This document shows, one piece after another, positions 1 to 64,000 of a DNA stretch of 64,000 nucleotides. The notes under the pieces were generated by a model. That model saw only the letters and a list, made by a program, of their open reading frames with translations. It made no database searches and was not told the origin of the DNA. A program made the position numbers and the translations under genes. The DNA comes from an uncultured Candidatus Saccharibacteria bacterium. GTDB taxonomy: Bacteria > Patescibacteriota > Minisyncoccia > Phycocordibacterales > VMEP01. Within the stretch, counting starts at the first letter, position 1. Every line of letters begins with the position of its first letter. The stretch covers positions 5,622 through 69,621 of the forward strand of contig CAZOFV010000001.1 of the NCBI GenBank assembly GCA_964579635.1, given 5' to 3'.

Positions 1-1
1 C

Positions 2-664
2 AGGACCACAGTTAAAGCCACTGGTTCAGCAATAAAAGAAGTTTCCCCAGCGAAAGAATACATAGACATAACAAACAAAAGCGACAGTTTGCTTGATATT
101 ACAGGGTGGCAAATCGTAAGCGAGAATGGTGTCTCTGCAAAAATAGGACGTGGCGTTCAACTATTTGTTTCTGGAGAAGTGCGCGGATTATCTAACATAG
201 TTTTAAGGTCTGGGGAAACTGCCCACATTATAAGCGGGCAATCTCCTGTCGGGGTCTCCTTTAAACAAAATATTTGCAGTGGCTATCTTTCTCAATTTCA
301 AAAATTTGTTCCACCTTTTTCTCAAAGTTGCCCACGTGTAATAAATACTGAAAACTTATCACGATACAAACCTGACCCTGTCTGTATAAACTTCATAGAA
401 AACTTACCATCGTGCACAACAATAACAAGCATCAACCAAATACCCAGAGGAAGTGATCAATCTTGCGGTCAACTCATAGAAGAACGTTTAACCTACAACG
501 GATGTGTTGAAGATAACCGCAATAACAATAATTTTTATAAACCATATTTTATGGTTTATTTAGGAAGTAATAAAGAATTATGGGAAAACGGTGAAACCTT
601 ACGTATTTTGGATCGCGAAGGAAAAACCGTCACAACAATAAAACAAACATTTTTAAATATCTAA
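2..664 (+). CDS. Lamin-tail-domain (LTD)-like protein, C-terminal part; the reading frame is open to the window edge, so the 5' end lies outside the window
   Basis: The frame of ORF 89..664 stays open back to nt 2. The segment EYIDITNKSDSLLDITGWQIV...GETAHIISG resembles LTD domains (EWVEL.N.S...DLSGW.L). Confidence 0.4.
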   Translation, partial: RTTVKATGSAIKEVSPAKEYIDITNKSDSLLDITGWQIVSENGVSAKIGRGVQLFVSGEVRGLSNIVLRSGETAHIISGQSPVGVSFKQNICSGYLSQFQKFVPPFSQSCPRVINTENLSRYKPDPVCINFIENLPSCTTITSINQIPRGSDQSCGQLIEERLTYNGCVEDNRNNNNFYKPYFMVYLGSNKELWENGETLRILDREGKTVTTIKQTFLNI

Positions 665-1129
665 TATCCTAAACAGAGCAACACCAAGCGCAACCGAAAC
701 ATTTAAAGATTCTTTTCCACCATTCATGGGAATCTCAGCGATAATATCAGCAATTGCAAGGATTTCTTTAGATAAACCAAGAACTTCATTTCCCACAACT
801 AATGCAATATCGTTTTTAGCTTTAACTTTTTTATAATCAAGAGCTTTAGGAGATTGCTCCAGTGCAATGATTTCAACTTTTTTCTTTTTTAAATCTTTAA
901 TTACCTCAAGTGTGTCTGGTTTATGTTCCCATGGAATATTTTTTTCCGCACCCAATGCTGTCTTTAAAATTTCTTTCACTGGTCGATTAAAGCGATCAAC
1001 TGGTCTTGGTGTGTATCCAGTAAGAAATATTTTTGTAACACCAGAAGCATCAGCCGTCCTAAACATCGCGCCAACATTATGAGCGCTTCTTATATCACAC
1101 AAGATTAAATAAATATTTCTTTTTTCCAT
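653..1129 (-). CDS. SpoU/TrmH-family RNA 2'-O-methyltransferase
   Basis: SPOUT motifs are present: NVGAMFRTADASGV and an SLNVSVALGVALF-like C-terminus. Start placed at the internal Met MEKRNIYL. Confidence 0.75.
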   Translation of the reverse strand: MEKRNIYLILCDIRSAHNVGAMFRTADASGVTKIFLTGYTPRPVDRFNRPVKEILKTALGAEKNIPWEHKPDTLEVIKDLKKKKVEIIALEQSPKALDYKKVKAKNDIALVVGNEVLGLSKEILAIADIIAEIPMNGGKESLNVSVALGVALFRILDI

Positions 1130-1174
1130 TTTATATGTTTTCAACCTAGTCGCTCTCTCTGATATAATATCAAC

Positions 1175-1588
1175 ATGACACAAATATTAAACACATTCCC
1201 TTCCCTTTTGACATATGCCTTAGTTGCTCCACTTATCCTTCGTTTGGTTCTTGGTGGTATTTTTTTCTCCGCTGGTTATTTAAAAATTTTCAAATACAAA
1301 GAGCGTTCAATTGGAATGTTCCAATCTGCGGGATTTCCAAAGCCAGTTTCTTTTATGTGGACAATTGCCCTACTAGAACTTGTCTGTGGATTCTTTGTTA
1401 TTATCGGACTTTGGACCCAAGTATCAGCTTTAATAATTGCCCTCATTTCAATTGGTGGCTTAATTATCAAAATGCGACACCCTGGCATATTACACCAAAC
1501 TCTTGATTTCTACTGGTTCGCTATCGCGATAGCAATATCCCTTATTTTCTCTGGTGCAGGATTTTTCTCAATTGATTTACCGTTGTAG
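1175..1588 (+). CDS. DoxX-family membrane protein
   Basis: Small polytopic protein with a DoxX-like N-terminus (LILRLVLGGIFFSAGYLKI). Confidence 0.55.
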   Translation: MTQILNTFPSLLTYALVAPLILRLVLGGIFFSAGYLKIFKYKERSIGMFQSAGFPKPVSFMWTIALLELVCGFFVIIGLWTQVSALIIALISIGGLIIKMRHPGILHQTLDFYWFAIAIAISLIFSGAGFFSIDLPL

Positions 1589-1641
1589 TATTTAAAATCT
1601 TTACTTTTAGCCATTTTTTGATATAGTTTCCCTGTTTTAAT

Positions 1642-1717
1642 CCGCCCATAGCTCAGTTGGTAGAGCAGCTCCCTTTTAAGGAGAGGGTCGCAGGTTCGAC
1701 TCCTGCTGGGCGGACCA
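1642..1717 (+). tRNA. tRNA-Lys (anticodon UUU), CCA encoded
   Basis: Folded by hand: 7-bp acceptor stem CCGCCCA/TGGGCGG, D-arm GCTC..GAGC, anticodon loop CTTTTAA, T-arm GCAGG TTCGACT CCTGC, discriminator A plus CCA. Confidence 0.85.
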
Positions 1718-1724
1718 AAGAAAC

Positions 1725-1752
1725 AAAACCTGCCCTGCGGCAGGTTTTGTGC
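1725..1752 (+). terminator. Hairpin plus T-run immediately after tRNA-Lys
   Basis: Stem AAAACCTGCC / GGCAGGTTTT followed by Ts. Confidence 0.4.
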
Positions 1753-1755
1753 TTT

Positions 1756-1815
1756 GGTCCGAGGCGTAGCGATGTCGCGTGAGCACACGCGACCGCGAGC
1801 CGGGGTCGCGGAAAT
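1756..1815. repeat. GC-rich hairpin repeat, copy F of the tRNA-associated repeat family
   Basis: Contains GAGCCGGGGTCGCGG and an AAATTTT/AAAATT palindrome shared with copies at 53.5 kb and 57.1 kb. Also carries the GTCGCGTGAGCACACGCGAC hairpin. Confidence 0.4.
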
Positions 1816-2159
1816 TTTGTCTTCAAAATTGTTCGTGATGATAAGTTAACTTAGGTCTTTATAATCACACCAAGCTACTTATTATTAACTATCCCACTTG
1901 TCCACACCCACCCTTGCCTATCCTTGTAGTGTTGCTACACTAAATACAGGGTTGGTCAAAAAATCATTATTTAAGAACCAACCACCCGTTGTTGTAAATC
2001 AAAAGAAGGAAAGCGGCTCCGCTTATGGGCACACAAAACAAACCTTTTGAACGATTTGCCACACACCAGTTCTTTAAACAATTTTCGCTCTCTTGAGTTC
2101 TCCTCTCAAGAAGCACGTATCTCGGCCTCGCTTTCTAGCTTGAGGCCAATCTCTTCAAA

Positions 2160-2196
2160 AGAGCCGTCGTCCCGAGGAACACGGCTCTTTTTTTTA
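2160..2196 (+). terminator. Rho-independent terminator ending an ORF-free ~450-nt segment
   Basis: Stem AGAGCCGT / ACGGCTCT followed by a T8 run. No plus-strand CDS lies upstream of it. Confidence 0.5.
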
Positions 2197-2212
2197 CTCA
2201 ATTATTTAAAAA

Positions 2213-2941
2213 CTAAACTGTCTCTAAAATAAATTTCTCCAAACCAGAGCTGAGCTCTAAAATTCCACGATGACTATCATGATAAAGAGTTACTAAATTA
2301 GACATACTTTTTTTAAGTTCACTTTCGGTATAATTTTTTGAATACCTAATAGCTTTCCCCGCCACAAAAGGAGAAACGCCAGCTTTTTTTAATTTATCAG
2401 AATCACCTAGTGCACTTTTTGCAAGAGCGATACTTTTTAGTTGCCATAAAACAATACCGTGAATTTCCTCTGCCTCCGCTCCATACTCAACCGATTTTAA
2501 GAAATTAACCCAAGCCCCCATCCTGTCTCTTCCACCAATAGAATCACCTAAAGCAAAGACGTTAAATTTATTTACTGCCCCACTCTTAACTGAGAACTCT
2601 TGAATTTTTTGCGCGTGTTCTCCTAATTCTAAAATAATTTTAGGGGATATCTCTTTGTCGTTTGTTATAAAAATATTTTCTGAAGATGCGAGCGCTTCAG
2701 CCTTTTCTAAAATTTCTTCTCTTCTTTCTTTACTATCAATAAATCCATTTAAAACAACAATCAATTTTTGTTCAAAAAGACCTTGTCCTAAAATAAACTC
2801 ATCTAGATTTTCAGAACCAACTTCATTTGCATCAATTTTAACCAAAAGAGTATCTGGTTTTTTAGATAAAAGCGTTTCTGTTAGTTGTAAAACTTTCTGA
2901 TTCCTTTTTGAGAAATCGGCGCCATGAAGTACGTAAAACAT
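2213..2941 (-). CDS. Probable DNA polymerase III delta subunit (HolA-like), compact form
   Basis: The N-terminus YVLHGADFSKRNQ...LFEQKLIVVLN resembles the delta-subunit clamp-loader fold. It sits downstream of polA on the same strand. Assignment is tentative. Confidence 0.4.
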   Translation of the reverse strand: MFYVLHGADFSKRNQKVLQLTETLLSKKPDTLLVKIDANEVGSENLDEFILGQGLFEQKLIVVLNGFIDSKERREEILEKAEALASSENIFITNDKEISPKIILELGEHAQKIQEFSVKSGAVNKFNVFALGDSIGGRDRMGAWVNFLKSVEYGAEAEEIHGIVLWQLKSIALAKSALGDSDKLKKAGVSPFVAGKAIRYSKNYTESELKKSMSNLVTLYHDSHRGILELSSGLEKFILETV

Positions 2942-2997
2942 AATTAATTATTTTTCATCAAGTAATGGCTTACAGTTTTTAAAAACGTAGTTAGAAA

Positions 2998-3474
2998 TTA
3001 AAACCAACGACGCACTATTTTTTTATATCCACGATAAGCTTCGCCGTATTTTTTTTCTAATAAATCTTCTTCGGCTGGAAGTATTATAAAATTAACAAAA
3101 AAGAACGATAAGATAAAAGCAATAAGTAATGCTAGTGAGTTCATCACAAATGAAAAACCGAGACTTAAAAGCATAAGACCTAGATAGGTTGGATTCCTTG
3201 AAATACTATATGGTCCGTAAGTAAAAACTTCTTTCTCAACCTGTCCAACCTTCTCTTCTACTGCTTTCAAAAAATTTCTACTACTTTTTCCTGCCCATAA
3301 AATTAGTACTGATGCTAAAAACATAAAAACTAAACCAATCTTGCCAGCACTCTCGAAATTAACAATTTCTACATGTTTCCAATAATCAGCAATAGCCCCT
3401 GCCAACAAAGCCATCATAAACATCATCGGCGAATACACTATTAATTTGTTTATTTTATGTTTTCCGTTACTCAT
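2998..3474 (-). CDS. Isoprenylcysteine carboxyl methyltransferase (ICMT/PEMT)-family membrane methyltransferase
   Basis: Multi-TM protein with the C-terminal motif SRNPTYLG...EE..L...YGEAY..Y. Confidence 0.6.
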   Translation of the reverse strand: MSNGKHKINKLIVYSPMMFMMALLAGAIADYWKHVEIVNFESAGKIGLVFMFLASVLILWAGKSSRNFLKAVEEKVGQVEKEVFTYGPYSISRNPTYLGLMLLSLGFSFVMNSLALLIAFILSFFFVNFIILPAEEDLLEKKYGEAYRGYKKIVRRWF

Positions 3475-3503
3475 GTGTTTATTCTACCACAAGGAACGTT
3501 TCG

Positions 3504-5870
3504 TCAAATCGCCCCCATTTCTCCCCAGTTTTTACCAACCGAAACATTAACCAAAATAGGAACTTCGTGAGGATTTTTCACCTTATCTTTCAACACCCCT
3601 TCCATAGCCTCATCTATAACTTTTGCGACTTCTTTTTCACTCCCCTCTTTTACTTCGTAAATTAATTCGTCGTGAACCTGAAGAAGAAGTTCTGCCTTAT
3701 CAGAAAGTTTTTTATTTTTAATTTCATCATCTGCGCGTTTAATAGCAATCTTAATTATATCTGCTGCTGTCCCTTGAATTGGAGCGTTCACCGCCATTCT
3801 TTCTGCTGCCGCACGAATATATTGAATTGGAGATTTAATTGCTGGGAAATATCGACGACGACCAAAAAGTGTCGAAGTATATCCAAGCTTCGCAACTTCC
3901 ATTTTTATACTATCAAGATATTCCGCGACCCCTGGAAACTTTTTAAAATATTGATTGTAAAATTCTTCCGCTTCAGCACGAGTTCCGCCTAAATTATCTT
4001 TAAGCGCGTTTATTCCCATTCCATAAATAATTCCAAAGTTTATAACCTTAGCCTGTCTTCTCATTTCTTTTGTCACATCTTCTTCTTTAACACCAAAAAC
4101 TCGAGAAGCAACAGTAGCGTGAACATCATCACCATCTTTAAAAATTTTTATTAAATCTTTATCTCCTGAAAGAATCGCTGCCACCCTAAGTTCTATCTGA
4201 GAATAATCAAGTGCAACTAATACGCACCCCTTATCTGCGACAAAAGCTCTTCTTATTTTCCGTCCAGCCTCAGTCTTAATAGGAATATTTTGTAAATTTG
4301 GATTAATTGAAGAAAATCTCCCTGTGGTAGTCCCCGCCTGAAGGAAGTGCGTGTGCAATCTCCCGTCGCTTGCAACAAGTGGCGGAATAGCATCGATATA
4401 CGTCGACAAAAGTTTTTGCCATTCACGATGCGCCATTATCTCTTCAATGATAGGATGAGTGCCACGAAGTTTTTCTAGTTCTGAAACTCTAGTTGAGCGT
4501 GCCCCGCCTTCAGTTTTTTTAAGACCTTTAACAGAAAGGTTAAGCGTATCAAACAAAATCTCCCCCAACTGTTTTGGAGAATTAATATTAAATTCTTTTC
4601 CAGCGTGTTCCCGTATTTTTTTCTCAAGAATTTCAAGCTCTTTGTGATATTCAAGAGAAAGTTCTTTTAAATAGCCCTTATCAATAACAACCCCTTTCTC
4701 TTCTGCTTTTTTTATAATTGGAATAAGTGGAAGCTCTATTTCTTTATAAATCTCCATGAGCCCATTAGCATCTAATCTTTCTAATATCTTTTTCTTTGCT
4801 TCTCCTATTGTTGATGAACCAGAAATTGAAAGTATTTCCTCGCGATCTGGGTTTGTATATTCAGAATTATCAACCCATAAAGCAATTGCCGCTTCCTCAA
4901 TGTCCTCTTTATCTGCGGAAGTATCTTCCACCACTGTCTTCTCTGCTTTCTCTGAAACAAACAAACCCTTAACTCGCTCGTTTAATGTCCTAAAATCAAG
5001 TTCAATAAATAATTTTTCAATTAAACTTAGATCAACGCTATCTCTCCATTCTTTTTCTGGTAAAGAAAATTCAATCGGAGCATCTCTTCTGATTTCAGCA
5101 AGTGTTTTCGAAAAAAAGGCTTCCTCTTCGTGTTCCTTTAAAAGCCCTATCATTCTTTCTTTTATTCCAGCCTTCTCAAAAGCTTCTTTATCTTTCTTTA
5201 AAGTTTTATAAATATTCTCAATAGTCCCAAAGGTCTGTATTAGGGTTGTGGCTGTCTTCTCACCAATCCCCGGAACGCCGATGATGTTATCTGACGGATC
5301 ACCACGTAAACCTTTGTAATCCGGCATGAACTTAGGGGCAAAACCAAACCTAGCAATAACCGCATCCTCATCGTAGATAATAGTGTCATTAATTCCCTTC
5401 TTTAAGGTAAACACTTGAACCTTTTTATCATCAACCAACTGCATGGTATCCATATCGCCAGAAGCAATAATAATATGTGTATTTTTATCTTTTTTTAATT
5501 TCTCTACGATAGTCCCGAGCAAATCGTCCGCTTCAAAACCAGCAAGCTCGTAAGAAGGAATACCAAACGCAGTGAAAACATCTCTTGCTCGAATAAGTTG
5601 GGCAACTAAATTACTTTCTGTTTTTGCTCTGCCCGCCTTGTAGGCTTCGTAGGCTTCATGTCTAAAAGTTGGTTCTGGTAAATCAAAGCAAGCCGCAATA
5701 TAGTCTGGCTTTAAATCTTTAATAATTTTTACAAGCATCGCAACAAGGCCGTAAAGAGCTCCCGTTGGTTCACCTTTAGTGGAAGAAAATTCTGGAAGAG
5801 CGTGGTAGGCGCGGTGAATAATAGCATGGGCATCCAAAAGAATTATTGTTTTTTTATTTTCGCTTTTCAT
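3504..5870 (-). CDS. polA: DNA polymerase I (5'-3' exonuclease plus polymerase domains)
   Basis: N-terminal 5' nuclease region, then RRQAKVINFGIIYGMG and VHDELIYEV polymerase motifs. 788 aa. Confidence 0.95.
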   Translation of the reverse strand: MKSENKKTIILLDAHAIIHRAYHALPEFSSTKGEPTGALYGLVAMLVKIIKDLKPDYIAACFDLPEPTFRHEAYEAYKAGRAKTESNLVAQLIRARDVFTAFGIPSYELAGFEADDLLGTIVEKLKKDKNTHIIIASGDMDTMQLVDDKKVQVFTLKKGINDTIIYDEDAVIARFGFAPKFMPDYKGLRGDPSDNIIGVPGIGEKTATTLIQTFGTIENIYKTLKKDKEAFEKAGIKERMIGLLKEHEEEAFFSKTLAEIRRDAPIEFSLPEKEWRDSVDLSLIEKLFIELDFRTLNERVKGLFVSEKAEKTVVEDTSADKEDIEEAAIALWVDNSEYTNPDREEILSISGSSTIGEAKKKILERLDANGLMEIYKEIELPLIPIIKKAEEKGVVIDKGYLKELSLEYHKELEILEKKIREHAGKEFNINSPKQLGEILFDTLNLSVKGLKKTEGGARSTRVSELEKLRGTHPIIEEIMAHREWQKLLSTYIDAIPPLVASDGRLHTHFLQAGTTTGRFSSINPNLQNIPIKTEAGRKIRRAFVADKGCVLVALDYSQIELRVAAILSGDKDLIKIFKDGDDVHATVASRVFGVKEEDVTKEMRRQAKVINFGIIYGMGINALKDNLGGTRAEAEEFYNQYFKKFPGVAEYLDSIKMEVAKLGYTSTLFGRRRYFPAIKSPIQYIRAAAERMAVNAPIQGTAADIIKIAIKRADDEIKNKKLSDKAELLLQVHDELIYEVKEGSEKEVAKVIDEAMEGVLKDKVKNPHEVPILVNVSVGKNWGEMGAI

Positions 5871-6334
5871 TATTTAATTTCAATCAAACGTTCTGTCTCT
5901 CCTTTATGTGAAAAAGTAATCCATATCGCATTTTGTGGAATTATTTTCTTAACATTCTCTGGCCATTCAATAAAGATGATATTTTTATTATCAGAAATAA
6001 TTTCATTCCAACCTAAACGAATTATCTCACTTTCTTTATCAAGGCGATACGCATCGATATGAATAAATTTTTTCCACGGAAACCCTTCAGGTAATTTATA
6101 TATTTTCTCAATAACAAAAGTTGGGGAAGGCATTCTCTCTTTTATCCCAAGTTTTTCTCCCAAAATTTTCACCATCGCAGTTTTTCCACTACCTAAATCA
6201 CCAGAAAGGGCGACAACTGTGGCTTTGTCGTTTTTTAAAGATTCCTTTTTAGCTAAAAGAATAATCTTATCTGCAAAATCCTTAGTTTCATTGATGTTCT
6301 TGCAAAGCTTTTTCATTTGAGACGATTTTAACAC
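5870..6334 (-). CDS. tsaE: tRNA threonylcarbamoyladenosine biosynthesis protein TsaE
   Basis: Motifs LSGDLGSGKT, SPTFV and HIDAYRL. Confidence 0.8.
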   Translation of the reverse strand: MLKSSQMKKLCKNINETKDFADKIILLAKKESLKNDKATVVALSGDLGSGKTAMVKILGEKLGIKERMPSPTFVIEKIYKLPEGFPWKKFIHIDAYRLDKESEIIRLGWNEIISDNKNIIFIEWPENVKKIIPQNAIWITFSHKGETERLIEIK

Positions 6335-6404
6335 AACAAGAAGAAAGCCCCGCTATCTTAACGATGTGGGGCTTTCTTCTTAAAAATTAAACGTTTTTTT
6401 CGGC

Positions 6405-8366
6405 TTATTGCTTAGAAACATTAGAAGCTCTATATGTACCAACTGCATACCTAGAAAGTATTCCTAATCCAAGAATTATAAGGATTAATAATAACCAACC
6501 AAGCAATGTGTTTGGCAAGAAACTAGAACCGAATATTGGAGCTAAAGCTCGTGAAGACTGGTAGTATTCACCATTTAACAAAACGTAGGCAATTGCTTCT
6601 TCTTGTGTGTTGTTTTCTCTCGTATAAACCATATCAACACTCACAACAACAACCTTACCGCTTTCAATAGTGTTATCTACAACAGTTTCAACGGTAAATG
6701 AGCCTGCCTCTCCGGCCTCTAAGGTCTTTAGATCAACTGTTAAAGTTCTGTCTTTGTCGTTGTAGTAACCTCTTGATGAATCAATGTATGAAAGTTCTCC
6801 AGGAAGAACAACTCTCACAGCAACATCGTGCAAGCTTTCACTTGTCTTGGTGTTGCGATAATTGATTGTAAAGATAACCCTATCTCCACGAGAGACGTTG
6901 TCTCTATTTGAAGAAATAGAAAGTATTATTGCTGATGTCTTTGTACTCCCAGAAGCACCACTTACAACGTAAGTTGTTTTGGAAGAAGTAACAGTTGGTG
7001 AAGTAACAATAACCGAAGTTGTGTTAGATGAACCACCAGTAGTAAAGCTCATTATGTCTCCTTTGTGTGTTCCGTATTGATTTTGAACTACTGCACGGTA
7101 GTAATAAGTCCTTCCATTAACAAGCCCAGTGAGATCTTCAGAAAAGGCTAGGGTCACGGCGCTTCCAATATTCTTACTTTGAGTTGTGTTTCCTAGAGAG
7201 CTTGTTGTTCCCCATTCAAACCAACCAGTTGTATTAACACCACCGTTAATAAAGACGAGACCATTTACCCTTGCCGTTGTTTGCCCTATCGAAGTAGCAA
7301 GAGTTGTAACAGCTGTTGGCTGACTGCCTCCAACGTAGTTATAGGAAGAAGAGTTGTATTGATTGTTATTATTTGTCACAAACGACATAACTGTTCCATA
7401 AACAGTACCGTTTGAGTTCTGAGCAACGGCTCTGTAGTAGTAAGTTGTATTTGGACTCAAACCATTAACTGTTTGTGTAAATGTTCCGGATGAAGTTTGG
7501 TTTAACTTAAGTGTTGTGTTGTTAAAGTAACTAGAATTTGTACCCCATTCAAACCAACGAGTTGTGTTTGTGCTTCCGTTTGGATCAACAAATCCTTGTA
7601 AAATAGCGAACGTGTCACCATTTTGAACTGTTGAATATGTCATGACAAAAGGTGTCTGACCGGTATTTTGATTACAGTTGTAGTTGTTATAACCACAGTT
7701 GTTGCTATTGTTGCTAGTTGTTGTGAAAGATTGAGTTCCGCCATAAACAACAGCACTACCTGAATTTTGTCCTACTGCTCGGTAGTAATAAGTCGTATTT
7801 TGATTTAAGGAATTATTAACTGAGTAGAAAGTTGTGTTAACTGTTCCGATATTTACCTGTGGAGTAGTATTTCCAAAGGAATTTGATGTCCCCCATTCAA
7901 ACCAAACATTTGTCATTACACCTCCATTTGAGTTAACAGAACCTTGAAAAGTTGCTGAATTACTAGAAACGCTTGTTGGAGCATTTGTTGTTATTATTGG
8001 AGACGCCTGATTTTGATTTTGCTGTGAACAAGAGAGAGTTGATGCACTTTGAATATTTGCATAGAAAATATTTTGAGGTGCAGAAGAATCCCAGAAAACC
8101 AACTGGTATTGATAGGTGGAGTTACATGGGATATCAACTGTCTCTGAAACAGGTTGTGTCCCGTTAACAGCTGTACTTCTTGTTGGTGTCACAGATGTTG
8201 CACCACCACTAATACTGTAGGAGAAATAATAACCTGCGTTAGTAGGAACGCTTGAGGTTATGTCACCACGAAATGTAACACTATCCGCTAGAACAGGTGT
8301 TGCAAAAACTCCCATTGCTAAAACGGCGACTGCGACAAAAAATGATTTTATTAATGATTTTTTCAT
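6405..8366 (-). CDS. Secreted cell-surface protein with four Fn3-like repeats, a DUF11-like domain and a C-terminal LPNTL/hydrophobic/charged-tail anchor
   Basis: Signal peptide present. Repeated W.EWGT...YYYRAV.QN..G modules. C-terminus is FLPNTLLG followed by a TM segment and an RYAVGTYRASN tail. Confidence 0.7.
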   Translation of the reverse strand: MKKSLIKSFFVAVAVLAMGVFATPVLADSVTFRGDITSSVPTNAGYYFSYSISGGATSVTPTRSTAVNGTQPVSETVDIPCNSTYQYQLVFWDSSAPQNIFYANIQSASTLSCSQQNQNQASPIITTNAPTSVSSNSATFQGSVNSNGGVMTNVWFEWGTSNSFGNTTPQVNIGTVNTTFYSVNNSLNQNTTYYYRAVGQNSGSAVVYGGTQSFTTTSNNSNNCGYNNYNCNQNTGQTPFVMTYSTVQNGDTFAILQGFVDPNGSTNTTRWFEWGTNSSYFNNTTLKLNQTSSGTFTQTVNGLSPNTTYYYRAVAQNSNGTVYGTVMSFVTNNNNQYNSSSYNYVGGSQPTAVTTLATSIGQTTARVNGLVFINGGVNTTGWFEWGTTSSLGNTTQSKNIGSAVTLAFSEDLTGLVNGRTYYYRAVVQNQYGTHKGDIMSFTTGGSSNTTSVIVTSPTVTSSKTTYVVSGASGSTKTSAIILSISSNRDNVSRGDRVIFTINYRNTKTSESLHDVAVRVVLPGELSYIDSSRGYYNDKDRTLTVDLKTLEAGEAGSFTVETVVDNTIESGKVVVVSVDMVYTRENNTQEEAIAYVLLNGEYYQSSRALAPIFGSSFLPNTLLGWLLLILIILGLGILSRYAVGTYRASNVSKQ

Positions 8367-8471
8367 ATAATTGTTTGGTTTTTTATAATATTAGTAATCT
8401 ATCATGAAACACAAGAAAAGTCAATGGGTAAGAAATTATCTAAAATTAAATTGTTTTTATAAAGATACGGC

Positions 8472-8508
8472 AAAAAAATAAAAGGGGGGCATAAAATGCC
8501 CCCCTCTT
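8472..8508 (-). terminator. Rho-independent terminator of the lipoprotein gene 8558..9580
   Basis: Minus-strand reading: GAGGGGGGCAT ttt ATGCCCCCCT followed by TTTTATTTTTTT. Confidence 0.6.
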
Positions 8509-8557
8509 TAAGCAAAGAACTGCCTATTTTTTGGGTAAAATCTTGCAATCACGAGGA

Positions 8558-9580
8558 CTACAAGGTTCTTCCACTAAAGGAGGTCTGTGGCAAAGTTCTG
8601 CCACTAAATGACGACTGTGGCAAAGTTCTGCCACTGATCGTCGGACCAGAAGATGACGGTGGTAAAGTTCTGCCGGTAAGCACCGGTGCGGTTGACGACG
8701 GGGGTAAGGTTCTGCCCGTAATCGTCGGACCAGCAATGTAGGCTTGTGCTGGTTGGACAACATATGGAGCGCCAATAACAGCGCCACTATTTCCAACCCA
8801 TCCGCTAAAGCCGACGTAGCCGCCACAACCGTCATAACAGCCACTGCTTGCAACCGCGACGGGCGTTTCGGTGATAACTTCCCGCATCACCACTCGGCTC
8901 TTGCGGTACCACTCGCTTTCAGGCGCTTTGACGATCTTCGTCTCCTTGGGAGGAGACTGTGGCACCGGCGGTTCTTCTGGAACTTCTGCCAATGTCTCTG
9001 CCGCCCTGATGACGAAGCCGGCGAAATTGCCACAATCACGCACGCGGAACAGCTTGTATTCGACGCCCTTGAAAGAAGTCGAGTACACGTCGGCGATATG
9101 TTCTTCGCCTTCTGCCCATGCCGCAACGGTGTTAACCCGTACCTTCGCTTTGTTGCCTTTCAGCAAACGGCCGAACGCCATCCAGTCAAACGTGTCGCCA
9201 CGCTTGAGGGTCATTTCTGCCCCCACCTTCTTTTCGAAATTCACGAGAAGGGCTTTCTTTACTTCAGTTGGCCATCCGCTTTGTGCAAGCGCCTGCTCGG
9301 CGTTCCCGATATACGGGTCGCCACCGACCTTGCGCCAGCAAAGATACCCTGCTGTGTTTTTGGGCGCACCAGTGCAATCCTTCAAGGAATACTTCCCTTC
9401 GCGGACAGCAATCCTGGTGCGGACAACAACAGCCGGAGCATCGTTTTTCGAAACCACGACAGTTGCTTCCTTCTCAGGAGCCTTCGTCGTCGCGACGTTC
9501 GTTTTGGTTTCCATTCCAGCACAAGCCGAAAGGAAGACCGCCATGAACAATGATGCCAACAAATTCAATTTGCGTGTCAT
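8558..9580 (-). CDS. Lipoprotein of unknown function (GC-rich islet gene 1) with C-terminal S(F/I)SGRTLPQ(S/T) peptide repeats
   Basis: Signal peptide plus lipobox FLSAC. Perfect SD AAAGGAGGTG 5 nt upstream of the ATG. GC content far above the flanking DNA. Confidence 0.7.
   Translation of the reverse strand: MTRKLNLLASLFMAVFLSACAGMETKTNVATTKAPEKEATVVVSKNDAPAVVVRTRIAVREGKYSLKDCTGAPKNTAGYLCWRKVGGDPYIGNAEQALAQSGWPTEVKKALLVNFEKKVGAEMTLKRGDTFDWMAFGRLLKGNKAKVRVNTVAAWAEGEEHIADVYSTSFKGVEYKLFRVRDCGNFAGFVIRAAETLAEVPEEPPVPQSPPKETKIVKAPESEWYRKSRVVMREVITETPVAVASSGCYDGCGGYVGFSGWVGNSGAVIGAPYVVQPAQAYIAGPTITGRTLPPSSTAPVLTGRTLPPSSSGPTISGRTLPQSSFSGRTLPQTSFSGRTL
8566..8742. repeat. Five tandem 30-42-nt units (GGCAAAGTTCTGCCACT...) inside the 3' end of the lipoprotein CDS
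   Basis: Direct repeats visible in the DNA. They encode the repeated decapeptide SGRTLPQSSF. Confidence 0.6.
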
Positions 9581-9668
9581 GATGACACCTCCTTTTTAAT
9601 TTTCAATTGGCGAAATTGCCAAACTGATTTCTAGATTAAGAATATCATATTTTTATTATTCTGTCAAT

Positions 9669-9704
9669 ATAAAATAAAAAGGGGTACGATTTCTCGTACC
9701 CCTT
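9669..9704 (-). terminator. Rho-independent terminator of the lipoprotein gene 9723..10202
   Basis: Minus-strand reading: AGGGGTACGA gaaa TCGTACCCCT followed by TTTTTATTTT. Confidence 0.6.
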
Positions 9705-9722
9705 GTTTGCTCACTTGAGCAC

Positions 9723-10202
9723 CTAGCAAAGGCTAGGAAACATTGACCAGGTAGACTGGCACGGCCGTGGCGCAGACTGCTGTCCGCGGTAAGGCTGGAT
9801 TTGCCCTTGGTAACCCTGATAGCCAGTGGCACCTGCGCTTTGGCTTCCGGCAACACCGCTATATGGCGCCGCTGCTTGGGCGCAAGCTTCTGGTCGACCG
9901 CCATTTTCAAGACAAGCAGCGATTATTTCCGTTGCGGCCAAACGTCTGGCTGCATCAGCCCGGCCGACCGCAGACCCGATTTCACTCGGAATCCGTGGCT
10001 TGGTTACCATCGCTTGCCTGCTTCCGTCAGAGCGAATCACAGACGTTGCTGGACGACACTCTTCGGTGCCGTCAGCACGAATCCGACATTCCTCCTCAAG
10101 GAGAATCGGTTCATGCGACACTGTGCGAGCTACTTGCTGGCCCCCACACCCCGCGACGAGAATGGATATCATCGCCACGAAAAACAGACTGGTTCTGGAC
10201 AT
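9723..10202 (-). CDS. Small Cys-containing lipoprotein of unknown function (GC-rich islet gene 2)
   Basis: Signal peptide plus lipobox LVAGC. Perfect SD AGAGGAGGA upstream. GC-rich. Confidence 0.6.
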   Translation of the reverse strand: MSRTSLFFVAMISILVAGCGGQQVARTVSHEPILLEEECRIRADGTEECRPATSVIRSDGSRQAMVTKPRIPSEIGSAVGRADAARRLAATEIIAACLENGGRPEACAQAAAPYSGVAGSQSAGATGYQGYQGQIQPYRGQQSAPRPCQSTWSMFPSLC

Positions 10203-10523
10203 GATAGTCCTCCTCTGTAAAAAAACGATTAAAAAGAATAGTTAAACCTGTTTATATTATTAGCATATCTTAAACAAAAAGTCAAGCTATCCGTAATATC
10301 CCCATACCTTGGAATCACTTACTAATTGTGTGTGTTTTGTATTAACAAGCCAAAAATACCATTAAAAAACATTGCGCAGTGCGACGGCACGAGAATAGTA
10401 AATTTTCAGCAGAAAATTATACGTGTTTTTTTGTGGTATTTTAAAAAAAGATATGCGTGTTTTCAGAAACAAAAGCTAAAATACCCCTTTGGAATAAGCT
10501 GAAAATAAAGTATTATTTGATGA

Positions 10524-12224
10524 ATGCAAGAATTTGATGACAAAAAACAAGATGACCGTTTATCTTTTTTAAGAAAAAGAGAAGAGGAAGATCTTATAAA
10601 AATATTATCTGACAAATACGGAATACCTTATATAGACCTCTCTACTGTTTCAATTGAAGGTGATGCTCTTAAAATAATTTCTGAAGAAAAAGCTCGAGCT
10701 GCTGAAATTGCTCCATTCCAACTAATAAACAAAAGGGCTTTTATTGCTGTTCGCTCCCCTGACCGCAATGACACCAAAATAGCCTTGGCGGAAATATCTT
10801 CAAAGGGGTACACTCCAAATTTATTTATCACCTCTACCGCAAGCTTAGAGAGAGTTTGGGCTCGTTATAAAGAAGTTTCTTTTGCTTCTGAATCAAAATC
10901 GGGACTTCTTGATGTTTCCGCTGAATTTCTAAATGAAGCGTTTGAAAAAATAAAAACAATTCCCGACATAACCAATATGGTTAATGATGTCTTAGGCAAA
11001 ACTGGAGGACATAAAATATCAGTAATGTTAGAAATTCTTTTGGCTGGGTCAGTTGCTGTTGGTGCTTCTGATATTCACATAGAACCAGAAGACGGGAGTG
11101 TTCATATTAGAGCGCGTCTTGATGGTGTTCTTGAAAACCTCCTCACTATAAATTACGAAACTTATAAACTTCTTTCTTCTAGAATAAAACTACTCTCTGG
11201 CTTAAAACTTAACGTTATCGCATCCGCCCAAGATGGACGCTTTAGTATTAAACTAAACGAAAAAGAAATAGAGATTCGTTCCTCTGTTATCCCTGGTGCA
11301 TATGGCGAATCTTTTGTTATGCGTGTTTTAAATCCAGAAAGTATCGCTGTTCCATTTGAAGATCTTGGTGTAAACAAACGACTTTTTGAAATTATAGAAA
11401 AAGAATTAAAACGTCCTAATGGAATTATTTTAACCACCGGACCAACTGGTTCTGGTAAAACAACAACCCTATATGCCTTTTTAAGAAAAATTTACTCCCC
11501 TGGAAGTAAGGTGATTACAATCGAAGACCCAATTGAATATCACTTAGAAGGAATCACTCAAACACAAACAAACGAAGAAAAAGGCTACACCTTTTTGGAG
11601 GGACTAAGATCCGCATTACGCCAAGACCCGGATGTAATAATGGTTGGTGAAATCCGCGACACAGAAACAGCAAAAATTTCTATAAACTCAGCTTTAACTG
11701 GACACTTAGTTTTTTCAACCCTACACACCAATACGGCGGCTGGTACAATCCCCCGTTTAATAGACCTTGGAGTTGATGCAAAAATAATAAGCTCAGCTCT
11801 TAACATCTCCCTTGCTCAACGTCTTGCAAGAAAACTTTGTAACTATTGCAAAAAAGAAGCTCCTGCTAACGACGAGGAAAAAAGGATTTTAAATACAGTT
11901 ATTGAACGTATTAAGTCTGAAGGAAAAGAATACGCCCTAACTTCAATAGAATCTTTACTTCCTATTTCAAACCTCTTCCAAGCAGTTGGTTGTGAAAAAT
12001 GTAACAACACTGGTTTTAAGGGGCGTGTTGGTATTTACGAAGCAATATTAACTGATGAAAATATAGAAAAAATTATTAACGAAAATCCAACTGAGCGAGA
12101 AATAAAAAAAGCGAGCTTGCCACAAAAAATTCTTGATTTACAACAAGACGCAACAATCAAAATCATTCAGGGAATAACATCTTTAGACGAAGTTGGTCGT
12201 GTTGTAGACATAGAAGAGGTTTAA
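10524..12224 (+). CDS. pilB: Type IV pilus / type II secretion assembly ATPase (PilB/GspE family)
   Basis: GspE N-terminal domain, then Walker A GPTGSGKTTT, Asp box, His box, and the C-terminal Cys4 cluster CNYC...CEKC. Confidence 0.85.
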   Translation: MQEFDDKKQDDRLSFLRKREEEDLIKILSDKYGIPYIDLSTVSIEGDALKIISEEKARAAEIAPFQLINKRAFIAVRSPDRNDTKIALAEISSKGYTPNLFITSTASLERVWARYKEVSFASESKSGLLDVSAEFLNEAFEKIKTIPDITNMVNDVLGKTGGHKISVMLEILLAGSVAVGASDIHIEPEDGSVHIRARLDGVLENLLTINYETYKLLSSRIKLLSGLKLNVIASAQDGRFSIKLNEKEIEIRSSVIPGAYGESFVMRVLNPESIAVPFEDLGVNKRLFEIIEKELKRPNGIILTTGPTGSGKTTTLYAFLRKIYSPGSKVITIEDPIEYHLEGITQTQTNEEKGYTFLEGLRSALRQDPDVIMVGEIRDTETAKISINSALTGHLVFSTLHTNTAAGTIPRLIDLGVDAKIISSALNISLAQRLARKLCNYCKKEAPANDEEKRILNTVIERIKSEGKEYALTSIESLLPISNLFQAVGCEKCNNTGFKGRVGIYEAILTDENIEKIINENPTEREIKKASLPQKILDLQQDATIKIIQGITSLDEVGRVVDIEEV

Positions 12225-12248
12225 ATAATATTTATAATTAAAAACAAA

Positions 12249-12276
12249 AAAACACCGAACCATCGGTGTTTTTTTG
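12249..12276 (+). terminator. Rho-independent terminator after pilB
   Basis: AACACCGA acc ATCGGTGTT followed by a T7 run. Confidence 0.6.
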
Positions 12277-12289
12277 TTTAGACAAGAGT

Positions 12290-12436
12290 AAAAACCTCTA
12301 AGTAATCCTTTCCACAAAAGCGGAAAGGGAGAAAGTATCTGCAAGGATAGTCTCAGCAAACACGCAAGCGTGCAACCAAAAACGTCCTCCAAACCTCTCC
12401 GGCAAGACACGGGGTCTCATTACTTAGAGATTTCTG
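12290..12436. ncRNA. Structured GC-elevated element closed by 11-12-bp terminal inverted repeats (CCTCTAAGTAAT / ATTACTTAGAGA); a candidate small RNA (6S-like?) or MITE-like element
   Basis: No credible ORF. Long closing helix plus an internal hairpin CCTTTCC..GGAAAGG. GC content is above background. Confidence 0.3.
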
Positions 12437-12498
12437 CCCTCATCTAGAAAAGTGCTATAATTAGCTACGTTCCAATAACCTATCATAGTTATTAAAAC

Positions 12499-13551
12499 AT
12501 GTCAATAGGAAAAAATACCAACACAAAAAACTCATCTAAACTAGGTGATACCGATAAAGAAGAAAAAGATGACTCCTTTTTAGACCAAACTCTTCGGCCA
12601 TCACGTTTTGACGAGTATATAGGACAAAAAAATATAAAAGAAAACTTAAGAATACTTCTAACGGCCGCAAAAGAGCGTAACCACCCACCAGAACATCTTC
12701 TTTTCTATGGACCACCAGGGCTTGGTAAGACAACCCTTGCTTATTTGATTGCTAAAGAAACCGGGTCACAAATTAAGGTAACTTCTGGTCCTGCAATTGA
12801 AAAAGTTGGTGATCTTGCTTCTATTCTCACTAACCTTCTACCTGGAGACATTCTTTTCATCGACGAGATTCACCGTCTAAATAAAACAATTGAGGAAGTT
12901 CTCTATCCTGCTATGGAGTCTGGCTCGCTTGATATTATTATCGGTAAAGGTCCTTCTGCTCGCACAATCCAACTTGAACTCCCCGCTTTCACTTTAGTCG
13001 CAGCAACGACGCGCATTGCTTTATTATCAGCGCCACTTCGTTCTCGTTTTTCTGGAGGAACATTTCGTCTCGAATTTTATACAGAAGATGAAATTAAAAA
13101 AATTATTGATCGCTCAGCAAAAATACTTGGGGCAGAGCTTGTCGAAGAAGCTTCCCGAGCAATTGCAAAAAGAAGTCGTTTTACCCCACGCATGGCAAAC
13201 TATCTTCTAAAACGTTGTCGTGATTTTGCTCAGGTTCATAAAAAATCTCTTTCTCATGAAATTGTTGGCGAAGCACTAAGGCTTTTAGGAGTAGACGAGC
13301 TCGGACTTTCGCTCTCTGACCGCCAAATACTGTCAGTAATTATTGATAAGTTCAGAGGTGGCCCCGTTGGTTTAGGGACAATTGCTGCGGCAACTGGCGA
13401 AGAAGAAGCAACGATTGAAGAAGTTGTTGAACCGTATTTAATTCAGCTGGGGCTTCTTGAGCGTACCACAAGAGGTCGCGTAGCAACGCCCCGTGCCTAC
13501 GAACATCTTGGTTTTAAAATGCCGTCGGATATACAAGAAAAACTTATTTAA
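12499..13551 (+). CDS. ruvB: Holliday junction branch-migration helicase RuvB
   Basis: Motifs [15 protein letters not shown] and DEIHRL, plus the C-terminal winged-helix region. Confidence 0.95.
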
Positions 13552-13566
13552 ATTAATCAAAAAAAT

Positions 13567-14097
13567 ATGTCAGGTCATTCAAAGTGGTCCCAAATAAAAA
13601 GACAAAAAGGTAGTGAAGATGCAAAGCGCAGTAAGGTTTTTGCAAAACTTGCTCGTGCAATATCGCAAGAATCAAAAAGAGTTAAAGGAGATATTAGTTC
13701 CCCTACTCTTCGTGTGATGATTGAAAAAGCAAAAAAAGAAAACATGCCAAAAGATACTATTGAGCGCGCTGTTAAAAAAGGAACGAGCGCCGACATGGGA
13801 GAATTATTTGAGGTTATGTATGAAGCATACGGACCAGGTGGTTCAGCAATACTTATTGAAGGATTAACTGATAGTAAAAACAGGAGTGCTGCTGAAATTA
13901 AACATTTACTTTCCCTACATGACGCGTCGTTTGCCTCACAAGGAGCAGCTGCTTGGGCTTTTAAAAAAGAGGGTGAGGAGTGGATTCCACAAACAACCGT
14001 TCCTCTTTCAGACGAAGACGGAAATAAACTTTCTGTTTTAATTGAGGAGTTAGAAGAAAGAGATGATGTTCAAGGTGTTTATACAAACGGAAACTAA
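13567..14097 (+). CDS. yebC: YebC/PmpR-family transcriptional regulator (compact)
   Basis: N-terminal signature MSGHSKWSQIKRQKG. Confidence 0.75.
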   Translation: MSGHSKWSQIKRQKGSEDAKRSKVFAKLARAISQESKRVKGDISSPTLRVMIEKAKKENMPKDTIERAVKKGTSADMGELFEVMYEAYGPGGSAILIEGLTDSKNRSAAEIKHLLSLHDASFASQGAAAWAFKKEGEEWIPQTTVPLSDEDGNKLSVLIEELEERDDVQGVYTNGN

Positions 14098-14109
14098 TAT
14101 TATTTAGAT

Positions 14110-14586
14110 ATGCGCATTCTCGCAATCGACCCAGGACTTGAAAGAGTTGGGGTTGCAATACTAGACAAAGAACGTGGAGCAAAAGAAACTCTTATTTTTT
14201 CAGAGTGTTTTAAAACGAAAGCTTCTTTGCCACTTTCAGAAAGATTAAACTTGATTGGTTTGCATATAAATAAAATTGTTTTGGAGTATGAACCGGAAAT
14301 CCTTGCTATTGAATCTCTTTTTTTTACAACCAATCAAAAAACAGCAATGGTGGTTTCTCAAGCGCGTGGAGTAATAATATACGAAGGAACAAAAAACGGT
14401 CTTCCTGTCCACGAATACACACCACTTCAAATAAAAGTTGCTGTAACTGGTTATGGTAAGGCCACAAAAACACAGGTTAATTCAATGGTTCAAAAACTGA
14501 TAAATATACCTAAAAAAATAACCTCCGACGATGAAATGGACGCTGTGGCTATAGGGCTAACCTGCTTTGCCCACATAAGAAACTAG
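14110..14586 (+). CDS. ruvC: Holliday junction resolvase RuvC
   Basis: ILAIDPGLERVGVAIL, the catalytic acidic residues, and a C-terminal SDDEMDAVAIGL. Confidence 0.9.
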   Translation: MRILAIDPGLERVGVAILDKERGAKETLIFSECFKTKASLPLSERLNLIGLHINKIVLEYEPEILAIESLFFTTNQKTAMVVSQARGVIIYEGTKNGLPVHEYTPLQIKVAVTGYGKATKTQVNSMVQKLINIPKKITSDDEMDAVAIGLTCFAHIRN

Positions 14587-14774
14587 CTTTATTTAAGGCA
14601 TTTATCCACACTTTTTACCTAAAAACATTGCGCTTTTTTTTGTTTTTGATACAACAGTGGAAGTTAGGAGTTTAAATATAAAAAATATTGTTTAATAAAC
14701 AAGGAACTACTTACTGTTAGTAGACCAAGTTTGGCCTAAGTTTGTATTTATAAATTAAGTTTTTAAATTATCTT

Positions 14775-14933
14775 ATGGACGACGAAATGGACATAAAAGA
14801 ACCAATATCTGAAGATGCTTTGGATGGTATCTTAGGTGACGATCTCTTAGGAGACGATGGTTTACCAGACGACCTAGATGCTGACGATCTTGGAAGTGCT
14901 CCCGTTGAGGAAGACGACGAGAATGTTTGGTAG
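14775..14933 (+). CDS. Hypothetical 52-aa highly acidic protein (D/E/L/G-rich)
   Basis: Open frame MDDEMDIKEP...DDENVW ending at a strong bidirectional terminator. No SD. Not in the ORF track because it is under 60 aa. Confidence 0.25.
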   Translation: MDDEMDIKEPISEDALDGILGDDLLGDDGLPDDLDADDLGSAPVEEDDENVW

Positions 14934-14934
14934 A

Positions 14935-14966
14935 AAAAAGCGGGACATAATGTCCCGCTTTTTTCT
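14935..14966. terminator. Bidirectional terminator between the small acidic ORF and tyrS
   Basis: AAAAAGCGGGACAT aa TGTCCCGCTTTTTT. Confidence 0.6.
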
Positions 14967-16161
14967 ATTTAACTTTAATTTTTACAAACCTTCTCTTCCC
15001 CACACGAATGGTTATTGGATTGGAAATTTTAAAATATGGGTCATTTATTTTTTCTTCCGTGTCCATATTTAAAACTGCAGACTCTAAAACAAGCCTCTTC
15101 CATTCATTCTTAGAAGAAATAATTTTTTCTTCTAGTAAAACATCCGCCAAAAGCTGACCTTTATTTACAAGAACAGAGACAACATCTTCTGAAACTCCAC
15201 CTTTTTGAAAAGTTTTAATAAAATTATCTTCTGCCTCTTTTGCTTTTTTATCTCCATGATAAAGAGAAACTATTTCTCTTCCAAGTCTCATTTTTGAATC
15301 TCTTGGATTTTCACCGCTATCAATCGATTTTTTAATACCAGCTATTTCTTCACCAGAAAGCCTGGTGCAAAGAGTAAAATACTTCAAAATTAAATCATCT
15401 CGAATTGCCATAACCTTCCCGTACATATCGTTTGGTTCATCTAAAAGATTTATAACATTACCCCAAGAAGAAGACATTTTTCTTCCATCTGTTCCTTCCA
15501 ACATCTGGCAGTTCATTATATCTTGCTCTGTTTGACCGTAATGTTTCTGGATTATGCGTCCAGCCTTCAAGTTAAATAACTGATCAAAACCACCAAGCTC
15601 AACATCTGCTTTTATTGCAACAGAATCATATCCTTGCATAAGCGGGTAAAGAAACTCTCTTAATGAAATTTCTTCTCCTTTTTCAATACGATCAGCAAAA
15701 TTTCTACGATGTGACATTTGTTGCAACGAAAAACATTCTGCTAACTCAGCCACGTCGTTAAAATCTAATTTTTTAAGCCATTTTGAATTAAAATGAAACT
15801 CTGCCTTTCTTAAGTCTAAAATTTTCCCAACTTGAACTCGATAATTTTTTAAATTATCTTTTACTTTTTTTGCCGTGAGCATCGGTCTCTTTTCGAGTTT
15901 GTCTGATGGGTCTCCAACCAATGCCGTAAAATCTCCAACAATAAAAACAACCTTATGCCCAAGGTCTTGAAACTCTCTTAATTTCCATAAAACAATTGCC
16001 CTACCTATATGGAGAAATGGTGAAGTTGGGTCAAAACCAAGCTTTATTCTGAGTTGTTTTCCAGATCGAAGTTTTTTTTCTAACGATTCCCTAACAAAAA
16101 CCTCTTCAACTGCATGTGTTAGTAGGTGTTTGATTTTTTCTTCATCAGTGCTAACTTTCAT
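14965..16161 (-). CDS. tyrS: Tyrosyl-tRNA synthetase
   Basis: HIGH-type motif PFLHIGRA, KMSSS motif, and a C-terminal S4-like domain. Confidence 0.9.
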   Translation of the reverse strand: MKVSTDEEKIKHLLTHAVEEVFVRESLEKKLRSGKQLRIKLGFDPTSPFLHIGRAIVLWKLREFQDLGHKVVFIVGDFTALVGDPSDKLEKRPMLTAKKVKDNLKNYRVQVGKILDLRKAEFHFNSKWLKKLDFNDVAELAECFSLQQMSHRRNFADRIEKGEEISLREFLYPLMQGYDSVAIKADVELGGFDQLFNLKAGRIIQKHYGQTEQDIMNCQMLEGTDGRKMSSSWGNVINLLDEPNDMYGKVMAIRDDLILKYFTLCTRLSGEEIAGIKKSIDSGENPRDSKMRLGREIVSLYHGDKKAKEAEDNFIKTFQKGGVSEDVVSVLVNKGQLLADVLLEEKIISSKNEWKRLVLESAVLNMDTEEKINDPYFKISNPITIRVGKRRFVKIKVK

Positions 16162-16210
16162 ATCGAAAACTTTATCACAAAACCCTTTGTTTGTCTTACG
16201 GTAAAGAATT

Positions 16211-18754
16211 TTGCGTGGTATGCTTAATTTTATGAAAAGACTCTATCGTAGTTATAAAACAGCCCGTAAACACACCTTAAGAAGCCTTCTTATTGTGCTG
16301 TTTATTGTTGGTGGTTTGTTGTTTTTATGGCTTTCCCAATTTCGCCTTCCAGACTTTAATTCTTTCGAGGAAAGAAAGGTGTCTAATTCAACAAAAATAT
16401 ACGACCGAACTGGAAAAATTCTTTTATATGACGTTCACCAAGGAGTACGTAGAACATCCGTCCCTTGGGGTGAAATCAGTGTTTTTGCTAAAAATGCAAC
16501 AGTTGCAATTGAAGATTCCGAGTTTTATGAACACCATGGGATTAAACCAACAGCTATCCTAAGAGCGGTTTTAGTAAATATATTTTCTGGCAGTTATTCA
16601 CAAGGTGGCTCAACAATAACTCAACAAGTTGTGAAAAACGCCATCCTCACACCAGACAAAAGTATTTCTCGTAAAATAAAGGAGTGGGTTTTGTCTTTAA
16701 AACTAGAAAACGCTATGAGTAAGGAGGATATTCTTTCAATTTATTTGAACGAGGCTCCTTATGGTGGAAATATTTACGGCATTGAAGAAGCAAGTAAACT
16801 ATACTTCGGAGTAAGTGCAAAAGATTTAACCTTGGCTCAATCGGCGTACCTTGCAGCTCTTCCACAAGCTCCAACATTTTATTCCCCATACGGAAACAAT
16901 AAGGAAAGATTAGAAAATAGAAAAAATTATGTCCTAAAAAGAATGCTTGATTTAGGTTTTATTAAACAAGAAGAGTATGACAATGCAAAAAACGAAAGTG
17001 TTACTTTTCTACCAAATACGGGTAACAACGCAAAAGCAATGCATTTTGTTTTTTTCATCAGAGAATATTTAGAGCAAAAATACGGACTTGATGCGCTAGA
17101 ATCTGGCGGTTTAAAAATAACAACAACCCTTGATTACGACCTACAAAGCAAAGCTGAAGAAATCGTTAAAAAAACAGCTCTTGTTAATGAAAAAAGTTTC
17201 AACGCAACAAACGCAAGCTTAGTAGCAATTGATCCAAAAACAGGGCAAATCCTTGTTATGGTTGGGTCTCGTGATTATTTCGATAAAGAAATAGATGGGA
17301 ATTTTAATATTGCTATTGCAGAAAGACAGCCTGGTTCTTCATTTAAGCCTTTTGTTTATGCTACAGCATTTATGAAAGGTTACACCCCAGACACAGTTCT
17401 TTTTGACCTAAAAACTGAGTTTCAAACAACATGTACAGCAGACGGTAGACCTCTTCCTGGGACAAAAGCGGAAGATTGTTACCAACCAGAAAACTTTGAT
17501 GGTAAATATTTTGGACCAATGACTATCAGGGAGGCCCTTGCTCAATCAAGAAACATACCAGCTGTTAAAGCTGTTTATCTTGCTGGTGTACAAGATTCTA
17601 TAAACACGGCGAGAATTATGGGAATAAAAAGCCTAGCCAATGATTCTAGTAGGTATGGCCTTACTCTTGTTTTGGGTGGCGGTGAAGTTTCTTTGCTTGA
17701 TATGACTAGTGGTTATTCTGTTTTTGCAAATGGTGGTGTTAGAAACCCATACCAAAGTATTCTAAAAATAGAAGATGTGGAAGGTAAGATACTTGAGGAG
17801 TTTAAAGAAAACGGTAGTGCTGTGATACCAAAAGATATTGCGCTTCAAATATCAGATATTTTATCAGACAACAAAGCTCGAGCTCCAGAGTTTGGGGAAC
17901 ATTCTGCTTTATATGTAGAAGGACATGGTGACGTAGCGTCCAAAACGGGTACTACAAACGATTACCGTGATGCTTGGATACTCGGATATACTCCATCGCT
18001 TGCCGTTGGAGCATGGGCTGGAAACAACGACAATAGCCCTATGCAAAAAAAGATTGCTGGTTTTATTGTCGCACCAATGTGGCATGAGTTTATGATGTAT
18101 GCTCTTGCCTCTTCAACTCCAGAAAGATTTGAGAAACCAAAACCAGTTGACCCTTCTTTAAAACCAACCTTGCGTGGGGTTTGGCAAGGTGGTGAAGTTT
18201 TTGTAATTGATAAAATTTCTGGGAAACTAGCGACCCAATACACACCAAATGAAACAAAAGAAGAACGAGTTATAAAAGACATTCATTCTATTCTTTATTG
18301 GGTTTCAAAAAACGACCCTAAAGGAGAATCTCCAAAAAACCCAGAAAACGATCCTCAGTTTAGACTTTGGGAACCACCAATTTTAAAATGGGCTGAAAAA
18401 AACCCTACGTTAGTTACAGGTTATGACATATCCTCAATTCCAAAAGAATACGATAATGTTCATATTCCTGAGAATATGCCTGTTGTTGAAATAATAGAGC
18501 CATCTATATCAAAAATATATAAAGCTGGTGAAAAAATAAAACCAGAAATACGAGTTTCTTCCAAGTATAATATTACTAGGGTAGATTATTTCCTAAACAA
18601 CTCTTTCCTTGGCACATCTTCAAGTATTTTTAATTTCTCTTTTACCCCACAGCAATCTGATTTAAACTCAGGAAGTAACACATTTAAAGTTGTTGTTTAC
18701 GATTCTGTTTTTAATAAAACAACAAAATCATTAGATTTTAATATTAACCTCTAG
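16211..18754 (+). CDS. Class A penicillin-binding protein (transglycosylase plus transpeptidase; PBP1A-like) with a C-terminal extension
   Basis: GT51 motifs EDSEFYEHHGI and GGSTITQQ. Transpeptidase SxxK/SxN region. Confidence 0.85.
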   Translation: MRGMLNFMKRLYRSYKTARKHTLRSLLIVLFIVGGLLFLWLSQFRLPDFNSFEERKVSNSTKIYDRTGKILLYDVHQGVRRTSVPWGEISVFAKNATVAIEDSEFYEHHGIKPTAILRAVLVNIFSGSYSQGGSTITQQVVKNAILTPDKSISRKIKEWVLSLKLENAMSKEDILSIYLNEAPYGGNIYGIEEASKLYFGVSAKDLTLAQSAYLAALPQAPTFYSPYGNNKERLENRKNYVLKRMLDLGFIKQEEYDNAKNESVTFLPNTGNNAKAMHFVFFIREYLEQKYGLDALESGGLKITTTLDYDLQSKAEEIVKKTALVNEKSFNATNASLVAIDPKTGQILVMVGSRDYFDKEIDGNFNIAIAERQPGSSFKPFVYATAFMKGYTPDTVLFDLKTEFQTTCTADGRPLPGTKAEDCYQPENFDGKYFGPMTIREALAQSRNIPAVKAVYLAGVQDSINTARIMGIKSLANDSSRYGLTLVLGGGEVSLLDMTSGYSVFANGGVRNPYQSILKIEDVEGKILEEFKENGSAVIPKDIALQISDILSDNKARAPEFGEHSALYVEGHGDVASKTGTTNDYRDAWILGYTPSLAVGAWAGNNDNSPMQKKIAGFIVAPMWHEFMMYALASSTPERFEKPKPVDPSLKPTLRGVWQGGEVFVIDKISGKLATQYTPNETKEERVIKDIHSILYWVSKNDPKGESPKNPENDPQFRLWEPPILKWAEKNPTLVTGYDISSIPKEYDNVHIPENMPVVEIIEPSISKIYKAGEKIKPEIRVSSKYNITRVDYFLNNSFLGTSSSIFNFSFTPQQSDLNSGSNTFKVVVYDSVFNKTTKSLDFNINL

Positions 18755-19014
18755 TTAATATCTTTAATTGAATCTGACCCAAGTTCTTTTTGTATTAATT
18801 CAAGTATTTTTATTTTTTTTATATAAATACTATTTTTCTCTTTTGAATTACAAGTAATAGTTATTATTTTTTTGTTTATTTTTATATTTTTTCTATCTAA
18901 AACAATATTGGTTTCTTTTTTTATAATACTAATTATTAAATCAATAATAATTTCTTTTTCTAAGATAGTTTTTTTTATTTTATCAAAAAATGAACCAAGG
19001 TTATTTAAATTCAT
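18751..19014 (-). CDS. Possible DciA/DUF721-like small protein downstream of dnaN
   Basis: Position after dnaN. Pattern KKIITITCNSKEKNSIYIKKIKILELI resembles DUF721. Very AT-rich, so weak. Confidence 0.3.
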   Translation of the reverse strand: MNLNNLGSFFDKIKKTILEKEIIIDLIISIIKKETNIVLDRKNIKINKKIITITCNSKEKNSIYIKKIKILELIQKELGSDSIKDIN

Positions 19015-19015
19015 T

Positions 19016-20116
19016 TTATCTATTCATTGGCATTACAAGGTAGAGGAAGGAGCTATCTGAAACATTTTTAATAATTAACGGTTTAGAATTACCATTAAAC
19101 TGTAAAACTAAACTATCTTGAGTAATAGACTGAAAACAATCAAAGATATATCGATAATTAAAACTAACCTCTACATCTTCCCCTGAAATAGCTGCTTCAA
19201 TATTGGTGTTTGTTTCACCAACATCTTGGTTTTTTGTTTTTATTTTTAATTGCTTTGTTTTTGGAGATACTAAAAATGTAATTTGGTTAAATTTATCAAG
19301 AAAAGTGTTACTTAATTTAAAAGCATTAATGATATCTTGTTTTAAAACAACAACTTCTGTTTTTTTCTCTTTAGGGATTATTTGTTGATAGTCAGGGAAA
19401 ATTCCGTCTATTAATCTTGATGTTATATAAACCCCATCAAAAGAAATGGATATTTGGTTTTTTGTTGTTTTAATCGAGAGTAGACCATCTGTGTTTTCAG
19501 TAATCTTTATAATTTCTACAATATTTTTAAAAGGAATAATAATTCCATTAAAATCATTAATGGTTTTTGTTTTTATTTTTTTCTCAGCTAAACGAAATGA
19601 GTCTGTGGCAACAAAAACTAATTCATTATTATTTTGATAAATATAAACACTAGCTATTTCTGGTTTTATTTCTGTTGCCGCAGCGCTGTAAAAAACTGAT
19701 TTTACCCCTTGGTTAAAAATTTTTGACTCTATTTCAAAAGAATTTCCCGTAGAAATTGATGGAATTGTTGGAAAATCATTATATGGGTAACATTTTATTA
19801 TTGTTTTATTATTGTTTGTTGTAACTACTATATTTTCATTTACTTCTTCTAAAACAACATTTTTCTCATTTTGAATACCAGATAAAAAATTATTTAAAAC
19901 ACTACCTTTAATAGCTAATATTCCCTCTTTCTCTATTTTTGCTGGTATTTCTATTTCTACACCTAAATCAAGATTTGTTGATCTTATTTTTAAAGTTTTA
20001 CCATTCGCAATTAAAAGGACACAACTTAAAACATTTAGTGTTAAATTTTTACCAGTAATTTTTTCTGCAATTGAAATTGCATTTTTAATTTTTTCAACTA
20101 AGCATTCTATCTTCAT
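19016..20116 (-). CDS. dnaN: DNA polymerase III beta sliding clamp
   Basis: Three-domain ~366-aa protein immediately downstream of dnaA. The N-terminus is typical of DnaN. Confidence 0.9.
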   Translation of the reverse strand: MKIECLVEKIKNAISIAEKITGKNLTLNVLSCVLLIANGKTLKIRSTNLDLGVEIEIPAKIEKEGILAIKGSVLNNFLSGIQNEKNVVLEEVNENIVVTTNNNKTIIKCYPYNDFPTIPSISTGNSFEIESKIFNQGVKSVFYSAAATEIKPEIASVYIYQNNNELVFVATDSFRLAEKKIKTKTINDFNGIIIPFKNIVEIIKITENTDGLLSIKTTKNQISISFDGVYITSRLIDGIFPDYQQIIPKEKKTEVVVLKQDIINAFKLSNTFLDKFNQITFLVSPKTKQLKIKTKNQDVGETNTNIEAAISGEDVEVSFNYRYIFDCFQSITQDSLVLQFNGNSKPLIIKNVSDSSFLYLVMPMNR

Positions 20117-20348
20117 AGTATTTATATAAAAGAATTATGATTATGATAATAGAACTGTTTATATGTGGATAAGTTTAAAAAAGATATATTTAATAAACTT
20201 ATTTTAATACCTTTAAATATATTTATATTGTTAATAAATAAATAATTAAAAATAACAACTTTCCGTTTTATTTTTAAAACACCTATTTTTATGTTTTTTA
20301 TTAACTTCATATTGTTTACTTATCAACAACTTTTCCTTAAGTTAAGAA
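20117..20348. promoter_or_regulatory. Candidate oriC / DNA-unwinding region in the dnaN-dnaA spacer, with a perfect DnaA box TGTGGATAA at 20164-20172 and a near-box TTATCAACA at 20319-20327
   Basis: Very AT-rich 230-bp spacer between dnaA and dnaN, plus a consensus DnaA box. Confidence 0.4.
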
Positions 20349-21698
20349 TTAAAACAAAGCCTTAATTTGTTCTAATTCTTGAAGTAAAGAATTATCTGTT
20401 TTAATCTCTTTTTTAATTTTTTCACAAGAATGAATAACAGTTGTATGGTCTCGGCCACCCATTTTTTGTCCGATAGACGGATAAGAAATATCAAATTCTT
20501 CTCTTAATATATACATAGCAACCTGTCTTGGTTTAACAACATCTTTTCTTCTTGTTTTTTCATAAACACTACCTTCTTCAATGTTATAAAAATCAGCTAT
20601 TATTTTAACAACATCTTTTACCGCCATATTTTTCTTTGGTTTTATGTTGTTTTTTAATAGATTTTTTATTTCATATAAAGAAAGATCTTTGTTTTTTAGT
20701 TTTGTATGACAAATAACCAAGTTTAAAGCACCCTCAAGTTCCCTTATGTTTCCTTGAATAAGAGAAGCAATATATTGCATAACTTCGTCAGGTGGGTAGA
20801 AATTATTTTCCTTTGCTTTAGCTGACAAAATAGAAAGTCTCGATTCATATTCTGGTTGACCAACATCAACAGTCATTCCTGCTCCAAAACGTGATTTTAA
20901 GCGTTCTTCTAGGTTTGGAATAAAGTTTGGGTGCACGTCGGAAGAAAAAATAATTTGTTTATTGTTGTCGTAGAAAGCATTAAAAAGATGAAATAATTCT
21001 TCTTGGGTTTTATCTTTGTTTGATAGGAACTGAACATCATCAACAATAAGAACGTCGTATTTTCGATACTTCTCTTTAAATGCTGGAATTTTATTTGCTT
21101 GCATTGATGTAACAAAATCAACTGAAAATTTTTCAGATGTTGTATAGAAAACTTTACGGTTATTATGTTTTGTTTTTAGTGTGTTCCCTACCGATTGGAT
21201 AAGGTGTGTTTTTCCTAAACCAGTACGACCATAAATAAAAAGAGGGTTATAAGCTGTTCCAGGTTTTTCTAAAACTGCTTGGGCTGCGCTGTAGGCGAGT
21301 TCATTAAACGAACCAATAACAAATGAATCAAAAGTATAGCGTGGGTTTAGATTGTCTTCTTTGTTTATATACAAATCTGCAAGTGGAAGTTCACGGAGAA
21401 GTGGTGATTTTGAAAAATCAGCACTAATTGTTTTTGGTTTTTCGCCAATATTTTTTACAACAATATACTCAACTCCTCTAACGTACTCAGAAAGATCACG
21501 CATTTTTTGCAAAATAAATTTGTGATATTTATTAAAAATCCAATCCTTAACAAATTCATTTGGAACTCCAACGAAAATAATACCCCCCTCTTCTTTTACA
21601 ATGTCTGTGTTTTTAAACCAAGTACTAAAATTTGCTTTTGAAACATGAAGCTCTACTTCAAGAAGTGTGTTTGTCCAAAGGTTTTTTAGGTCGAGCAT
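20349..21698 (-). CDS. dnaA: Chromosomal replication initiator DnaA
   Basis: AAA+ Walker A GRTGLGKTHL, sensor motifs, and a C-terminal DNA-binding HTH (SIGQKMGGRDHTTVIH). Start moved to the internal MLDLKNLW. Confidence 0.95.
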   Translation of the reverse strand: MLDLKNLWTNTLLEVELHVSKANFSTWFKNTDIVKEEGGIIFVGVPNEFVKDWIFNKYHKFILQKMRDLSEYVRGVEYIVVKNIGEKPKTISADFSKSPLLRELPLADLYINKEDNLNPRYTFDSFVIGSFNELAYSAAQAVLEKPGTAYNPLFIYGRTGLGKTHLIQSVGNTLKTKHNNRKVFYTTSEKFSVDFVTSMQANKIPAFKEKYRKYDVLIVDDVQFLSNKDKTQEELFHLFNAFYDNNKQIIFSSDVHPNFIPNLEERLKSRFGAGMTVDVGQPEYESRLSILSAKAKENNFYPPDEVMQYIASLIQGNIRELEGALNLVICHTKLKNKDLSLYEIKNLLKNNIKPKKNMAVKDVVKIIADFYNIEEGSVYEKTRRKDVVKPRQVAMYILREEFDISYPSIGQKMGGRDHTTVIHSCEKIKKEIKTDNSLLQELEQIKALF

Positions 21699-21853
21699 AA
21701 AAGAGATGTTTGTTTGAGGTATTATAATGTGTAAAACCAAAAATGGAACGTGACAAAAAAACACTTTTATGTTAATAAGGTGTTAACAAGTTGGTGATTC
21801 TAAAAACTAGAACACATTTGTTTTGTCTTTAGTGGTAATCTATAATCAATCTT

Positions 21854-21991
21854 ATGTCACAAACATATCAGCCCAAAAAAAGAAAAAGAGCTAAATCTCA
21901 CGGTTTTTTAGCTAGAACAGCAACAAAAGGTGGAAAGAAGGTAATAAAAAGAAGAGCTCAAAAAGGAAGAAAAAAGCTTACTACTGTTTAA
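21854..21991 (+). CDS. rpmH: 50S ribosomal protein L34
   Basis: 45-aa [48 protein letters not shown]. Not in the ORF track because it is under 60 aa. Confidence 0.85.
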
Positions 21992-22004
21992 CTAAAAACA
22001 AAAA

Positions 22005-22352
22005 ATGCTCGCCAAAAAAAGGAGGGTAAAAACAAAAGATTTTAACCTAGCTTTTTCTAGTATTAAATCAAAAAACTACATATCCCCATTTTTTTCTATA
22101 AAAGTTGTTTTTAGTGGGGATGCTACTAAAAAAACAATATTTTCCTGTGTGGTTTCAAAGAAGGTTGCTAACACCGCTGTTTTAAGAAATAAAACAAGGC
22201 GTAGAATCTACGAAATAATAAAAAAAGTATTACCTACTGTTAAAAATGGCTACACTTGCTTAGTTTTTGTAAAAAAAGAAGCAATAACCACTGATTTTTC
22301 AACACTTAAGGATGATTTTAACCAATTACTTAAAAAAGCGGGTGTTGTATGA
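22005..22352 (+). CDS. rnpA: RNase P protein component
   Basis: Basic 115-aa protein following rpmH. Contains the RRRIYEIIKK-type RNR motif. Confidence 0.85.
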   Translation: MLAKKRRVKTKDFNLAFSSIKSKNYISPFFSIKVVFSGDATKKTIFSCVVSKKVANTAVLRNKTRRRIYEIIKKVLPTVKNGYTCLVFVKKEAITTDFSTLKDDFNQLLKKAGVV

Positions 22353-22597
22353 AAAAGGTGTTAATTTATATAATTCGTTTATATCAAAAGTATTTATCTC
22401 CAGATCAAGGAGTTTTTTCCTTTTTTATAAGACAACCAAGCTGTATTTTTTACCCAACTTGTTCAAATTATTTTGTTATAGCGCTTGAAAAACATGGGTT
22501 TTTAAGAGGTTCCTGGCTTTTTTTAAGAAGAATAATACGTTGTCATCCTGGAGCGGAGATTAAAATAGATCATGTTCCGGAAGATGTTGCTAAATAA
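22349..22597 (+). CDS. yidD: Membrane protein insertion efficiency factor YidD
   Basis: Motifs YQKYLSP...CIFYPTCSNY and CHPGAE. Confidence 0.8.
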   Translation: MKKVLIYIIRLYQKYLSPDQGVFSFFIRQPSCIFYPTCSNYFVIALEKHGFLRGSWLFLRRIIRCHPGAEIKIDHVPEDVAK

Positions 22598-22622
22598 CAC
22601 AGATTGGTCGTAGAATAGGGTT

Positions 22623-23363
22623 ATGTCTTACCTTTGGGAAGTTTTAATTCATCAGCCGTTGTACAACGGTCTTGTTTTTTTAATTGATGTTATTCCTGGT
22701 GGAAATGTTGCTTTCGCAATTATCATTCTTACTTTGGTTGTTAAGTTAATTCTCTTTCCTCTAACAAAAAAATCAATTAGAACACAGGTTTTGATGAGAA
22801 AACTTGAACCAGAACTTGTTTTAATAAAAGAAAAAATAAAAAACAAAGAAGAACAAGCACGAAAAACAATGGAGCTTTATAAAAAGCACAATGTTAATCC
22901 TTTTTCTAGTTGTTTGATTGCCATTATTCAGGTTTTTATAGCTATCGGACTTTACCGAGTTTTGTCTGCTGGGATTGTTTTGGATCAAGACTCTTTGTAT
23001 TCGTTTGTTGTTTTTCCTGAAATTATAAATTCCATATTCTTAGGATTAATTGATACACATGCACCTAGCTACATACTTGCCGGCTTAGCTGCTATCTCCC
23101 AATATTTTTTGGTGGCACTTTTGCCAGCACCACAACAAGGAGATGGTAAAAAACCCCCAACTTTTCAAGAAGACCTAGCAAAAAACATGTACATGCAAAT
23201 GAAATATGTTTTACCTTTTGTTATTTTTGTTATCGCGGTCACTTTCCCAGCGGCAATCTCTCTTTATTGGTTTGTTAGCAACCTCTTTTCTATCGGACAA
23301 GAAATTGTTATAAGAAAAGGAATGGAAAAATATGATATAAAAAATCCACAGGCTATTGCTTAA
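22623..23363 (+). CDS. yidC: YidC/Oxa1-family membrane insertase (short form)
   Basis: Five-TM 60-kDa-inner-membrane-protein core. Gene order rnpA-yidD-yidC. Confidence 0.85.
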   Translation: MSYLWEVLIHQPLYNGLVFLIDVIPGGNVAFAIIILTLVVKLILFPLTKKSIRTQVLMRKLEPELVLIKEKIKNKEEQARKTMELYKKHNVNPFSSCLIAIIQVFIAIGLYRVLSAGIVLDQDSLYSFVVFPEIINSIFLGLIDTHAPSYILAGLAAISQYFLVALLPAPQQGDGKKPPTFQEDLAKNMYMQMKYVLPFVIFVIAVTFPAAISLYWFVSNLFSIGQEIVIRKGMEKYDIKNPQAIA

Positions 23364-23372
23364 GTAATAAAA

Positions 23373-23861
23373 ATGAAAACAGAAGATATTAAAAAAATAA
23401 TAGAAGAGATCCTCGGTAAACTAACAACTTCTTTTGAAGAAGTGGAGATTAAGAAATTAGAGGATGGGTCTTATGTTTTTTTAATAAAAACAAATGAAAC
23501 TGATTTTCTTGTTGGGAAAGACGGCACTTCCCTGCTCTCCTTAAACCACATTGTTAAAAGAATTTTTGATCAAAAATTAATCAAAGATAAAATCGAAGCC
23601 CCATTTTCTTTTGTTGTTGATGTTAATGGTTATCAGCAAAAAAAGATTGATGAGATAAAAAATAAAGCAAAAATGATGGTTGAGAGAGCTCGATTTTTTA
23701 AGTCTAGCGTTGAGCTTGAGCCAATGTCTTCATATGAAAGAATGATTGTTCATAATTTTTTAAAAACAGTGCCAGACATTAAGACGGAATCCATTGGAAC
23801 CGGTTCAGAAAGAAGGGTTGTCGTTAAGTATAAAGAGGCACCAGATATCGCCTCTCTTTAA
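23373..23861 (+). CDS. Jag/KhpB-like RNA-binding protein (KH plus R3H)
   Basis: C-terminal R3H-like SYERMIVHNFL. Position after yidC. Confidence 0.7.
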   Translation: MKTEDIKKIIEEILGKLTTSFEEVEIKKLEDGSYVFLIKTNETDFLVGKDGTSLLSLNHIVKRIFDQKLIKDKIEAPFSFVVDVNGYQQKKIDEIKNKAKMMVERARFFKSSVELEPMSSYERMIVHNFLKTVPDIKTESIGTGSERRVVVKYKEAPDIASL

Positions 23862-23879
23862 GGCCTTTTTAGCTCTAAT

Positions 23880-25121
23880 CTAGAGAGACAAAAGCCAGAG
23901 CGAGTTGTCGGTTTTATTTAAGAAAACTAATTTGTTACCCGTTTTGTTTATTTGTAGAGAAATTGCATCTATTTGTTCCCTTGAAGTTTCCCTTAAGTTT
24001 ATGATTTGGTCGGTAGCTCCAGATTCAGTGTCTATTTTCCAGATAATATCAGAGAAACTAATTAATCCTTGATACCAAGAGTCTGGATAACCATCGGCGG
24101 TTCTTGGTGTTGATTCTGGTATGGCGCAATAAGCATCGATATTATTTTGATACCAAACACATTTTTCAGAAAGTGTTGCTAGTCCAAATGAGTATGAATT
24201 CTTTGTTTTTCGTAAAAAGAGAGATAAAGATAAACCGTTTTCCGCATTTTCCGAGAAAATTACTTTATTGCCATCTGGTGAAACTAACGTAGTTAGCCCA
24301 TATTTTTTACCAATAAGTTTTACTAAGGAAGGATTCTTTGTGGTAATAAAATAATCAAAACCAAAAATAGAAGCAGATGGTTTTGTGTTTAATGAAATTA
24401 AATCATCCTGTGCCCATTGAGGAAGCCATTCCGTGAAAGAAGATTGAAACACTTGAGATTTTTTTGAGCCGTCAAACAAAGAGATTGTTCCAATAGACGA
24501 GTTGTCGTATTTAGATAGTGTAAATATTTTTAATTTGTCCGGCGAAACAGCTATTTGTTCAATATTTTCATCAAGAAAATTTCCAATAATAGCCCCCTCA
24601 TCTGTACTCGTTGCTTTCAATGTAATTTTTCCAGAATATGTTTTGATTGTTTCTGTGTCTTCGTCTAAATACCTAAATAAAACTTGCTCTCCTTTGTCGG
24701 AAAAAATAGCCTCATGTATTTTGGGAATAGTCGTATTGCTTACTCTTTTTTTCTCTAAGCTATCAGTATTTACATCATGAATATGGCCAGTTCCTTTTTC
24801 CGCATAGCGAACAATCGTTGAACTGCCTTTTTCAAAGACGATAAATCCAGCTGTTGGGGTATCGGTTAGCTTTAAGAGTTTAGCTTTTTTTTGTTGCTCA
24901 CTGTTTTGACTAGATGTTGTTTTGGTTGAACCACTATCTCCTTCCTCATTTGAGCCATTACCGCTCGTTGATTTTGGGTCAAAAATACCAAAAGGTGAAA
25001 AGTTGTCGATGTTTTCTATATTTGATAACCCTGTTTTTTGGGTTAAGAAAAACCAACCCGCTAAAGCAAAGGCTACTAGGACTAAAGAGAGAATTATTGC
25101 GAGTGTTGTTTTTGTAGACAT
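23880..25121 (-). CDS. Bitopic membrane-anchored protein with a probable beta-propeller ectodomain; hypothetical, first gene of the T4SS-like block by position
   Basis: N-terminal TM segment, Ser-rich linker, and TolB/WD-like segments (VSPDGNKVIF). Confidence 0.45.
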   Translation of the reverse strand: MSTKTTLAIILSLVLVAFALAGWFFLTQKTGLSNIENIDNFSPFGIFDPKSTSGNGSNEEGDSGSTKTTSSQNSEQQKKAKLLKLTDTPTAGFIVFEKGSSTIVRYAEKGTGHIHDVNTDSLEKKRVSNTTIPKIHEAIFSDKGEQVLFRYLDEDTETIKTYSGKITLKATSTDEGAIIGNFLDENIEQIAVSPDKLKIFTLSKYDNSSIGTISLFDGSKKSQVFQSSFTEWLPQWAQDDLISLNTKPSASIFGFDYFITTKNPSLVKLIGKKYGLTTLVSPDGNKVIFSENAENGLSLSLFLRKTKNSYSFGLATLSEKCVWYQNNIDAYCAIPESTPRTADGYPDSWYQGLISFSDIIWKIDTESGATDQIINLRETSREQIDAISLQINKTGNKLVFLNKTDNSLWLLSL

Positions 25122-25126
25122 TTTAT

Positions 25127-25996
25127 TTAATATTCTACATGAAAATGAGCAGCACTTATTTCAGGTACAGCTCGTACACAAGTTACACCACCGTTTGCAA
25201 GGGAGTCTTTTTCTGCGGCTGTTTTTACTTCATAAAAAGGTTTTAACCCGACTTTTCTTGCTGCCACACAGAGTGCGTTTATGTTTTCTGTGGATTTGTT
25301 CACCCCAGCAATTAAATTCATATCCACACAACCACCATCGTTATGACATGAACTTTTGTGTGGATATGTTGGTGGATATGCCTCGGTAATTTGCCAAGCA
25401 ATACTACTTACGGAAGGTGAGTTTTTTAACATGATGAGGTTTTCAATAATTTTTTTGTTTGCTCTACATGTTTTTGAGCCACATGCACCGGCTTTTGTTT
25501 TTAGTTCCGGCGGAATAAAAGTACAATCAATACAGGCTTTTTCTGGAATTACTCCAGTAGAACTACGGCTCGGACTAGTACTTGTTGTGGCACTAGTCGT
25601 AGTAATAGATACTACTTTTGTTTGGGGAATCTCTAACTTAAGGCTGACAATATCTGGGTTGATTGTGTATAGAAAAACATAAACCCCAAGAGCTAAAATT
25701 AGCCCTAATATAGCTCCTTCGATTTTTGATTTAGCATCACCTAGTTTAAACGGTGATTCACTAGCCATATATTGAATTCCACCAATAACAATTTGAATAA
25801 CAGCGAGTCCTGCGGCTACTCCGATACCAATTTTAAAAACAAGATTGAGATATTCAGAAAAAGATTTACTTCCAGTTGTGTTGTAGGTGTTGTTGTAGAC
25901 ACTAGGTTCAAGCAGTGTGTATTCTTTTTGGGCAGAAACAAAAACAGGCAATACTGTAAACAGAAAAACTAGTGTAGTTAAAAAAATTTTTTTCAT
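25127..25996 (-). CDS. VirB2/TrbC-like pilin N-terminal module fused to a Ser/Thr linker and a C-terminal 8-Cys domain, possibly a LAS/M15-like zinc hydrolase
   Basis: Signal peptide plus two hydrophobic helices in the pilin-like hairpin. The C-terminus carries SCHNDGGCVD (an S.H..G.A.D-like motif) and AAHFHVEY. Confidence 0.5.
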   Translation of the reverse strand: MKKIFLTTLVFLFTVLPVFVSAQKEYTLLEPSVYNNTYNTTGSKSFSEYLNLVFKIGIGVAAGLAVIQIVIGGIQYMASESPFKLGDAKSKIEGAILGLILALGVYVFLYTINPDIVSLKLEIPQTKVVSITTTSATTSTSPSRSSTGVIPEKACIDCTFIPPELKTKAGACGSKTCRANKKIIENLIMLKNSPSVSSIAWQITEAYPPTYPHKSSCHNDGGCVDMNLIAGVNKSTENINALCVAARKVGLKPFYEVKTAAEKDSLANGGVTCVRAVPEISAAHFHVEY

Positions 25997-25997
25997 A

Positions 25998-26999
25998 TCA
26001 CCTTCCTTTAAAGTTTAACACAATGTTGTTAATCGCAGAGAGTAACACCTTTGATGAATTCGTAACCTCAAGAGATATGTCTGCTTCCCCAGATATTCCA
26101 GGTTGTTGTCTGACAACTAAAACACTAGGGTGGTTATAGTTTGTATCTATAAGGTTATTATTTAATGACCATTTATATTTTAATTGAGAGCTATTTTTGT
26201 TTATTGGAGAAATAAAATATGGCTCTGCCACCAAGGAAAGCTCTTCGTTTGGAAGGTTTGCTGTATTAAAAAGCGATTTGTTATACATAACTCCCAATAG
26301 GGGGTTTTTTTCATAGAATAAAATTTTTGGGTCGACAATAATAATTCGTATCTCCCCTTTTCCTGTTTTAATCCCAGATTTATTTCTGGTTTCTACGCCA
26401 ATTGTTTCCTCTCTTTTGAGATAATTGTTCTTAAAAGAAAGAGTTGAAACACCATTTCCCGAAAGAGATCCTAATATTTCGTAATTACGACTCCATTTAT
26501 AAGATAGATCGCTTGGTTTATACGGACTTCCATTGCTTCTAAAAACATTTGGGATAACGGTTATTTTTATTAGCGACTCCGGTGTTGGAAGACCCTTTCC
26601 TTTGTAAAAACGAGGGGTGTAAACATCAATTGCCTCCCAAAGAACATCAACTTCTGAAGGATTTACTGTTGCCGTTGCTCTTAAAAAAGTATTTCCAAGA
26701 GAGGCTGTGGCATTTATTGTTGTAATATCGCCAACGTCCCCTGTTTTAAAGGAAATAGATTTTTGTCCGATACTTGATGAAACTTTTGTCCCGTTTACAG
26801 ACCAAGAGATGCTTGCGATATCTAAGTTAATGGAAGGACTAGAGATTGACGCCGTGGCTTCTTTATAAGCTCCAGGTATTTCTGGTGAGACCTGAATAAA
26901 AAGAACGTCATTTGACTGAGCTTTGGCAACAATAAAAAACAAAAAAATAGAGATAAATATTGTTGTTTTTATGAAGTTGAGAGAATGGAATTTTTTCAC
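25998..26999 (-). CDS. Secreted hypothetical protein (T4SS-like cluster)
   Basis: Signal peptide; beta-rich composition. Confidence 0.5.
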   Translation of the reverse strand: MKKFHSLNFIKTTIFISIFLFFIVAKAQSNDVLFIQVSPEIPGAYKEATASISSPSINLDIASISWSVNGTKVSSSIGQKSISFKTGDVGDITTINATASLGNTFLRATATVNPSEVDVLWEAIDVYTPRFYKGKGLPTPESLIKITVIPNVFRSNGSPYKPSDLSYKWSRNYEILGSLSGNGVSTLSFKNNYLKREETIGVETRNKSGIKTGKGEIRIIIVDPKILFYEKNPLLGVMYNKSLFNTANLPNEELSLVAEPYFISPINKNSSQLKYKWSLNNNLIDTNYNHPSVLVVRQQPGISGEADISLEVTNSSKVLLSAINNIVLNFKGR

Positions 27000-27059
27000 A
27001 AAAAACGCATTAAAGCTTGTTTGTTATTATAGCTAAAAAATACAAGCTAACCAAACAAA

Positions 27060-28889
27060 TTAAGCAGATGTTTGCTCTTCTGCTGTTCCAAGCTCTGCTT
27101 TTGCTTTCTTGATAGCAAGAACTTGCGATGGGTCGGAGGTAATTATTTGGTCTTCTGTATAGGAAGCGACAATCTTCAAAGCTACGTGTTTTAAACCAGC
27201 GAAAAAGATACCTTCCCCAACCCCTGACTCAAGGAGAAGATATTTTTCCTCATCTGTTAAGTTGAATGTTTTTTGAACCACATCAATAGATGACGGGGAT
27301 TGTTTTAAGAGGAGCTGGATAGAAGAGTTGGTGATAATAGGAAGACCATATGGAGATTTAAGGAAGTCGCCCACGTCTTGGGTGATAGTTGCGAGTCCTA
27401 GGTAATATTTACGTCCACGTTTTGCGATGCTAAACAAGAAAGATGCGGTGTCTTCTGATTTCATCATCCACCAAGCTTCATCAACAACAAGAAGACGTTT
27501 TTTGAGATTTTTACGAACAGCGTTCCAGATATAGTGGGTAACTATATACATCGCAACTGGTTTTAACTCATCTTCCATGTCACGAACAGAGAAAACAACA
27601 AATTTTTTATTGATATCTACGTTTGTTGGCTTATTTATAAAACCAGACCAAGTCCCTTTGGTATATTTAGATAATTTTTGAAGAAGTTCGCCACTACCAT
27701 CCATTCCAGCAAGCACCATTTCAAAGTCTGAAAGTAATGGTGGTTCTATGGCAGAAAAATCTGAATCAGCAGTAATATCTTTTAGAGCATATGTTTCGGT
27801 AATAGCTCTGTCGATAAGAGAATCTTCTCCTGGTGAAAGACCACCGAGCATGATACGAAACAATCCGACCAAATTTACGATATTTGAACGTAAAACATCT
27901 GCTGCTGATTCATCTTCTCTTGGAATAGGAAGATCAAATGGATTTATGTGGTTGTCTGATGTTAGTGAGATATTGAAATAACGCCCACCCGTTGCTTCAG
28001 CCAAGTATTCATACTCTCTTTCAGGGTCTATCACGATGACTTCTGTATCAAACATGAGTGTGCGTATAATCTCTAATTTTGTCGTGTAGGATTTTCCAGA
28101 ACCTGATTTAGCAAAAATAATTGAGTTGTAGTTTTCAAGTGAATAGCGGTCAAAAAGAACGAGACTAGAGTTGTGGCGATTTATTCCGTACAGAATTCCA
28201 CGGTCAGAAGTAAGGTCAAATGAAACGAACGGGAAAAGAGAAGAAAGAGGAGAAGAGTTTAGTTTGGAATGAACGCCTAATTCATCTGAGGCAATAGGAA
28301 TAACGCTTTTAAACCCTTGTTCTTGTTGGAAAAGAGCCGGTTTAACATAAACAAGCTTTGATTCAAGAATAGATTTTATTTCAGTTTCAGTTTTATCAAG
28401 TTCTGCTTCGGTAGCGCCATAGATAGTGAGATAAAGACCAACATCAAATATTTTTTCTTGAGCTTGCTGTAAAGAATCTCGAAGATTCTCCAAATCTTGA
28501 TACGCTGTATCAAGCATTGGGTCGCGAACCATACCCTTCTCTTCTCTCATGTGTATTTGGCTTTGGACTTCAGCTACTTTTTTTTGGAACGTATGAAGAA
28601 TTTTAGCTGTTTCGATTGGATGAATGAAGATTGAAACATCAAAAACTTTATCCAAATTTATTATTGGAGAAAACCAGTTATCAGCGAGTACTCTAGGGTA
28701 TGAAATAACAAAAAAAGTACGAGCTATTTTATCTCCAAGGTTTAATGCTCGAGGTTCTATTTTTAAAGCAGACGGAGCAATAATATCGCGTAACTCAAGT
28801 GTTGCCGCTTGATATATTTCCTGAGGAAGAATTGGCGTAATTTCTTCTTCTTTTTTATCTTCTCCAGTTATGAAATCAAATATTCCCAT
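27060..28889 (-). CDS. VirB4/TrbE-like conjugal-transfer-type ATPase (C-terminal ATPase portion)
   Basis: Walker A AKSGSGKSYTT and Walker B LLVVDEAWWMM. Confidence 0.8.
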   Translation of the reverse strand: MGIFDFITGEDKKEEEITPILPQEIYQAATLELRDIIAPSALKIEPRALNLGDKIARTFFVISYPRVLADNWFSPIINLDKVFDVSIFIHPIETAKILHTFQKKVAEVQSQIHMREEKGMVRDPMLDTAYQDLENLRDSLQQAQEKIFDVGLYLTIYGATEAELDKTETEIKSILESKLVYVKPALFQQEQGFKSVIPIASDELGVHSKLNSSPLSSLFPFVSFDLTSDRGILYGINRHNSSLVLFDRYSLENYNSIIFAKSGSGKSYTTKLEIIRTLMFDTEVIVIDPEREYEYLAEATGGRYFNISLTSDNHINPFDLPIPREDESAADVLRSNIVNLVGLFRIMLGGLSPGEDSLIDRAITETYALKDITADSDFSAIEPPLLSDFEMVLAGMDGSGELLQKLSKYTKGTWSGFINKPTNVDINKKFVVFSVRDMEDELKPVAMYIVTHYIWNAVRKNLKKRLLVVDEAWWMMKSEDTASFLFSIAKRGRKYYLGLATITQDVGDFLKSPYGLPIITNSSIQLLLKQSPSSIDVVQKTFNLTDEEKYLLLESGVGEGIFFAGLKHVALKIVASYTEDQIITSDPSQVLAIKKAKAELGTAEEQTSA

Positions 28890-28893
28890 GTTT

Positions 28894-29556
28894 TTATTGG
28901 TTAAGTTTTATGGCTTTTTCCGTTTCTCCTGGATTAAATATTTTATAAAAAACCTCAATAACCTCTTCTGTTCCAAGTTGAACAGCTCTGACTCCAAAAC
29001 GCGATAAACCCTGAGCAACAACAGAGACGCGCTGGTCAAGCTGAGAACGACTTTCTTCAAAAAGCTCCGTTTCTGCAATTCTTGATTCTGCGGTCGGTTC
29101 TTTTTTACTCGATATTCCGGGAATGTTTGGCACAGAAAAACCACCACTACCCTTTCCCCCGAGAGATGGGGCTGTATATGGGACAACAATAAAGAAATTT
29201 TTAGTCATAATATTCCTTGTTTCAGCTAGGTTTTTTATGAAATCAATATATTCTCTTGTTTGTATTTTAAGAAGATCTTCTAATTGTTCTCTCATTCTGT
29301 CTTCAAGCATTGTGATATATGGCTTGATGTCTAGTTTTCGCGACTGAATAAATATTTGAATTGAAAAATCTAATGAGTTTAAAAATCCTTGGAATTGAAG
29401 AATTGTAGCTGTTTGTTCCTCTTCTGATTTTAAGGAAAGGTTTAAAGAAGACGTCATAACAAGCGCTCTTAAAGAGCCATCTTTTAAAATAACGACTCCA
29501 TCGCGTACTTCTTTGATGGGAACAAAATCTTGAGCTGCTTTTGATTGAATTGCCAT
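28894..29556 (-). CDS. VirB4 N-terminal-domain-like protein, separated from the ATPase ORF by a stop and 4 nt
   Basis: DFVPIKEVRDGVVILKDGSLRALV matches the VirB4 N-terminal region. Sits directly upstream of the ATPase ORF. Confidence 0.5.
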   Translation of the reverse strand: MAIQSKAAQDFVPIKEVRDGVVILKDGSLRALVMTSSLNLSLKSEEEQTATILQFQGFLNSLDFSIQIFIQSRKLDIKPYITMLEDRMREQLEDLLKIQTREYIDFIKNLAETRNIMTKNFFIVVPYTAPSLGGKGSGGFSVPNIPGISSKKEPTAESRIAETELFEESRSQLDQRVSVVAQGLSRFGVRAVQLGTEEVIEVFYKIFNPGETEKAIKLNQ

Positions 29557-29634
29557 TGTTTACTTTGAATCAGTATAGCAAATAGAGGATAAAATGTGTG
29601 TTTATAGTGTTTATTTTTTAATAAAAGACATCGT

Positions 29635-30075
29635 TTAGCTCTCTTTGTTTGAGTTTAAAACATCAAGTCCCCAAGAAAGATCTTTTAGTTTACTGTCAGA
29701 TAGTTTTGGTACTAAAGAATTCTCTTCTGTTTTTCCAACAACTCTTTTTGTAACCTCCATTGGTCGGTTTACTTTTTTCCAAATATATAATTTTTCTCCG
29801 AAATAATAACGAAACGCGGCTTCGACGCTGTAAATAAATGGTTTATCGTTTATTTTGTAAAAAGCAAAAGCAAAAGCTAAGGCTAGAATTGGTATTACAA
29901 AAAACAAAGTTATCATTAAAGGCAAGAAAGAGTCTAGTATTTTATACACGACAAAGGCCATACCAGAACCACCGGCTAGATAGATAAATTGTTTAAAGGT
30001 GAAAGGGCCAAAAATTTTGTCTTCTACCTCTATAAATTGAGGAACGTGAAATTGCATAATTCCATTATAACGCAT
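29635..30075 (-). CDS. PrgI/VirB3-like small membrane protein
   Basis: QFHVPQFIEVEDKIFGPFTFKQFIYLAGG followed by two TM helices; a PrgI-family pattern. Confidence 0.5.
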   Translation of the reverse strand: MRYNGIMQFHVPQFIEVEDKIFGPFTFKQFIYLAGGSGMAFVVYKILDSFLPLMITLFFVIPILALAFAFAFYKINDKPFIYSVEAAFRYYFGEKLYIWKKVNRPMEVTKRVVGKTEENSLVPKLSDSKLKDLSWGLDVLNSNKES

Positions 30076-30103
30076 TAGAGGAACCGCGCGAGAGGAGAAA
30101 GAA

Positions 30104-30838
30104 TTAAATAGGTTCTCTGTATGGGTCTAATTCATGAACACTGTCTTTTTTTGGTAAAGAAAAGTCGTTTGTTAGTTTTTCTTTAACTATATTTATAGAA
30201 GGAGTTGTTTTGACTTCTTCTTTGGTCTCAATATTTTTACTTTCAATAGTTAATGGGGTGTTTGGTTTACTGATTTCTAGCAACTCTGCTTTAGGTGGTA
30301 AGGCCCTTTCTGTGGCTTTTGTTGGATTTTCGATATCATTTAGAACGGACTCTCTGTTTAGGTTTTCGTTCACTACAGCCGTGGTTTCATTGTCGACAAT
30401 TTCAATACCACTTTCTTTTAGAATTGTTTTATCAATAGGCTCCAGAGTTATTTGTACACCGCTTTCTTGTTGTAGGGAGCCCTCAGGAAGGTCGCTATGT
30501 TTTATTTCAACCAATTCTTCTGTATTGTGAATTTTCTTTAACGATTCGCGAATTGACTCAAAAATTTGTTCGTTTATATCATGAACAATTAACTCTGCTA
30601 CATCTTTTGTTATGTTAAGTTTTGATTGGATAATTTGAGAAAAATCATTAGGTTTTGTAAGGCCAAACATAACTAAGTTTGTTTCATCTACTAAAATTGA
30701 AAGTTTGTCTATGTGAAGAGAATATTTTGCTCCAATATTTCTTATTTTTGATCCTGTGTTAAACCCAAAAAGAACGCCCTTAACATCCTCAGGAAGAGAT
30801 TCAAGCATTTGTTCTAGTTGTTGGTTGGTGTAGTCCAT
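30104..30838 (-). CDS. Acidic cytoplasmic hypothetical protein (T4SS-like cluster)
   Basis: Long ORF in an operon-like arrangement. Confidence 0.45.
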   Translation of the reverse strand: MDYTNQQLEQMLESLPEDVKGVLFGFNTGSKIRNIGAKYSLHIDKLSILVDETNLVMFGLTKPNDFSQIIQSKLNITKDVAELIVHDINEQIFESIRESLKKIHNTEELVEIKHSDLPEGSLQQESGVQITLEPIDKTILKESGIEIVDNETTAVVNENLNRESVLNDIENPTKATERALPPKAELLEISKPNTPLTIESKNIETKEEVKTTPSINIVKEKLTNDFSLPKKDSVHELDPYREPI

Positions 30839-30862
30839 AGGAAGATTTACTTTGTTTTAATT

Positions 30863-33061
30863 TTACTTCTTGCTTTCCCTGTCTTTTATTAAATCGAGTT
30901 TGTTTACGTAATTCTGGAGTGTTCGTGCGTTTGTTTTTGCCATCTCTTTCTCAAGGATTAATTTTGCACGAGCGTCTTTGTCTGCACCTTTACCAAGATC
31001 TTCAAGTGTCACACTTATAGTAGCGGCTTGTTTTGTAAAATTATCAATAGCATCTTTTACTGAGCCGTGGCTACCCATTAATTCTTTTATTGTTTCTTCT
31101 AATCCTGCAATCTCTCTGTCCGCTTTATATTTCTGGTCTATTTCTTTTTCTGCTTTTTTAGTTCCACCAGCACTTCCTATCTTAAGACCTTGTGGCGCGA
31201 TTTCACCACCCCAGCCTTTATTTTTTAATTGACTAAAATATTCTTTTTGTCTTTCTTGAGTTGTGGTTCTTTGTTTGTCCGCCTCAGCTGTCTTAAGTTT
31301 TTCCGTTCTTAGTTTATTAATTTCCTCAGAACTTTTTCCTGCTTTTTCCGCAGCCGTTAAATCGATACTATTTACTTCCTGTGTGCTTAATTTTACTTTT
31401 TTCGCTTCAAGAAGTTTTGCCATCTCAACTCTGTCTTTTCCTAGCGTTTCCTCTCCTCGTTTAAGATCTCCTCTGAATCCATCCTTTAGGTTTTCTGGTT
31501 TTTTACCTAGGTCTAATTTGATACCAGCGGCTCCGGCTAGTTTTGATGCCATACCACCAACAAGCGGTGTTTCACCTGCTGCGCGAACGTCAAAACTTGA
31601 TTTGGCGACTCCTTCGGTTGTTTGTAATGCGAGACGACCAACTTTGCTACTTGATGCCCAGCCTATAAAATTCTCACTACCAGCAAGAGCAGCTGCTCCA
31701 CGCCCAATTATTCTTCTTCCCGCTAAGCCACCAACTCCGCCTACCACTGCCCCTGCTACTGTCATTAACCCACTAGTTATTGTCCCACTAATTCCGTCAC
31801 ATTTTGCCATTCTGTATGAAGCAATAAGAAAGACACACACCAAAAGGTAATTAAAAATAATTCCAGTGCTTTCAGTGATTGAGTTGCCGTAGCTACCCAA
31901 ACCAACAAGTGCGTCATTTATACCTTGACCAGGTTTAGCAACGCTAACAGAAGAAAGGATCTGTAAAGAAACCCAAATAAGCAGAAAATAAATTGGCGCA
32001 GACAGCGAGTTACAAATAAGTTCCTCCCACCATTTATCTGTAAATTTTTTTAGTCTTGGTAAAACAGTCCCCAAAAGCATGATTGGTGAAAAAGGAAGAA
32101 GGAAGATAAGAACAGCAGTTCTTACTATAAAAAGAAACGCCCCTTGTAAAAAAATCAAAAACATAATAAAGACCATTGCTGCAGTGGCCCATATTTGAAC
32201 AGTGAAACTCCAGGCTGTTCCACTCGATGCTTCAGAAGAAAACATTGTTTCCGCGTCAAACTTTTGCATAAATGCCCCGCTAATACCATCTGTTGTGCTG
32301 TCTTTTATTATTGAAGAATAAAACTGAACAGCGACAATGTTTGAGGTGTCTATGATTACTTTGGTGAAAAATAAACTGAAATTAACAAGCAACGCTGCAA
32401 TAATAAGTGTTGGTATGAATTTTTTTGCATCACCCATCTGCAGGATGTTCATTATTGAAACCCAGAGCAACATGAATATGAAAATAATATTTCCTAAGTC
32501 TCTGATGGTGCTCCAAGCTATGTTGATACCATTGTCAGCACTTCCAATAAGCGTCCCCATTTCAAGGATGCTGAATTTTGTTGAAAAATCAAAAACTTGC
32601 CCAGCTAGGCTAACTAGAAAAGCAAGAATGTTTAAAACAGCATAACCAAGACCTCTTGCGCTACAGGCAATTGGATTTTTAAAAAAATTATTAAACCCCG
32701 AACATGAAGCAGTCTCCCCGTTCTTTGCAGTATTTTTAGCTACCACGGTGTCATATAGGTTTGCGTTATATGCATAATTGGCGTCGTTTAGATCTGCAAT
32801 ACAGTTTAGGTACTCATTTGATCCTTTGTCTTTGATTGAACTACACTCAGATTCCGCCATTATAGAAGGTGCTTTTGGAACGACATCTCTTTGGTCGTTT
32901 GAATCTGCAATACAGTTTAAATATTCGTTCGAACCTTTGTTTTGAATTGTTTCACAGTTTTGTTGCGCTTGTGCGTTTGTGAAAAACAAAATAAATAAAA
33001 CAAGCACAAAAAAAAGTATTGCTGAAAAATTTATTAGTTTTTTAAAAGAAAAAGATATCAT
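30863..33061 (-). CDS. VirB6/TrbL-like polytopic membrane protein with N-terminal tandem Cys-loop repeats and a long charged coiled-coil C-terminal tail
   Basis: Signal peptide. Two copies of the module C..I.NKGSNEYLNCIAD.ND. At least 6 TM segments. K/E-rich tail. Confidence 0.5.
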   Translation of the reverse strand: MISFSFKKLINFSAILFFVLVLFILFFTNAQAQQNCETIQNKGSNEYLNCIADSNDQRDVVPKAPSIMAESECSSIKDKGSNEYLNCIADLNDANYAYNANLYDTVVAKNTAKNGETASCSGFNNFFKNPIACSARGLGYAVLNILAFLVSLAGQVFDFSTKFSILEMGTLIGSADNGINIAWSTIRDLGNIIFIFMLLWVSIMNILQMGDAKKFIPTLIIAALLVNFSLFFTKVIIDTSNIVAVQFYSSIIKDSTTDGISGAFMQKFDAETMFSSEASSGTAWSFTVQIWATAAMVFIMFLIFLQGAFLFIVRTAVLIFLLPFSPIMLLGTVLPRLKKFTDKWWEELICNSLSAPIYFLLIWVSLQILSSVSVAKPGQGINDALVGLGSYGNSITESTGIIFNYLLVCVFLIASYRMAKCDGISGTITSGLMTVAGAVVGGVGGLAGRRIIGRGAAALAGSENFIGWASSSKVGRLALQTTEGVAKSSFDVRAAGETPLVGGMASKLAGAAGIKLDLGKKPENLKDGFRGDLKRGEETLGKDRVEMAKLLEAKKVKLSTQEVNSIDLTAAEKAGKSSEEINKLRTEKLKTAEADKQRTTTQERQKEYFSQLKNKGWGGEIAPQGLKIGSAGGTKKAEKEIDQKYKADREIAGLEETIKELMGSHGSVKDAIDNFTKQAATISVTLEDLGKGADKDARAKLILEKEMAKTNARTLQNYVNKLDLIKDRESKK

Positions 33062-33065
33062 GCTT

Positions 33066-35255
33066 TTAGTATGTTGTCGGCATATTTTGTTTCTTCCTTT
33101 CTTCTTCCGCTAAAATCTCTTTATGCTCAGCTTCGCAAGCAACAATCATTGCGCTTGTTGTGTCACGAATTGTTCTTGCTTGAGATAATTGAGAAGAAGC
33201 GTTTGTTACCACAGTAGAACTTGGAATTTTGCCTGAAGTGGAGATATTTATTAATTCTCCTGCGGCAGTTTTATAATCAAGACCTCCTAAAGCAACAGCA
33301 TCTTTAAGTGCATATAATTCAACCATTGTTCTCGCTGCAGAATTTACTTCACCTTCTAGACTTGTTATTGCTTGGTTGTATAAAGCTACTCTGTCGAAAA
33401 GTGACGTTACCCCAGAGTTTGATTGGTTTGCTAGATTACTTGGACAATATGTTACCGGTCCTAGTTTTATCAAAGAATTGGTTAAATCAGCGGCTTCAGA
33501 GGTGACATCACGTAGCTCATCAATAATTGTGATATACCCAATTAATGAATTTGAAGTTTTTTCTATACTGCCAACAACATCGTTTGTAGAGTTATTTTCC
33601 TGGCTTGAAATTTCTTTTGCCGTTGAATTGTTGTCGGTAATTTCCCAGAAAGATGAGTTTGAGTCAGTAAGAAAGTTTTGAAGTGCAAGGTCAGCAGTAG
33701 AAATTGTTTCATTTGAATCTGCTCCAATATTTCCAGCATTTCTTTCTGGGGCTGTTGCTACAGAGCGTAGTTTTTCTTCGATTACTGATGCTGGAGTAAC
33801 AATCTTATATCTTCGGCACGCACCAGAAGATTCATCAATATCCACACATTCTTCTTGTGGTGGAACATCGTTAACTAGTTTTTCTTTTGCCTCCTCTTCT
33901 GCCCTATCTTGACCTTCTTGATAAAGTCTTTCTGTTGCAAGAATGTGTCCGAATTTATTATTCGACTCAATTTGAGTCAAAGCGTTCCAAGCTTTCCATC
34001 CACCAGCAGAGAAATCGCCTTTGCGATATTTTACGGCATTGGTTGAACCAATAATACTTGGAAGACTGTCGTTTAAAACACCTGTGTTGTTTGCGTTTTT
34101 TGTTTGTTCTTCATTTACTATATTTTTTATTGCTTCGTTTTTGTAAGGAGAGTTACTTTTTGATAAATCAGAAATAAAAAGTTTTGTTTGGTTTTCGGTT
34201 TGCTTGCTTATGTAATCAGTCATATTTGTTACATAAAGAGGATTACCGTTATTTCCAGTATTTAACCAATTTCTTATATTGTCTTCCATTTTTGCCCTTG
34301 TTATTAAAGAGCTGGTATAGGAAAGTCTATTTAAACAAGTTTCTTTTGTTTTAAGAATACTAGTGTCTTGTTGAAGGGTTGTTATTTGTTGAACAATTGT
34401 TTGAGGGTCTGTTGGAACTTGTCCACCACCACCTATTAAAGAAAGAATAGAACCAACTCCTGGAATGGCACTACTGCCACCAAACATAGAGCCTAGCTCT
34501 CCTGCTGTGTAGCCAGCAGACATTCCGCCAAGGGTGTTTCCAAGACTGACTAAACTACCAGAACCAATAGTTCCACCTAAATCTATAAGGGCGTTGGAAA
34601 CAGCGCTTGTTGCATCAGAAAGCAGATCACTTGATAAAGCGCTTGTTACTAACTTATCTGCTCCGCCGATAATAGCATTTGTTCCGGACTGAATTGCACC
34701 ACCAATACCACCGTTTGAACCATCTACTCCGTTTACTGTTTTGTTGATTTCTTGATTTATAGCATTTGTTGCCCCTGTTACTGCGGTATTGGCAGCCTTG
34801 TCTACAATAGAACCAACAGCTTTTCCAACACTATTCCCGATTTGACCACCACCTAGAGCATCACTTACAGCACCGGAGGCAGAGGAGCCAAGTCCGCTTA
34901 TACCCACACCGCTAATGAGTTGTTTTCCAAGCGAGGATAGTGTATTTCCTATTGCCCCGCCGAGTGCAGTACACCCAGAATTTCCTAATGTTTCAGCCAT
35001 TGATTCATTAGATGAGTTTAGACTTTTTCTTGTATCGAGAGTTTTTGTTTCCGAATCCCTGTTAGTTATGTCGGAGGGAAGAATACAAGAGCCAGGACTT
35101 GTTGGGTCGTCAACGAAACCGTCCGTACAGCCATCAGCTTCTTGAGCTCTAGCGTTGTTTGTATTTAAAAATGACGGCGAAATAATAATCAGAGAAATAA
35201 AAACCACTGAAATTATTTTTTTTACCATATTCCTTTTAGCAGAAAATAGAACCAT
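33066..35255 (-). CDS. Large secreted Gly/Ser/Ala-rich protein (candidate surface, VirB5/adhesin-like component)
   Basis: Signal peptide. GS-rich low-complexity N-terminal half and a globular C-terminal half. Confidence 0.45.
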   Translation of the reverse strand: MVLFSAKRNMVKKIISVVFISLIIISPSFLNTNNARAQEADGCTDGFVDDPTSPGSCILPSDITNRDSETKTLDTRKSLNSSNESMAETLGNSGCTALGGAIGNTLSSLGKQLISGVGISGLGSSASGAVSDALGGGQIGNSVGKAVGSIVDKAANTAVTGATNAINQEINKTVNGVDGSNGGIGGAIQSGTNAIIGGADKLVTSALSSDLLSDATSAVSNALIDLGGTIGSGSLVSLGNTLGGMSAGYTAGELGSMFGGSSAIPGVGSILSLIGGGGQVPTDPQTIVQQITTLQQDTSILKTKETCLNRLSYTSSLITRAKMEDNIRNWLNTGNNGNPLYVTNMTDYISKQTENQTKLFISDLSKSNSPYKNEAIKNIVNEEQTKNANNTGVLNDSLPSIIGSTNAVKYRKGDFSAGGWKAWNALTQIESNNKFGHILATERLYQEGQDRAEEEAKEKLVNDVPPQEECVDIDESSGACRRYKIVTPASVIEEKLRSVATAPERNAGNIGADSNETISTADLALQNFLTDSNSSFWEITDNNSTAKEISSQENNSTNDVVGSIEKTSNSLIGYITIIDELRDVTSEAADLTNSLIKLGPVTYCPSNLANQSNSGVTSLFDRVALYNQAITSLEGEVNSAARTMVELYALKDAVALGGLDYKTAAGELINISTSGKIPSSTVVTNASSQLSQARTIRDTTSAMIVACEAEHKEILAEEERKKQNMPTTY

Positions 35256-35260
35256 AGTTT

Positions 35261-36202
35261 TTACGGCTTTGTGCTGTTAAGTATAACACCACTTTTAAAA
35301 TATATCTCTAGTGTTTTGGCTGTTTCTATTATTTTATTGCTATAAAAAAGATATTGATTAATTCCACTCATCGAAAGAAGTGGATCGCTAAAAATTTTTC
35401 CAGCTATCTTCAAAGAATCAGCGGTTCCTCGGTAACTATTTATTAAATCTAGGTGTATTGTTGCGATTTTGTCTGGCACAGGGATTAATGCTGTTTCTTT
35501 GGCTATGTTTGTATAGGCTTCTATATAAGGAGTTAGTTTCATTGGCAATGTTTTATCTTCTGTTTCAAGTGCTTTTGAGATAATCGGAAGTTCTTGTCCG
35601 AGGTTGTATTTATCATATTTTTGAATTACTTCCCCCAATTTTTTACCATACAATAAAATCTCTGCGTCGTTAGCGTTTTTTATAATTGAAATGTCGTTTG
35701 TTGTGTATAAAGAGACAGGAGATTCTGTTTTTATGTTTGAATATATTGTTTCTGCTGCGTTTTTTATTGACTGTGAGCTAACTTCCCCAGAGTTTTTAAG
35801 AGCAGAAACGGCAACAAAGAATTGTTGGCCAAACTGATCCGTTACGCTTTCTGTTGTCTGGTTGTTAATATTTGCGTTGTTTTGCTTACGGACTTCCGCT
35901 GAATCAACTATACCGTTTCCGTTTGAATCAGCATTTTGTGGGTCTGTTCCATAGAGGGCTTCTTCCCAATCTTTTAATCCGTCGTTATCGCTATCCTTGT
36001 TTATTAAATCTGTTATAGAAGAAGAGTCTACTCCGCCATTAATCACTAAAACGCTCTGCTCTTCTTCTTTAGATCCGTTAATTATCGGTGCGTTATTTTG
36101 ATATTTTGAAAAAATTGAAAGAAGAATAATCCCTACACCCAAAATAGAGGCGCTAACTAGTCTTTTGTTTTGTAAGAAACTGCGCACCAATTGAGGATTC
36201 AT
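35261..36202 (-). CDS. Bitopic membrane protein with a TSP3-like Ca-binding Asp repeat (DSDNDGLKDWEE..GTDP.N.DSNGNG..D)
   Basis: N-terminal TM segment plus an aspartate-rich repeat. Confidence 0.5.
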   Translation of the reverse strand: MNPQLVRSFLQNKRLVSASILGVGIILLSIFSKYQNNAPIINGSKEEEQSVLVINGGVDSSSITDLINKDSDNDGLKDWEEALYGTDPQNADSNGNGIVDSAEVRKQNNANINNQTTESVTDQFGQQFFVAVSALKNSGEVSSQSIKNAAETIYSNIKTESPVSLYTTNDISIIKNANDAEILLYGKKLGEVIQKYDKYNLGQELPIISKALETEDKTLPMKLTPYIEAYTNIAKETALIPVPDKIATIHLDLINSYRGTADSLKIAGKIFSDPLLSMSGINQYLFYSNKIIETAKTLEIYFKSGVILNSTKP

Positions 36203-36340
36203 ATATTCTTTGATTATAGCAAGGAAATTATAGTTTTTTTATGAATTTATAGATTTGTGTGGATATGTTTTTGTTTTTCTCTAAGTTTTTTGTTTCGAAA
36301 GAAAAAAGACAATGGTCTTTGGTGTTGCTATAATGAATAA

Positions 36341-36679
36341 ATGAAAAAAGCAGTACTTTTTTTGTTTATAACTATATTAGTATTTTCTTCAATTCCTCTT
36401 ACCAAAGCTAATGCAGCTTCTGTTTTTGGTGGAAGAATCATGTCTATTGTTCCGTGCACTTGTTCTCCAGGGATGGCTGTGATTGTTGGGGCGCCTAGGC
36501 CAGCCGTTTTGTTGTTTGTTCCTGGAATTTCACGTTTATTCAGTAGAGGGCGCGTTTCCCCTGGGGTTTGGACGTTAGGAGACTATTCTTCTGGAGGGAC
36601 TTGCATGCAGATTGCTGGAAAGACATGTGCTCCGTACCCGCCTATTCAAGGGACAATTCTTAAGATGGGAACATCTTAG
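36341..36679 (+). CDS. Small secreted Cys-containing protein in a GC-elevated patch
   Basis: Signal peptide. An extended -10 TGcTATAAT lies 9 nt upstream, so the mRNA is likely leaderless. About 50% GC. Confidence 0.4.
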   Translation: MKKAVLFLFITILVFSSIPLTKANAASVFGGRIMSIVPCTCSPGMAVIVGAPRPAVLLFVPGISRLFSRGRVSPGVWTLGDYSSGGTCMQIAGKTCAPYPPIQGTILKMGTS

Positions 36680-36693
36680 TTCACGCCAACGTC

Positions 36694-37476
36694 TTATAAT
36701 TCCTTGGCAATCGATAAAAATAGTTCAGGAGATAAATCCTCTGCTCTTGTATTTTGGTCTAGTTTTAGTTTTGTAAAAACACTTAAAATATCCTCCCTTT
36801 TTGCCGCACTGGTTAGGTTGCTAGAAATTTTTTTACGCTTACTACTAAATCCAGCTTTTAATATTTCAAAAAATCTTTCCTCGTCTTTTTTGCTCTTGAA
36901 AGGTGATTTTATTTTTTCAATTGCAAGAACTGCTGAGTCAACGTTTGGTTTTGGGAAAAAACTTCCAGCGGAAACACGACGAATAATTTTAGGAGATCCA
37001 TATGCTTTTATGGAGATAGATAAGACGCTCTCTTTTTTGTCGCGCGCAATTATTCGTTCAGCAACTTCTTTTTGAACCATAAAGACAATTGTTTTTGGGC
37101 GCGGTCCTTTTTCAAGAAAAATTCGAAATAACATTCCAGTTAAGTTGTACGGGATGTTTGAAATTAGTTTATAGGAACCATTTTTTAATTCGTAGTCAGG
37201 AAAATTAAAATTAAGAATATCTTCTTGTAAGAGAATTAGTTTTTTTGAAGAAATTTCTTTCGCAAATTTTTCTGAAAGAAAAGGAAAAAGGTCGCGATCT
37301 TTTTCGACAGCAATAACTTTATCTGCATGTTTAAGCAGAAACTCGGTTAATATCCCCTTCCCCGGACCAACCTCAAGGACAATGTCTTTTTTGGAAATAT
37401 TTCCAGAAAGAGCGATATCTTCTGCAATTTTTTTGTCCGTTAGGAAATTTTGTCCGAATGATTTTTTTGGTTTCAC
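36694..37476 (-). CDS. rsmA: 16S rRNA (adenine1518/1519-N6)-dimethyltransferase
   Basis: FGQNFL and VLEVGPGKGILT motifs. Confidence 0.9.
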   Translation of the reverse strand: MKPKKSFGQNFLTDKKIAEDIALSGNISKKDIVLEVGPGKGILTEFLLKHADKVIAVEKDRDLFPFLSEKFAKEISSKKLILLQEDILNFNFPDYELKNGSYKLISNIPYNLTGMLFRIFLEKGPRPKTIVFMVQKEVAERIIARDKKESVLSISIKAYGSPKIIRRVSAGSFFPKPNVDSAVLAIEKIKSPFKSKKDEERFFEILKAGFSSKRKKISSNLTSAAKREDILSVFTKLKLDQNTRAEDLSPELFLSIAKEL

Positions 37477-37477
37477 G

Positions 37478-39424
37478 TTAATCTAAGTATATTACTTTTC
37501 CAACCGATTCACTTCTTTCTGTTTGTTCAAGTAGTGTTGGGTCGATATCATAAATAAATTCAGATGGAGTTTCAACTTGGCGAGAACCAAAAATAGTACG
37601 AACAGTAGCAAAAGTTAGAAAAACTTTTTTTCGAGCGCGAGTGATAGCGACATAAAATAAACGACGTTCTTCTTCGGAATCCTCCTCTGTTGTAGTTGGA
37701 AGATTAACTCTCGCGTGTGGAAATAAATTTTGCTCAAGCCCAACAATAAAAACATAATCAAATTCTAGGCCCTTTGATGCGTGGGCGGTCATTAAACGTA
37801 CACCATCTTTGTTTTTCTTTTGATCCATGGAGTCTTGGTCGCTCGCAAGGGCGGCATCTGATAGTAACTTCTCAACCCCTTCGTCTGGTTCAAAAATGTC
37901 GTACTTAGTAGCAAGAGAGGCAAGCTCCATCATGTTTTCAAGGCGTTCTAAATCTTCCTCACCACCTTCATCTTTGAAAAATTTTTCTAACCCAGTTTCT
38001 TTAATTACAAAACGGACTAACTCAGAAGTTTTCATCGTTTCCGATGAATTTTTTATTTTTTCAAGAAGCGCCCAAAAAATTGAGATACGTTCTCTCATTT
38101 TTGGAGGGAGTGAGTCTTCTTTACCAGAAAAAATCTTTGCGATGGTTGCATCACCTACTCCGCGCGGTGGAACATTAATAACACGCTTAATGTCGGAAAG
38201 TCCCGCTGGATTTCTCCCTGCACGAATATAAGCAAGCACATCTTTAACCTCTTTTCTTTCAAAAAATTTCACACCCAAAACTCGATGGGGAACATTAAGA
38301 GAAAGAAAACCTTCTTCAAGAGCACGAGATTGATAATTTGCGCGGTATAAAACGGCGATTTCGTTTGATGGTACCCCACTCTCAATTAGTTCTGCTGATT
38401 TTGAGGCAATAAAACGAGCTTCATCAGCTTCATCGTATGCTTCAAAAACAGAAATTTTTTCACCTTCTGCGTTTTTTGTAAAAAGATTTTTTTCTTTGCG
38501 GATTTTATTTTTTTTAATTATATCGTTTGCTGCTTGAAGAATGTTTTGTGTTGAACGATAGTTTTCTTCAAGAAGAACAACTTTTGCTCCAGGATAATCA
38601 TGTTCAAAATTTAAAATATTTCGTAAGTTTGCACCACGCCAACCATAAATATTTTGATCACTATCACCAACGACACAAATATTTTTTTCTTTTTTAGCAA
38701 GAAGGTGTGATAGTTCGTATTGAGCTGTGTTTGTATCTTGATACTCATCAATATGAATATATTTCCAGGTATCGTTATATTTTTTAAGAACTTCGTTATT
38801 TTCGCGTAAAAGAATTGTGGTTTTAGTAACAAGGTCGTCAAAATCAAAAGCATTTTCTTCTTTTAAAAGAGTTTCGTATTTTTTCCAAACAGAAGAAAGT
38901 ATTTTAGGAAAATAACCTTCCGCCGTTTCGGCGTATTCGTCTGCCGAAACAACGTTTCCTTTGTGTCTTGAAATAGCCCATCGTAGTCGCGCTGGGTCAA
39001 ATTGTTTTGGATCCAAATCTAGACTTTTGATGGCGTTCCTAACAAGAGAGACAGTTTCCTGCTCATCTAATATGGAAAAGCGGGCGGTGCGACCGACGTG
39101 TTGGGCATTTTCCCGTAATATCTTTACTCCTAAGGAATGGAAGGTTGCAACAAGTGGGCCATCTTTTAGGCCGAAATCGGCAACTGAGCGTCTGGTAGAA
39201 AGGAGGGCAGAAACACGTTGCCCCATTTCTGCCGCCGCCTTGTTTGTAAAAGTAATAGCTAAAATCGAGCTAGGTCTAATCCCTTTTTCAACTAAATGAA
39301 GGATTCTGTGGGTTATAGTCTTTGTTTTTCCAGCACCAGCACCGGCGATAATTAAAAGAGGACCCTCTGTTTGGGTGACAGCCTCTTGTTGTTGTTGGTT
39401 CAAGTCGTTTTTTAGAGAAGACAT
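37478..39424 (-). CDS. UvrD/PcrA-family ATP-dependent DNA helicase
   Basis: GAGAGKTKT Walker A and SF1 helicase motifs. Start moved to the internal MSSLKNDL. Confidence 0.9.
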   Translation of the reverse strand: MSSLKNDLNQQQQEAVTQTEGPLLIIAGAGAGKTKTITHRILHLVEKGIRPSSILAITFTNKAAAEMGQRVSALLSTRRSVADFGLKDGPLVATFHSLGVKILRENAQHVGRTARFSILDEQETVSLVRNAIKSLDLDPKQFDPARLRWAISRHKGNVVSADEYAETAEGYFPKILSSVWKKYETLLKEENAFDFDDLVTKTTILLRENNEVLKKYNDTWKYIHIDEYQDTNTAQYELSHLLAKKEKNICVVGDSDQNIYGWRGANLRNILNFEHDYPGAKVVLLEENYRSTQNILQAANDIIKKNKIRKEKNLFTKNAEGEKISVFEAYDEADEARFIASKSAELIESGVPSNEIAVLYRANYQSRALEEGFLSLNVPHRVLGVKFFERKEVKDVLAYIRAGRNPAGLSDIKRVINVPPRGVGDATIAKIFSGKEDSLPPKMRERISIFWALLEKIKNSSETMKTSELVRFVIKETGLEKFFKDEGGEEDLERLENMMELASLATKYDIFEPDEGVEKLLSDAALASDQDSMDQKKNKDGVRLMTAHASKGLEFDYVFIVGLEQNLFPHARVNLPTTTEEDSEEERRLFYVAITRARKKVFLTFATVRTIFGSRQVETPSEFIYDIDPTLLEQTERSESVGKVIYLD

Positions 39425-39967
39425 AAATGGAACTATAGCATTTAGCTTCGCGTTAAAGAAAAAATAAAAGGTATCATACCGCCGGGCAAGCCCTGCACCC
39501 AAAGCGTGTTCGCTTCGCTCACGCTTTGGCGCGACAAGCCGCGCGGTATTTTAATCCCTTATATTGCTCTCCTCGGCTCGGAAATGAGGAAGATTACTTT
39601 CTCATTTCACTCTCTCTACGTCGGCAATAAACATTTTTTTGTTTTTAAGGACAAAATTTTTCTTATCCCCACCCTGGTTGACTTCCTTACCATAGGGGGA
39701 TACCATTTCATATGAGGGCGGGAATACCCCACCCAAATTAGAAAAATGGCTCTGCTAGGCCATTTTTAGCCCTTTTAGGGACTTAAGATAGCAAAATTGC
39801 TTATTTTTCAACGGTTTTGCCCACTCGGGTCGTACAGGAAAAATAGTAATTTTTAAAATAGGCTTATCGAATATAAAGAAAAAGACCCTGGTTGTGCGAA
39901 TCAGGCGAAAAACCCCTTATTTCTAGGGCTTCTATCAAAGAGGCTTGTAACTTTATTTATAGGTGTT

Positions 39968-40969
39968 TTGTTGGTTTACTCATCTCCTTCTACGGCTTCT
40001 GCTAGTGTTTTTTCTAAAATAGGAGAACTTTTTTCTGGAAATGATGCAGAGCAGGTTGAGGTAACAAACTCTCAAAATATGCCTATTTTACAGGCAGTTT
40101 CCGGGCCTTCATGGCAGAGCCTTCCTCGTGGCGGTGGTGACATAACAATTATTGGTGGTGTTGCTCTTCTGCCGGATGCTGGTCCTTCTGGAACACAGGT
40201 TGAGGTTGATGAAAACCCAACCCCTATTTCTGGTCAGGTTAGTACTTATATAGTTAGAAAAGGAGATACGATCTCAAGTATCGCCAAGATGTTTGACGTC
40301 AGTACGGGGACGATTTTAAGCGCGAATGATTTAAAAAGAGGAGAAACTATTTCTGTTGGTCAAAAACTTATAATTTTACCAATTTCTGGTATTCAATACA
40401 CAGTAAAGAAGGGTGACACAATCACTTCTGTTTCTAAGAAATACAAAGTTGATGTTGGGGAAATTGTTGGATTTAATGGTTTTTCTTCTAGTGAAGATAC
40501 TCTTACTGTTGGTGAAGTGATAATTATACCTTTTGCTGAAATAGAAGAGAAAAGTCCAACAAGCACACAGCCAAGTAAGGTTGTTAATAAGGCTCGTGGG
40601 GTTAGTGGACCAGATTATAGTGGTTATTATATTAGACCCGTTTCATATGATTCTGGAACAAAATCTCAGGGATTGCATGGATATAACGGAGTTGATATCG
40701 CCGGCAAGGTGGGCACTCCAATTATTGCAGCAGCTTCAGGGGAGGTTATTGTTTCAAGACAAGGTGGTTGGAATGGCGGTTATGGCTCGTATGTTGTTAT
40801 CGCCCACGATAATGGGACACAGACTCTTTATGGCCACTTAAGCGGTGTTGTAGCAAAAGAAGGTTGGCATGTAAGCAAGGGTCAATTAATTGGCTATATG
40901 GGTTCAACTGGGCGCTCGACGGGATCACACCTACACTTTGAGATCCGTGGGGCAAAGAATCCATTTTAA
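39968..40969 (+). CDS. Peptidoglycan DD-metalloendopeptidase (2x LysM plus M23/LytM domain)
   Basis: Two LysM repeats (YIVRKGDTISSIA, YTVKKGDTITSVS). M23 motifs HGYNGVDI and GSHLHFEI. TTG start, no obvious signal peptide; start uncertain. Confidence 0.8.
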   Translation: MLVYSSPSTASASVFSKIGELFSGNDAEQVEVTNSQNMPILQAVSGPSWQSLPRGGGDITIIGGVALLPDAGPSGTQVEVDENPTPISGQVSTYIVRKGDTISSIAKMFDVSTGTILSANDLKRGETISVGQKLIILPISGIQYTVKKGDTITSVSKKYKVDVGEIVGFNGFSSSEDTLTVGEVIIIPFAEIEEKSPTSTQPSKVVNKARGVSGPDYSGYYIRPVSYDSGTKSQGLHGYNGVDIAGKVGTPIIAAASGEVIVSRQGGWNGGYGSYVVIAHDNGTQTLYGHLSGVVAKEGWHVSKGQLIGYMGSTGRSTGSHLHFEIRGAKNPF

Positions 40970-41035
40970 AAACAGAACGTCGGGGTAAGGATGATTGCCC
41001 AAAAATATATTTTGCGATCTAGATAATCGACCAAA

Positions 41036-41068
41036 CAAAAATCCACCTAACTTAGGTGGATTTTTGTT
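41036..41068. terminator. Bidirectional terminator between the M23 peptidase gene and comM
   Basis: AAAAATCCACCTAA cTTAGGTGGATTTTT. Confidence 0.5.
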
Positions 41069-41073
41069 TATTG

Positions 41074-42633
41074 TTAACTGCGAGATAAAAACGATTCTCT
41101 TGGGCGATAATGTATAGCTTCTAGTATGTGTTTATCTAAAATTTCGTCACTTTCATCTAAGTCGGCAATAGTGCGAGCGAGTTTGATTGTTTTATGATAA
41201 GCGCGGGCAGAGAAATTAAAACGTTCTGCGCTTTGTCGTAATATTTTTTCTGCATTTTCTGTAATGCGAGACATTTCTATAATATCTTTTGCCTTCATGT
41301 CAGTGTTTAATTTACCTGGTTTATTAAAAGACAAAAATCTTTCTTTTTGGCGCGCTCTTGCGCGTGTAACACGATTTCGTATTTCTTCACTTTTTTCTCC
41401 ATCACCTTTTCCAGAAAGTTTTTCGTAGTCAATTGTTCCAACTTCAATCCACATATCTACTCGATCAATAATTGGACCAGATAATTTTCTTTCGTAGCGA
41501 GCAATAGCAGAGGCAGTACAAGTGCACTGTTGTTTTTTGTTTCCGCGGTTACCACAAGGACAAGGATTTAGCGCCGCTACTAAAATAAAAGATGCTGGGA
41601 AAAGAGCAAAACCACGAGACCTTGAAATATTCACTACACGATCTTCAAGTGGTTGTCGCAATGATTCTAATACACGAGTTTCAAATTCTGGGAATTCATC
41701 CAAGAATAAAACTCCTCGATGCGCTAAAGTTGACTCCCCTGGTTTTGGAATTGCGCCACCGCCTATAACGGAAACATAAGAAGCAGTATGGTGAGGAGAG
41801 CGAAACGGAGGCACGGTGATTATTGTTTCTTTCAGTGTCCCTGCGGCAGAATGTATTCCTGTAACCTCAAGCATTTCTTCTTCGTTTAGGTTTGGTAGGA
41901 GTCCACGGAAACCTTTAGCAAGCATTGTTTTACCTGTTCCCGGTGGCCCATAAAGAGCAATGTTGTGCCCACCGGAAGCAGCTATTTCCAACCCCCTTTT
42001 GCCGGTTTCTTGTCCTCGTATTTCAGATAAATCTAAGTCTATCTCAGAAAACGATTGAGAAATTTCTGTTGGTGCAGAAGTTTTTATAAATTCTTCTTGA
42101 GAATTTTCCTCCTTCTTTTTAGAGAGATGGTTTATTAATTGTTTTAAATTTTTTACGGGAAAAATTTTTATTCCTTTTATTAAAGCAGCTTCGCTCGCAT
42201 TATCTTCTGGGACATAAAGCTCTTCAAACCCTTTTCTTTTTGCTTCTTCTGCAATAAGTAGTGTTCCACGAACAGGCATAACTCTACCATCAAGAGCAAG
42301 CTCCCCTACAAATATTTTTTTATCAGTGTTGAATGAAATATCTTGAGATGCGAGAGCATAAGCAAGAGCAATTGGAACATCAAAAACAGGACCCTCTTTT
42401 TTCATGTCAGCAGGGGCAAGTGAAACTACCACTTTTTCATTTTTACTTTTTGGTGGCTTAAGGCCAGAATTTTTAATTGCGGCGCTAACTCGATCGCGAG
42501 ATTCCTCGACGGCTTTGTCGGGAAGTCCGACAATTGAAAACGAAAAGAGGCCACGAGAAATGTCGGCCTCTACGTTAACCACATGTGCTTTTAGGAATTG
42601 TATTTGAGCTCCATAAACACGCGCGAAATTCAT
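41074..42633 (-). CDS. comM: Mg-chelatase-like AAA+ ATPase YifB/ComM
   Basis: Lon-like N-terminal domain, then Walker A YGPPGTGKT and the ChlI-type C-terminus. Confidence 0.85.
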   Translation of the reverse strand: MNFARVYGAQIQFLKAHVVNVEADISRGLFSFSIVGLPDKAVEESRDRVSAAIKNSGLKPPKSKNEKVVVSLAPADMKKEGPVFDVPIALAYALASQDISFNTDKKIFVGELALDGRVMPVRGTLLIAEEAKRKGFEELYVPEDNASEAALIKGIKIFPVKNLKQLINHLSKKKEENSQEEFIKTSAPTEISQSFSEIDLDLSEIRGQETGKRGLEIAASGGHNIALYGPPGTGKTMLAKGFRGLLPNLNEEEMLEVTGIHSAAGTLKETIITVPPFRSPHHTASYVSVIGGGAIPKPGESTLAHRGVLFLDEFPEFETRVLESLRQPLEDRVVNISRSRGFALFPASFILVAALNPCPCGNRGNKKQQCTCTASAIARYERKLSGPIIDRVDMWIEVGTIDYEKLSGKGDGEKSEEIRNRVTRARARQKERFLSFNKPGKLNTDMKAKDIIEMSRITENAEKILRQSAERFNFSARAYHKTIKLARTIADLDESDEILDKHILEAIHYRPRESFLSRS

Positions 42634-42648
42634 GATCTTAGCGATTGA

Positions 42649-43005
42649 CTATAAGTGCTCCATGCAGGTTGTTGCAGCTGCATTTGCATCAAGTCTTTTT
42701 TCTTCTATTTCTTTTCCACAAACTGAACAAATTCCGTACTTACCATTTTTTATTCGAAGCATCGCAGAATCTACCTCATTTAATCTTTTCTCTAATTCTG
42801 ATTGAGTAGCAGATACTTCTTCAAAATCTTCCATTAAATCCGCCATCTCGTTTTTGTCAGAAGAACTTGCGTCCATTACAGAAGGGACTGGTTCCCAGTC
42901 TTTTGGATTGCTTGGGTTTTTTCTTCCAAGGGATTGCATTTCTTCTTCAAGAAGCTTTTTTTCTTCGGTTAATTTTTGTATGTATTTTTCGTAATTTTTT
43001 TCCAT
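42649..43005 (-). CDS. DksA/TraR-family C4 zinc-finger protein
   Basis: Coiled-coil N-terminus plus CSVCGKEI...TTC. Confidence 0.75.
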   Translation of the reverse strand: MEKNYEKYIQKLTEEKKLLEEEMQSLGRKNPSNPKDWEPVPSVMDASSSDKNEMADLMEDFEEVSATQSELEKRLNEVDSAMLRIKNGKYGICSVCGKEIEEKRLDANAAATTCMEHL

Positions 43006-43066
43006 ATTTTTATTAAGATGTATTTTATCATAACCTTTGTTTTTTATCTCTATATATCAAAGTTGT

Positions 43067-44059
43067 TTATATTTGTGATTTTGAAACGGAAAGTCTGGTA
43101 ATTAGCTCGCTTAGAGTGGCTTCGTTCGTTGTTATTATTATGGTTTTTTTGTCCTTGAAATAATACATAATAATTGGTTGATCCGCGTTATCTTTAAGCA
43201 TTCGAACGTCTTTATTTTTTACAACAGCGTCTACGAAATCTTTTTCATAAATATTAGAATTACCGCTTGGGGCAATCCCAAACAAAGGAAGGATTTCTTC
43301 TGCCATATCTTTTTCCCAAGAATACATTCCGGCAGCCGCATTTTCATAGAAGTTTGTTTTAAGTATTAAGAATGGTTGGTTTCCGTTAAACGAATGAATT
43401 CCAAATAAAAATCCACTATCAAGAGACCGAAGAAGTGGAGAAGGTATTCTGGATTCTAATGCAGAGAAGAATCGCTCGGTGTTTATAATTTCTGGTTGGG
43501 CCGTGTAATCTTTTGTTTCTGTGAAATAAATATTAACCAATGTATCTAACCGAGGAGTTAGGTTTCTTATGGAAGTAATACTTTTTTTCCAAACAGCTTC
43601 ACGATTATTTCCTGTTATGTCTATCCCGAAGTCCTCTTCGGTTAAGATGAAAGTTTTTATGCGTGTAACTTCTGTAGAGGTGTTTCCTCCTATGTTCATG
43701 TTTTTAACAAAAAAGTAAGTTGAAAGAAGAACACCGGCGATTAGAAGAATAACGCTTAAGGAAATAAAGATGATGTTTTTTGAAGAGCGTGGCGAAAGTT
43801 CTCTGAGTTGACTCTCTTTTTTACCTTGTTCAGCAATAACCATTCTTACAAGAGATGTTTTGTTTTCTTTAACAGATCTAGCCGCATCACTTTGATACGT
43901 TCTAATTGGTGATATTTTAGGAGCATTACTTACCTTGGGCTGTTCTGGAACAGGAGAATCGTTTAACGATGTTTGTTGGCTAAGCTGAGCCTCAAAGCCT
44001 AAGTCGTTACTCGGTATTTTATTTTGCTCAGTAGTTTCGTCCATTAATATATTATACAC
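43067..44059 (-). CDS. Hypothetical bitopic membrane protein
   Basis: Single TM segment at about aa 95-118; long ORF. Confidence 0.5.
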   Translation of the reverse strand: MYNILMDETTEQNKIPSNDLGFEAQLSQQTSLNDSPVPEQPKVSNAPKISPIRTYQSDAARSVKENKTSLVRMVIAEQGKKESQLRELSPRSSKNIIFISLSVILLIAGVLLSTYFFVKNMNIGGNTSTEVTRIKTFILTEEDFGIDITGNNREAVWKKSITSIRNLTPRLDTLVNIYFTETKDYTAQPEIINTERFFSALESRIPSPLLRSLDSGFLFGIHSFNGNQPFLILKTNFYENAAAGMYSWEKDMAEEILPLFGIAPSGNSNIYEKDFVDAVVKNKDVRMLKDNADQPIIMYYFKDKKTIIITTNEATLSELITRLSVSKSQI

Positions 44060-44104
44060 GCGCGCACGGATTGCACTCTTTTCTTTTTGTGGAGAATATT
44101 TTTT

Positions 44105-46255
44105 CTAGGCGATATTTTTAGGAATAGTTGGTTCTTCGGGTTTTACTCCTTTTTTTGAAGCAAACTCTGGGTCAACGTCTTTAATAGAAAGATTAATGCG
44201 GTGTTTCTCGTCAATTTCTTTAATGATGACGTTTACTTTTTCTCCTATAGACAAAACATCTGCTACGCGATTGATGTGAAACGGAGCTATCTGTGAAACA
44301 TGAACAAGTCCATCGGTACGAGGTCCTATTTCAACAAAGGCTCCAAAATCCATAATACGAGCGACTGTGCCAACAAATTTTTCTCCAACTTTATATTCTT
44401 TGGTTAACTCCTTTATTTTCTCTAAAGCTTTTTCGGCACTACCATTTTTACCAACAATTATAATTCCACCCGTTTCATCAATATCAATTTGTTCTGCTCC
44501 GGTCATATCTTTAATTCCGTTTATTGTCTTACCACCGGGGCCTATGACGAGTCCTATCTGGTCTTCTTTAATTTTGTGACGCAAAACTTTTGGCGCTGAT
44601 GCTGAAAGCATTGGTCGTGGTGCTGGGATTGCCTCCTTTATTTTCTCTAGAATTTTTAAACGAGCATTTTTTGCATCAACAAGAGCTTCTTTTAAAACTA
44701 AAAGAGGGATACCACCAACTTTAATATCAAGTTGTACTGCGGTTATTCCGACTTCAGTCCCAGCAACCTTGAAGTCCATGTCGCCATAATGATCTTCTGG
44801 TCCTTGGATGTCCGTTAGAATTTTGTAATTTTTTTCACTCTCCATCATCACTCCCATAGCAATCCCGGCAACCGGTCTTTTGATTGGAACACCACCATCC
44901 ATCAACGCGAGAGTTGATCCACAAACAGAGGCCATTGAGGTTGAGCCGTTGGAAGACATTGATTCAGAAACAATACGAATTGTGTATGGAAACTCTTCTT
45001 GGTTAGGCAAAACGGCAAGTAAGGCTTTTTCCGCAAGTGCTCCATGTCCTATTTCTCTTCTGTTTATTGTTCCAACTTTTTTTATTTCTCCAGAAGAAAA
45101 TGGTGGAAAATTATAATGGTGCATGTAACGTTTTTCCGTTTTTATTTCGATTCCATCTATTGTCTGTGATTCTCCTGGGCCAGCAAGTGTTAACGCGGAA
45201 AGAACATGCGTTCCTCCGCGGTAAAAAATTCCTGTTCCATGTAGTACGGGAGAAATTCCACCGGCTTGGGCAAAGAGTGGTCGCACTTCTTTAAAATCTC
45301 TACCATCTGGACGTCTATTATTTTTTACCGCTTCTTGGTGGATAAAGTCATCCATCGCTTTTTCGAAATACGAAAGAGCAAGAGAGCTTTTTTCTTCAGG
45401 TAGTTCGTCTTTAACAACAACCATCCAATTTTCTAGAATTTCGTTAATAATTTTTCCACCCGCGCCACCACTTAGAATTTCATTGAACCTACTGGAAATT
45501 TTTTCGGCAAAAAGATTTTTCGCAACATCGCTAATTTCTTCTTTCTCAATCGTAATTTTTTTCTTCCCTATTTCCTTAATAATATTTTCTTGGAATTCCT
45601 GGAGTTTTTTAAGTTCCAACAAGGATTGTTCTAAAGCATCCTCGATAATGTCTTCTGGTATTTCTTTTCCAGAAGCTTCAATCATGTTTATTTTTCCGTC
45701 ACGTCCACAAATAACAAGCTCAAGATCAGCATCGTCATGGCGACGAAAATCATAATCAGGATTTATTTCTGGGGCATCGGATTTAGAATGTTTTGTTAGA
45801 CGAATTGCAGACACTGGTCCGTTCCAAGGAATGTCTGAAGTTGCAAGAGCGAGAGAGGCAGCATTGATTGCCAAAATATCAGGATCGTCTTTGTCGATTG
45901 CGAGGACGGTTATAATAACTTGTATTTCATTTCTAATATGGTCGTCAAAAAGAGGACGAATTGTGCGGTCAATAATTCTTCCAGAAAGAATTGCTTCGTC
46001 AGATGGTTTTCCTTCGCGTCTAACAAATCTACTTCCTAAGATTTGTCCGGCAGCATAAAAACGTTCTTCGTAATCAACGGTTAGTGGAAAGAAATCAATG
46101 TTGTCACGTTTTTCTTTTGAGATTACTGCGGTCGCAAGAACAATAGTTTTTCCATATGAGACAATAACTGAACCATTTGCTTGTTCGGTTAGGTCAGAAA
46201 AAGTTGCGGTTAGTGTTTTTCCTCCAATTTCACACGAGAAATTTTTCTTTTGCAT
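44105..46255 (-). CDS. pnp: Polynucleotide phosphorylase
   Basis: Two RNase PH domains plus C-terminal KH and S1 domains. Confidence 0.95.
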   Translation of the reverse strand: MQKKNFSCEIGGKTLTATFSDLTEQANGSVIVSYGKTIVLATAVISKEKRDNIDFFPLTVDYEERFYAAGQILGSRFVRREGKPSDEAILSGRIIDRTIRPLFDDHIRNEIQVIITVLAIDKDDPDILAINAASLALATSDIPWNGPVSAIRLTKHSKSDAPEINPDYDFRRHDDADLELVICGRDGKINMIEASGKEIPEDIIEDALEQSLLELKKLQEFQENIIKEIGKKKITIEKEEISDVAKNLFAEKISSRFNEILSGGAGGKIINEILENWMVVVKDELPEEKSSLALSYFEKAMDDFIHQEAVKNNRRPDGRDFKEVRPLFAQAGGISPVLHGTGIFYRGGTHVLSALTLAGPGESQTIDGIEIKTEKRYMHHYNFPPFSSGEIKKVGTINRREIGHGALAEKALLAVLPNQEEFPYTIRIVSESMSSNGSTSMASVCGSTLALMDGGVPIKRPVAGIAMGVMMESEKNYKILTDIQGPEDHYGDMDFKVAGTEVGITAVQLDIKVGGIPLLVLKEALVDAKNARLKILEKIKEAIPAPRPMLSASAPKVLRHKIKEDQIGLVIGPGGKTINGIKDMTGAEQIDIDETGGIIIVGKNGSAEKALEKIKELTKEYKVGEKFVGTVARIMDFGAFVEIGPRTDGLVHVSQIAPFHINRVADVLSIGEKVNVIIKEIDEKHRINLSIKDVDPEFASKKGVKPEEPTIPKNIA

Positions 46256-46418
46256 TTTGTTTTAAACCCGCCGAATTTCAGGATTGAAAGTTCTACAAAC
46301 TCTTTCAACTCTGCGTATCCGGCGACTTTTGTTAATGATAAGTTTCTTTAAGTTTCGCACGGAAACAACGTCTTTTCAATGCAAACAAAAATGAGACCAA
46401 TTTGGTCTCATTTTTGTT

Positions 46419-46961
46419 CTAATTTTTTTCTGATTCCCCCTTCTTTCCGCGTCTTGGCATTATGAGGAATTTTTTTGGATCGTTTGAAAGGTCAATAAAA
46501 TCGTCTGCGACAGCACGAAGGCTACTTGAGGCTGATTTACCAAAGGCGATAACTTCAACCTGTACTCCAACGTTTAGTTTTAGATATTCAACTAAAGGAC
46601 AAAAATCGCCATCTCCAGAAACAATAACAACAGCATCAAGCTTTGGCGCTAGCCTCATGGCATCAACCGCAAGGCCGACGTCCCAATCTGCTTTTTTGGC
46701 ACCCCCCCAAAAAATTTGAAGATCTTTAACTTTTGTTTCTATTCCAACTTTCCCTAGTGCTTCAAAAAACCCTTTTTCATCATCACCCTCTGTCTTTATG
46801 ACATATGCAATAGCTCGGACGAGTTGTCGTACTCCGACAGCCTCTTTCATTATTGCTCCAAAATTTACTTTTGCATGATATAGATTACGTGCGCTGTGAT
46901 AAAGGTTTTGCGTATCAATAAAAACACCAACTCTTTGGTCTTTATGTTTTATAACTGACAT
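46419..46961 (-). CDS. NYN/LabA-like domain protein
   Basis: RVGVFIDTQNLYHSARN and the VIVSGDGDF motif. Confidence 0.7.
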   Translation of the reverse strand: MSVIKHKDQRVGVFIDTQNLYHSARNLYHAKVNFGAIMKEAVGVRQLVRAIAYVIKTEGDDEKGFFEALGKVGIETKVKDLQIFWGGAKKADWDVGLAVDAMRLAPKLDAVVIVSGDGDFCPLVEYLKLNVGVQVEVIAFGKSASSSLRAVADDFIDLSNDPKKFLIMPRRGKKGESEKN

Positions 46962-47035
46962 ATATAAAATTTAAATCTTAAAGGAACTTATTTTATTAAA
47001 AATGAAATTACCCATCTGTTAAGACGGGCTATTTC

Positions 47036-47299
47036 CTACTTTAGAGCTAATTTTTTAACGATAGAATCGTATCGTTTTTTGCTTTTTTTCTCCAAATACT
47101 TTAAATGTGTTCGGCGATCAGCAACAATTTGAATAAGCCCACGGCGAGAGTGGTTATCTTTCTGGTTTTTCTTTAAATGGGTAGCCAAATCAGTGATTCT
47201 TTTGGTCAAAATAGCAATTTGGACCTCTGCAGAACCAGTATCCTTGTCGTGAACCTGTGCTTTTGACATGATTTCAGCCTTTTTCTTCTTCGTTATCAT
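47036..47299 (-). CDS. rpsO: 30S ribosomal protein S15
   Basis: DTGSAEVQIAILT...HSRRGL...RRTHLKYL. A promoter-like TTGCAA-17-TATAGT sits only 7 nt before the ATG, suggesting a leaderless mRNA. Confidence 0.9.
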   Translation of the reverse strand: MITKKKKAEIMSKAQVHDKDTGSAEVQIAILTKRITDLATHLKKNQKDNHSRRGLIQIVADRRTHLKYLEKKSKKRYDSIVKKLALK

Positions 47300-47429
47300 G
47301 GCGCAAACTATAACAAAAAACCCCTATTTTTGCAAGGCCTGTGCTAGTTCGCACACATTACCCACGGCTCTTGACATATATATTTCCACATGTCAATATT
47401 TAACTAGTTTTAATTCTTTGGAGAACGAT

Positions 47430-47636
47430 ATGGGACTGAAGTTCAGCGAATTGCCCGCAGAAGCGTACTTCATCTGCGCCGACGACCTTGGCAATCGAGA
47501 AGGCGTGTATGTTTACCGGAAACGGAATCCGAGAGCAGGGATGTTTACGGAAGAATGCATTGATCATTTCAGTGGAAATACGGTCGCTAGACGCGTATTT
47601 CGTCCGGACACCGCAGTGTTCCGTGTTGCCCGGTAA
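47430..47636 (+). CDS. Hypothetical 68-aa protein encoded by the mini-cassette
   Basis: -35 TTGACA with a 17-nt spacer, then -10 CAATAT. SD GGAGAA 5 nt before the ATG. A strong terminator follows immediately. Confidence 0.5.
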   Translation: MGLKFSELPAEAYFICADDLGNREGVYVYRKRNPRAGMFTEECIDHFSGNTVARRVFRPDTAVFRVAR

Positions 47637-47637
47637 T

Positions 47638-47680
47638 GCCCGCCCAGAAGTCGTCGCTTCTCGGGCGGTTTCTGTTTTTA
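47638..47680 (+). terminator. Rho-independent terminator of the cassette ORF
   Basis: CCGCCCAGAAG..CTTCTCGGGCGG followed by TTTCTGTTTTTAT. Confidence 0.6.
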
Positions 47681-47844
47681 TACACAGGTGGTTAAAGCGA
47701 AGCAAAAATACTTATAGACGTACGACCTGAATCCGTTAGGGGTGCGTTTTCACCAAAAAACTTATAATAGCAACGGCATAATTTTGAATTAAAAAAGCCT
47801 TATTTTTGCAAGGCCTGTGCTAAAAACCATTTTTCTGGTTTATT

Positions 47845-48039
47845 TTAATGAAGTTCGTTGAAAGAAGTGTCTTTTTTAAGCTTTTTTAGAGCTTCGTTGA
47901 GTTCCTTCTCTTCTTCGGCTGTTAATTGTTGTGTCTCTGGGTATTGTTCTGCTTTTTTTTCAAAAAGATCTTTGCGCCCCAAAAGAGAAGCATCTCCGTG
48001 CGGCTCGTTTTCGTTTATTGGTAGTGATTCTAGTCCCAT
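47845..48039 (-). CDS. Hypothetical 64-aa protein
   Basis: ORF with TATAAT upstream and no SD. Weak. Confidence 0.3.
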   Translation of the reverse strand: MGLESLPINENEPHGDASLLGRKDLFEKKAEQYPETQQLTAEEEKELNEALKKLKKDTSFNELH

Positions 48040-48150
48040 ATTTGTATATTCGTGTAATTATATCATAAAAAAAATAAAGGTATCAGATTTTTCTTTCAAA
48101 AATAGATAACGTGCTTGGGTGACTGTCGTGGTAAAATATTTTACGACATC

Positions 48151-49074
48151 ATGACTCAAGATTTAAAGAGTTTAAAACAGCAATTTCTTGAATATATTGA
48201 AATTGAACGTGGAAGAAGTTTAAAAACTGTTCGTAATTACGATGCTTATCTTGAGCGTTTCCTTACTCAAACAAACGCTAAATATCCAAAAGATATAACC
48301 GATGACTCAATAAGAGAATTTCGTCTTTGGTTGAATAGACAAGAGGGTCGCCGTGAGCGCGGGATGAGTGCAGGAACGTTAAAAAAGAAAACCCAGAACT
48401 ATTATTTAATTGCTTTACGTATTTTTCTTAAATATTTAATGAAAAGAGGGATTGAAGCTCTTTCCCCTGATCGTATTGAGCTTGCAAAGGTAGCAGAGAG
48501 GTCGCTTGATCTTATTTCTTTAGATGAACTAGAGCGCTTACTTAAAGCTCCCGATGGCGGTGATTTAAAAAGCTTGCGAGATAAGGCTATTTTAGAATTA
48601 CTTTTCTCAACAGGGCTTCGTGTTTCGGAGTTATGTTCTCTTCCCCGCGATATCGACCTTCGTAAAGATGAATTTTCGGTACGAGGAAAAGGAGAAAAAG
48701 TACGAGTTGTTTTTCTTTCCGATTCGGCAAAAGAAGCAATTAAAAAATATTTAGCAAAGCGAGGAGATATGGAGGATGTTCTTTTTATTGGAACAGGAAG
48801 CGTTGGAAAAAAGAAAGGAGAAATAACACACCTAACGACCCGTTCGGTTGAAAGAATCGTTGCACAATATGCAATTAAGGCCGGTATCTCAAAAAAAGTA
48901 ACCCCACACGTTATCAGACACTCATTTGCCACAGACCTACTTGGTAATGGGGCAGATATTCGTTCTGTTCAAATGATGCTTGGGCATGCCAGTATTTCAA
49001 CCACACAGATTTACACCCACGTGACAGACAAGGCCCTCAGAGAAATACATAAGAAGTTCCACTCTAAAAAATAG
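48151..49074 (+). CDS. Tyrosine site-specific recombinase of the XerC/XerD family
   Basis: C-terminal catalytic region HVIRHSFATDLL...LGHASISTTQIYTHV. Start placed at the internal MTQDLKSL. Confidence 0.85.
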   Translation: MTQDLKSLKQQFLEYIEIERGRSLKTVRNYDAYLERFLTQTNAKYPKDITDDSIREFRLWLNRQEGRRERGMSAGTLKKKTQNYYLIALRIFLKYLMKRGIEALSPDRIELAKVAERSLDLISLDELERLLKAPDGGDLKSLRDKAILELLFSTGLRVSELCSLPRDIDLRKDEFSVRGKGEKVRVVFLSDSAKEAIKKYLAKRGDMEDVLFIGTGSVGKKKGEITHLTTRSVERIVAQYAIKAGISKKVTPHVIRHSFATDLLGNGADIRSVQMMLGHASISTTQIYTHVTDKALREIHKKFHSKK

Positions 49075-49084
49075 GAATATTTAT

Positions 49085-49117
49085 GTAAAAAACAGAAAAG
49101 ACGCCGTTTGGCGTCTT
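49085..49117. terminator. Bidirectional terminator between xer and the convergent small gene
   Basis: AAAGACGCC gttt GGCGTCTTTT. Confidence 0.5.
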
Positions 49118-49402
49118 TTAGTCTGGAAGTCCAGCGTACCACTCTACAGAACCACCGTCTTTTAGGACGAGAGAGACAAACACCTCCTCCATGCCGTATT
49201 CCGGAAAATTTTTCTCCACATAATCAATTATTTCGATAAGTGGAACACGTAGAGATACTTTCCTGCAAGATCTCCCGAAGTATAACGTCTTACCTTTTTC
49301 GCTTGAACAAATCCCCCAGTTGCCGTAGTCACAATTTTCCCCGTCCTCCTCCATTTGTCTCACTAGATGTTTGACGCTATAGGTGTGATTATTTAAGAAC
49401 AT
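49118..49402 (-). CDS. Hypothetical 94-aa Cys-containing protein
   Basis: ORF bounded by terminator and promoter regions; no homology recognised. Confidence 0.4.
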   Translation of the reverse strand: MFLNNHTYSVKHLVRQMEEDGENCDYGNWGICSSEKGKTLYFGRSCRKVSLRVPLIEIIDYVEKNFPEYGMEEVFVSLVLKDGGSVEWYAGLPD

Positions 49403-49456
49403 GTCGAACCTCCTTTTTTGTAATTTCTATATCTATCATATGCTAAAATAGAAAAA

Positions 49457-50230
49457 ATGAAAATAATCTCTTGGAATGTAAATGGTTTGCGGGCCGTGCA
49501 CCGTAAGGACTCATTTCTTTCTTTTATAAAGAAAGAAAAGCCAGATATTTTATGTTTACAGGAAACTAAAGCCGAAGAAGTTCAATTACCAGAAGAGATA
49601 AAAAATATTCCTGGATACTTTGGCTATTTTTCTCACTCAAAAGGACGGAAAGGATATAGTGGAGTTGGTATTTATACAAAAATAGCACCAGAAAAAATTG
49701 AAGAAGGAATGGGGATTAAAAAATTTGATGATGAAGGAAGACTTCTAGTTCTACACTTTAAAGATTTTGTACTTTTAAATGTTTATTTTCCAAACGGCGG
49801 AGGTGAACCCCATCGATTGAAATACAAATTAGATTTCTATGAAGAATTTTTAAAACATATCGAAAAATTAAAAAATAAAAATAAAGAAATTATTTTTTGT
49901 GGGGATGTTAATGTCGCACACGAAGCAATAGATATTGCAAGACCAAAGGAAAATGAGAACCAGATCGGGTTTTTACCAGAAGAGCGTGCTTGGATTGATG
50001 AATATATTGCGCATGGATATATAGATATTTTTCGTTATTTTAATCCGGAAAAACAAAATGCTTATACTTGGTGGGATATGAAAACTCGCGCTCGCGATAG
50101 AAACGTTGGGTGGAGGATAGATTATTTTTTTGCGTCACGCGGTTTATTAAAAAAAATTACGGGAACAAAAATACTCTCAGATGTTTTAGGTTCAGACCAT
50201 TGCCCGATTACACTAACGTTGAGTGATTAA
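49457..50230 (+). CDS. xth: Exodeoxyribonuclease III (AP endonuclease)
   Basis: Motifs WNVNGLRA, LCLQETK and SDHCP. Confidence 0.9.
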   Translation: MKIISWNVNGLRAVHRKDSFLSFIKKEKPDILCLQETKAEEVQLPEEIKNIPGYFGYFSHSKGRKGYSGVGIYTKIAPEKIEEGMGIKKFDDEGRLLVLHFKDFVLLNVYFPNGGGEPHRLKYKLDFYEEFLKHIEKLKNKNKEIIFCGDVNVAHEAIDIARPKENENQIGFLPEERAWIDEYIAHGYIDIFRYFNPEKQNAYTWWDMKTRARDRNVGWRIDYFFASRGLLKKITGTKILSDVLGSDHCPITLTLSD

Positions 50231-50272
50231 GTAGATAAAGGACACTTACATTAAATTTGTGTCCTTTATCTA

Positions 50273-51742
50273 TTATTTTACCCAGTGTTTTTTTCTTATC
50301 TCAGATACTTCCTTTGATTCCTCCTTCTCTTTTTTAGCCTTTCCTTCTTCTCCTAATTTCTTTAACTCTTCAATAGATAGTTTTATCATTTCAATTGAAC
50401 GTTTTTCTAGGTATTCAGTTGTGTTTCTTTCTGGTTCATCAAGTACTTCCTCAAGGAGGGCGTGTAAAACATAACCGATTTTAGGACCTGGAGTTTCATG
50501 TGTAACTTCCATAATACGTTTCCCGTCTATTTTTAGCATGGCAACCGATATCGGCGCACGCATCGCCTCTTCGATCATAGACTCATATTTTCTAAGCCGA
50601 TACGGGGTCTCTTTTGGCCTTCCCATGCCGATACGGTCGCAAGCACGAAGTTTCATTAAATCCCAAACATGTTCTGGTCCAACATTTTTCACGATACGCC
50701 TTACTGCCGATAAGGTTATTTTATCTACGTCTGAAAAAAATAAATGGTAACGCACTAGCTTTGAAACAACATCTACAATTTCTCGCGGAAAACGCATTCT
50801 TTCTAGAATTTTTTTTGTTACACGTGAACCAACTACGTCATGCCCATAGAAGGTATAATCTTTCTTTTCGTCAGACCAACGACGTGTTTCAGGCTTAGAA
50901 ACATCATGAAATAGAGCAGAAAGTCTCACGTGTAACGGCCATTCACGATCTGCTGAGTGTTGCAACGCCCTTAGGTTGTGCTCCCAGACATCATAGATAT
51001 GATCACCATTTTGTTTAACATTAATCCCAGCCTCTGTTTCAGGTGAAACATATTTAAGAATACCAAGTCGATTAGCTAAAACTATCCCAACCATTGGGTT
51101 TGGAGACATAATCAATTTAATGAATTCATCACGAATACGCTCTTGGGCAATTTTACCGAGGTTTTTAACGTTGTTTTCTAAGGCTTTTTCAGTCTCGCCG
51201 TTAATTATGAAACCTAATTCAGTGGCTAATCTGATAGCTCTGAGGACCCGAAGAGCATCTTCGGCAAATCTTTCCTCTGGGTTACCTACAGCTCTAATAA
51301 CTTTGTCCTTTATATCTTTTTGTCCGTTATACGGATCAACAATTTGTCCTTTAGTAATATCGTAGGCGATTGCGTTGATGGTGAAGTCTCGTCGCTTTAA
51401 ATCGTCTTCTAGTTTTTTACTAAAAACAACTGAATCTGGCCTACGGTAGTCGCTATACTTCCCCTCAATTCTGTATGGAGTTATTTCAACTACTTTTAAA
51501 GATTCATCTTCAGTATTTTCATTTACAACACCAACTGTTCCATACTCGTTTTCGTAAAATGTTTTTGGAAATATTTTAATAATATCTTCTGGTCTTGCGT
51601 TAGTTGTGAAATCCCAATCTTTTGGTTTTCTTCCTGCCAATACATCACGAACACAACCTCCAACTAGGTATGCCTCAAAACCAGCTTTTTCCAAAGATTC
51701 GCTTATGGCGCCTATGTTTTCTGGAATATTTTCCGGTTTCAT
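50273..51742 (-). CDS. cca: CCA-adding tRNA nucleotidyltransferase with HD domain
   Basis: GGCVRD.L, the DxD nucleotidyltransferase motif, and a central HD motif. Confidence 0.85.
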   Translation of the reverse strand: MKPENIPENIGAISESLEKAGFEAYLVGGCVRDVLAGRKPKDWDFTTNARPEDIIKIFPKTFYENEYGTVGVVNENTEDESLKVVEITPYRIEGKYSDYRRPDSVVFSKKLEDDLKRRDFTINAIAYDITKGQIVDPYNGQKDIKDKVIRAVGNPEERFAEDALRVLRAIRLATELGFIINGETEKALENNVKNLGKIAQERIRDEFIKLIMSPNPMVGIVLANRLGILKYVSPETEAGINVKQNGDHIYDVWEHNLRALQHSADREWPLHVRLSALFHDVSKPETRRWSDEKKDYTFYGHDVVGSRVTKKILERMRFPREIVDVVSKLVRYHLFFSDVDKITLSAVRRIVKNVGPEHVWDLMKLRACDRIGMGRPKETPYRLRKYESMIEEAMRAPISVAMLKIDGKRIMEVTHETPGPKIGYVLHALLEEVLDEPERNTTEYLEKRSIEMIKLSIEELKKLGEEGKAKKEKEESKEVSEIRKKHWVK

Positions 51743-51806
51743 TGTTTAAAAATTTTACTCCAGGTTTTGATATTTTCCTAATTTTCCTTATGATATATGG
51801 GATTAA

Positions 51807-51880
51807 GCCCCCGTAGTGAAATGGATATCACGACAGTCTTCGAAACTGTTATTCCAGGTTCGAATCCTGGCGAGGGCACA
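51807..51880 (+). tRNA. tRNA-Arg (anticodon UCG), no encoded CCA
   Basis: Hand fold: acceptor GCCCCCG/CGAGGGC with one mismatch; anticodon stem ACAGT/ACTGT, loop CTTCGAA; T-arm CCAGG TTCGAAT CCTGG. Confidence 0.7.
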
Positions 51881-51883
51881 TGA

Positions 51884-52035
51884 AGTGTGCTTTCGCAGCA
51901 AGCCAACTGCTTGGCTTGCGTCAGGATTCGAAAGCCGGAGCATGTCGCTCTGCGACAGCGAGGCGGGGTCGCAGGTTCTTTGTGTATGAGAATGTTTTCA
52001 TTCGAAGACACTTAGAAACCTGTGACCGATTCTAT
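51884..52035. repeat. tRNA-associated hairpin repeat, copy A
   Basis: Hairpins GCAAGCCAA ctg CTTGGCTTGC and GTCGC tct GCGAC, the core GAGGCGGGGTCGCAGGTTC, and a terminal GTGACCGATTC motif. Confidence 0.5.
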
Positions 52036-52108
52036 AGATTAACAATAAATATAAAAACATTTTTATTTGAACTTATCCTAATCTCTGTTAAAATACTTCG
52101 ATAAAAAT

Positions 52109-52179
52109 GCGGGTATGGTTTAGTGGTAGAACACGTCCTTGCCAAGGATGAGACGGGAGTTCGATTCTCCCTACCCGCA
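52109..52179 (+). tRNA. tRNA-Gly (anticodon GCC), no encoded CCA
   Basis: Acceptor GCGGGTA/TACCCGC, anticodon loop TTGCCAA, T-arm GGGAG TTCGATT CTCCC. Confidence 0.85.
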
Positions 52180-52189
52180 CAGCGAACAA

Positions 52190-52390
52190 AGTGAGCAAGC
52201 GTGTAGAGCAAGCCAACTGCTTGGCTTGCGTCAGGATTCGAAAGCCGGAGCATGTCGCTCTGCGACAGCGAGGCGGGGTCGCGACCTTCGTTGCGGAGAT
52301 TTATCGTAGCAGAAGAGTTGTGACCGATTATCTTTGATTTCGGAGTTATTAACGAGTAATCCGTGACCGATTCTCTCTTTCAGGATCTTC
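52190..52390. repeat. tRNA-associated hairpin repeat, copy B, with two trailing GTGACCGATT motifs
   Basis: Near-identical to copy A over about 75 nt. Confidence 0.5.
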
Positions 52391-52646
52391 ACCTTTACGG
52401 ACAATTTTTCACATAAATGAGCATATTTTGTAAAGAGTAATCTTATAAAAATAAGGCTAAAATAGGTCAAAAGTGGGGATAAGTCGGGGGACAATGTTAA
52501 TAAGAGACACTAAAATTGTCCAAGAAAACGACCTTTAAACGCCTTAAAATGGCTTTAAATAAGGGGATATTGTCTTTTTCCACAGAAACTGCTTATAAAG
52601 TTTCACGTGAAACTAAAAAGATGTTTATTTTGATATATAATCATAT

Positions 52647-53066
52647 TTGATGGATTCAAAAGTATTGAAAAACAAGGAGAGACAGCATGTTGGTAGGCTT
52701 GGTGAGGATATTGCTTGTCGTTTTTTAGAAGAAAAAGGTTTTAAGGTTATCGATAGAAACTACAGAAAGTTTATTGGAGAAATAGATATTATTGCCAAAA
52801 AGGACAAAATTTTATACTTTGTTGAAGTAAAAACTGTTTCTCGTGAAAACTTTAAAGAAGGTGAAAGTGGATTGAGTACTCAATATAGAGCTGAAGATAA
52901 TATTCATCCACAAAAGTTAAAGCGCTTAAGTAGAGCAATTAATGCCTATCTTTCAGAAAAAGTGGGAAATGTTGATTATGTTTGGCAATGCGATGCGATT
53001 ATTGTTAATTTATTCACTGCTAACAAGATTGCAAAAGTTAAGTATTTAGAAAATATTTTTGCGTAA
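52647..53066 (+). CDS. yraN: YraN/UPF0102-family predicted endonuclease
   Basis: GEDIACRFL...GEIDIIA...LYFVEVKT signature. Confidence 0.75.
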   Translation: MMDSKVLKNKERQHVGRLGEDIACRFLEEKGFKVIDRNYRKFIGEIDIIAKKDKILYFVEVKTVSRENFKEGESGLSTQYRAEDNIHPQKLKRLSRAINAYLSEKVGNVDYVWQCDAIIVNLFTANKIAKVKYLENIFA

Positions 53067-53124
53067 TTTTTTGTTTTTTGTGATAGGATTGATAAATTGT
53101 CGGATTGGAGGAGGTTTGTTTTTA

Positions 53125-53160
53125 CGGGGTGTAGTATAGAGGTAGTACGTCTGCTTTGGG
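53125..53160 (+). pseudogene. 5' fragment of tRNA-Pro (36 nt, up to the anticodon), a duplicate of the intact gene 75 nt downstream
   Basis: Identical to nt 1-36 of the intact tRNA-Pro, then diverges. Confidence 0.5.
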
Positions 53161-53199
53161 GTTAAGAAGATTTTTCGTTTAGTATTTTGGTTTCATCGT

Positions 53200-53270
53200 C
53201 GGGGTGTAGTATAGAGGTAGTACGTCTGCTTTGGGAGCAGATAGCCCGAGTTCGATTCTCGGCACCCCGA
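53200..53270 (+). tRNA. tRNA-Pro (anticodon UGG), no encoded CCA
   Basis: Acceptor CGGGGTG/CACCCCG, anticodon stem-loop TCTGC TTTGGGA GCAGA, T-arm CCCGAG TTCGATT CTCGG. Confidence 0.85.
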
Positions 53271-53349
53271 CGATGAAACTAAACGATTTTTAGAAATCTT
53301 ATTAACCGGAAGTCCGGGGGACTTCCGTGGAAATTTCCCGAAGAAATTT

Positions 53350-53381
53350 AGATAGCCCGAGTTCGATTCTCGGCACCCCGA
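53350..53381 (+). repeat. 3' fragment of tRNA-Pro (32 nt identical) plus a duplicated downstream flank CAATGTAACTAA
   Basis: Exact copy of the last 32 nt of tRNA-Pro. The flank is similar to that after the intact gene. Confidence 0.5.
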
Positions 53382-53439
53382 CAATGTAACTAAATGGTGT
53401 GTTAGAAACTCTTTGTAATCAGAAGTTCATTATAAACGT

Positions 53440-53592
53440 AACGAAGCACTGTAAGGGGTGAGCAGGCAAAGGGCTTTGCCTGCGTCCGGAATCGAAAGCC
53501 GGAGCGCGACGGCGCGAGGCGGGGCTGCGCAAAAATTTAGTAAAATTTTATGCGTAGCCGATTCTCGGCACCCCGACAATGTAACTAAGTAA
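53440..53592. repeat. tRNA-associated hairpin repeat, copy C, ending in a second tRNA-Pro 3'-end fragment (53558-53576) plus flank
   Basis: Hairpin GCAGGCAAAG..CTTTGCCTGC carries compensatory changes relative to copies A and B. Also has GAATCGAAAGCCGGAGC and a GCAAAAATTTAGTAAAATTTTATGCG palindrome. Confidence 0.45.
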
Positions 53593-53602
53593 CTAAGGTT
53601 TT

Positions 53603-54760
53603 TTAATCTATTTCGTTGAGCAATAAGAACATTAGTGGGATAGATAGATTTTCATGAAAATCTTTTTGAATCAAATCCAAGTCTTGTGAAATAAATGCAT
53701 TTAAGTTTTTTCCGGTTTCATCCTCTATTTTTCTATTGATATGACCAGGTGTAATAGCAAATAATTCTCTGGTGTTTGTTTCTTTTGTTTCTGTGCTTGT
53801 TGTAATAATCCCTTCAAGTTTTCCAGTTGAACGATTGACCACCGCCCCACCAGAAGATCCTTGTTGAGAAAGAATGTTTCCTTCAATTGAAATAATGTCT
53901 AGTAAAGCACCATCATGGAAGTTATATAATTCTTTAATAACCCCAATACTTGAGGTAAGAAAAAGATTTGTTTGAATTGTTACACCACCTAAAAACCCAG
54001 CAGGGTAAGCAGAAATTAAGACAGGAAGGCCACGCAACACATTTTCTGGGTCTATGTTTGGTTCGAGATAGGGGAAGGTGAGTGGTAATTGTTTTCCATC
54101 TGTTGTCCCAACAACACGAAGAAGGGCGAAATCGTCTTCACCTGTGCCAGTTGGCTTTTCTTGTTTGATAACTTTTGAATTTTCGGTTACCCATTTTTTT
54201 GAGACATAGATAGGTTCAATCAAAAAAGCTGGTGAAGCAGGGGAGCCTTGTCTTGCGATACAGGTTATATAATTTTTTACTCCGTAATCACGAAGTAGGA
54301 AGTATTGTCCAATGTGGGCATTTGTTAGGATAACTCCTTTATCGCTAATAAAGACCCCACTTCCCGATAATGGCTTGAAATCGCCACCATTTTGAGTGGT
54401 ACAAAGGATATTAACAATAGTACTGCGGGTTAGTGCGTTCAGTGGTTCAAGAGGGAGAATTTCAAGCGTAACGGTACGTGGGCTTGTTGAGGCGACAATA
54501 ACTGGTTCCGTTTTACTTACGGTTGATGTTTTTAGGTTTTTTGTAGTAGTTGTTGCGATTTTTTTTAATGAGTCTGTGGTTGTTGTTCCTTTTTCTGGGG
54601 AAGATGTAATTTTAGAAGTATTGTTTTCTTCTGTTTTTATAACATTTGGCGAGATTGTTGGTGTTTCTTTTTGGATATTATTTATCGGGAATATTGAAAA
54701 AATTCCAGCAATAATACCAATTAGGGTGTTTCTTAGTGCTGTTTCTATTATTTCAAGCAT
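53603..54760 (-). CDS. Membrane-anchored trypsin-like (S1) serine protease
   Basis: His region ILTNAHIG, DFALLRV, and GSSGGAVVN around the catalytic Ser. N-terminal TM segment. Confidence 0.75.
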   Translation of the reverse strand: MLEIIETALRNTLIGIIAGIFSIFPINNIQKETPTISPNVIKTEENNTSKITSSPEKGTTTTDSLKKIATTTTKNLKTSTVSKTEPVIVASTSPRTVTLEILPLEPLNALTRSTIVNILCTTQNGGDFKPLSGSGVFISDKGVILTNAHIGQYFLLRDYGVKNYITCIARQGSPASPAFLIEPIYVSKKWVTENSKVIKQEKPTGTGEDDFALLRVVGTTDGKQLPLTFPYLEPNIDPENVLRGLPVLISAYPAGFLGGVTIQTNLFLTSSIGVIKELYNFHDGALLDIISIEGNILSQQGSSGGAVVNRSTGKLEGIITTSTETKETNTRELFAITPGHINRKIEDETGKNLNAFISQDLDLIQKDFHENLSIPLMFLLLNEID

Positions 54761-54829
54761 TGATATGTTGTTGTCAGAATAAGTTTACTAAATATTACCT
54801 TATCTGATAATATGTCGGATACGTAGTTT

Positions 54830-54900
54830 GCGGGATTAGTTAAATGGTATAACTCCAGTTTTCCAAACTGGTGTCGGGAGTTCGATTCTCCCATCCCGCA
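54830..54900 (+). tRNA. tRNA-Gly (anticodon UCC), no encoded CCA
   Basis: Acceptor GCGGGAT/ATCCCGC, anticodon loop TTTCCAA, T-arm GGGAG TTCGATT CTCCC. Confidence 0.85.
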
Positions 54901-55037
54901 CACAGTAATACTAGGTAGTACTCAGTCGGACTAAGCACGAAATAGCCAAGAATCCCCAAAGAGGCCCCAATTGTTGCCTCTGTGGCATTTTCTCGCGCCT
55001 TCACCCAGTTCCCCTCAGGTGAGAACATATTCACCAT

Positions 55038-55205
55038 ATGGCACGCGTCACCGTTACCTTCTCGATCTCCCTCCCGCCAGAAATGGCAGAAGAACTTGAG
55101 AAAATTAGAAAGAAGGAGCATCGGACCCGCTCCGAGCTTCTGCGTGAAGCGCTACGTCGATATATTTCCGCCAGATCTCAGGACGTCCCCGCACCTGGGA
55201 TTTGA
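55038..55205 (+). CDS. Ribbon-helix-helix (CopG/NikR-N/ParD-like) DNA-binding protein, 55 aa
   Basis: MARVTVTFSISLPPEMAEELEKIRKKEHRTRSELLREALRRYIS is a classic RHH pattern. It overlaps the longer but unrecognisable ORF 54982..55263, which is in another frame. Confidence 0.6.
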   Translation: MARVTVTFSISLPPEMAEELEKIRKKEHRTRSELLREALRRYISARSQDVPAPGI

Positions 55206-55268
55206 ACTTTCTAAGAAATTCGTTGTCGTTTGCAGTAGGCGGTCTGCTTATGAAAGGGGGTGAGGGAG

Positions 55269-55472
55269 ATGGGATGGTTTGGATGGTCTACTGAAAAGGA
55301 CACAGGAGACGAGGTCAACGTCAAGATGGAAAAGAGTTCGAGTGACGCCTCGCACGTCCATTACATACGTTCTACCGACGGCGACAAAGCCGATCACTCG
55401 CATGTGGTCTATACAAAGGAGTCAGACGGAAGTCGCCACGCACACGGTTATCCGAGTAAGAGCAAGCGCTAA
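55269..55472 (+). CDS. Small His-rich hypothetical protein (about 67 aa; HxH, DHSH and HAH motifs)
   Basis: Strong SD GGGGGTGAGGGAG before the ATG. Immediately downstream of the RHH gene. Confidence 0.4.
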   Translation: MGWFGWSTEKDTGDEVNVKMEKSSSDASHVHYIRSTDGDKADHSHVVYTKESDGSRHAHGYPSKSKR

Positions 55473-55477
55473 CAGTC

Positions 55478-55882
55478 CTACGCCCGCTCCTTAACTGCAG
55501 TACGGTTAAGGAGTGGGCGTATTTGTTCTTCATAACGTCGTTCCAGTCCCTTCCGGCTATCTGTAGTTCCAGATCCTTCAGCAAACAACATCGCGTCCAG
55601 GAAGAAACTGCGGATATTCTCCGCATCAGAATTCTCTCGTTCAGGGAGATCCCATTCCGAAGCGATAAGGCAGACGGTCCCAAGATTCCAATCCGGCTCC
55701 ATCGCCGGGTCGTTGGGAAGGTTCTTCAATATATATTCCACTACCCTAAGCAGTACATCCTCTCCATCACCGGAAAGTCCGATGACATGTAGCAGGTGCG
55801 GGTTGTCATGAGTATCACGCACAATGCGGCCGAATTCCGGTCGAAACGCTGATCGTACGTATTTTGCAAATTGGTGCTCCAT
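55478..55882 (-). CDS. Hypothetical protein (islet)
   Basis: 134-aa ORF in GC-rich DNA; no recognisable motif. Confidence 0.35.
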   Translation of the reverse strand: MEHQFAKYVRSAFRPEFGRIVRDTHDNPHLLHVIGLSGDGEDVLLRVVEYILKNLPNDPAMEPDWNLGTVCLIASEWDLPERENSDAENIRSFFLDAMLFAEGSGTTDSRKGLERRYEEQIRPLLNRTAVKERA

Positions 55883-56047
55883 AGAAAAATACTAACTCTT
55901 GAAACTGAGTTGTCAATTAGCCCTGATCCATAGCGAAAAGCATGGTGTAAGTCACAACCTTTTCAGATATTTGGTAGCAGCGAGAATTGTTTTTAAAAAA
56001 AGGCCACTCCCGTGCTGGGGTGGCCTTTTTTCGGGGTGTCTCCCCGA

Positions 56048-56413
56048 TTAACGAACAAGAGATCGAAGGGTGTGGAATTGCTCGTGTGTTAAGCGCAGTT
56101 CATACCTCAAGCACTGACACGAGATGATTATGCTAATTGGGGTTATGAACAATACCGCTACGACAGAGAACCAGTTACCGGGCTGAACGACGTTGTATCC
56201 GATAAGGACCCCCGATACAGCAAAATATGACAGCGTCCAAACCAACGACGCCGTTAGCCACAAAACCCCACGGAGCCAGCGATCGCGTTCCTTTTGAAGC
56301 AATACACGGAGACGTCGCCTCAACCAAGGACGCTCGTTGAGTTCTTCTTGAATCTCAGCACAGTCTGTAATTCTTGTGATTCTTGAAAGGTGTCCCATTT
56401 TTTCTTCCTCCAC
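56048..56413 (-). CDS. Hypothetical two-TM membrane protein (islet)
   Basis: SD GGAGGAAG upstream. Terminator hairpin AGGCCAC..GTGGCCTTTTTT downstream. Confidence 0.45.
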   Translation of the reverse strand: MEEEKMGHLSRITRITDCAEIQEELNERPWLRRRLRVLLQKERDRWLRGVLWLTASLVWTLSYFAVSGVLIGYNVVQPGNWFSVVAVLFITPISIIISCQCLRYELRLTHEQFHTLRSLVR

Positions 56414-56612
56414 ACATTGTCACTACCCGAGCCAATCTCAGGTGGTAACAAATATGGAAGAGGAAACTTCTCACTACAACATACATCTCCCACCATTTCC
56501 GTCAATGGTACGTTTTTCAGAGTGAATATTTCTTCACTAGGTACTTACTTTTCGATTACGCTATATTCATATAGTGTATGTGAGTTAATTCTTGAATGAA
56601 TAATAACAACCA

Positions 56613-56888
56613 ATGCGAATCGACGATACAGATTATGAAGAAATACTGGCGCTTCTTGATCACAAGAGCGTTCCGTTTGATCCCACTGAAGCCCGACAGG
56701 CAGTCGAGAATTTTGTCGATCTCGTTGAACTCTTGATGCGACCACTTCCACTGCCACCGGCCGGGGAAACTTCGTTCAAGCAGCCTTCTTCAGATCATCC
56801 GGGACCATCTTCTCCGTCGCTTCCACCGACTGAATTAATTCAAGAAGTTGAGGGTCGCGACTCAGGTATCGAGTTCGAACATCGTTGA
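56613..56888 (+). CDS. Hypothetical Pro-rich protein (islet)
   Basis: ORF only. Confidence 0.3.
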   Translation: MRIDDTDYEEILALLDHKSVPFDPTEARQAVENFVDLVELLMRPLPLPPAGETSFKQPSSDHPGPSSPSLPPTELIQEVEGRDSGIEFEHR

Positions 56889-56914
56889 TGAGCCCGCACA
56901 AATTTGAGCAAAGC

Positions 56915-57230
56915 GAAAAGTTGGGCGGGATGAGCAAGCAAACTGCTTTGCTTGCGTGGAGAATCGAAAGCCGGAGCATGTCGCTTTGCGACAGCGAGGC
57001 GGGGTCCGCGAGTACTTATGAGCGAAGCGAATTAGTAACTCGTGACCGATTCCCATCCCGCACAAAGCGTTAAGAAAACATGCTAGGAACAGCATGTTTT
57101 CAGCTTTGTGGGGCGGAGGCTGACGAGCCGAGCCGGGGTCGCGCAAAAATTTAGCAAAATTTTATGCGTGACCAGATTTGAACTATAGCGAAACGAATTA
57201 GTAACTTGTGACCGATTCTCTAATCTTTTT
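56915..57230. repeat. tRNA-associated hairpin repeats, copies D and E (tandem, partially duplicated), each ending in ..AATTAGTAACT(C/T)GTGACCGATTC
   Basis: Copy D hairpin GCAAGCAAA ctg CTTTGCTTGC has compensatory changes against copies A and B. Copy E shares GAGCCGGGGTCGCGCAAAAATTTAGCAAAATTTTATGCG with copies C and F. Confidence 0.5.
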
Positions 57231-57288
57231 CACAAAAAAACAAAAGACCGCACAAATGCGGTCTTTTATTTTTAGAGATGAGTGAATA

Positions 57289-57561
57289 TTATTTCACTGC
57301 GTCTTTCAAACCCTTGCCTGCGCGGAACTTAGGAACGTTCATTGCTGGTACGTTTACTGGTTCGCCAGTGCGAGGATTTCGGGCGGTTCTTGCTGCGCGT
57401 TTCTTTACAACGAATGTTCCGAAACCTGCAACAGAGACCTCATCACCCTTTTTGAGTGATTTTACGATCGAGTCAAACACGGTCTCAACAGCTTGTTCTG
57501 CAGAAACTTTTGTTCCGCCTAACACTCCATGGACTGCGTCGACGATGGCTGCTTTATTCAT
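57289..57561 (-). CDS. hup: HU-family DNA-binding protein
   Basis: MNKAAIVDAV...GFGTF...RNPRTGE motifs. Confidence 0.9.
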   Translation of the reverse strand: MNKAAIVDAVHGVLGGTKVSAEQAVETVFDSIVKSLKKGDEVSVAGFGTFVVKKRAARTARNPRTGEPVNVPAMNVPKFRAGKGLKDAVK

Positions 57562-57827
57562 TTTTTTAAGTAGCTACTTAAACGATTAATAATGCTCGAC
57601 CGAGTTTTATTATGGTCATACACGCGTATGAACCGCCTTAAGACCACGCAAACATTATATATCAGGCCGTTTTTTAGGCAACAACCATATGGGATAGAAA
57701 GTGGAGTACAGAAAAGACAAGTTAATAAAAAGAAAAAAAGGAACATTGATTGATTACAACAAAAAATCAAGGGGACCCCTTGATTTTTTGTTGTAAAATA
57801 TAGTGTTTTTACGTTTTTAGTGTTCCT

Positions 57828-59357
57828 TTATCTCGCGTATTCGATAACACGTGACTCACGAATGACGTTTATTTTTATCTCACCGGGATATTTTAATTCT
57901 TTTTCAACACGAAGAGCAATTTCTTGCGCCATCTTCTTGGCTTCAAGGTCGCTAACTTTTTCAGGATAAACAAAAATACGAACTTCTCTTCCTGCTTGAA
58001 GTGCATAAGTTTTTTCAACACCTTCAAAAGAATTTGCGATAGCTTCAAGGTCGCCCAATCTCTTTAGATAATTTTCTGCAGTATCACGACGTGCACCAGG
58101 ACGTCCACCAGAAATTGCATCGGCTGTTTGAACAATTATTGACTCTATTGTTTCGTAAGGATACTCATCATGGTGTGATTGCATTGCTTGAATTATGCGA
58201 ACATCAGCTCCGTATTTTTGAAGAATACGTCTGCCGATATCAACATGAGTTCCTTGCACTTCGTGGTCAACAGCTTTACCAATATCATGCAAAAGAGCTC
58301 CTGCTTTAGCGATTGTGACATCGCCACCTAATTCTTCCGCAAGCATTCCAGAGATATGTGCCATCTCCAGAGAGTGTTGAAGGACATTTTGCCCATAACT
58401 CGTACGGAAATATAATCTTCCTAAGATTGCGATTATGCGTGGGTCTATATTGAATAGGCCACATTCGTAAACAGCTTGTTCCCCTTTTTCTTTAATTATT
58501 TTATGAATTTCATTTTTTGCTTTTTCAACCATTTCCTCGATTTTTACTGGTTGAATACGTCCGTCAAGAATTAAATTCTCAAGGGCGACCCGAGCAATTT
58601 GTCTACGAACAGGATCAAACGAAGAAATAATGATATAGCCTGGGGTATCATCAACGATAAGTTCAACTCCAGCTGCACGTTCAAACGCTCTAATATTTCT
58701 TCCTTCTTTACCGATAATTTTTCCTTTAACTTCGTCTGATGGAATAGTGACGTTTGTGGTCATTATTTCAGCAGCAGTTGAAGCGGCAAGGCGTTGTATT
58801 GATGTAGCGAGAATATCTTTTGCTTTACGGTCAAGACGCTCAGCGTTTGCTGTTTCTAGTTTTTGCATTCGAATAAGCATGTCTTCTTCGTATCTTTTTT
58901 CTAGAGTAGCAAAAAGTTCTGCGCGTGCTTCTTCTTCGGTAAGTTTAGTTACGCGCTCAAGCTCATGCTGATGTTTTATTAAGACCTCCTCAGATTCCTC
59001 TTTTATTTTTTTAACTTCTTCAACTTTAGATTTTAGACTCTCTACTTCTTTGTCTATATCAATTTGGCGTTGATCAAGAAGACCTTCTTTTTTAATAAGG
59101 CGTTCTTCCGTTTTTTTAAATTCTGCGTCGTGTTTTTTCTCTTCTTCGCGGAGTTCTTCCATTCTCGTCTCCGCCTTTTTTACTGCCTCATTTACTATTT
59201 TTCCAGCTTCTTCTTTGGCCTGGAGAATCATCTGTTTGATTTGAAGCTCCATGGACCCCTTTTTCCCTAAAAGAACGAGCCAGCGTAAAATATAGCCTAC
59301 TGCTATACCAAGAACACCAGCTATGGCGATTAGCGCCAAAACTATTTTAAGACTCAT
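57828..59357 (-). CDS. rny: Ribonuclease Y
   Basis: N-terminal TM segment, coiled coil, KH domain (GKIIGKEGRNIR) and HD domain (HSLEMAH..LLHDIGK). Confidence 0.9.
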   Translation of the reverse strand: MSLKIVLALIAIAGVLGIAVGYILRWLVLLGKKGSMELQIKQMILQAKEEAGKIVNEAVKKAETRMEELREEEKKHDAEFKKTEERLIKKEGLLDQRQIDIDKEVESLKSKVEEVKKIKEESEEVLIKHQHELERVTKLTEEEARAELFATLEKRYEEDMLIRMQKLETANAERLDRKAKDILATSIQRLAASTAAEIMTTNVTIPSDEVKGKIIGKEGRNIRAFERAAGVELIVDDTPGYIIISSFDPVRRQIARVALENLILDGRIQPVKIEEMVEKAKNEIHKIIKEKGEQAVYECGLFNIDPRIIAILGRLYFRTSYGQNVLQHSLEMAHISGMLAEELGGDVTIAKAGALLHDIGKAVDHEVQGTHVDIGRRILQKYGADVRIIQAMQSHHDEYPYETIESIIVQTADAISGGRPGARRDTAENYLKRLGDLEAIANSFEGVEKTYALQAGREVRIFVYPEKVSDLEAKKMAQEIALRVEKELKYPGEIKINVIRESRVIEYAR

Positions 59358-59523
59358 AAGCGATCAGGAATCGCTCGTAAAAACGTTGCAATTATTAGGT
59401 TTTTTGACTATTGCCTAGTGATTTTTCCAGAGTGTAATTCATACAGAAGCTAAAACTGAACGTTTGTTTCAAGTGATTCATTTTAATTTATTAAGTGAAC
59501 AAATCTATTCTATCATTGTCAAT

Positions 59524-59567
59524 AGTAAAAGTAAAAATGGCCATTTCTGGCCATTTTTACTTTTACT
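59524..59567. terminator. 20-bp perfect inverted repeat (AGTAAAAGTAAAAATGGCCA tttc TGGCCATTTTTACTTTTACT) downstream of clpP
   Basis: Seen directly in the sequence. Followed by T-rich sequence in both orientations. Confidence 0.55.
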
Positions 59568-60159
59568 ATTTTCCGTTACCGATGCGAGTTTTGATAATGT
59601 CATCAATTAACCCATATTTTTTGGCTTCTTCTGCCGACATGTAGTAGTCACGGTCGACATCTTTCTCAATTTGAGAAATAGGTTGCCCTGTATTCTTGGA
59701 AAGAATCTTATTAAGAGAGTCTTTTGTTTTTAAAATATGTTTTGCGGAGATGGCAATGTCTGATGCTTGTCCTTCTGTGCCACCCATTGGTTGATGAATC
59801 ATCACTTCAGCGTTTGGAAGAACAAAACGCTTTCCTTTTGCGCCAGCGGAGAGAAGCACCGCACCCATTGAGGCAGCAATACCGACACAAATGGTCGAAA
59901 CATCAGGTTTGATGAAATTCATGGTGTCTAAAATGGCAAGACCTGCCGTGACATGTCCTCCTGGAGAATTAATATAGAGGGAAATATCTTTTTTAGGATC
60001 TTCGTTTTCGAGAAAGATTAGTTGGGCAATAACGATGTTTGCTGTGTGGTCATCAATTGGTCCGCCTAAAAAAATAATACGATCACGCAAAAGACGCGAA
60101 TAGATGTCGTATGCGCGTTCTCCGTATTGTGACTTTTCAATAACTGTTGGTATTAACAT
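59566..60159 (-). CDS. clpP: ATP-dependent Clp protease proteolytic subunit
   Basis: Active-site regions GIAASMGA and MIHQP. Typical ~197-aa length. Confidence 0.95.
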
Positions 60160-60243
60160 ATAATTAAAGTTTGTTTAGCTTATGGCCTATAAAGTTAGAT
60201 TATAGCAGAACTAAAAAACTGGCAAATTTGTAAATATTTACAA

Positions 60244-60966
60244 ATGAATATATTAATCTATAGTGACAAAATGCGATTACATAGATTTTTTGTGGAACAA
60301 GAAATAGGGGAGAAGAAAACTCTTGAGATAAAAGAAGAGAGAGTTTTGTATCAATGGAGAAATGTTCTACGTTTTTCAGTAGGGGATAAGGTAATTTTGT
60401 TTGACGGAGAGGGTATCGATTTTTTGTGCGAAATTAATATTCTTACAAAAAATGAAGCAAAACTTTCTGTTTTAGAAAAAAAAGAAGGAATTAACCAAGA
60501 GAAAAAAATTACTCTCTTTGTTTCTTTAATCAAGCGGGAAAATTTTGAGCTTGTACTTGAGAAGGCGACAGAACTTGGGGTAGCACATATTGTCCCTGTT
60601 GTTGCCGACAGGAGCGAGAAGAAAACTTTTAATTACGAAAGAAGCACTAAAATTATAGTTGAGGCAAGCGAACAGTCAGGTAGGGCCGATATCCCTGTTC
60701 TTGATGAAGAAATAAGATTAGAAGAAGCTGTAAATAAATACAAAAAAGAACTAAGGCTATTTGTTTTTGATCCAACTGGTTCGGATTCATACAAAACGAT
60801 AAACAAAGATGCTAATACAGGTTTATTTATCGGCCCTGAAGGCGGGTTCACGTCAAAAGAGCTAGATTTTTTTAAGGAAAATAAAATTCCAGTCGTAAAA
60901 TTAGGTGAACAGATTCTTCGAGCAGAAACAGCAAACATTGTCGCTGTTTCTTTGGCTGCGTTTTAG
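60244..60966 (+). CDS. rsmE: 16S rRNA (uracil1498-N3)-methyltransferase RsmE
   Basis: PUA-like N-terminus and the SPOUT C-terminus (LGEQILRAETA). Confidence 0.8.
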   Translation: MNILIYSDKMRLHRFFVEQEIGEKKTLEIKEERVLYQWRNVLRFSVGDKVILFDGEGIDFLCEINILTKNEAKLSVLEKKEGINQEKKITLFVSLIKRENFELVLEKATELGVAHIVPVVADRSEKKTFNYERSTKIIVEASEQSGRADIPVLDEEIRLEEAVNKYKKELRLFVFDPTGSDSYKTINKDANTGLFIGPEGGFTSKELDFFKENKIPVVKLGEQILRAETANIVAVSLAAF

Positions 60967-61997
60967 TTCTGTGCTTCTAGAAACTCAATAACCTTTTGGT
61001 TAGACATAATTCCCTCAAGGTATACTTCTGCTCGTTCACGATCAGCGCCAATATTGTGCTCAAGTAAGTGTTTCAGCTCTTTTTCAAGTTCTTCTTTGGG
61101 GACTTCTATTTTTTCTGCGCGCGCGATTTCAGCGAGGATGAGTTCCGTTTTTACACGTTTTTCAGCATCTTTAGCCCAGTCTTTTTTGATATCTTCTTCT
61201 GTTTTCTTAACGTTTTTGAGGTATTCATCAAATTTTAAACCAAGTTTTTCGATATCATATTGTAGGCGGGTAAGCATTTTTCTCTGCTCTTCTTCAACAA
61301 GAATTACCGGAATTTCAACTTCTGTTTTTTCGGCAATAGCATCTAGAATTGCAACTCGCATCTTTTCTTTATGAACTTGTTCTTTTTCGAACTTTATGTT
61401 TTCTTTTAGTTTTTCTTTGAAGTCGGCAACATTTTCAAATTTGCCGAGCGTTTTTACGAACTCGTCGTCTAGTTCTGGTAATAATGGTTCCACCGCTTCT
61501 TCTCCTTCTTTTACCTCAATCTTAGGAGCGCGCGCTTTTTGTATTTCTTTTATGGTATCTTCAACTTCTTTTTCCTCTACGACAACAGCCTCGTCTTTTG
61601 AGAGTTCTTTTTTTGCGATTGATTTGTAATCCGCAAGCTTAACTTCTGGAAATACAGCCGTTTTCAGTTTAAAAGAAAGAGGATTTCCTTTTGCAATTTT
61701 TGTTATAGATACTTCAGGGCGTCCAATTGGGTCAATTTTATTTTCCGTGATTATTTTAGGATAAGCATCTCGTATAGCAAATTCAGCCATTTCTTCTAAA
61801 ATAGCCATTTCACCTAGTTTTTGTGTAAGGATTTCTTCTGACGCTTTACCTTTCCTAAACCCGGGTATTTCAACCTGTTCTGCTAAATGCACAACAGCTT
61901 TTTTTCTAAATGATTCAAAAACATCGGCAGTTATTTCTGCTTCAATTTCAATTTCTGAATTTTTAAGTTTATTTATTGTTGCTTTCATAGCGAGCAT
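60963..61997 (-). CDS. tig: Trigger factor (compact form)
   Basis: N-terminal ribosome-binding motif GFRKGK. tig-clpP neighbourhood. Confidence 0.75.
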   Translation of the reverse strand: MLAMKATINKLKNSEIEIEAEITADVFESFRKKAVVHLAEQVEIPGFRKGKASEEILTQKLGEMAILEEMAEFAIRDAYPKIITENKIDPIGRPEVSITKIAKGNPLSFKLKTAVFPEVKLADYKSIAKKELSKDEAVVVEEKEVEDTIKEIQKARAPKIEVKEGEEAVEPLLPELDDEFVKTLGKFENVADFKEKLKENIKFEKEQVHKEKMRVAILDAIAEKTEVEIPVILVEEEQRKMLTRLQYDIEKLGLKFDEYLKNVKKTEEDIKKDWAKDAEKRVKTELILAEIARAEKIEVPKEELEKELKHLLEHNIGADRERAEVYLEGIMSNQKVIEFLEAQN

Positions 61998-62073
61998 CCT
62001 ACCCGAAAACAGTCCATAAAGTCAAAACAAAAACCCGCTTAAGGCGGGTTTTTGTGGAGTGTTTAAGTATTTT

Positions 62074-62385
62074 TTATTGAAGCAATTCGCCTTCAATATT
62101 TTTTATATCAGCAGATGTTTCTGTTGAAGTATCAATCGCCCCCAAATCTGCTTCAATTTGAGCAAGATCGTTATTAGCTGGCACTTCAGTTTTAGCAGTA
62201 TTTTCAGGTATTGTTGGAACAACCCCGCTAGATTGCCAAACATAATATCCGCCAACAGCAAGAACTAACACAATAATAATAATAGCGATTATTCCACCAA
62301 CTCCACCTTTTTCTTCCGCCACTTGAGGTTGTGCTGGTGTTTGGTTTATTTGATTCATCGAGCCCATTTCGTTTATTGGTTCCAT
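62074..62385 (-). CDS. Hypothetical bitopic membrane protein
   Basis: Single TM segment (IIAIIIIVLVLAVGGYYVW). Terminator hairpin AACCCGC..GCGGGTTTTT downstream. Confidence 0.45.
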   Translation of the reverse strand: MEPINEMGSMNQINQTPAQPQVAEEKGGVGGIIAIIIIVLVLAVGGYYVWQSSGVVPTIPENTAKTEVPANNDLAQIEADLGAIDTSTETSADIKNIEGELLQ

Positions 62386-62418
62386 ATTTTTCTATTTTAC
62401 TTTAATAAATTTTATTTT

Positions 62419-63411
62419 TTATTGTGTTGTTGTTGAAGTTGCGGTGGTTGTCGTCGCTGTTTCTGTTGTTTGTTGTCCTTGAGTAGCAACTTTTCTAACT
62501 TCTGGTATTACTTTCCCGCTCAATTCCTTACGAGCTTCTTCTATTGCAGTACTTGCCTCATCAGCTGATTTCTTTATTTGTTCTGTGGCTGATTTAATGT
62601 TTTCTTTGGTAATTGTTCCGGAAAGTGATGTTACTAGAGCTTTTGTTTCTGAAACTTTTTGTGTAGCTGTGTCAATTTTTGTTTGCGCGAGAGAAAGTGC
62701 TGTTTTTGCAGCAGAAGTATCTGCCCCCTTGCTTTCAAAGTTGATTAAAACACGTTCAATGTTTGAAACAGCTTTATTTAAGGATTCTATTCTTGATGTT
62801 AGGTTATTTGATCTTAGTCCAAAATAATTTTTACTAAGGCCTATTTTTTGTTCTTTAATTTTTTCACTAGCTTCTTTTCTTTCTGAAGTTGAAGAAGCAT
62901 TGTTCATTTGTTCGCGAAGATTTTTAACCTGAGAAAAGTCGTCCTTTGCTTGTTCTCTCGCTTTTTCAAACGCTTCCTTTGCTTTTTCTACAGCTTCTTT
63001 TTGTGATTCACGCGCTTCTTCTAAGGCTTTTTTCCTGTTTTCTCGAATTCTTTCCATCTCTTCTTTTAATAGTTGAGAAGATGTTGAGCTTGCCATTATT
63101 GGGCGTAGTGTTTTTCTTGCGTCTTTAGCTTCTTCGCGTTTTCTTTCCTGAAGGTCTTTTAACTCCTCCCTTTTTCTTTCCGCTGCATCTTTTATTGCCT
63201 CTCTTTTTAGTTCAGCCGCGTCTTTTAACTCCTCCCTTCTTAATTCAGCAGCTTTTTTAATTGCCTCTCTTTCTTCTTGGCTTTCTCCGATTGCCGTTGT
63301 TGTAACTGCGGGTGTTGCCGTGACCGCGTTTAAAGAAGTCGTTTCTTCTGCTTTTGCACTAGAAACAAAAATTAAACAAAGCACGATTAACGGAATTATT
63401 TTTCTATTCAT
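62419..63411 (-). CDS. Secreted coiled-coil protein with RE/KD-rich repeats (REELKDAAELKREAIKDAAERKREELKD)
   Basis: Signal peptide; repetitive charged heptads. Confidence 0.5.
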   Translation of the reverse strand: MNRKIIPLIVLCLIFVSSAKAEETTSLNAVTATPAVTTTAIGESQEEREAIKKAAELRREELKDAAELKREAIKDAAERKREELKDLQERKREEAKDARKTLRPIMASSTSSQLLKEEMERIRENRKKALEEARESQKEAVEKAKEAFEKAREQAKDDFSQVKNLREQMNNASSTSERKEASEKIKEQKIGLSKNYFGLRSNNLTSRIESLNKAVSNIERVLINFESKGADTSAAKTALSLAQTKIDTATQKVSETKALVTSLSGTITKENIKSATEQIKKSADEASTAIEEARKELSGKVIPEVRKVATQGQQTTETATTTTATSTTTQ

Positions 63412-63545
63412 AAATATTTTTTAACTTGAATACTAATAATATAATAACCAAAACGAAATGTTTGTTTGATTATTATAGCAAAAAAAGAGCGATCTTAACG
63501 ACGCTCTTTTTCTGTGGAAAACTTTAGACCTAAGAATACTTTGAT

Positions 63546-64000
63546 TTATAAGTCTTTATTGTATTTTTCTTGATATAAGATTACAGATCTTTCGAAGTCT
63601 TTCATTGCTGCTTCTTTGTCTTGCCAGTCTCCAACGGTAACTTTTTTATTCTGTAGTTCTTTATAGACGGCGAAGAAATGTTTTATTTCATGAAGAAGAT
63701 GTGGCTCAATATCACTAATAGTGATTGTGTTTTTAAACCTTGGGTCATCTGCCGGAACGGCGAGAAGTTTTGCGTCGTCGTCGCCACCATCGTTCATTGG
63801 AAGAACTCCAATTGGACGTGATTTTACAAGACATCCTGGGATAAACGCTTCGTGGGCTAATACCAGAACATCAAGCGGGTCTCCATCATCCCAGAGAGTG
63901 TTTGGCACAAATCCATAGTTTGCTGGATAGTGCATTGGAGAATAAAGAACACGATCAAATTTAATAAGACCAGTTTCTTTATCTAATTCATACTTAACAC
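63546..64000 (-). CDS. ppa: Inorganic pyrophosphatase (family I); the N-terminus extends past the window end
   Basis: Upstream codons translate to ..KYELDKETGLIKFDRVLYSPMHYPANYGFVPNT, a PPase signature. The frame is open to the window edge. Confidence 0.85.
   Translation of the reverse strand, partial: VKYELDKETGLIKFDRVLYSPMHYPANYGFVPNTLWDDGDPLDVLVLAHEAFIPGCLVKSRPIGVLPMNDGGDDDAKLLAVPADDPRFKNTITISDIEPHLLHEIKHFFAVYKELQNKKVTVGDWQDKEAAMKDFERSVILYQEKYNKDL

What the first reader, a model, noticed from the sequence alone, without database searches (positions are those of the whole stretch)
23880..36202. Minimal type-IV-secretion-like cluster without coupling protein, VirB11 or relaxase
Eleven co-directional minus-strand genes encode a VirB2-like pilin, a VirB4 ATPase (split), a PrgI/VirB3-like protein, a VirB6-like polytopic protein, and several secreted or bitopic proteins. 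No VirD4, VirB11 or relaxase/oriT-like gene is present. This resembles the reduced T4SS-like systems of ultrasmall bacteria, proposed for DNA uptake or host interaction rather than conjugation. The accessory proteins (TSP3-repeat protein, GS-rich secreted protein, beta-propeller protein) are uncharacterised.
Basis: partly seen in the sequence, partly recalled or inferred. Interest (0 to 1): 0.6.

Follow-up and report, generated by a model that had tools for sequence, protein, structure and literature searches.

The report
Chromosomal Patescibacteria type IV secretion operon
This is the relaxase-less type IV secretion gene cluster that ultrasmall Patescibacteria (here a Paceibacteria/Parcubacteria genome) carry beside their replication origin; it is real and strongly conserved but was already described in 2023-2025, and the fresh details are that its pilin-like protein is fused to a cell-wall peptidase domain and that an unannotated soluble protein with a fixed C-terminal tail is a constant member.

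Summary
Window 23880-36202 (minus strand) carries ten tightly packed genes, not eleven. They encode a CD1110-type VirB4 ATPase, its N-domain as a separate TrsD-like gene, PrgI/VirB3, an extended VirB6, a VirB2-like pilin, and five unannotated partners. No VirD4, VirB11, relaxase or MobC is found anywhere in the 64 kb.

The cluster is not a mobile element. It lies between ksgA/pcrA and jag-yidC-rnpA-dnaA-dnaN. The same gene order and context recur in dozens of Paceibacteria species. VirB4 is 77-85% identical among them, against 53-68% for DnaA.

This is the Patescibacteria T4SS already described by Wang 2023 and Quinonero-Coronel 2025, including the origin-proximal position and the two-gene VirB4. 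It is a new member of a known kind.

Three details were not in the papers I read:
- Gene g7 belongs to a very large unannotated family with a fixed C-terminal DPYRE tail.
- VirB4 is unusually conserved.

The most likely function is a VirD4-independent, wall-piercing pilus or channel used for host interaction. The cargo is unknown.

The parts
35261..36202 (-). g10: first gene of the operon. 313-aa protein with one N-terminal membrane segment, a bacterial TSP3 (calcium-binding) repeat and a helical domain. Function unknown.
   Evidence: PF18884 TSP3_bac scores 31 bits against a cutoff of 25. There is a single hydrophobic segment at residues 13-34. Found in 33 related loci at about 26% identity.
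33066..35255 (-). g9: 729-aa secreted protein. It has a Gly/Ser-rich N-terminal half, a conserved Cys-containing core (about residues 300-510, motif GDFSxGGWxxW...NNPxGA) and a helical C-terminal part. Function unknown.
   Evidence: Signal-like segment at residues 9-33. Only the core is conserved across 27 orthologs. No family hit for the protein itself; one ortholog hits DUF4141 at 1.3e-5.
30863..33061 (-). g8: extended VirB6-like polytopic membrane protein. It has a signal segment, a Cys-rich duplicated motif, about 6 transmembrane helices and a roughly 250-aa Lys/Glu-rich helical tail.
   Evidence: AF2 model: pLDDT about 90 over residues 120-420. The top 7 Foldseek PDB hits are TrwI/VirB6 of R388, probability 0.94-1.0, E 0.012-0.14. 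4 of 35 orthologs hit PF04610 TrbL. Homologs carry PF04610/PF19590 TrbL_3. hhalign to pCF10 PrgH gives E 0.0011.
30104..30838 (-). g7: soluble 244-aa protein. It has a conserved N-domain of about 105 aa, a variable acidic linker and an invariant extreme C-terminal D-P-Y-R-E-(P)-I. It is a constant, unannotated member of the operon.
   Evidence: No hydrophobic segment. The tail is invariant in 29 of 29 orthologs. The family is present in 65 of 66 loci that have enough upstream DNA, always between VirB6 and PrgI. 8,225 cluster representatives at E<=1e-3, and 150 of 166 inspected end in a DPYRE-like tail. No Pfam, NCBIfam or PDB match.
29635..30075 (-). g6: PrgI/VirB3-like small membrane protein. 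The true start is probably Met7 at 30057.
   Evidence: PF12666 scores 41.8 bits against a gathering score of 27. Hydrophobic hairpin at residues 39-76. Orthologs align from query residue 7. Found in 78 of 80 loci at about 50% identity.
28894..29556 (-). g5: TrsD-like protein, which is the N-terminal domain of VirB4 encoded as a separate gene.
   Evidence: NF041427 TrsD 34.9 bits; VirB4 profiles match at their N-termini. Aligns to residues 21-193 of a 783-aa clostridial VirB4. Precomputed Pfam family TraC-like PF26593. Found in 79 of 80 loci at about 58% identity, stopping 4 nt before virB4.
27060..28889 (-). g4: VirB4 ATPase (central and C-terminal P-loop part), MPF_FATA / CD1110 type, with intact Walker A (GSGKS) and Walker B (VVDE).
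   Evidence: NF045971 scores 374 bits against a cutoff of 325; PF19044 gives 1e-25. 33% identity to residues 205-754 of C. perfringens VirB4. 77-85% identity to 80 Paceibacteria loci. The nearest plasmid VirB4 is at most 35% identical.
25998..26999 (-). g3: 333-aa secreted protein made of three repeats of about 105 aa, each with a Y-x-W-x-x-N motif (W66, W169, W277). Probably Ig-like. Function unknown.
   Evidence: Signal-like segment at residues 5-28. Invariant periodic Trp residues in 30 orthologs. Only weak PKD_3 (E 0.03) and Ig (E 0.36) hints. Found in 77 of 80 loci directly after virB4.
25127..25996 (-). g2: signal peptide, then a VirB2/TrbC-like two-helix pilin module (about residues 43-117), a Thr/Ser linker, and a C-terminal Hedgehog/DD-peptidase (LAS, M15-like) zinc-peptidase domain (residues 150-289; H213, H218, D225, E256, H282/H284).
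23880..25121 (-). g1: last gene of the operon. 413-aa membrane-anchored protein with a low-complexity linker and a beta-rich domain containing conserved Cys and Trp residues. Possibly a beta-propeller.
   Evidence: Hydrophobic segment at residues 1-29. Found in 62 loci at about 35% identity. Only weak TolB (E 0.27) and PD40/DPPIV_N/WD40 (E 0.009-0.03) hints.
36213..36232 (-). Two perfect TATAAT hexamers (36232-36227 and 36218-36213) just upstream of the g10 start codon. Candidate operon promoter; not tested.
   Evidence: Read directly from the sequence. The generic promoter scan of the region was not enriched over shuffled sequence.

Best explanation
Shown: this is the vertically inherited, chromosomal type IV secretion operon typical of Patescibacteria, in a Paceibacteria (Parcubacteria) genome. 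It sits next to the replication origin.

Its composition is:
- a cytoplasmic motor, VirB4, with its N-domain as the separate TrsD-like protein;
- a soluble partner, g7;
- a membrane platform of PrgI/VirB3 and an extended VirB6;
- a VirB2-like pilin module;
- four Sec-exported or membrane-anchored surface proteins (g1, g3, g9, g10).

It lacks the parts that make a T4SS conjugative: relaxase, MobC and a coupling protein.

Inferred: VirB2, VirB3, VirB4 and VirB6 are exactly the subset that builds the pilus or stalk in characterised systems and does not need VirD4. I therefore think the machine extracts Sec-inserted g2 from the membrane and assembles an envelope-crossing filament or channel. The zinc peptidase domain fused to g2 cuts peptidoglycan cross-links, either in the cell's own wall (a VirB1-like role) or in the host's wall. 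The fast-evolving surface proteins mediate contact with the host cell.

What passes through the structure, and in which direction, is not known. My confidence in the identity is about 0.9. My confidence in the pilus or wall-piercing mechanism is about 0.45.
For: Components.

No VirD4, relaxase or VirB11 in 64 kb.

Core-genome context: pcrA-ksgA on one side and jag-yidC-rnpA-dnaA-dnaN on the other, with the same GC content as the rest of the window.

Conservation:
- The order of all ten genes and of both flanks is the same in different species.
- At least 545 related loci exist in species-representative genomes.
- VirB4 median identity is 80%, against 59% for DnaA. VirB4 is higher in 48 of 48 loci. 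Surface proteins are 26-35% identical.

Topology: g4, g5 and g7 have no hydrophobic segment. All the other proteins have a signal segment or transmembrane helices.

Pilin-enzyme fusions: 57 of 70 pilin ORFs in related loci carry a C-terminal extension of at least 80 aa. The recognised ones are wall-active enzymes.

Colinearity: the order VirB6, PrgI, VirB4, wall hydrolase matches the clostridial and pCF10 conjugation modules.

Literature: the system is described, shown to be essential in Southlakia epibionticum, and noted to lie near dnaA (PMC10633639, PMC12102498, PMC12857230).
Against: - The Pfam pilin hit of g2 itself is below the gathering score.
- The VirB6 fold matches have modest statistics (E about 0.01; TM-score 0.35-0.47).
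- No VirB8-like protein or adhesin was recognised.
- The only pilin in the window carries a 140-aa domain on every subunit. This may be incompatible with a filament unless the protein is processed.
- No pilus has been seen in Paceibacteria, and essentiality is shown only for a Saccharimonadia species.
- A VirD4-like gene may lie outside the window. The 2025 paper finds such genes in most genomes, far from virB4.
- Peptidase activity of g2 is inferred from fold and conserved ligands only.
Confidence: 0.6

Rival explanations
1. Import machine. The apparatus pulls DNA, nucleotides or other macromolecules from the host into the Patescibacteria cell. This would work like the Helicobacter ComB system or the archaeal Ced system, which also lack VirD4, VirB11 and a relaxase.
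For: The same parts are missing. The best structural match of the pilin hairpin is a pilin from Aeropyrum pernix, from the archaeal conjugation/Ced-type pilus structures. VirB4 gives a weak hit to CedB. Import is the hypothesis favoured in PMC12102498. These organisms cannot make nucleotides (PMC10633639).
Against: The CedB score is 34.9 bits against a cutoff of 700. In S. epibionticum, comEC is needed for transformation but is dispensable for growth, while the T4SS is essential. DNA uptake through ComEC is therefore not the essential role. No DNA-binding or nuclease component is recognisable in the operon. A wall-cutting enzyme on the pilin is equally compatible with export.
Confidence: 0.2
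2. Translocator of cytoplasmic substrates. The machine exports effector proteins (or DNA) from the cytoplasm into the host, using a coupling protein encoded elsewhere. Alternatively, g7 acts as adaptor or substrate and its invariant C-terminal DPYRE tail is the recognition signal.
For: g7 is a constant, soluble operon member with a fixed C-terminal peptide on a disordered linker, as expected for a docking or secretion signal. VirD4-like genes occur away from virB4 in most Patescibacteria genomes. Wang 2023 suggest protein export.
Against: No coupling protein is present in 64 kb here, or within 10 kb of virB4 in the related loci inspected. The distal T4CP of S. epibionticum is not essential. 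There is no evidence that g7 leaves the cell, and its tail resembles no known T4SS signal.
Confidence: 0.12
3. Decaying or incomplete integrated conjugative element. The cluster would be the remnant of an ICE from a monoderm donor that has lost its relaxase and coupling protein and no longer works.
For: VirB4 is of the CD1110 type found on Firmicutes plasmids and ICEs, and the core gene order is colinear with them. A tyrosine recombinase lies 12 kb away at 48115-49074.
Against: - The cluster has the same position between housekeeping genes and the same ten-gene order in many species.
- VirB4 is more conserved than DnaA.
- Walker motifs are intact.
- All ten ORFs are intact, with gaps of 1-78 nt.
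- GC content equals that of the genome.
- The nearest mobile-element VirB4 is at most 35% identical.
- The recombinase is not adjacent, and it has the domain pair of XerC/D-type recombinases.
Confidence: 0.03

Closest known systems
Patescibacteria-clade T4SS (Southlakia epibionticum SEML1_0006-0019, Wang et al. 2023; survey of 3,035 genomes, Quinonero-Coronel et al. 2025)
   Same: A VirB4 related to MPF_FATA; a separate TrsD gene; PrgI/VirB3; VirB6; a VirB2-like PF18895 pilin. No relaxase and no coupling protein nearby. Chromosomal, and next to dnaA/dnaN/rnpA/ksgA in Paceibacteria.
   Different: Saccharimonadia carry arrays of short, divergent pilins and separate peptidase and lysozyme genes after virB4. 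Here there is a single pilin gene, fused to a LAS peptidase domain. The papers I read do not mention such fusions, the g7/DPYRE family, or the other four accessory proteins.
Conjugative MPF_FATA systems of Firmicutes (CD1110/CD1115 type, e.g. C. perfringens pSXP-169_2; E. faecalis pCF10 PrgH-PrgI-PrgJ-PrgK-PrgL/PcfC)
   Same: Homologous VirB4 (33% identity), PrgI and a VirB6-like protein. The core order is also the same: VirB6, PrgI, VirB4, then a wall hydrolase.
   Different: Those systems have a single-chain VirB4, a VirD4-type coupling protein, MobC plus a relaxase, a VirB8-like PrgL, LPXTG adhesins and no pilin, and they sit on mobile elements. None of these features is found here.
DNA-uptake T4SS-like systems: Helicobacter pylori ComB and the archaeal Ced system
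   Same: They use VirB4 with VirB2-, VirB3- and VirB6-like parts, and have no VirD4, VirB11 or relaxase (my knowledge of these systems). The pilin hairpin of g2 best matches an Aeropyrum pernix conjugation-type pilin.
   Different: ComB has the diderm VirB7-10 core. The CedB model scores far below its cutoff (34.9 against 700 bits). Neither system has pilin-enzyme fusions.
Bordetella Ptl and Brucella VirB (T4SSs that work without a coupling protein)
   Same: They are precedents for a T4SS that acts on Sec-exported material without VirD4 (PMC12102498 and PMC12857230).
   Different: They are diderm systems with a full VirB1-11 set, including VirB11, and they are phylogenetically unrelated MPF_T systems.
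LAS / Hedgehog-DD-peptidase zinc peptidases (VanY, VanX, LdcB, MepA, ShhN)
   Different: It is not recognised by any Pfam M15 model. It is fused to a T4SS pilin module. There is a longer spacer between the conserved Glu and the last His pair.

Membership tests
Patescibacteria-clade T4SS | VirB4 ATPase of the monoderm (MPF_FATA, CD1110-like) type | tested here: met
   NF045971 scores 374 bits against a cutoff of 325. 33% identity over 557 aligned residues to clostridial VirB4.
Patescibacteria-clade T4SS | VirB4 falls inside the monophyletic Patescibacteria clade | tested here: inconclusive
   No tree was built. Identity is 77-85% to 80 Paceibacteria/Parcubacteria MAG loci and at most 35% to any plasmid VirB4, which is consistent with membership.
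Patescibacteria-clade T4SS | Separate TrsD-like gene next to virB4 | tested here: met
   g5 ends 4 nt before g4. It matches TrsD and the VirB4 N-terminus. Present in 79 of 80 loci.
Patescibacteria-clade T4SS | PrgI/VirB3 and VirB6 homologues near virB4 | tested here: met
   PrgI is above the Pfam gathering score. VirB6 is supported by fold and by TrbL/TrbL_3 hits in orthologs.
Patescibacteria-clade T4SS | VirB2-like pilin (PF18895) near virB4 | tested here: met
Patescibacteria-clade T4SS | No relaxase and no coupling protein in the neighbourhood; chromosomal, near dnaA | tested here: met
   Pfam scans of the whole window. dnaA lies 2.1 kb from g1.
Patescibacteria-clade T4SS | Required for epibiotic growth | not testable with these tools
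   Shown only for S. epibionticum by Tn-seq.
Conjugative T4SS (plasmid or ICE) | Relaxase (MOB) with an oriT | tested here: not met
   No relaxase or MobC domain in any ORF of the 64 kb. No tblastn hit with the clostridial relaxase or MobC (this was a weak test). oriT was not searched for.
Conjugative T4SS (plasmid or ICE) | VirD4/TcpA-type coupling protein | tested here: not met
   Absent from the window. The rest of the genome could not be read.
Conjugative T4SS (plasmid or ICE) | Located on a mobile element (integrase, attachment repeats, patchy distribution) | tested here: not met
   The site is fixed between ksgA and jag/yidC in many species, and GC content matches the genome. Flanking repeats were not searched for explicitly.
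Archaeal Ced DNA importer | CedB-type ATPase | tested here: not met
   NF041017 scores 34.9 bits against a cutoff of 700.
LAS / M15 (Hedgehog-DD-peptidase) zinc peptidases, for the g2 C-domain | Characteristic fold | tested here: met
LAS / M15 (Hedgehog-DD-peptidase) zinc peptidases, for the g2 C-domain | His-Asp-His zinc ligands and catalytic Glu | tested here: met
   H218 and D225 align with the Shh 'SLH...AVD' ligands. D225, E256 and H284 are invariant in 6 homologs, and H218 is present in 5 of 6. The geometry in the model could not be inspected.
LAS / M15 (Hedgehog-DD-peptidase) zinc peptidases, for the g2 C-domain | Peptidoglycan peptidase activity | not testable with these tools
   Needs an enzyme assay.
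VirB11 traffic ATPase | About 330-aa PF00437 ATPase in the cluster | tested here: not met
   The only PF00437 protein is 566 aa, has an MshEN N-domain (PilB type) and lies 11.7 kb away beside ruvB.

The most novel reading that the evidence does not exclude
In Paceibacteria the 'VirB2 pilin' may not be a plain filament subunit. It may be the conserved membrane or export module of a modular protein whose C-terminal domain is exchanged between close relatives. The exchanged domains include a LAS peptidase, VanY, YkuD, SLT, NlpC/P60, Amidase_5 and a second unassigned type. This is the logic of polymorphic effectors. On this reading the T4SS presents a swappable wall-cutting tool to its own wall or the host's wall. 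The ubiquitous soluble g7 protein, with its invariant DPYRE tail, would be a previously unrecognised core subunit or recognition adaptor that replaces the missing coupling protein.
Probability: 0.3. Interest if true: 0.55.

Novelty: new member of a known kind. Interest (0 to 1): 0.32.

Why it matters
The Patescibacteria T4SS is the first T4SS found to be essential for the bacterium that carries it. What it transports is an open question for about a quarter of bacterial diversity.

This locus adds no new kind of system. It is a clean, complete Paceibacteria example that gives three testable handles:
- a pilin that carries its own peptidoglycan peptidase, which would explain why VirB1 homologues seem to be missing in most of these genomes;
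- a universal soluble partner with a fixed C-terminal peptide;
- a motor protein under stronger constraint than the replication initiator.

Tried and rejected
- **PDB sequence-profile searches.** Profiles for g1, g3, g7, g8, g9 and the second type of pilin C-domain gave nothing significant. Hits were only coiled-coil noise, TolB at E 0.27 and an Ig domain at E 0.36.
- **Pfam and NCBIfam scans of ortholog sets.** For g7, g9 and g1 these gave no family. The exceptions were one DUF4141 hit (1.3e-5) for a g9 ortholog and PD40/WD40 hints for g1. The DUF4141 lead could not be followed in the literature.
- **hhalign of all operon families against pCF10 PrgC-PrgM, PcfA and PcfB.** Only the expected weak pairs appeared: g8-PrgH at E 0.0011 and g6-PrgI at E 0.0018. 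g7 is not detectably PrgF or PrgG, and no protein matched the VirB8-like PrgL.
- **tblastn with clostridial VirD4, relaxase and MobC against the window and 80 loci.** No hits. The PrgI control also failed, so this test is insensitive.
- **hhalign between the two pilin C-domain types.** They are unrelated (probability 0.5%), so I do not call the second type a LAS peptidase.
- **Promoter and terminator scan.** Not enriched over shuffled sequence.
- **ICE-remnant hypothesis.** Rejected on synteny and conservation.
- **Suppressor tRNA.** ARAGORN called a 'tRNA-Stop(TTA)' at 1642-1717, but the Rfam alignment shows the loop CUUUUAA, so it is tRNA-Lys(UUU).
- **Literature search for the DPYRE motif.** Nothing relevant.
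- **Reading the rest of the source contig (128 kb).** Only a 9-kb Logan contig was retrievable.

Full report
**What is in the sequence.** Between 23880 and 36202 the minus strand carries ten ORFs separated by 1-78 nt. I found no further minus-strand ORF of at least 50 aa, and the gaps are too short to hold one. I number the genes g10 (first transcribed) to g1.

Two perfect TATAAT hexamers lie just upstream of the g10 start codon. A generic promoter and terminator scan was not enriched over shuffled sequence.

**The recognisable T4SS parts.**
- **g4 (609 aa) is a VirB4 ATPase of the monoderm CD1110 type.** NCBIfam NF045971 scores 374 bits against a cutoff of 325, and Pfam P-loop_TraG gives 1e-25. 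Walker A and Walker B are intact.
- **g5 (220 aa) is the VirB4 N-domain as a separate gene.** It matches TrsD/TraD and the N-terminal positions of VirB4 profiles. It aligns to residues 21-193 of a single-chain 783-aa Clostridium perfringens VirB4, while g4 aligns to residues 205-754 at 33% identity. The 'split' is therefore a real two-gene VirB4. It is present with the same 4-nt spacing in related genomes, so it is not a lesion.
- **g6 is PrgI/VirB3.** PF12666 scores 41.8 bits against a gathering score of 27. Its true start is probably Met7.
- **g8 (732 aa) is VirB6-like.** It has no Pfam hit itself. However, 4 of 35 positional orthologs hit TrbL/VirB6, and database homologs carry PF04610 or PF19590 TrbL_3. 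An AlphaFold model has pLDDT of about 90 across the membrane core. Its seven best PDB matches are all TrwI/VirB6 of plasmid R388, with probability 0.94-1.0 and E 0.012-0.14. With its long Lys/Glu-rich helical tail it fits the 'extended VirB6' class described in PMC12857230.

**The other five genes.**
- g10 is membrane-anchored and has a bacterial TSP3 repeat.
- g9 is a secreted Gly/Ser-rich protein. Only its core of about 200 aa is conserved.
- g3 is a secreted protein of three repeats of about 105 aa, each with a Y-x-W-x-x-N motif.
- g1 is membrane-anchored, with a beta-rich domain. A propeller fold is only weakly hinted at.
- g7 is soluble.

None of the five matches a curated family.

**What is absent.** Pfam scans of all ORFs of at least 150 aa (plus two shorter ones) in the 64 kb found no VirD4/TraG-type coupling protein, no relaxase or MobC, and no VirB11. 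The only PF00437 ATPase (10524-12224) is 566 aa with an MshEN domain. That is a PilB-type pilus ATPase, and it lies beside ruvB. The rest of the genome could not be examined.

**Context and conservation.** The operon lies between pcrA-ksgA on one side and jag-yidC-rnpA-dnaA-dnaN on the other. Its GC content matches its surroundings.

A scan of one genome per species found at least 545 loci encoding a relative of this VirB4. The best 80 are 77-85% identical and come from Paceibacterota/Parcubacteria MAGs, including Taylor-, Campbell-, Nomura- and Zambryskibacteria. The whole order pcrA, ksgA, g10...g1, jag, yidC, rnpA, dnaA, dnaN recurs in them.

Median identities are:

| Protein | Median identity |
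|---|---|
| VirB4 | 80% |
| TrsD | 58% |
| PrgI | 50% |
| DnaA | 59% |
| DnaN | 51% |
| Surface proteins | 26-35% |

VirB4 is more conserved than DnaA in 48 of 48 loci. The loci were chosen by VirB4 similarity, which inflates the VirB4 figure somewhat. The nearest VirB4 on any plasmid is at most 35% identical.

This is a core, vertically inherited locus under strong constraint. It is not an ICE remnant.

**Comparison with what is known.** The system is already published.
- Wang et al. 2023 (PMC10633639) found a T4SS cluster essential for epibiotic growth of Southlakia epibionticum. It resembles Gram-positive conjugation systems, but it has pilins and no recognisable coupling protein or relaxase.
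- Quinonero-Coronel et al. 2025 (PMC12102498) surveyed 3,035 genomes. They found a monophyletic Patescibacteria VirB4 clade within MPF_FATA, with TrsD the most common companion. PrgI, VirB6 and PF18895 pilins lie nearby, relaxases are almost absent, T4CP genes are rarely nearby, and in Paceibacteria the cluster sits beside dnaA, dnaN, rnpA and ksgA.
- A 2025 review lists these systems as a new branch of the superfamily.

Every defining feature I could test is met here. Placement in the clade was judged by identity only, not by a tree.

Compared with true conjugative relatives (C. perfringens pSXP-169_2 and pCF10), the core order VirB6, PrgI, VirB4, wall hydrolase is colinear. MobC, the relaxase, VirD4, the VirB8-like PrgL and the LPXTG adhesins are missing.

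**Details that go beyond the papers I read.**

*1. The pilin is fused to an enzyme.* In the g2 model, a signal peptide and a two-helix pilin module are followed by a disordered Thr/Ser linker and a confident C-terminal domain with pLDDT above 90.
- A sequence profile hits only Sonic hedgehog N-domains, at E 0.02. It aligns S-C-H218-N-D-G-G-C-V-D225 with the Shh zinc ligands.
- D225, E256 and H284 are invariant in homologs.

Close homologs whose pilin module is 79-89% identical carry a different, unassigned C-domain. More distant ones carry VanY, YkuD, SLT, NlpC/P60, M15_3, M15_4 or Amidase_5.

In the related loci, 57 of 70 pilin ORFs have a C-terminal extension of at least 80 aa. Sixty of 65 loci have a single pilin gene. 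g2 is the only pilin ORF in the window.

The 2025 paper reasons that VirB1 may be dispensable, because most genomes with VirB2 lack it. These fusions suggest the wall-cutting function is often built into the pilin protein.

*2. g7 is a constant member.*
- It occurs in 65 of 66 loci with enough upstream DNA, always between VirB6 and PrgI.
- It belongs to a very large unannotated family: 8,225 representatives at 50% clustering with E<=1e-3.
- The family's extreme C-terminus is D-P-Y-R-E in 150 of 166 members inspected.

I found no family, structure or paper for it.

**Mechanism.** The composition and context are shown; the rest is inferred. In characterised systems, VirB4 with VirB3 and VirB6 forms the inner-membrane platform that extracts VirB2 from the membrane and polymerises it. 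VirD4 is needed for substrate recruitment, not for pilus assembly (established knowledge of the R388, F and Ti systems; structures cited).

The set retained here is exactly that module, plus Sec-dependent surface proteins. I therefore favour a VirD4-independent assembly machine that builds a wall-crossing filament or channel. The g2 peptidase would open peptidoglycan, and the fast-evolving g1, g3, g9 and g10 proteins would contact the host.

C-terminal processing of the propilin has a precedent in RP4 TrbC (my knowledge). Such processing could release the pilin from the enzyme; this is not tested.

Some Paceibacteria have archaeal hosts without peptidoglycan (introduction of PMC12102498). This favours action on the cell's own wall, at least in those lineages.

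Import of host material and export of cytoplasmic effectors, possibly through g7, remain live alternatives. The data here cannot separate them.

**Verdict.** Interest is modest. It rests on the pilin-peptidase fusion, the g7 family and the unusual conservation of VirB4, all of which need experiments.

Noticed in passing
window 1642-1717 (+): ARAGORN calls this a 'tRNA-Stop' with anticodon TTA. The Rfam alignment gives a normal 7-nt loop CUUUUAA, so it is tRNA-Lys(UUU). The suppressor call is a register artefact caused by a mismatched first pair of the anticodon stem.
   Followed up: yes
window 54900-57300: An ORF-poor stretch of about 2.4 kb with GC 0.44 (the genome is about 0.36), directly 3' of tRNA-Gly(TCC) at 54830-54901. 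No Rfam match even at a permissive threshold. It may be a decayed insertion at the tRNA.
   Followed up: partly
window 8558-9580 (-): A 340-aa lipoprotein-like ORF in a GC-rich patch (0.48). It has C-terminal GRTLP(P/Q)SS repeats and no Pfam family. Long overlapping ORFs on the other strand reflect the unusual composition.
   Followed up: partly
window 36341-36679 (+): A small secreted Cys-rich protein (112 aa), transcribed divergently from the T4SS operon. It is present in only 6 of 80 related loci and has no family.
   Followed up: partly
window 10524-12224 (+): A PilB-type (T2SSE + MshEN) pilus ATPase standing alone next to ruvB, with no other type IV pilus genes recognised nearby.
   Followed up: no
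window 30104-30838 (-) and loci L084, L085: The g7 family has an invariant C-terminal DPYRE peptide. Many members contain 2-4 tandem copies of the N-domain. There are 8,225 representatives at 50% clustering, and none is annotated.
   Followed up: partly
window 27060-28889 (-) versus 20349-21764 (-): VirB4 is 77-85% identical among species whose DnaA is 53-68% identical. It is the most conserved protein of those compared in this region.
   Followed up: partly
P0004-P0014; loci L001, L009, L045, L046, L051, L068: A second C-terminal domain type on near-identical pilin modules (SGGTEWW.H.THG...PVVD...HWHV, with invariant His, Asp and Cys residues). It has no PDB or profile relation to the LAS-type domain, and its function is unknown.
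   Followed up: partly
NCBIfam hits of g2, g4 and g5: The pilin and VirB4 also match the Mycoplasma ICE models (Mbov_0395 pilin-like and Mbov_0397 VirB4). Pilin-like proteins are therefore not entirely absent from monoderm MPF_FATA systems.
   Followed up: no

Follow-up and report, generated by a model that had tools for sequence, protein, structure and literature searches.

Introduction

Direct repeats of about 30 bp around foreign DNA are the classical signature of attL and attR. Among the elements that carry it are the cis-mobilisable elements (CIMEs) of the Streptococcus thermophilus ICE families: islets that are flanked by attL and attR and lack both integrase and transfer genes. The locus described here resembles a CIME in that foreign DNA lies between two direct copies of one chromosomal att-like sequence, no recombinase is encoded, and the empty site of relatives consists of one copy. 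It departs from the described CIMEs in its size, which at 476 bp is far smaller; in having no known cognate autonomous element; in its target, a terminator/promoter hairpin rather than the 3' end of a gene; and in its lineage, CPR/Parcubacteria.

A second group of elements occupies the chromosomal dif site, which lies at the replication terminus, where gene orientations converge, and whose core of about 28-31 bp has two recombinase-binding arms in dyad arrangement on either side of a central 6-11 bp. These IMEX elements include CTX-phi, VGJ-phi, TLC-phi, the gonococcal GGI and Legionella LME-1 (PMC5357621, PMC9765430). A dif site is recognised by a length of about 30 bp, an intergenic position, low GC, dyad arms, conservation that is independent of the neighbourhood, and a GC-skew inflection (PMC9765430; PMC5357621). 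As in an IMEX, the insert studied here is non-autonomous and lies between two copies of about 30 bp of an AT-rich, intergenic and partly palindromic site, with a Xer-family gene near. Unlike in an IMEX, the site is not conserved as a dif site would be, and the window (the whole 64-kb stretch of DNA that was analysed) holds no terminus signature; IMEX elements known so far are phages or islands that measure at least several kb, and Xer activity at this locus is a candidate activity.

Two further systems move single genes. The pdif modules of Acinetobacter are short plasmid-borne gene modules with XerC/D sites at their ends (PMC11705084). They share with the present locus a length of 0.5 to a few kb and a single self-expressed cargo gene between short recombinase-type sites. 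They differ in residing on plasmids, in their inverted site pairs, in their many copies and contexts and in their canonical XerC/XerD arms, whereas the site copies here are direct, chromosomal and associated with a single insertion. The arms of the present site are presumably non-canonical with respect to XerC/XerD. Integron cassettes, for their part, are likewise about 0.5 kb long with one ORF and a hairpin-forming boundary site, and here too a divergent tyrosine recombinase gene lies nearby. In contrast to an integron cassette, the insert has no attC (57-141 bp, with R and L boxes), no attI and no array, and it carries its own promoter and terminator.

Horizontal gene transfer in CPR/Patescibacteria has seldom been documented down to the nucleotide. 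The locus supplies a before-and-after set for one such event: empty sites in six lineages, one occupied strain and, in a Kaiserbacteria-like genome, a donor-like copy. As it stands, it is a tidy but ordinary att-flanked, non-autonomous islet with orphan cargo in groundwater Parcubacteria, where such events are rarely resolved.

Anatomy of the insertion

The insertion is bounded by two direct copies of a 32-nt sequence that lie 476 bp apart (Table 1). The copies are identical at 30 of 32 positions, and the two mismatches fall at 47321 and 47324. The exact core common to both is the 22-mer TATTTTTGCAAGGCCTGTGCTA, at 47325-47346 and 47801-47822. Even when up to three mismatches are allowed, this 22-mer occurs only twice in the 64-kb window, where 0.01 copies are expected and none of 100 shuffled sequences reaches two. 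A generic repeat, which the sequence-only reading had named as one way in which its proposal could fail, is not what is found: elsewhere the 22-mer is present only at the empty site of one GTDB genome (LiPW_30, described below) and has no copy in IMG/VR. The same reading had described a repeat of about 23 bp with similarity extending to about 40 bp. The repeat pair exists, but at a length of 32 nt; the 23-mer is exact in the left copy only, as the right copy starts with TTATTT, and the sequences flanking the 32 nt are unrelated.

Table 1. Features of the insertion and its surroundings in the 64-kb window
Feature	Coordinates	Strand	Basis
rpsO, ribosomal protein S15, 87 aa	47036..47299	-	Pfam PF00312, E = 1.3e-29; identical protein beside the empty sites of L001-L005
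rpsO promoter, TTGCAA-17-TATAGT	47307..47335	-	promoter scan; invariant in five lineages
Left repeat copy, attL-like	47315..47346		repeat comparison; empty sites of relatives
Linker inside the insert, 20 nt	47347..47366		without detectable homologue
Transferred expression unit (promoter, SD, ORF, terminator)	47367..47678	+	blastn/alignment: only part common with L006
Sigma-70-like promoter of the cassette gene	47371..47400	+	promoter scan; kept in L006
68-aa ORF	47430..47636	+	ORF list; dN/dS
Intrinsic terminator of the cassette gene	47640..47679	+	fold against shuffles; kept in L006
AT-rich insert tail, 112 nt	47679..47790		without homologue, without significant structure
Right repeat copy, attR-like; minus-strand hairpin and T-run	47791..47822		repeat comparison, fold, relatives
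64-aa ORF, conserved, adjoins the target site in every relative	47845..48039	-	contigs of relatives
XerA-type tyrosine recombinase, 307 aa	48151..49074	+	NCBIfam NF040815, Pfam PF00589, best PDB match XerA 5hxy

The 444 bp between the repeat copies are foreign in base composition. Their GC content is 45.7%, as compared to 37.3% for the whole window, and it reaches 48-52% over the ORF against 33-41% in the flanks. This segment contains everything that the sequence-only reading had listed for a self-contained cassette: a promoter-like site, TTGACA-18-AATATT (or, in an alternative alignment, -17-CAATAT); a GGAGAA Shine-Dalgarno sequence at 47420-47425; the 68-aa ORF; and a strong terminator, which folds at -19.5 kcal/mol (z = -3.65). 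With the repeat pair and the empty sites of relatives, these features bear out its description of a discrete cassette between direct repeats. The sole supported gene is the 68-aa ORF; overlapping mechanical ORFs reach up to 122 aa. The 112-nt tail folds no better than shuffled sequence, and neither the insert nor the site has an Rfam match at E <= 1.

The anatomy narrows the range of mechanisms that could have produced the insertion. No inverted repeat pairs the two ends of the insert, the duplication measures 32 bp rather than 2-14 bp, and the element is single-copy except for the gene unit on one other contig (L006, below), which together set aside an insertion sequence, a MITE or a transposon. 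Repeat duplication of the CRISPR type (Cas1-Cas2) would accommodate a 32-bp repeat, which falls within 28-37 bp, but the insert is 444 bp long, against roughly 30-40 bp for a spacer next to a leader, and there are two repeat copies and no array. An integron cassette was rejected because the only candidate boundary is a 32-nt repeat with a stem of 7-8 bp around a single unit, and because the nearby recombinase reaches 133.3 bits, in two stretches, against the integron-integrase model TIGR02249, whose cut-off is 265. Explanations of the group II intron and IS200/IS605 types were likewise rejected on anatomy. Searches of the ORFs in the 444-bp insert, including against Pfam, found no recombinase gene. 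The lack of terminal inverted repeats, a duplication too long for a transposase, the lack of an attC, array or CRISPR layout and the lack of an enzyme in the insert lead us to favour a tyrosine recombinase acting in trans.

The target site

The insertion lies between two genes on the minus strand, rpsO and a conserved 64-aa ORF. The left repeat copy contains the -35 element, TTGCAA, of the rpsO promoter, as the sequence-only reading had observed; both the promoter scan and the invariance of the element in relatives agree with this. The -10 element, TATAGT, lies outside the repeat and ends 7 nt before the ATG. If the start codon of the 87-aa protein is the one used, the rpsO mRNA is probably leaderless. 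Further to the left of rpsO are an NYN-domain gene and pnp.

Comparison of five lineages divides the site into two parts. One part, whose minus-strand sequence is CCTTGCAAAAATAAGG.TTTTTTG.TATAGTTTG, is invariant; it stops a few bases short of the rpsO ATG and corresponds to the TTGCAA-17-TATAGT promoter. The opposite end of the duplicated segment, with the right arm GTGCTAAAAAC of the sequence-only reading, differs between lineages: TAGCACAGG is replaced by TAGTGCAGG, TACCGAAGC or TACCGAGAGC.

The site can also be read as a hairpin, AGGCCTT-GCAAAAAT-AAGGCTT, followed by a T-run, in which bases of the invariant promoter block form the 3' part of the hairpin. The right copy, on the minus strand, forms an 8-bp hairpin with its T-run. 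By scan and fold, this structure is the intrinsic terminator of the 64-aa ORF. The third pair of the hairpin is G-C in two lineages, C-G in one and a mismatch in two, which suggests that the hairpin is maintained only loosely.

The duplicated 32 nt consist of TAGCAC, the hairpin and six T residues. The duplicated segment is exactly the terminator unit, and it overlaps the -35 element of rpsO. Following insertion, the right copy is expected still to terminate the 64-aa ORF, and the left copy, together with the unduplicated TATAGT, is expected still to drive rpsO. Because the right copy keeps the terminator and the left copy keeps the -35 element, the insertion appears neutral for both neighbours: landing at this position would regenerate the promoter of an essential gene and the terminator of the gene next to it.

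Empty and occupied sites

The sequence-only reading had proposed a comparison with related genomes for an empty site. Exact lookup of the S15 protein yields five short contigs from other samples (L001-L005), all of which are empty: the 64-aa ORF is followed by about 70 bp and then by rpsO, with one repeat copy and no cassette. When the GTDB species genomes are scanned for the repeat, one locus is found, in Parcubacteria group bacterium LiPW_30 (L007), which is about 90% identical and empty. A scan of metagenomes with the 5' end of rpsO adds two more empty sites, in L020 at about 94% identity and in L024 at about 81%. A further 14 contigs (L034-L047) come from homologues of the 64-aa ORF, at 77-84% identity; 11 of the 14 reach rpsO and all 11 are empty, while L034-L036 end at or before rpsO. 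An empty site with a single repeat copy is therefore present in every relative recovered (six lineages, about 78-95% identical). The single site of L020 and L038 is identical to the right repeat copy.

The occupied site is found only in L008-L011, four contigs from as many SRA runs, which match the window at 100% identity over 2.7-6.6 kb. As these independent assemblies span the cassette at full identity, an assembly artefact is excluded. No other occupant of the site is present in about 35 related contigs. The cassette is a strain-specific insertion, known from a single strain.

Direct repeats permit precise deletion, and the same distribution could in principle arise if the cassette were ancestral and had been lost by recombination between its repeats. 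This would require independent loss in six or more lineages at 78-95% identity. It would also have to account for the foreign base composition and for the fact that the only homologue lies in a different genus-level lineage, at a different locus. With one strain that has the cassette and six or more lineages without it, insertion is far more parsimonious than repeated loss, and ancestral presence is hardly credible.

Two apparent irregularities in these alignments have ordinary causes. Identity is about 98% on the rpsO side of the site and about 85% on the other, which could be taken for a recombination breakpoint at the insertion; the same pattern is seen in all relatives, and the drop arises because rpsO is very conserved and the 64-aa ORF evolves fast. 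What looks like an extra insertion in L041 is a stretch of N in the scaffold.

Origin of the cargo gene

Among 5.8 billion proteins, a single one is homologous to the 68-aa protein, with 87% identity. It is encoded on a 940-bp contig of 50% GC (L006). At the DNA level, the similarity covers the expression unit given in Table 1 at 89.8% identity (blastn). It begins 4 nt before the -35 element and stops inside the T-run of the terminator, and both the promoter and the terminator of the cassette gene are conserved. In L006 this unit stands upstream of, and back-to-back with, the gene for DNA polymerase III delta' (holB), whose closest relatives carry the annotation Candidatus Kaiserbacteria or Paceibacterota. 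Elsewhere in that lineage, related contigs show mreB and holB in direct overlap or with another small gene between them, so that the position occupied in L006 is itself variable.

The two copies of the ORF differ by 10 synonymous and 9 non-synonymous substitutions, giving a dN/dS of 0.24; this ratio identifies the 68-aa ORF as a real gene. By codon position, the differences number 1, 7 and 11 at positions 1, 2 and 3, a substitution pattern that supports the sense ORF over the antisense ORF. The protein is thus an orphan under purifying selection. Back-translated protein patterns recovered no further cassette copies from JGI metagenomes or IMG/VR, and blastn with the whole cassette DNA found none in phage and plasmid collections.

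Together, the base composition of the insert and the affiliation of L006 make it plausible, at moderate confidence and as part of the overall explanation set out below, that the cargo came from a Kaiserbacteria-like lineage of Parcubacteria with about 50% GC. A single self-expressed orphan gene would then have moved between Parcubacteria lineages that differ strongly in GC content. As a separate observation, donor-like and recipient-like lineages are found in the same groundwater data sets: L004 and L048 are both Hainich contigs, and SRR2238xxxx runs lie behind both L006 and L037.

Mechanism of insertion

The explanation favoured here, with moderate confidence, is a recent, strain-specific horizontal insertion by att-type (Campbell) recombination, with the recombinase supplied in trans. 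If so, the reaction likely involved: a circular 476-bp unit composed of the 444 bp of foreign DNA and one 32-bp site copy; recombination of this unit with the 32-bp terminator/promoter hairpin that resides between rpsO and the 64-aa ORF; and, as the outcome, one site copy at each end of the insert. The chemistry would be that of conservative site-specific recombination by a tyrosine recombinase. This enzyme could have been the integrase of a larger element, now deleted except for a CIME-like remnant; it could also have been a host enzyme, for example the resident XerA-type recombinase. The insertion polymorphism, its exact boundaries, the foreign origin of the DNA, the reality of the gene and the terminator/promoter as target are shown by the comparisons above; the circular intermediate, the class of enzyme and the crossover position belong to the model.

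The architecture of the site is compatible with such a reaction. The hairpin arms, AGGCCTT and AAGGCTT, could serve as inverted binding sites, and the 8-nt loop GCAAAAAT as the crossover region. This 7-8-7 architecture resembles the core sites of tyrosine recombinases such as lambda Int, Xer and Cre. The loop is free of mismatches between the repeat copies; both lie within one hairpin arm, which is where a difference between attP and attB in one arm would place them. The arrangement of direct repeats derived from one attB, with an empty attB in relatives, is that of an att-flanked, CIME-like islet. A cognate autonomous element, a circular junction or a second occupant with this att was sought in IMG/VR, JGI metagenomes, GTDB genomes, phages and plasmids, and none was found; mobile elements of CPR are poorly sampled in general.

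Some features of the site fit att-type recombination less well. Both copies carry TAGCAC, a lineage-specific and apparently unconstrained sequence that is replaced by TAGTGC or TACCGA in relatives. As these bases are specific to the lineage, duplication of the resident sequence explains their presence in both copies more easily than does a pre-existing attP. In addition, the exact duplication of the hairpin and T-run could reflect a structure-dependent break.

These observations are what would be expected of a one-off illegitimate insertion with a true target-site duplication, the main rival, which we regard as possible, if doubtful. In such an event, a break or a stalled replication fork at the terminator hairpin would have taken in DNA from a co-occurring Kaiserbacteria-like cell; the 32-bp hairpin and T-run would have been copied a second time through template switching or staggered processing, and the two mismatches would have arisen later. 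This would account for the same variable bases in both copies and for a duplication that spans exactly the hairpin and T-tract. It would also fit the occurrence of the event in one strain only, the lack of a mobile family with this site or cargo in the collections searched, and the co-occurrence of donor-like and recipient-like lineages in the same groundwater data sets. One difficulty is mechanistic: to our knowledge, no bacterial process yields a 32-bp duplication around a 444-bp insert, as the target-site duplications of insertion sequences and transposons measure at most 14 bp. Two clustered substitutions in one 32-bp copy are also rather many for a lineage-specific branch of at most a few percent. 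Finally, microhomology between the L006 flanks and the junctions is not significant: local alignment of these flanks with the cassette and att sequence, judged against shuffles, gives p = 0.09-0.74. Two matches seen by eye, TGTGCT at the same offset and TTTTGCAA..CACTA, were dropped on the same test.

The XerA-type recombinase and the dif question

Att-type recombination in trans requires an enzyme, and a tyrosine recombinase gene is present nearby. As the sequence-only reading had pointed out, it starts close to the right repeat, with its ATG at 48151, 329 bp away. The encoded protein scores 240.7 bits against the XerA model NF040815, above the cut-off of 220. The catalytic motifs (GLRVSEL, GKGEK, HVIRHS and GHASI..IYTHV) are apparently present, as read by eye without an alignment. 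A search of the window found no Xer paralogue, making this gene the sole tyrosine recombinase there. ORFs near tRNA-Pro duplications, considered as possible integrases, encode a protease, a YraN-like nuclease, RNase Y and others.

This proximity invites a second explanation, which we consider unlikely: that a single-recombinase system of the XerA type uses the 32-bp site as its dif-like site, and that the host Xer integrated the cassette, as a minimal IMEX, and possibly excises it. The location of the gene is in keeping with this, since dif lies close to xer in the XerS and XerH systems (PMC5357621). In addition, the site has several of the listed dif features (PMC9765430, PMC5357621), namely a length of about 30 bp, an intergenic position, low GC and a partial dyad; and, as for an IMEX, an element without a recombinase of its own lies between two site copies.

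Closer comparison does not support the dif-like target that the sequence-only reading had suggested. The sequence allows two weak dyads, TTTTTGCA-AGGCCT-(G)TGCTAAAAA, offset by 1 nt, or AAGCCTT-ATTTTTGC-AAGGCCT, and the second reads equally well as a terminator hairpin with flanking A/T tracts, which would account for the dyad. The arms, by reading, bear no resemblance to the XerS or XerH arms quoted in PMC5357621. Conservation of the whole site, as expected of dif, is not observed: across five lineages, invariance is confined to the rpsO promoter part, in a neighbourhood that is itself constant, and the second arm differs in each lineage although the xer DNA is about 89-91% identical to that of the window. 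Genes on both sides of the site are mostly on the minus strand, and no GC-skew inflection or strand-bias switch is found at 47-48 kb within the 64-kb window; the terminus could lie tens of kb away. Nor does the site carry anything else in the related contigs. As for the xer gene, it is fixed beside the site in all relatives, empty and occupied alike, which makes its proximity a property of the backbone rather than of the element.

The sequence-only reading had also proposed that the dif-like site captured a small integrative element. The part of this proposal that stands is a discrete insertion without its own recombinase; Xer-mediated capture is possible but unlikely. The overall proposal is thus partly supported: the captured cassette is genuine, but it is not demonstrably located at dif. 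That the XerA-type recombinase actively inserts and excises a 476-bp non-autonomous cassette at the hairpin beside its own gene is rather improbable. If the resident XerA-type recombinase were nevertheless the enzyme, the 32-bp site would open an Xer substrate to experiment for the first time in this radiation. A cassette moved by Xer would be a chromosomal, direct-repeat counterpart of the Acinetobacter pdif modules, or the smallest IMEX known, and would offer a first way into the study of Xer target sites and of gene-cassette traffic in CPR bacteria.

The cassette protein

The 68-aa protein matches no family, defence, phage or structure entry in Pfam, PHROGs, NCBIfam, PADLOC or the PDB sequences. 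An AlphaFold model built from the two-sequence alignment has a pLDDT of 53 and is unusable. An exhaustive HMMER search returned four non-self matches, all to repeat proteins: two with CVNH (cyanovirin-N homology) repeats, one with fn3 and one of low complexity. The CVNH signal is the sum of weak matches to the two CVNH-repeat proteins, P0003 and P0005; the gathering score of the CVNH family PF08881 is not reached, and Pfam gives no match at E <= 1. Alignment of the protein to CVNH repeat units by hhalign, with a template picked after the fact, gives 88.9% probability over 36 columns. A resemblance to CVNH is thus a weak lead; the motif that the protein has in common with the two CVNH-repeat proteins is C.xD[IL]xNxxG...[KR][KR]N.xxGx[FY]xExC.

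Variation near xer and at the mreB-holB junction

The short interval immediately preceding the gene for the XerA-type tyrosine recombinase (xer) contains an imperfect palindrome that overlaps TAAAAT, a -10-like box. In the Parcubacteria group bacterium LiPW_30 locus (L007), this palindrome is largely kept, with 2 differences. It could be an autoregulatory operator, or it could be just the promoter; it was also considered as a candidate alternative Xer site. In addition to the cassette, a second indel lies within the intergenic neighbourhood of the 64-aa ORF and xer. Here, LiPW_30 carries, between these two genes (L007 3295-3474), a 93%-identical copy of a GC-rich, hairpin-rich element of ~180 bp that the window has in a different place. 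This element is a MITE-like mobile repeat.

The mreB-holB junction is a variable spot across the Kaiserbacteria-like contigs L048-L052 and L006, the last of which has the only homologue found of the 68-aa unit. In L048-L050, mreB and holB share a 4-nt overlap; in L052, an oppositely oriented 132-aa ORF lies between them, with an N-terminus that by eye resembles a signal peptide. The 68-aa unit of L006 is directly upstream of holB, and the contig ends before any mreB is reached. In both L006 and L052, holB has TATAAT 6 nt 5' of its ATG and looks leaderless.

Gene calling of the 68-aa ORF

The 68-aa ORF was left uncalled by the public collection's gene caller in all four Logan assemblies that are identical to the window (L008-L011); the same caller chose an internal ATG for rpsO in these contigs, giving a product of 77 aa. 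Because the 68-aa ORF is uncalled there, small genes of foreign composition such as this one are invisible to protein-based searches of the Logan collection.

Repeats and other features of the window

Two groups of repeats lie in a region with tRNA genes (see table). The first is a GC-rich, hairpin-rich 76-nt family, in which one pair of copies is 100% identical and the remaining two show 88% and 63% identity. Of the four, two are ~20-30 nt downstream of tRNA genes (tRNA-Arg and tRNA-Gly-GCC), and the others are elsewhere within the same tRNA-containing region (51.8-57.2 kb), as are shorter related repeats. These repeats resemble small mobile elements or structured RNAs. The second group consists of partial copies of tRNA-Pro: an exact duplicate of its 5' 36 nt; two repeats of its 3' 33 nt with flank (96% and 71%); and an inverted copy of its downstream flank, which sits between the two 5' copies. 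No integrase was found near these duplications. The arrangement resembles the scars that repeated att-type integrations, or rearrangements, with very small inserts would leave.

A further tRNA was called by ARAGORN as 'tRNA-Stop, anticodon tta'. With a one-base change in how the stem is drawn, the 7-nt loop reads CTTTTAA, the standard tRNA-Lys(UUU) loop. The long ORFs of the window use standard stops. The feature is probably a regular tRNA-Lys rather than an ochre suppressor.

Coordinates of features in the window
Feature	Position	Detail
tRNA, probably tRNA-Lys	1642-1717	
GC-rich stretch	8001-10000	
340-aa ORF	8558-9580	minus strand
Tandem repeats in 340-aa ORF	8579-8733	imperfect, roughly 41-nt
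MITE-like element	39462-39640	
Imperfect palindrome GTCGTGGTAAAATATTTTACGAC	48128-48147	directly 5' of xer ATG
76-nt repeats	51897-51972, 52207-52282, 53461-53536, 56933-57008	
Shorter related repeats	52001, 52342, 57021, 57187	
tRNA-Pro	53200-53271	with partial copies, 53125-53589
Copy of tRNA-Pro 5' 36 nt	53125-53160	
Copies of tRNA-Pro 3' 33 nt + flank	53350-53394, 53545-53589	96%, 71%

Local GC reaches 48% in the GC-rich stretch, where the 340-aa ORF, which has no Pfam match, is opposed by several overlapping ORFs on the other strand.

Follow-up and report, generated by a model that had tools for sequence, protein, structure and literature searches.

Why should a GC-rich, hairpin-forming repeat follow every tRNA gene in a stretch of bacterial DNA? 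The question arises from the window, the 64,000-nucleotide stretch of an uncultured Candidatus Saccharibacteria genome analysed here, in which a sequence-only reading had noticed such a family and compensatory changes in one of its hairpins. The family is real: all the motifs quoted for it were found at or beside their places, and each of the five tRNA genes in the window has at least one copy downstream, as had been claimed. Exact CGAAAGCCGGAGC stands at 51929, 52239, 53493 and 56965, and with up to two mismatches there are nine matches against 0.58 expected, a number that none of 100 shuffles attains; GTGACCGATTC occurs five times and GAGSCGGGGTCGC six times, against 0.59 and 0.48 expected from shuffles. 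A 76-nt repeat block recurs at 51897, 52207 (100% identical to the one at 51897), 53461 and 56933. A covariance model built from copies in other genomes finds seven copies in the window. We consider that these are probably non-autonomous, protein-less miniature elements that insert site-specifically into tRNA and tmRNA genes.

What had looked like a series of independent hairpin modules turns out to be the helices and joining strands of a single three-way junction, which forms the core and folds in the tRNA-sense strand. Its first helix, P1, pairs a complement of the T-loop and T-stem (often of the acceptor too) with the tRNA 3' segment; there follow a junction GAAA, helix P2 with a GGA/GA internal loop, a junction GG and helix P3, which has an invariant G·U pair and a bulged A; P3 and P1 meet precisely at the point of insertion, ...GUGAC|CGAWUCC. 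When 31 sequences are aligned without gaps, pairing holds in 91% of cells, compared with 76% for shuffles and some 40% when the partners are slid, and P3 is 98% paired, with covariation in 12 of 16 pairs. An alignment of 120 sequences, the kind of check that had been proposed, has 90% of cells paired and double-sided (compensatory) changes in 29 of 33 pairs; P2 and P3 covary strongly, all three pairs of P2a show compensation, and the conserved G·U pair is kept in 113 of 115 sequences. The fold is strand-specific, because G·U pairs exceed A·C mismatches by 166 to 55. Position 59 in P1 is paired in 90% of copies (44% in shuffles), and a pristine 110-nt unit folds exactly as P1, P2 and P3, with z=-10.8 under RNA and z=-9.8 under DNA parameters. 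The compensatory changes first seen in hairpin 1 (hp1) hold family-wide: in 20 distinct copies from different genomes all nine pairs of its 9-bp stem are formed and covary, the loop is always CUGC, and 10-12 nt lie between the hairpin and the core that follows it. This covariation proves selection on a single-strand fold, which may act as single-stranded DNA or as RNA.

Where does the fold sit? The element lies in the tRNA T-loop, between nucleotides 55 and 56. Along the tRNA strand, the unit opens with its own copy of the tRNA 3' segment (from C56 as far as the discriminator), by which the gene stays intact, and continues with a variable hairpin region and the conserved core, rich in GC; at the right end stands the displaced original 3' segment of the host, often with its encoded CCA and native flank. 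Among 55 loci with a genuine direct repeat (three chance 12-mers were left out), the repeat begins at G57, the first base after P3, in 43; C56 is the last base of P3 and common to both, and later starts go with an inserted hairpin or a decayed fragment. Direct repeats measure 13-60 nt, with a mode of 16-20 nt, and lie 108-250 nt apart, and the typical unit of 110-250 nt encodes no protein. At six loci (L012, L014, L022, L100, L103 and L123) an encoded CCA is present in the downstream repeat and not in the upstream one, so that the downstream repeat is the displaced original. About 20% of direct repeats reach 5-40 nt into the native flank (L006, L098, L041, L066 and the tRNA-Pro of the window), which a target-site duplication with a fixed first nick explains more naturally than a carried tRNA end, and this counts against the reading that we prefer.

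The window itself holds a stack of relics and mosaics (copies A, B, C, D, D2 and E), all on the forward strand like their target genes. At 1642..1717 lies tRNA-Lys(UUU), as had been called, with a 69.2-bit Rfam tRNA match whose alignment gives the anticodon loop CUUUUAA; the ARAGORN label tRNA-Stop (tta) for this gene is wrong. Behind it, copy E (1748..1850; covariance model 22.3 bits, E=4e-4) is a degenerate, GAGCC-type P2a variant without an intact P1 and with GAGCCGGGGTCGC at 1797. After tRNA-Arg(UCG) (51807..51879) comes copy A, a long form of repeat family D1 (51889..52032; 38.2 bits over 51928-52029), in which we can follow the acceptor complement GCTTTCG (51889-51895), hp1 (51898-51919), the P1 5' strand CAGGATTC (51922-51929), the junction GAAA (51930-51933), P2 (51934-51964), P3 (51967-52027) and the junction GTGACC|GATTC (52022-52032); its displaced tRNA fragment has decayed. 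Copy B, after tRNA-Gly(GCC) (52109..52180), is a mosaic (52199..52373; 37.9 bits over 52232-52334) with acceptor complement GCGTGTA (52199-52205) and hp1 (52208-52229). Its core is 100% identical to that of copy A over 76 nt, and its T-stem complement therefore fits tRNA-Arg, not tRNA-Gly. P3 of copy B ends at 52325, and an older P3 3' remnant with a GTGACCGATTC junction stands at 52342-52373; L034 holds a pristine orthologue of this copy. The terminal GTGACCGATTC motif, correctly noticed as a shared feature, is really the junction of the element with the displaced T-loop.

The short-form core of copy C (53455..53559; 94.7 bits over 53483-53569), after tRNA-Pro(UGG) (53200..53271), comprises acceptor complement GGGGTG (53455-53460), hp1 (53462-53483), and the P1 5' strand, junction, P2 and P3 (53484-53559), the P3 base GGCU/AGCC being a compensatory variant of GGUC/GACC. 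It ends at the displaced original tRNA-Pro 3' segment (G57 to the 3' end) with 11 nt of native downstream flank (53560..53588), the right-hand member of a 29-nt direct repeat with 53365-53393. After tRNA-Gly(UCC) (54830..54901), the long-form copy D (56925..57047; 48.3 bits over 56955-57057) has acceptor complement GCGGGAT (56925-56931), hp1 (56934-56955), the P1 5' strand GGAGAATC (56958-56965), and P2 and P3 up to 57047; its predicted fold is a three-way junction with a tRNA-like acceptor stem (z=-4.4). The displaced tRNA-Gly(UCC) 3' segment that follows, GATTC(-TC)CCATCCCGCACA (57048..57064, a direct repeat with 54888-54901), has a 2-nt deletion identical to that in L110. Further out, copy D2 of repeat family D3 (57097..57218; 70.9 bits over 57097-57183) has helix P2a exchanged for GGC/GCC, a compensation seen in the alignment, and ends in an older P3 3' remnant with a GTGACCGATTC junction (57187-57218). 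Copy D2 and this remnant are older members of a serial-insertion stack.

The earlier interpretation stands as far as it describes a tRNA-tied repeat family under selection for its fold, and of the options it listed, attachment-site relics and a novel small mobile repeat fit best. Derivation from, or targeting of, tRNA-Lys is not supported: it had been drawn from a match of GGGGTCGCAGGTTC to the T-arm, of which only GGGGTCGC, the junction and base of P3, is conserved in the family, and AGGTTC is a variable part of P3 found in copy A alone. In fact, the core occurs at more than 100 public loci in Patescibacteria (CPR) and Elusimicrobiota, and at least 17 kinds of tRNA (including tRNA-Gln in L123) plus tmRNA are used. 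Every copy has the 3' segment of the very tRNA beside it, starting at T-loop nucleotide 56/57, together with the complementary strand. Whether copies always lie 3' of tRNAs had been raised as a check, and 72 of 81 testable copies do have a same-strand tRNA or tmRNA gene within 250 nt upstream (chance at most 3%); three copies sit after tmRNA genes. The Rfam search proposed alongside gave no family matching the core, even at E<=10. The canonical core is absent from IMG/VR, and an 80-nt short-form consensus had no blastn match in phage and plasmid records, so that no vector is known; the family is widespread and, with no match in literature searches, apparently undescribed.

Do the elements move? 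Relative L118 has an empty tRNA-Pro site, and the flank after its uninterrupted gene is the one found after the last repeat in the window (53560-53588) and in L034. The same tRNAs carry different variants in relatives at 88-95% identity, and tandem arrays occur at L057 and L107. Within 4 kb of the elements there is no recurrent protein family, in line with the lack of a cis-encoded protein. Against the insertion-element reading, neither an excised nor a circular form was observed, and since no enzyme was found, it is solely from insertion polymorphism that we infer mobility in trans. On this reading an element inserts in the T-loop, restoring the tRNA and displacing its original 3' end; fresh copies enter the intact tRNA and shove older ones outward, and these decay or recombine via their identical cores. 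The elements would be non-autonomous, and a trans-acting enzyme would carry out strand exchange of the T-loop sequence GGTT|CGAWTCC with the foot of the P3/P1 stack, probably recognising the folded single strand as in integron attC, CTX-phage attP and IS200/IS605 ends.

Those sites, attC, attP(+) and the IS200/IS605 ends with their miniatures, are small imperfect palindromes, specific to one strand and marked by conserved bulges or mismatches; their recombination point lies at the helix foot and the unit, once integrated, is a circularly permuted form of the folded site, all as in our elements, and protein-less miniature derivatives of this class are mobilised in trans. Dependence on IntI, Xer or Y1 transposase is established for those systems. 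The elements lack the RYYYAAC/GTTRRRY pair, a dif-like site and a TTAC-type target, and they form a three-helix junction in a tRNA T-loop rather than a single hairpin. They also resemble MITEs in being short, non-coding, multi-copy, patchy and probably trans-mobilised, with the two P1 strands as inverted-repeat ends. Unlike in MITEs, however, the 'duplication' is 13-60 nt with a fixed start rather than of fixed length, one 'inverted repeat' is supplied by the 3' end of the target gene itself, both site and orientation of insertion are strictly fixed, and no parent transposon was found. The tRNA group I introns of the same phylum are likewise structured, RNA-like insertions tied to tRNA genes, but they interrupt the anticodon loop (position 35/36 and others) and are self-splicing ribozymes detected by Rfam, whereas our elements, at 55/56, leave the tRNA intact, are too small and match no Rfam family.

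Could the fold serve primarily as a functional non-coding RNA? We hold this to be unlikely. Such an RNA would be transcribed by read-through from the tRNA promoter and freed by RNase P/Z, because P1 and the acceptor complement together resemble a tRNA minihelix; its role could be that of a ribozyme, of a protein-binding RNA or of a guide for insertion, with insertion secondary or RNA-caused. The conserved unpaired nucleotides and loops (GAAA, GGA/GA, AGCA, GACG, CUGC) do suggest a functional RNA more than a site of recombination, against the insertion-element reading. All helices covary, the invariant G·U and the junction and loop nucleotides are conserved in two phyla, the AGCA loop fits the ANYA tetraloop class of RNA, and the elements are GC-rich in a genome of roughly 36% G+C. 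The 7-bp acceptor-like stem of copy D is identical to that of tRNA-Gly, promoter-like sites lie ahead of tRNA-Arg, tRNA-Gly(GCC) and tRNA-Gly(UCC) (none is listed for tRNA-Pro), and no terminator-like site separates tRNA-Arg and tRNA-Gly(GCC) from copies A and B. At many loci, however (L020, L025, L098, L099, L103), a terminator-like hairpin and T-run stand between tRNA and core. Triloops of the kind C(GAA)G and GCGAAGC, which are hyper-stable as DNA and not as RNA, are frequent, DNA parameters predict the fold equally well, no Rfam family matches, and the quick decay of copies and their differences among close relatives are unlike a host RNA gene.

That the copies are no more than passive scars is improbable. 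They would then be attR/attL remnants, left behind when ordinary integrase-encoding phages, plasmids or islands that had entered the T-loop were deleted, and their hairpins would be functionless. The architecture is that of classical tRNA-gene islands, which, by the Islander account, regenerate their target and have a displaced fragment at the far end (PMC4383910), and serial integrations shift older elements outward in the tycheposons of Prochlorococcus as well (10.1101/2020.12.28.424599). Kilobase-sized DNA sometimes lies between tRNA and core (window 54903-56924; 12.4 kb in L123). Yet the same 110-250 nt unit is left at more than 60 independent loci, its helix covariation with strand-specific G·U is not expected of double-stranded-DNA protein-binding arms, and no integrase fragments were seen within 4 kb. 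By the same account, and like our elements, tyrosine-integrase islands and prophages (Islander definition; T-loop sublocation class) target the 3' part of a tRNA or tmRNA and restore the gene, the identity block begins at the T-loop crossover and the newest tandem copy adjoins the tRNA (PMC4383910); they differ in having an integrase and kilobases of genes, in serving one tRNA per integrase where a single element family serves at least 17 tRNA types plus tmRNA, and in that a covarying, strand-specific three-way junction fills most of our element. Tycheposons share the use of several tRNA genes and tmRNA in streamlined genomes, small islands from partial tRNA repeats, serial integrations and degenerate remnants, but have tyrosine recombinases, in clades that are each tRNA-specific, and cargo genes, and no structured non-coding core is described for them (10.1101/2020.12.28.424599).

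Least probable of all, and very doubtful, are retro-elements or nick-primed insertions, in which a precise first T-loop nick and a variable second one would give a variable target-site duplication. The first nick would join the element's conserved 3' end, and its 5' part, complementary to the tRNA 3' segment, would act as a guide or in the manner of a primer-binding site. In favour of this, the repeats start at a fixed point but end variably, at 13 to 60 nt, and at times take in native flank and terminator (L006, L098, L041, L066 and the tRNA-Pro of the window); the element has a conserved 3' and a variable or truncated 5' part, and its complement to the tRNA 3' end, 17-18 nt long, resembles a retroviral primer-binding site. 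But a variable second nick does not predict repeat lengths sharply peaked at the tRNA end (16-20 nt), and the upstream repeat is mostly not followed by native flank (L034 tRNA-Gly versus the window). Priming by mature tRNA is excluded, since the upstream repeat has no CCA at loci whose native gene does encode one, and no reverse transcriptase was found near any copy.

Against the scar reading, too, the sole recombinase to turn up, a large serine recombinase of L123, belongs to a separate tRNA-Gln-specific island family, of which only 2 of 80 islands carry the core and whose conserved junction, at the very 3' end of the tRNA, is AGTCAT (exact at 5 loci, with one mismatch at 4 more). In the window, the 2-kb stretch between tRNA-Gly(UCC) and copy D (54903..56924), set apart by its composition of about 50% G+C, has a gene for a ribbon-helix-helix protein of CopG type (55038-55205) and four orphan ORFs, and Pfam and PHROGs reveal no recombinase in it; the stretch is cargo or else a nested insertion of separate origin. 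It is present in L118 and L120 and missing from L110, where only about 180 bp join tRNA-Gly(UCC) to the HU gene flank, with a module inside (covariance model, L110 2152-2283). The seventh window copy (10362..10432, forward strand; 34.6 bits, E=1e-7) is an AT-rich, degenerate, intergenic relative and the only one with no tRNA alongside; its P1, a helix of 19 bp, bears no relation to any tRNA, and it retains the GACG-loop and AGCA-loop hairpins.

We rate the GC-rich repeats that follow tRNA genes in the window as miniature, structured, protein-less elements that integrate into tRNA genes and are island-like in function. The window holds five tRNA genes in all: tRNA-Lys(UUU) at 1642-1717, and tRNA-Arg(UCG), tRNA-Gly(GCC), tRNA-Pro(UGG) and tRNA-Gly(UCC), which start at 51807, 52109, 53200 and 54830. 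The upstream tRNAs score 65-71 bits against the Rfam tRNA model. ARAGORN calls the gene at 1642 a suppressor, "tRNA-Stop (tta)"; in the covariance-model alignment to Rfam its anticodon loop is CUUUUAA, that of an ordinary tRNA-Lys(UUU), and the Stop/tta label is a tool artefact and no evidence of stop-codon recoding. The sequence-only reading had placed the repeats downstream of all five genes, and there they are: copies A (after tRNA-Arg), B (tRNA-Gly(GCC)), C (tRNA-Pro), D and D2 (tRNA-Gly(UCC)) and E (tRNA-Lys), with every motif it quoted present in the window at counts far above chance. A 76-nt block recurs at 51897, 52207, 53461 and 56933, the block at 52207 being 100% identical to that at 51897, and the repeat blocks reach 45-51% G+C against about 31-42% for the genome.

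The architecture was read from loci set side by side on the tRNA strand and tested by counts. Along that strand, a spacer that varies between loci comes after the tRNA; in most cases it forms a hairpin, which may look like a terminator, and often a 7-nt complement of the acceptor 3' strand comes next. The long form carries hp1, a hairpin whose 9-bp stem covaries and whose loop is always CUGC; it lies 10-12 nt ahead of the core, which is a three-way junction of helices P1, P2 and P3. Next come the complement of the T-stem 3' strand and of T-loop nucleotides 57-60 (e.g. GGGAGAATC), GAAA, P2a (GCC/GGC), an internal loop GGA/GA, the P2b hairpin, GG and P3 (GGUCGCnnn.../...nnnGUGACC), which runs directly into G57 A58 W U C C and the remainder of the tRNA 3' end.

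Compensatory changes had been taken as a sign of selection on the fold, a claim that holds up: the helices are supported beyond both shuffled and slid controls, and the hp1 stem covaries. In an ungapped alignment of 31 short-form copies, 91.2% of cells are paired, as against 75.9% after column shuffling and 35-43% with slid partners, and 20 of the 33 pairs show double-sided changes. The 120 distinct copies aligned by a covariance model, an alignment that leans towards the model to which it was fitted, give 90.4% against 70.5% (shuffled) and 34-46% (slid), with double-sided changes in 29 of 33 pairs. None of 500 shuffles reached the observed pairing values. The base of P3, 9 bp, is close to 100% paired and covaries at positions 3, 7, 8 and 9, with an invariant G·U at position 5 and a bulged A after pair 9. 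P2a is invariant in the pattern-selected set and appears with GGC/GCC or GAC/GUC swaps in copies found by the model only. In P1, the six junction-proximal pairs are paired in 79-96% of cases and those beyond in 51-62%; at the variable T-loop position 59, pairing is kept in 90% of copies vs 44% after partner shuffling. There are 166 G·U pairs as against 55 A·C mismatches (at P3 position 7, 34 G·U and no A·C), and the fold therefore belongs to the tRNA-sense strand. For a pristine unit of 110 nt from a close relative of the window organism (L034, 6145-6254), the predicted fold consists of exactly the P1, P2 and P3 hairpins, with folding z-scores of -10.8 under RNA and -9.8 under DNA parameters, and copy D with its flanking tRNA fragment is predicted to form an acceptor-like stem, hp1 and the junction. 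Kissing between the CUGC loop of hp1 and AGCA loops was dismissed, as the two loops do not co-occur consistently.

The family extends well beyond the window. A scan of one genome per species with the pattern CGAAAGCCGGAGC-N(4-30)-GAGSCGGGG returned at least 117 loci, about a dozen of which are chance matches in ORFs of GC-rich genomes, devoid of the remaining structure. Among the matches listed, the others fall in Elusimicrobiota and Patescibacteria, the latter including Saccharibacteria, Paceibacterota/Parcubacteria lineages, Berkelbacteria and Moraniibacteriota. A tRNA or tmRNA gene lies on the same strand within 250 nt upstream in 72 of the 81 true copies with enough upstream sequence, at a median distance of 62 nt; chance would give at most 3%, even in these tRNA-rich loci. 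The targets comprise at least 17 kinds of tRNA (including tRNA-Gln in L123, a Saccharibacteria locus) and tmRNA (L031, L033, L073), and tandem arrays occur, with three copies in L057 and two in L107.

Besides A, B, C, D, D2 and E, the window holds one further copy, a degenerate AT-rich relative of the core at 10362-10432 (34.6 bits). It is intergenic, ahead of an ORF at 10524-12224, has no adjoining tRNA and is closed by a 19-bp helix unrelated to tRNA. Similar copies away from tRNA are found at L073:2488, L043:5641, L105:1235 and L048:6791; therefore the family, or its building blocks, the GACG- and AGCA-loop hairpins, is not confined to tRNA genes.

How the elements sit in their targets is read from direct repeats. 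An upstream repeat of at least 12 nt accompanies 58 of 109 pattern matches; three of these repeats, at L069 and at copies A and B of the window, are 12-mers that match by chance. Among the 55 genuine repeats, 43 begin at G57, the first base past P3, C56 doubling as the final base of P3; later starts reflect an inserted extra hairpin or a decayed fragment. The repeat usually spans 16-20 nt, to the end of the tRNA (range 13-60 nt), about 20% of repeats extend into the flank, up to 60 nt, and repeat-to-repeat spacing is 108-250 nt. Insertion is always past ...GGTT in the T-loop. In six loci (L012, L014, L022, L100, L103, L123) an encoded CCA is present in the downstream and not in the upstream repeat. 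The downstream repeat is thus the displaced original, and the 3' end of the functional tRNA is supplied by the insert, which is the classical logic of tRNA-gene islands (PMC4383910).

Three close relatives of the window organism allow a direct comparison. Two of them, L034 and L110, share 87-99% DNA identity with the window over long syntenic blocks, and a third, L118, shares 90% amino-acid identity with the window organism in one protein. In L118, tRNA-Pro is uninterrupted and directly followed by AATGTAACTAAGGTTTTTTAAT, which in the window and in L034 lies past the last repeat; L118 is therefore an empty site. At tRNA-Arg, tRNA-Gly(GCC) and tRNA-Gly(UCC), the relatives carry other variants of the element, short or long, pristine or decayed, between the same flanks. 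Old 3' remnants (...TTAGTAACTCGTGACCGAATCC) common to L034 and L118 lie outside the newer copies, with a more diverged counterpart in the window, a layout also described for tycheposons (10.1101/2020.12.28.424599), in which new insertions move older ones outward.

Within the window, copy C is the sole near-intact one (94.7 bits against the covariance model, 29-nt repeat), and the displaced fragment, the original 3' segment of the target tRNA pushed to the right end of the element, is gone from A, B and E. The cores of A and B are 100% identical despite their different tRNAs, and since the T-stem complement of B fits tRNA-Arg, B is a mosaic produced by recombination or conversion via the conserved core. 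Older layers are represented by copy D2 (at 57097), a swapped P2a variant found only by the covariance model, and by two GTGACCGATTC remnants (52342-52373 and 57187-57218). In L010 (oriented 6400-7521), the displaced fragment fits a tRNA 1.1 kb upstream and not the adjacent tRNA-Arg, with two tRNA genes in between: either tRNA genes travelled as cargo of the element or the locus was rearranged locally.

Which enzyme could mobilise such elements? Units of 108-250 nt leave no room for a gene. Clustering of all ORFs within 4 kb of 89 loci revealed no recurring recombinase family: the recurring ORFs are housekeeping genes (MiaA, YraN, FtsA-like, FtsH, SmpB, ClpB, IF-2, CCA-adding enzyme), and the only other one is a LAGLIDADG ORF at 4 loci. 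These LAGLIDADG-type homing-endonuclease ORFs lie among clustered tRNA genes near elements (L005 3236-3938 and three other loci) and may be intron-borne or free-standing. An origin from phages or plasmids was rejected, as an exact core-pattern scan of IMG/VR and a blastn search of phage and plasmid records with an 80-nt short-form consensus both gave 0 matches. The only tyrosine recombinase of the window is a predicted Xer-like ORF at 48115-49074, with homologous DNA at the same position in L034 and L105, and no TnpA is encoded in the 64 kb. Between tRNA-Gly(UCC) and copy D lies a GC-rich islet (54903-56924; about 50% G+C against roughly 36% for the genome). It holds no recombinase, only a CopG-type ribbon-helix-helix protein (55038-55205) and four orphan ORFs, one of them, of 134 aa, with homologues found only in close relatives at the same locus. 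The islet is absent from L110 and takes a variant form in L118 and L120.

A large serine recombinase was considered as the integrase of the family. In L123, 12.4 kb separate tRNA-Gln from the core, and the recombinase region (L123 5120-7462) lies next to the tRNA. It belongs to a clade (61-90% identity) of more than 500 metagenomic relatives whose genes sit just beside a tRNA gene. The core is nearby in just 2 of 80 metagenomic homologues (loci L124-L203), tRNA-Gln lies beside the recombinase gene on the opposite strand in 23 of the 80, a conserved AGTCAT follows tRNA-Gln (exactly in 5 loci, with one mismatch in 4 more), and no displaced T-loop fragment was found at the tRNA-Gln recombinase loci. 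For these reasons the enzyme was rejected as the integrase of the family and its islands are read as a separate type; the data suggest independent elements of candidate-phyla bacteria whose insertion point is the outermost 3' end of tRNA-Gln. L123 is accordingly read as a serine-recombinase island nested inside a small element.

Several known systems resemble the elements in part. Like Islander-type islands, they sit in a tRNA or tmRNA gene, regenerate it and leave the displaced fragment at the distal end, but those islands encode a tyrosine (or serine) integrase and the elements encode none. MITEs have a target-site duplication of fixed length, whereas the element has a repeat of 13-60 nt with a fixed 5' start. 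MITE termini are inverted repeats shared with an autonomous transposon; the two P1 strands of the element are inverted repeats of which one is tRNA sequence, and no autonomous partner was found in the 4-kb surroundings of the 89 loci, in IMG/VR or in phage and plasmid records. In integron attC sites, which are linked to intI/attI arrays, the R''/R' core sites read RYYYAAC/GTTRRRY, as compared with GGAWTCG/CGAWTCC for the junction strands of the element, and no integrase is found among the ORFs within 4 kb of the loci. Miniature derivatives of IS200/IS605 call for a Y1 (HUH) transposase in the genome and insert 3' of a fixed tetra- or pentanucleotide, with which ...GGTT is compatible. Group I introns interrupt tRNAs in the anticodon loop and have a P3-P9 catalytic core, whereas here the tRNAs are uninterrupted and the 110-nt unit has three hairpins; the elements have no relation to the group I introns that a recent catalogue lists for tRNA genes of Patescibacteria (PMC13011429).

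No described RNA family fits either. Covariance models of Rfam 15 at gathering score returned only tRNAs for the window and 18 loci, and at E<=10 nothing but tRNAs on 51700-57400, none overlapping the copies; small self-cleaving ribozymes, tmRNA, Y-RNA-like and integrase-linked motifs are among the families without a match. By eye, the junction resembles neither a hammerhead nor a twister core. Derivation from the T-arm of tRNA-Lys, an origin put forward in the sequence-only reading, is rejected. Searches of the accessible literature, by topic and by the sequence string GAAAGCCGGAGC, turned up no description of the element.

To explain how the elements insert, our best-supported working model is single-strand exchange by a structure-recognising enzyme acting in trans. 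Folded single-stranded substrates of an analogous kind are used at integron attC sites, CTX-phage attP(+) and IS200/IS605 ends. The unit as integrated would be circularly permuted relative to the fold: C56, where it starts, and the C of GUGAC, where it ends, would become neighbours at the P3/P1 junction, without any intervening unpaired nucleotide. P3 and P1 of the folded strand would then form a quasi-continuous helix whose continuous strand, ...GUGAC|CGAWUCC..., is to be compared with ...GGUU|CGAWUCC... in the target T-loop, and exchange would occur at the GUGAC|C point. A folded single strand is preferred over a double-stranded attP because the unit is small, its G·U pairs are strand-specific and its bulges are conserved. 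C(GAA)G and GCGAAGC loops are frequent in the elements and, together with the terminator-like hairpins between tRNA and core, favour a role at the DNA level; the conserved junction and loop nucleotides (GAAA, GGA/GA, AGCA, GACG, CUGC) and the mimicry of a tRNA minihelix favour one at the RNA level.

A nick-primed mechanism of the target-site-duplication type is kept alive next to strand exchange, since the native flank contained in the 20% of long repeats is poorly explained by a carried tRNA end. An unlikely reading places the activity, or the source of specificity, of a new ssDNA- or RNA-based insertion mechanism in the three-way junction. On that reading, the junction could be the folded ssDNA substrate of an undiscovered recombinase or transposase family in CPR and Elusimicrobia, aimed at the universally conserved T-loop, or it could be an RNA (ribozyme or guide) that reads the 3' segment of the tRNA with its P1 strand and would thereby programme where it inserts, with every tRNA or tmRNA gene as a potential target. 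With a size of about 110 nt, no smaller site-specific integrative element would be known. There is a small but real chance that the insertion mechanism itself is new. Priming by mature tRNA is rejected, as CCA is missing from the upstream repeat in cases where it is encoded in the native gene.

If our rating of the elements is right, CPR and Elusimicrobia host a large unannotated population of elements of about 110-250 nt, which exploit the one sequence shared by all tRNAs and tmRNA and, in genomes of very small size, reshape what surrounds the tRNA genes. The known tRNA-gene integrating elements would then extend down to protein-less miniatures with a conserved fold, and a trans-acting enzyme or nucleic-acid activity acting on T-loops would have to exist. 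The elements would also explain GC-rich "islands", partial tRNA fragments and contig breaks by tRNA genes in metagenome-assembled genomes. A compact module able to insert beside any tRNA and restore the gene could be of interest as a tool when the enzyme behind it has been identified.

Other small insertions are seen at tRNA genes. The tRNA-Pro locus of the window, where leader and trailer of the tRNA are inverted repeats, bears two more marks of insertion events. At 53125-53160, 39 nt ahead of the gene, nucleotides 1-36 of the tRNA (its 5' half) are present as a second copy. A 111-nt unit at 53272-53382, with a 33-nt repeat that starts in the variable loop (AGATAGCCCGAG...CCCCGAC) and a hairpin CCGGAAGTCC/GGACTTCCG, is not in L034 or L118; it is a different small tRNA-gene insertion, one without the three-way junction. 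Finally, a second and different small motif, GGAAAGGTGTACTGnnnCTGTAAGnnnCG, stands immediately before displaced 3' fragments of tRNAs, with T54 as their first nucleotide, in L143 (some 144 nt past tRNA-Asp), L199 (some 143 nt past tRNA-Arg), L013, L096 and L101. Related to it is an optional hairpin, GYGTAMTCRC, which separates GTGACCGAA from the tRNA fragment in L012, L020, L021, L055, L104 and L115. This probably represents another family of miniature T-loop-inserting elements.
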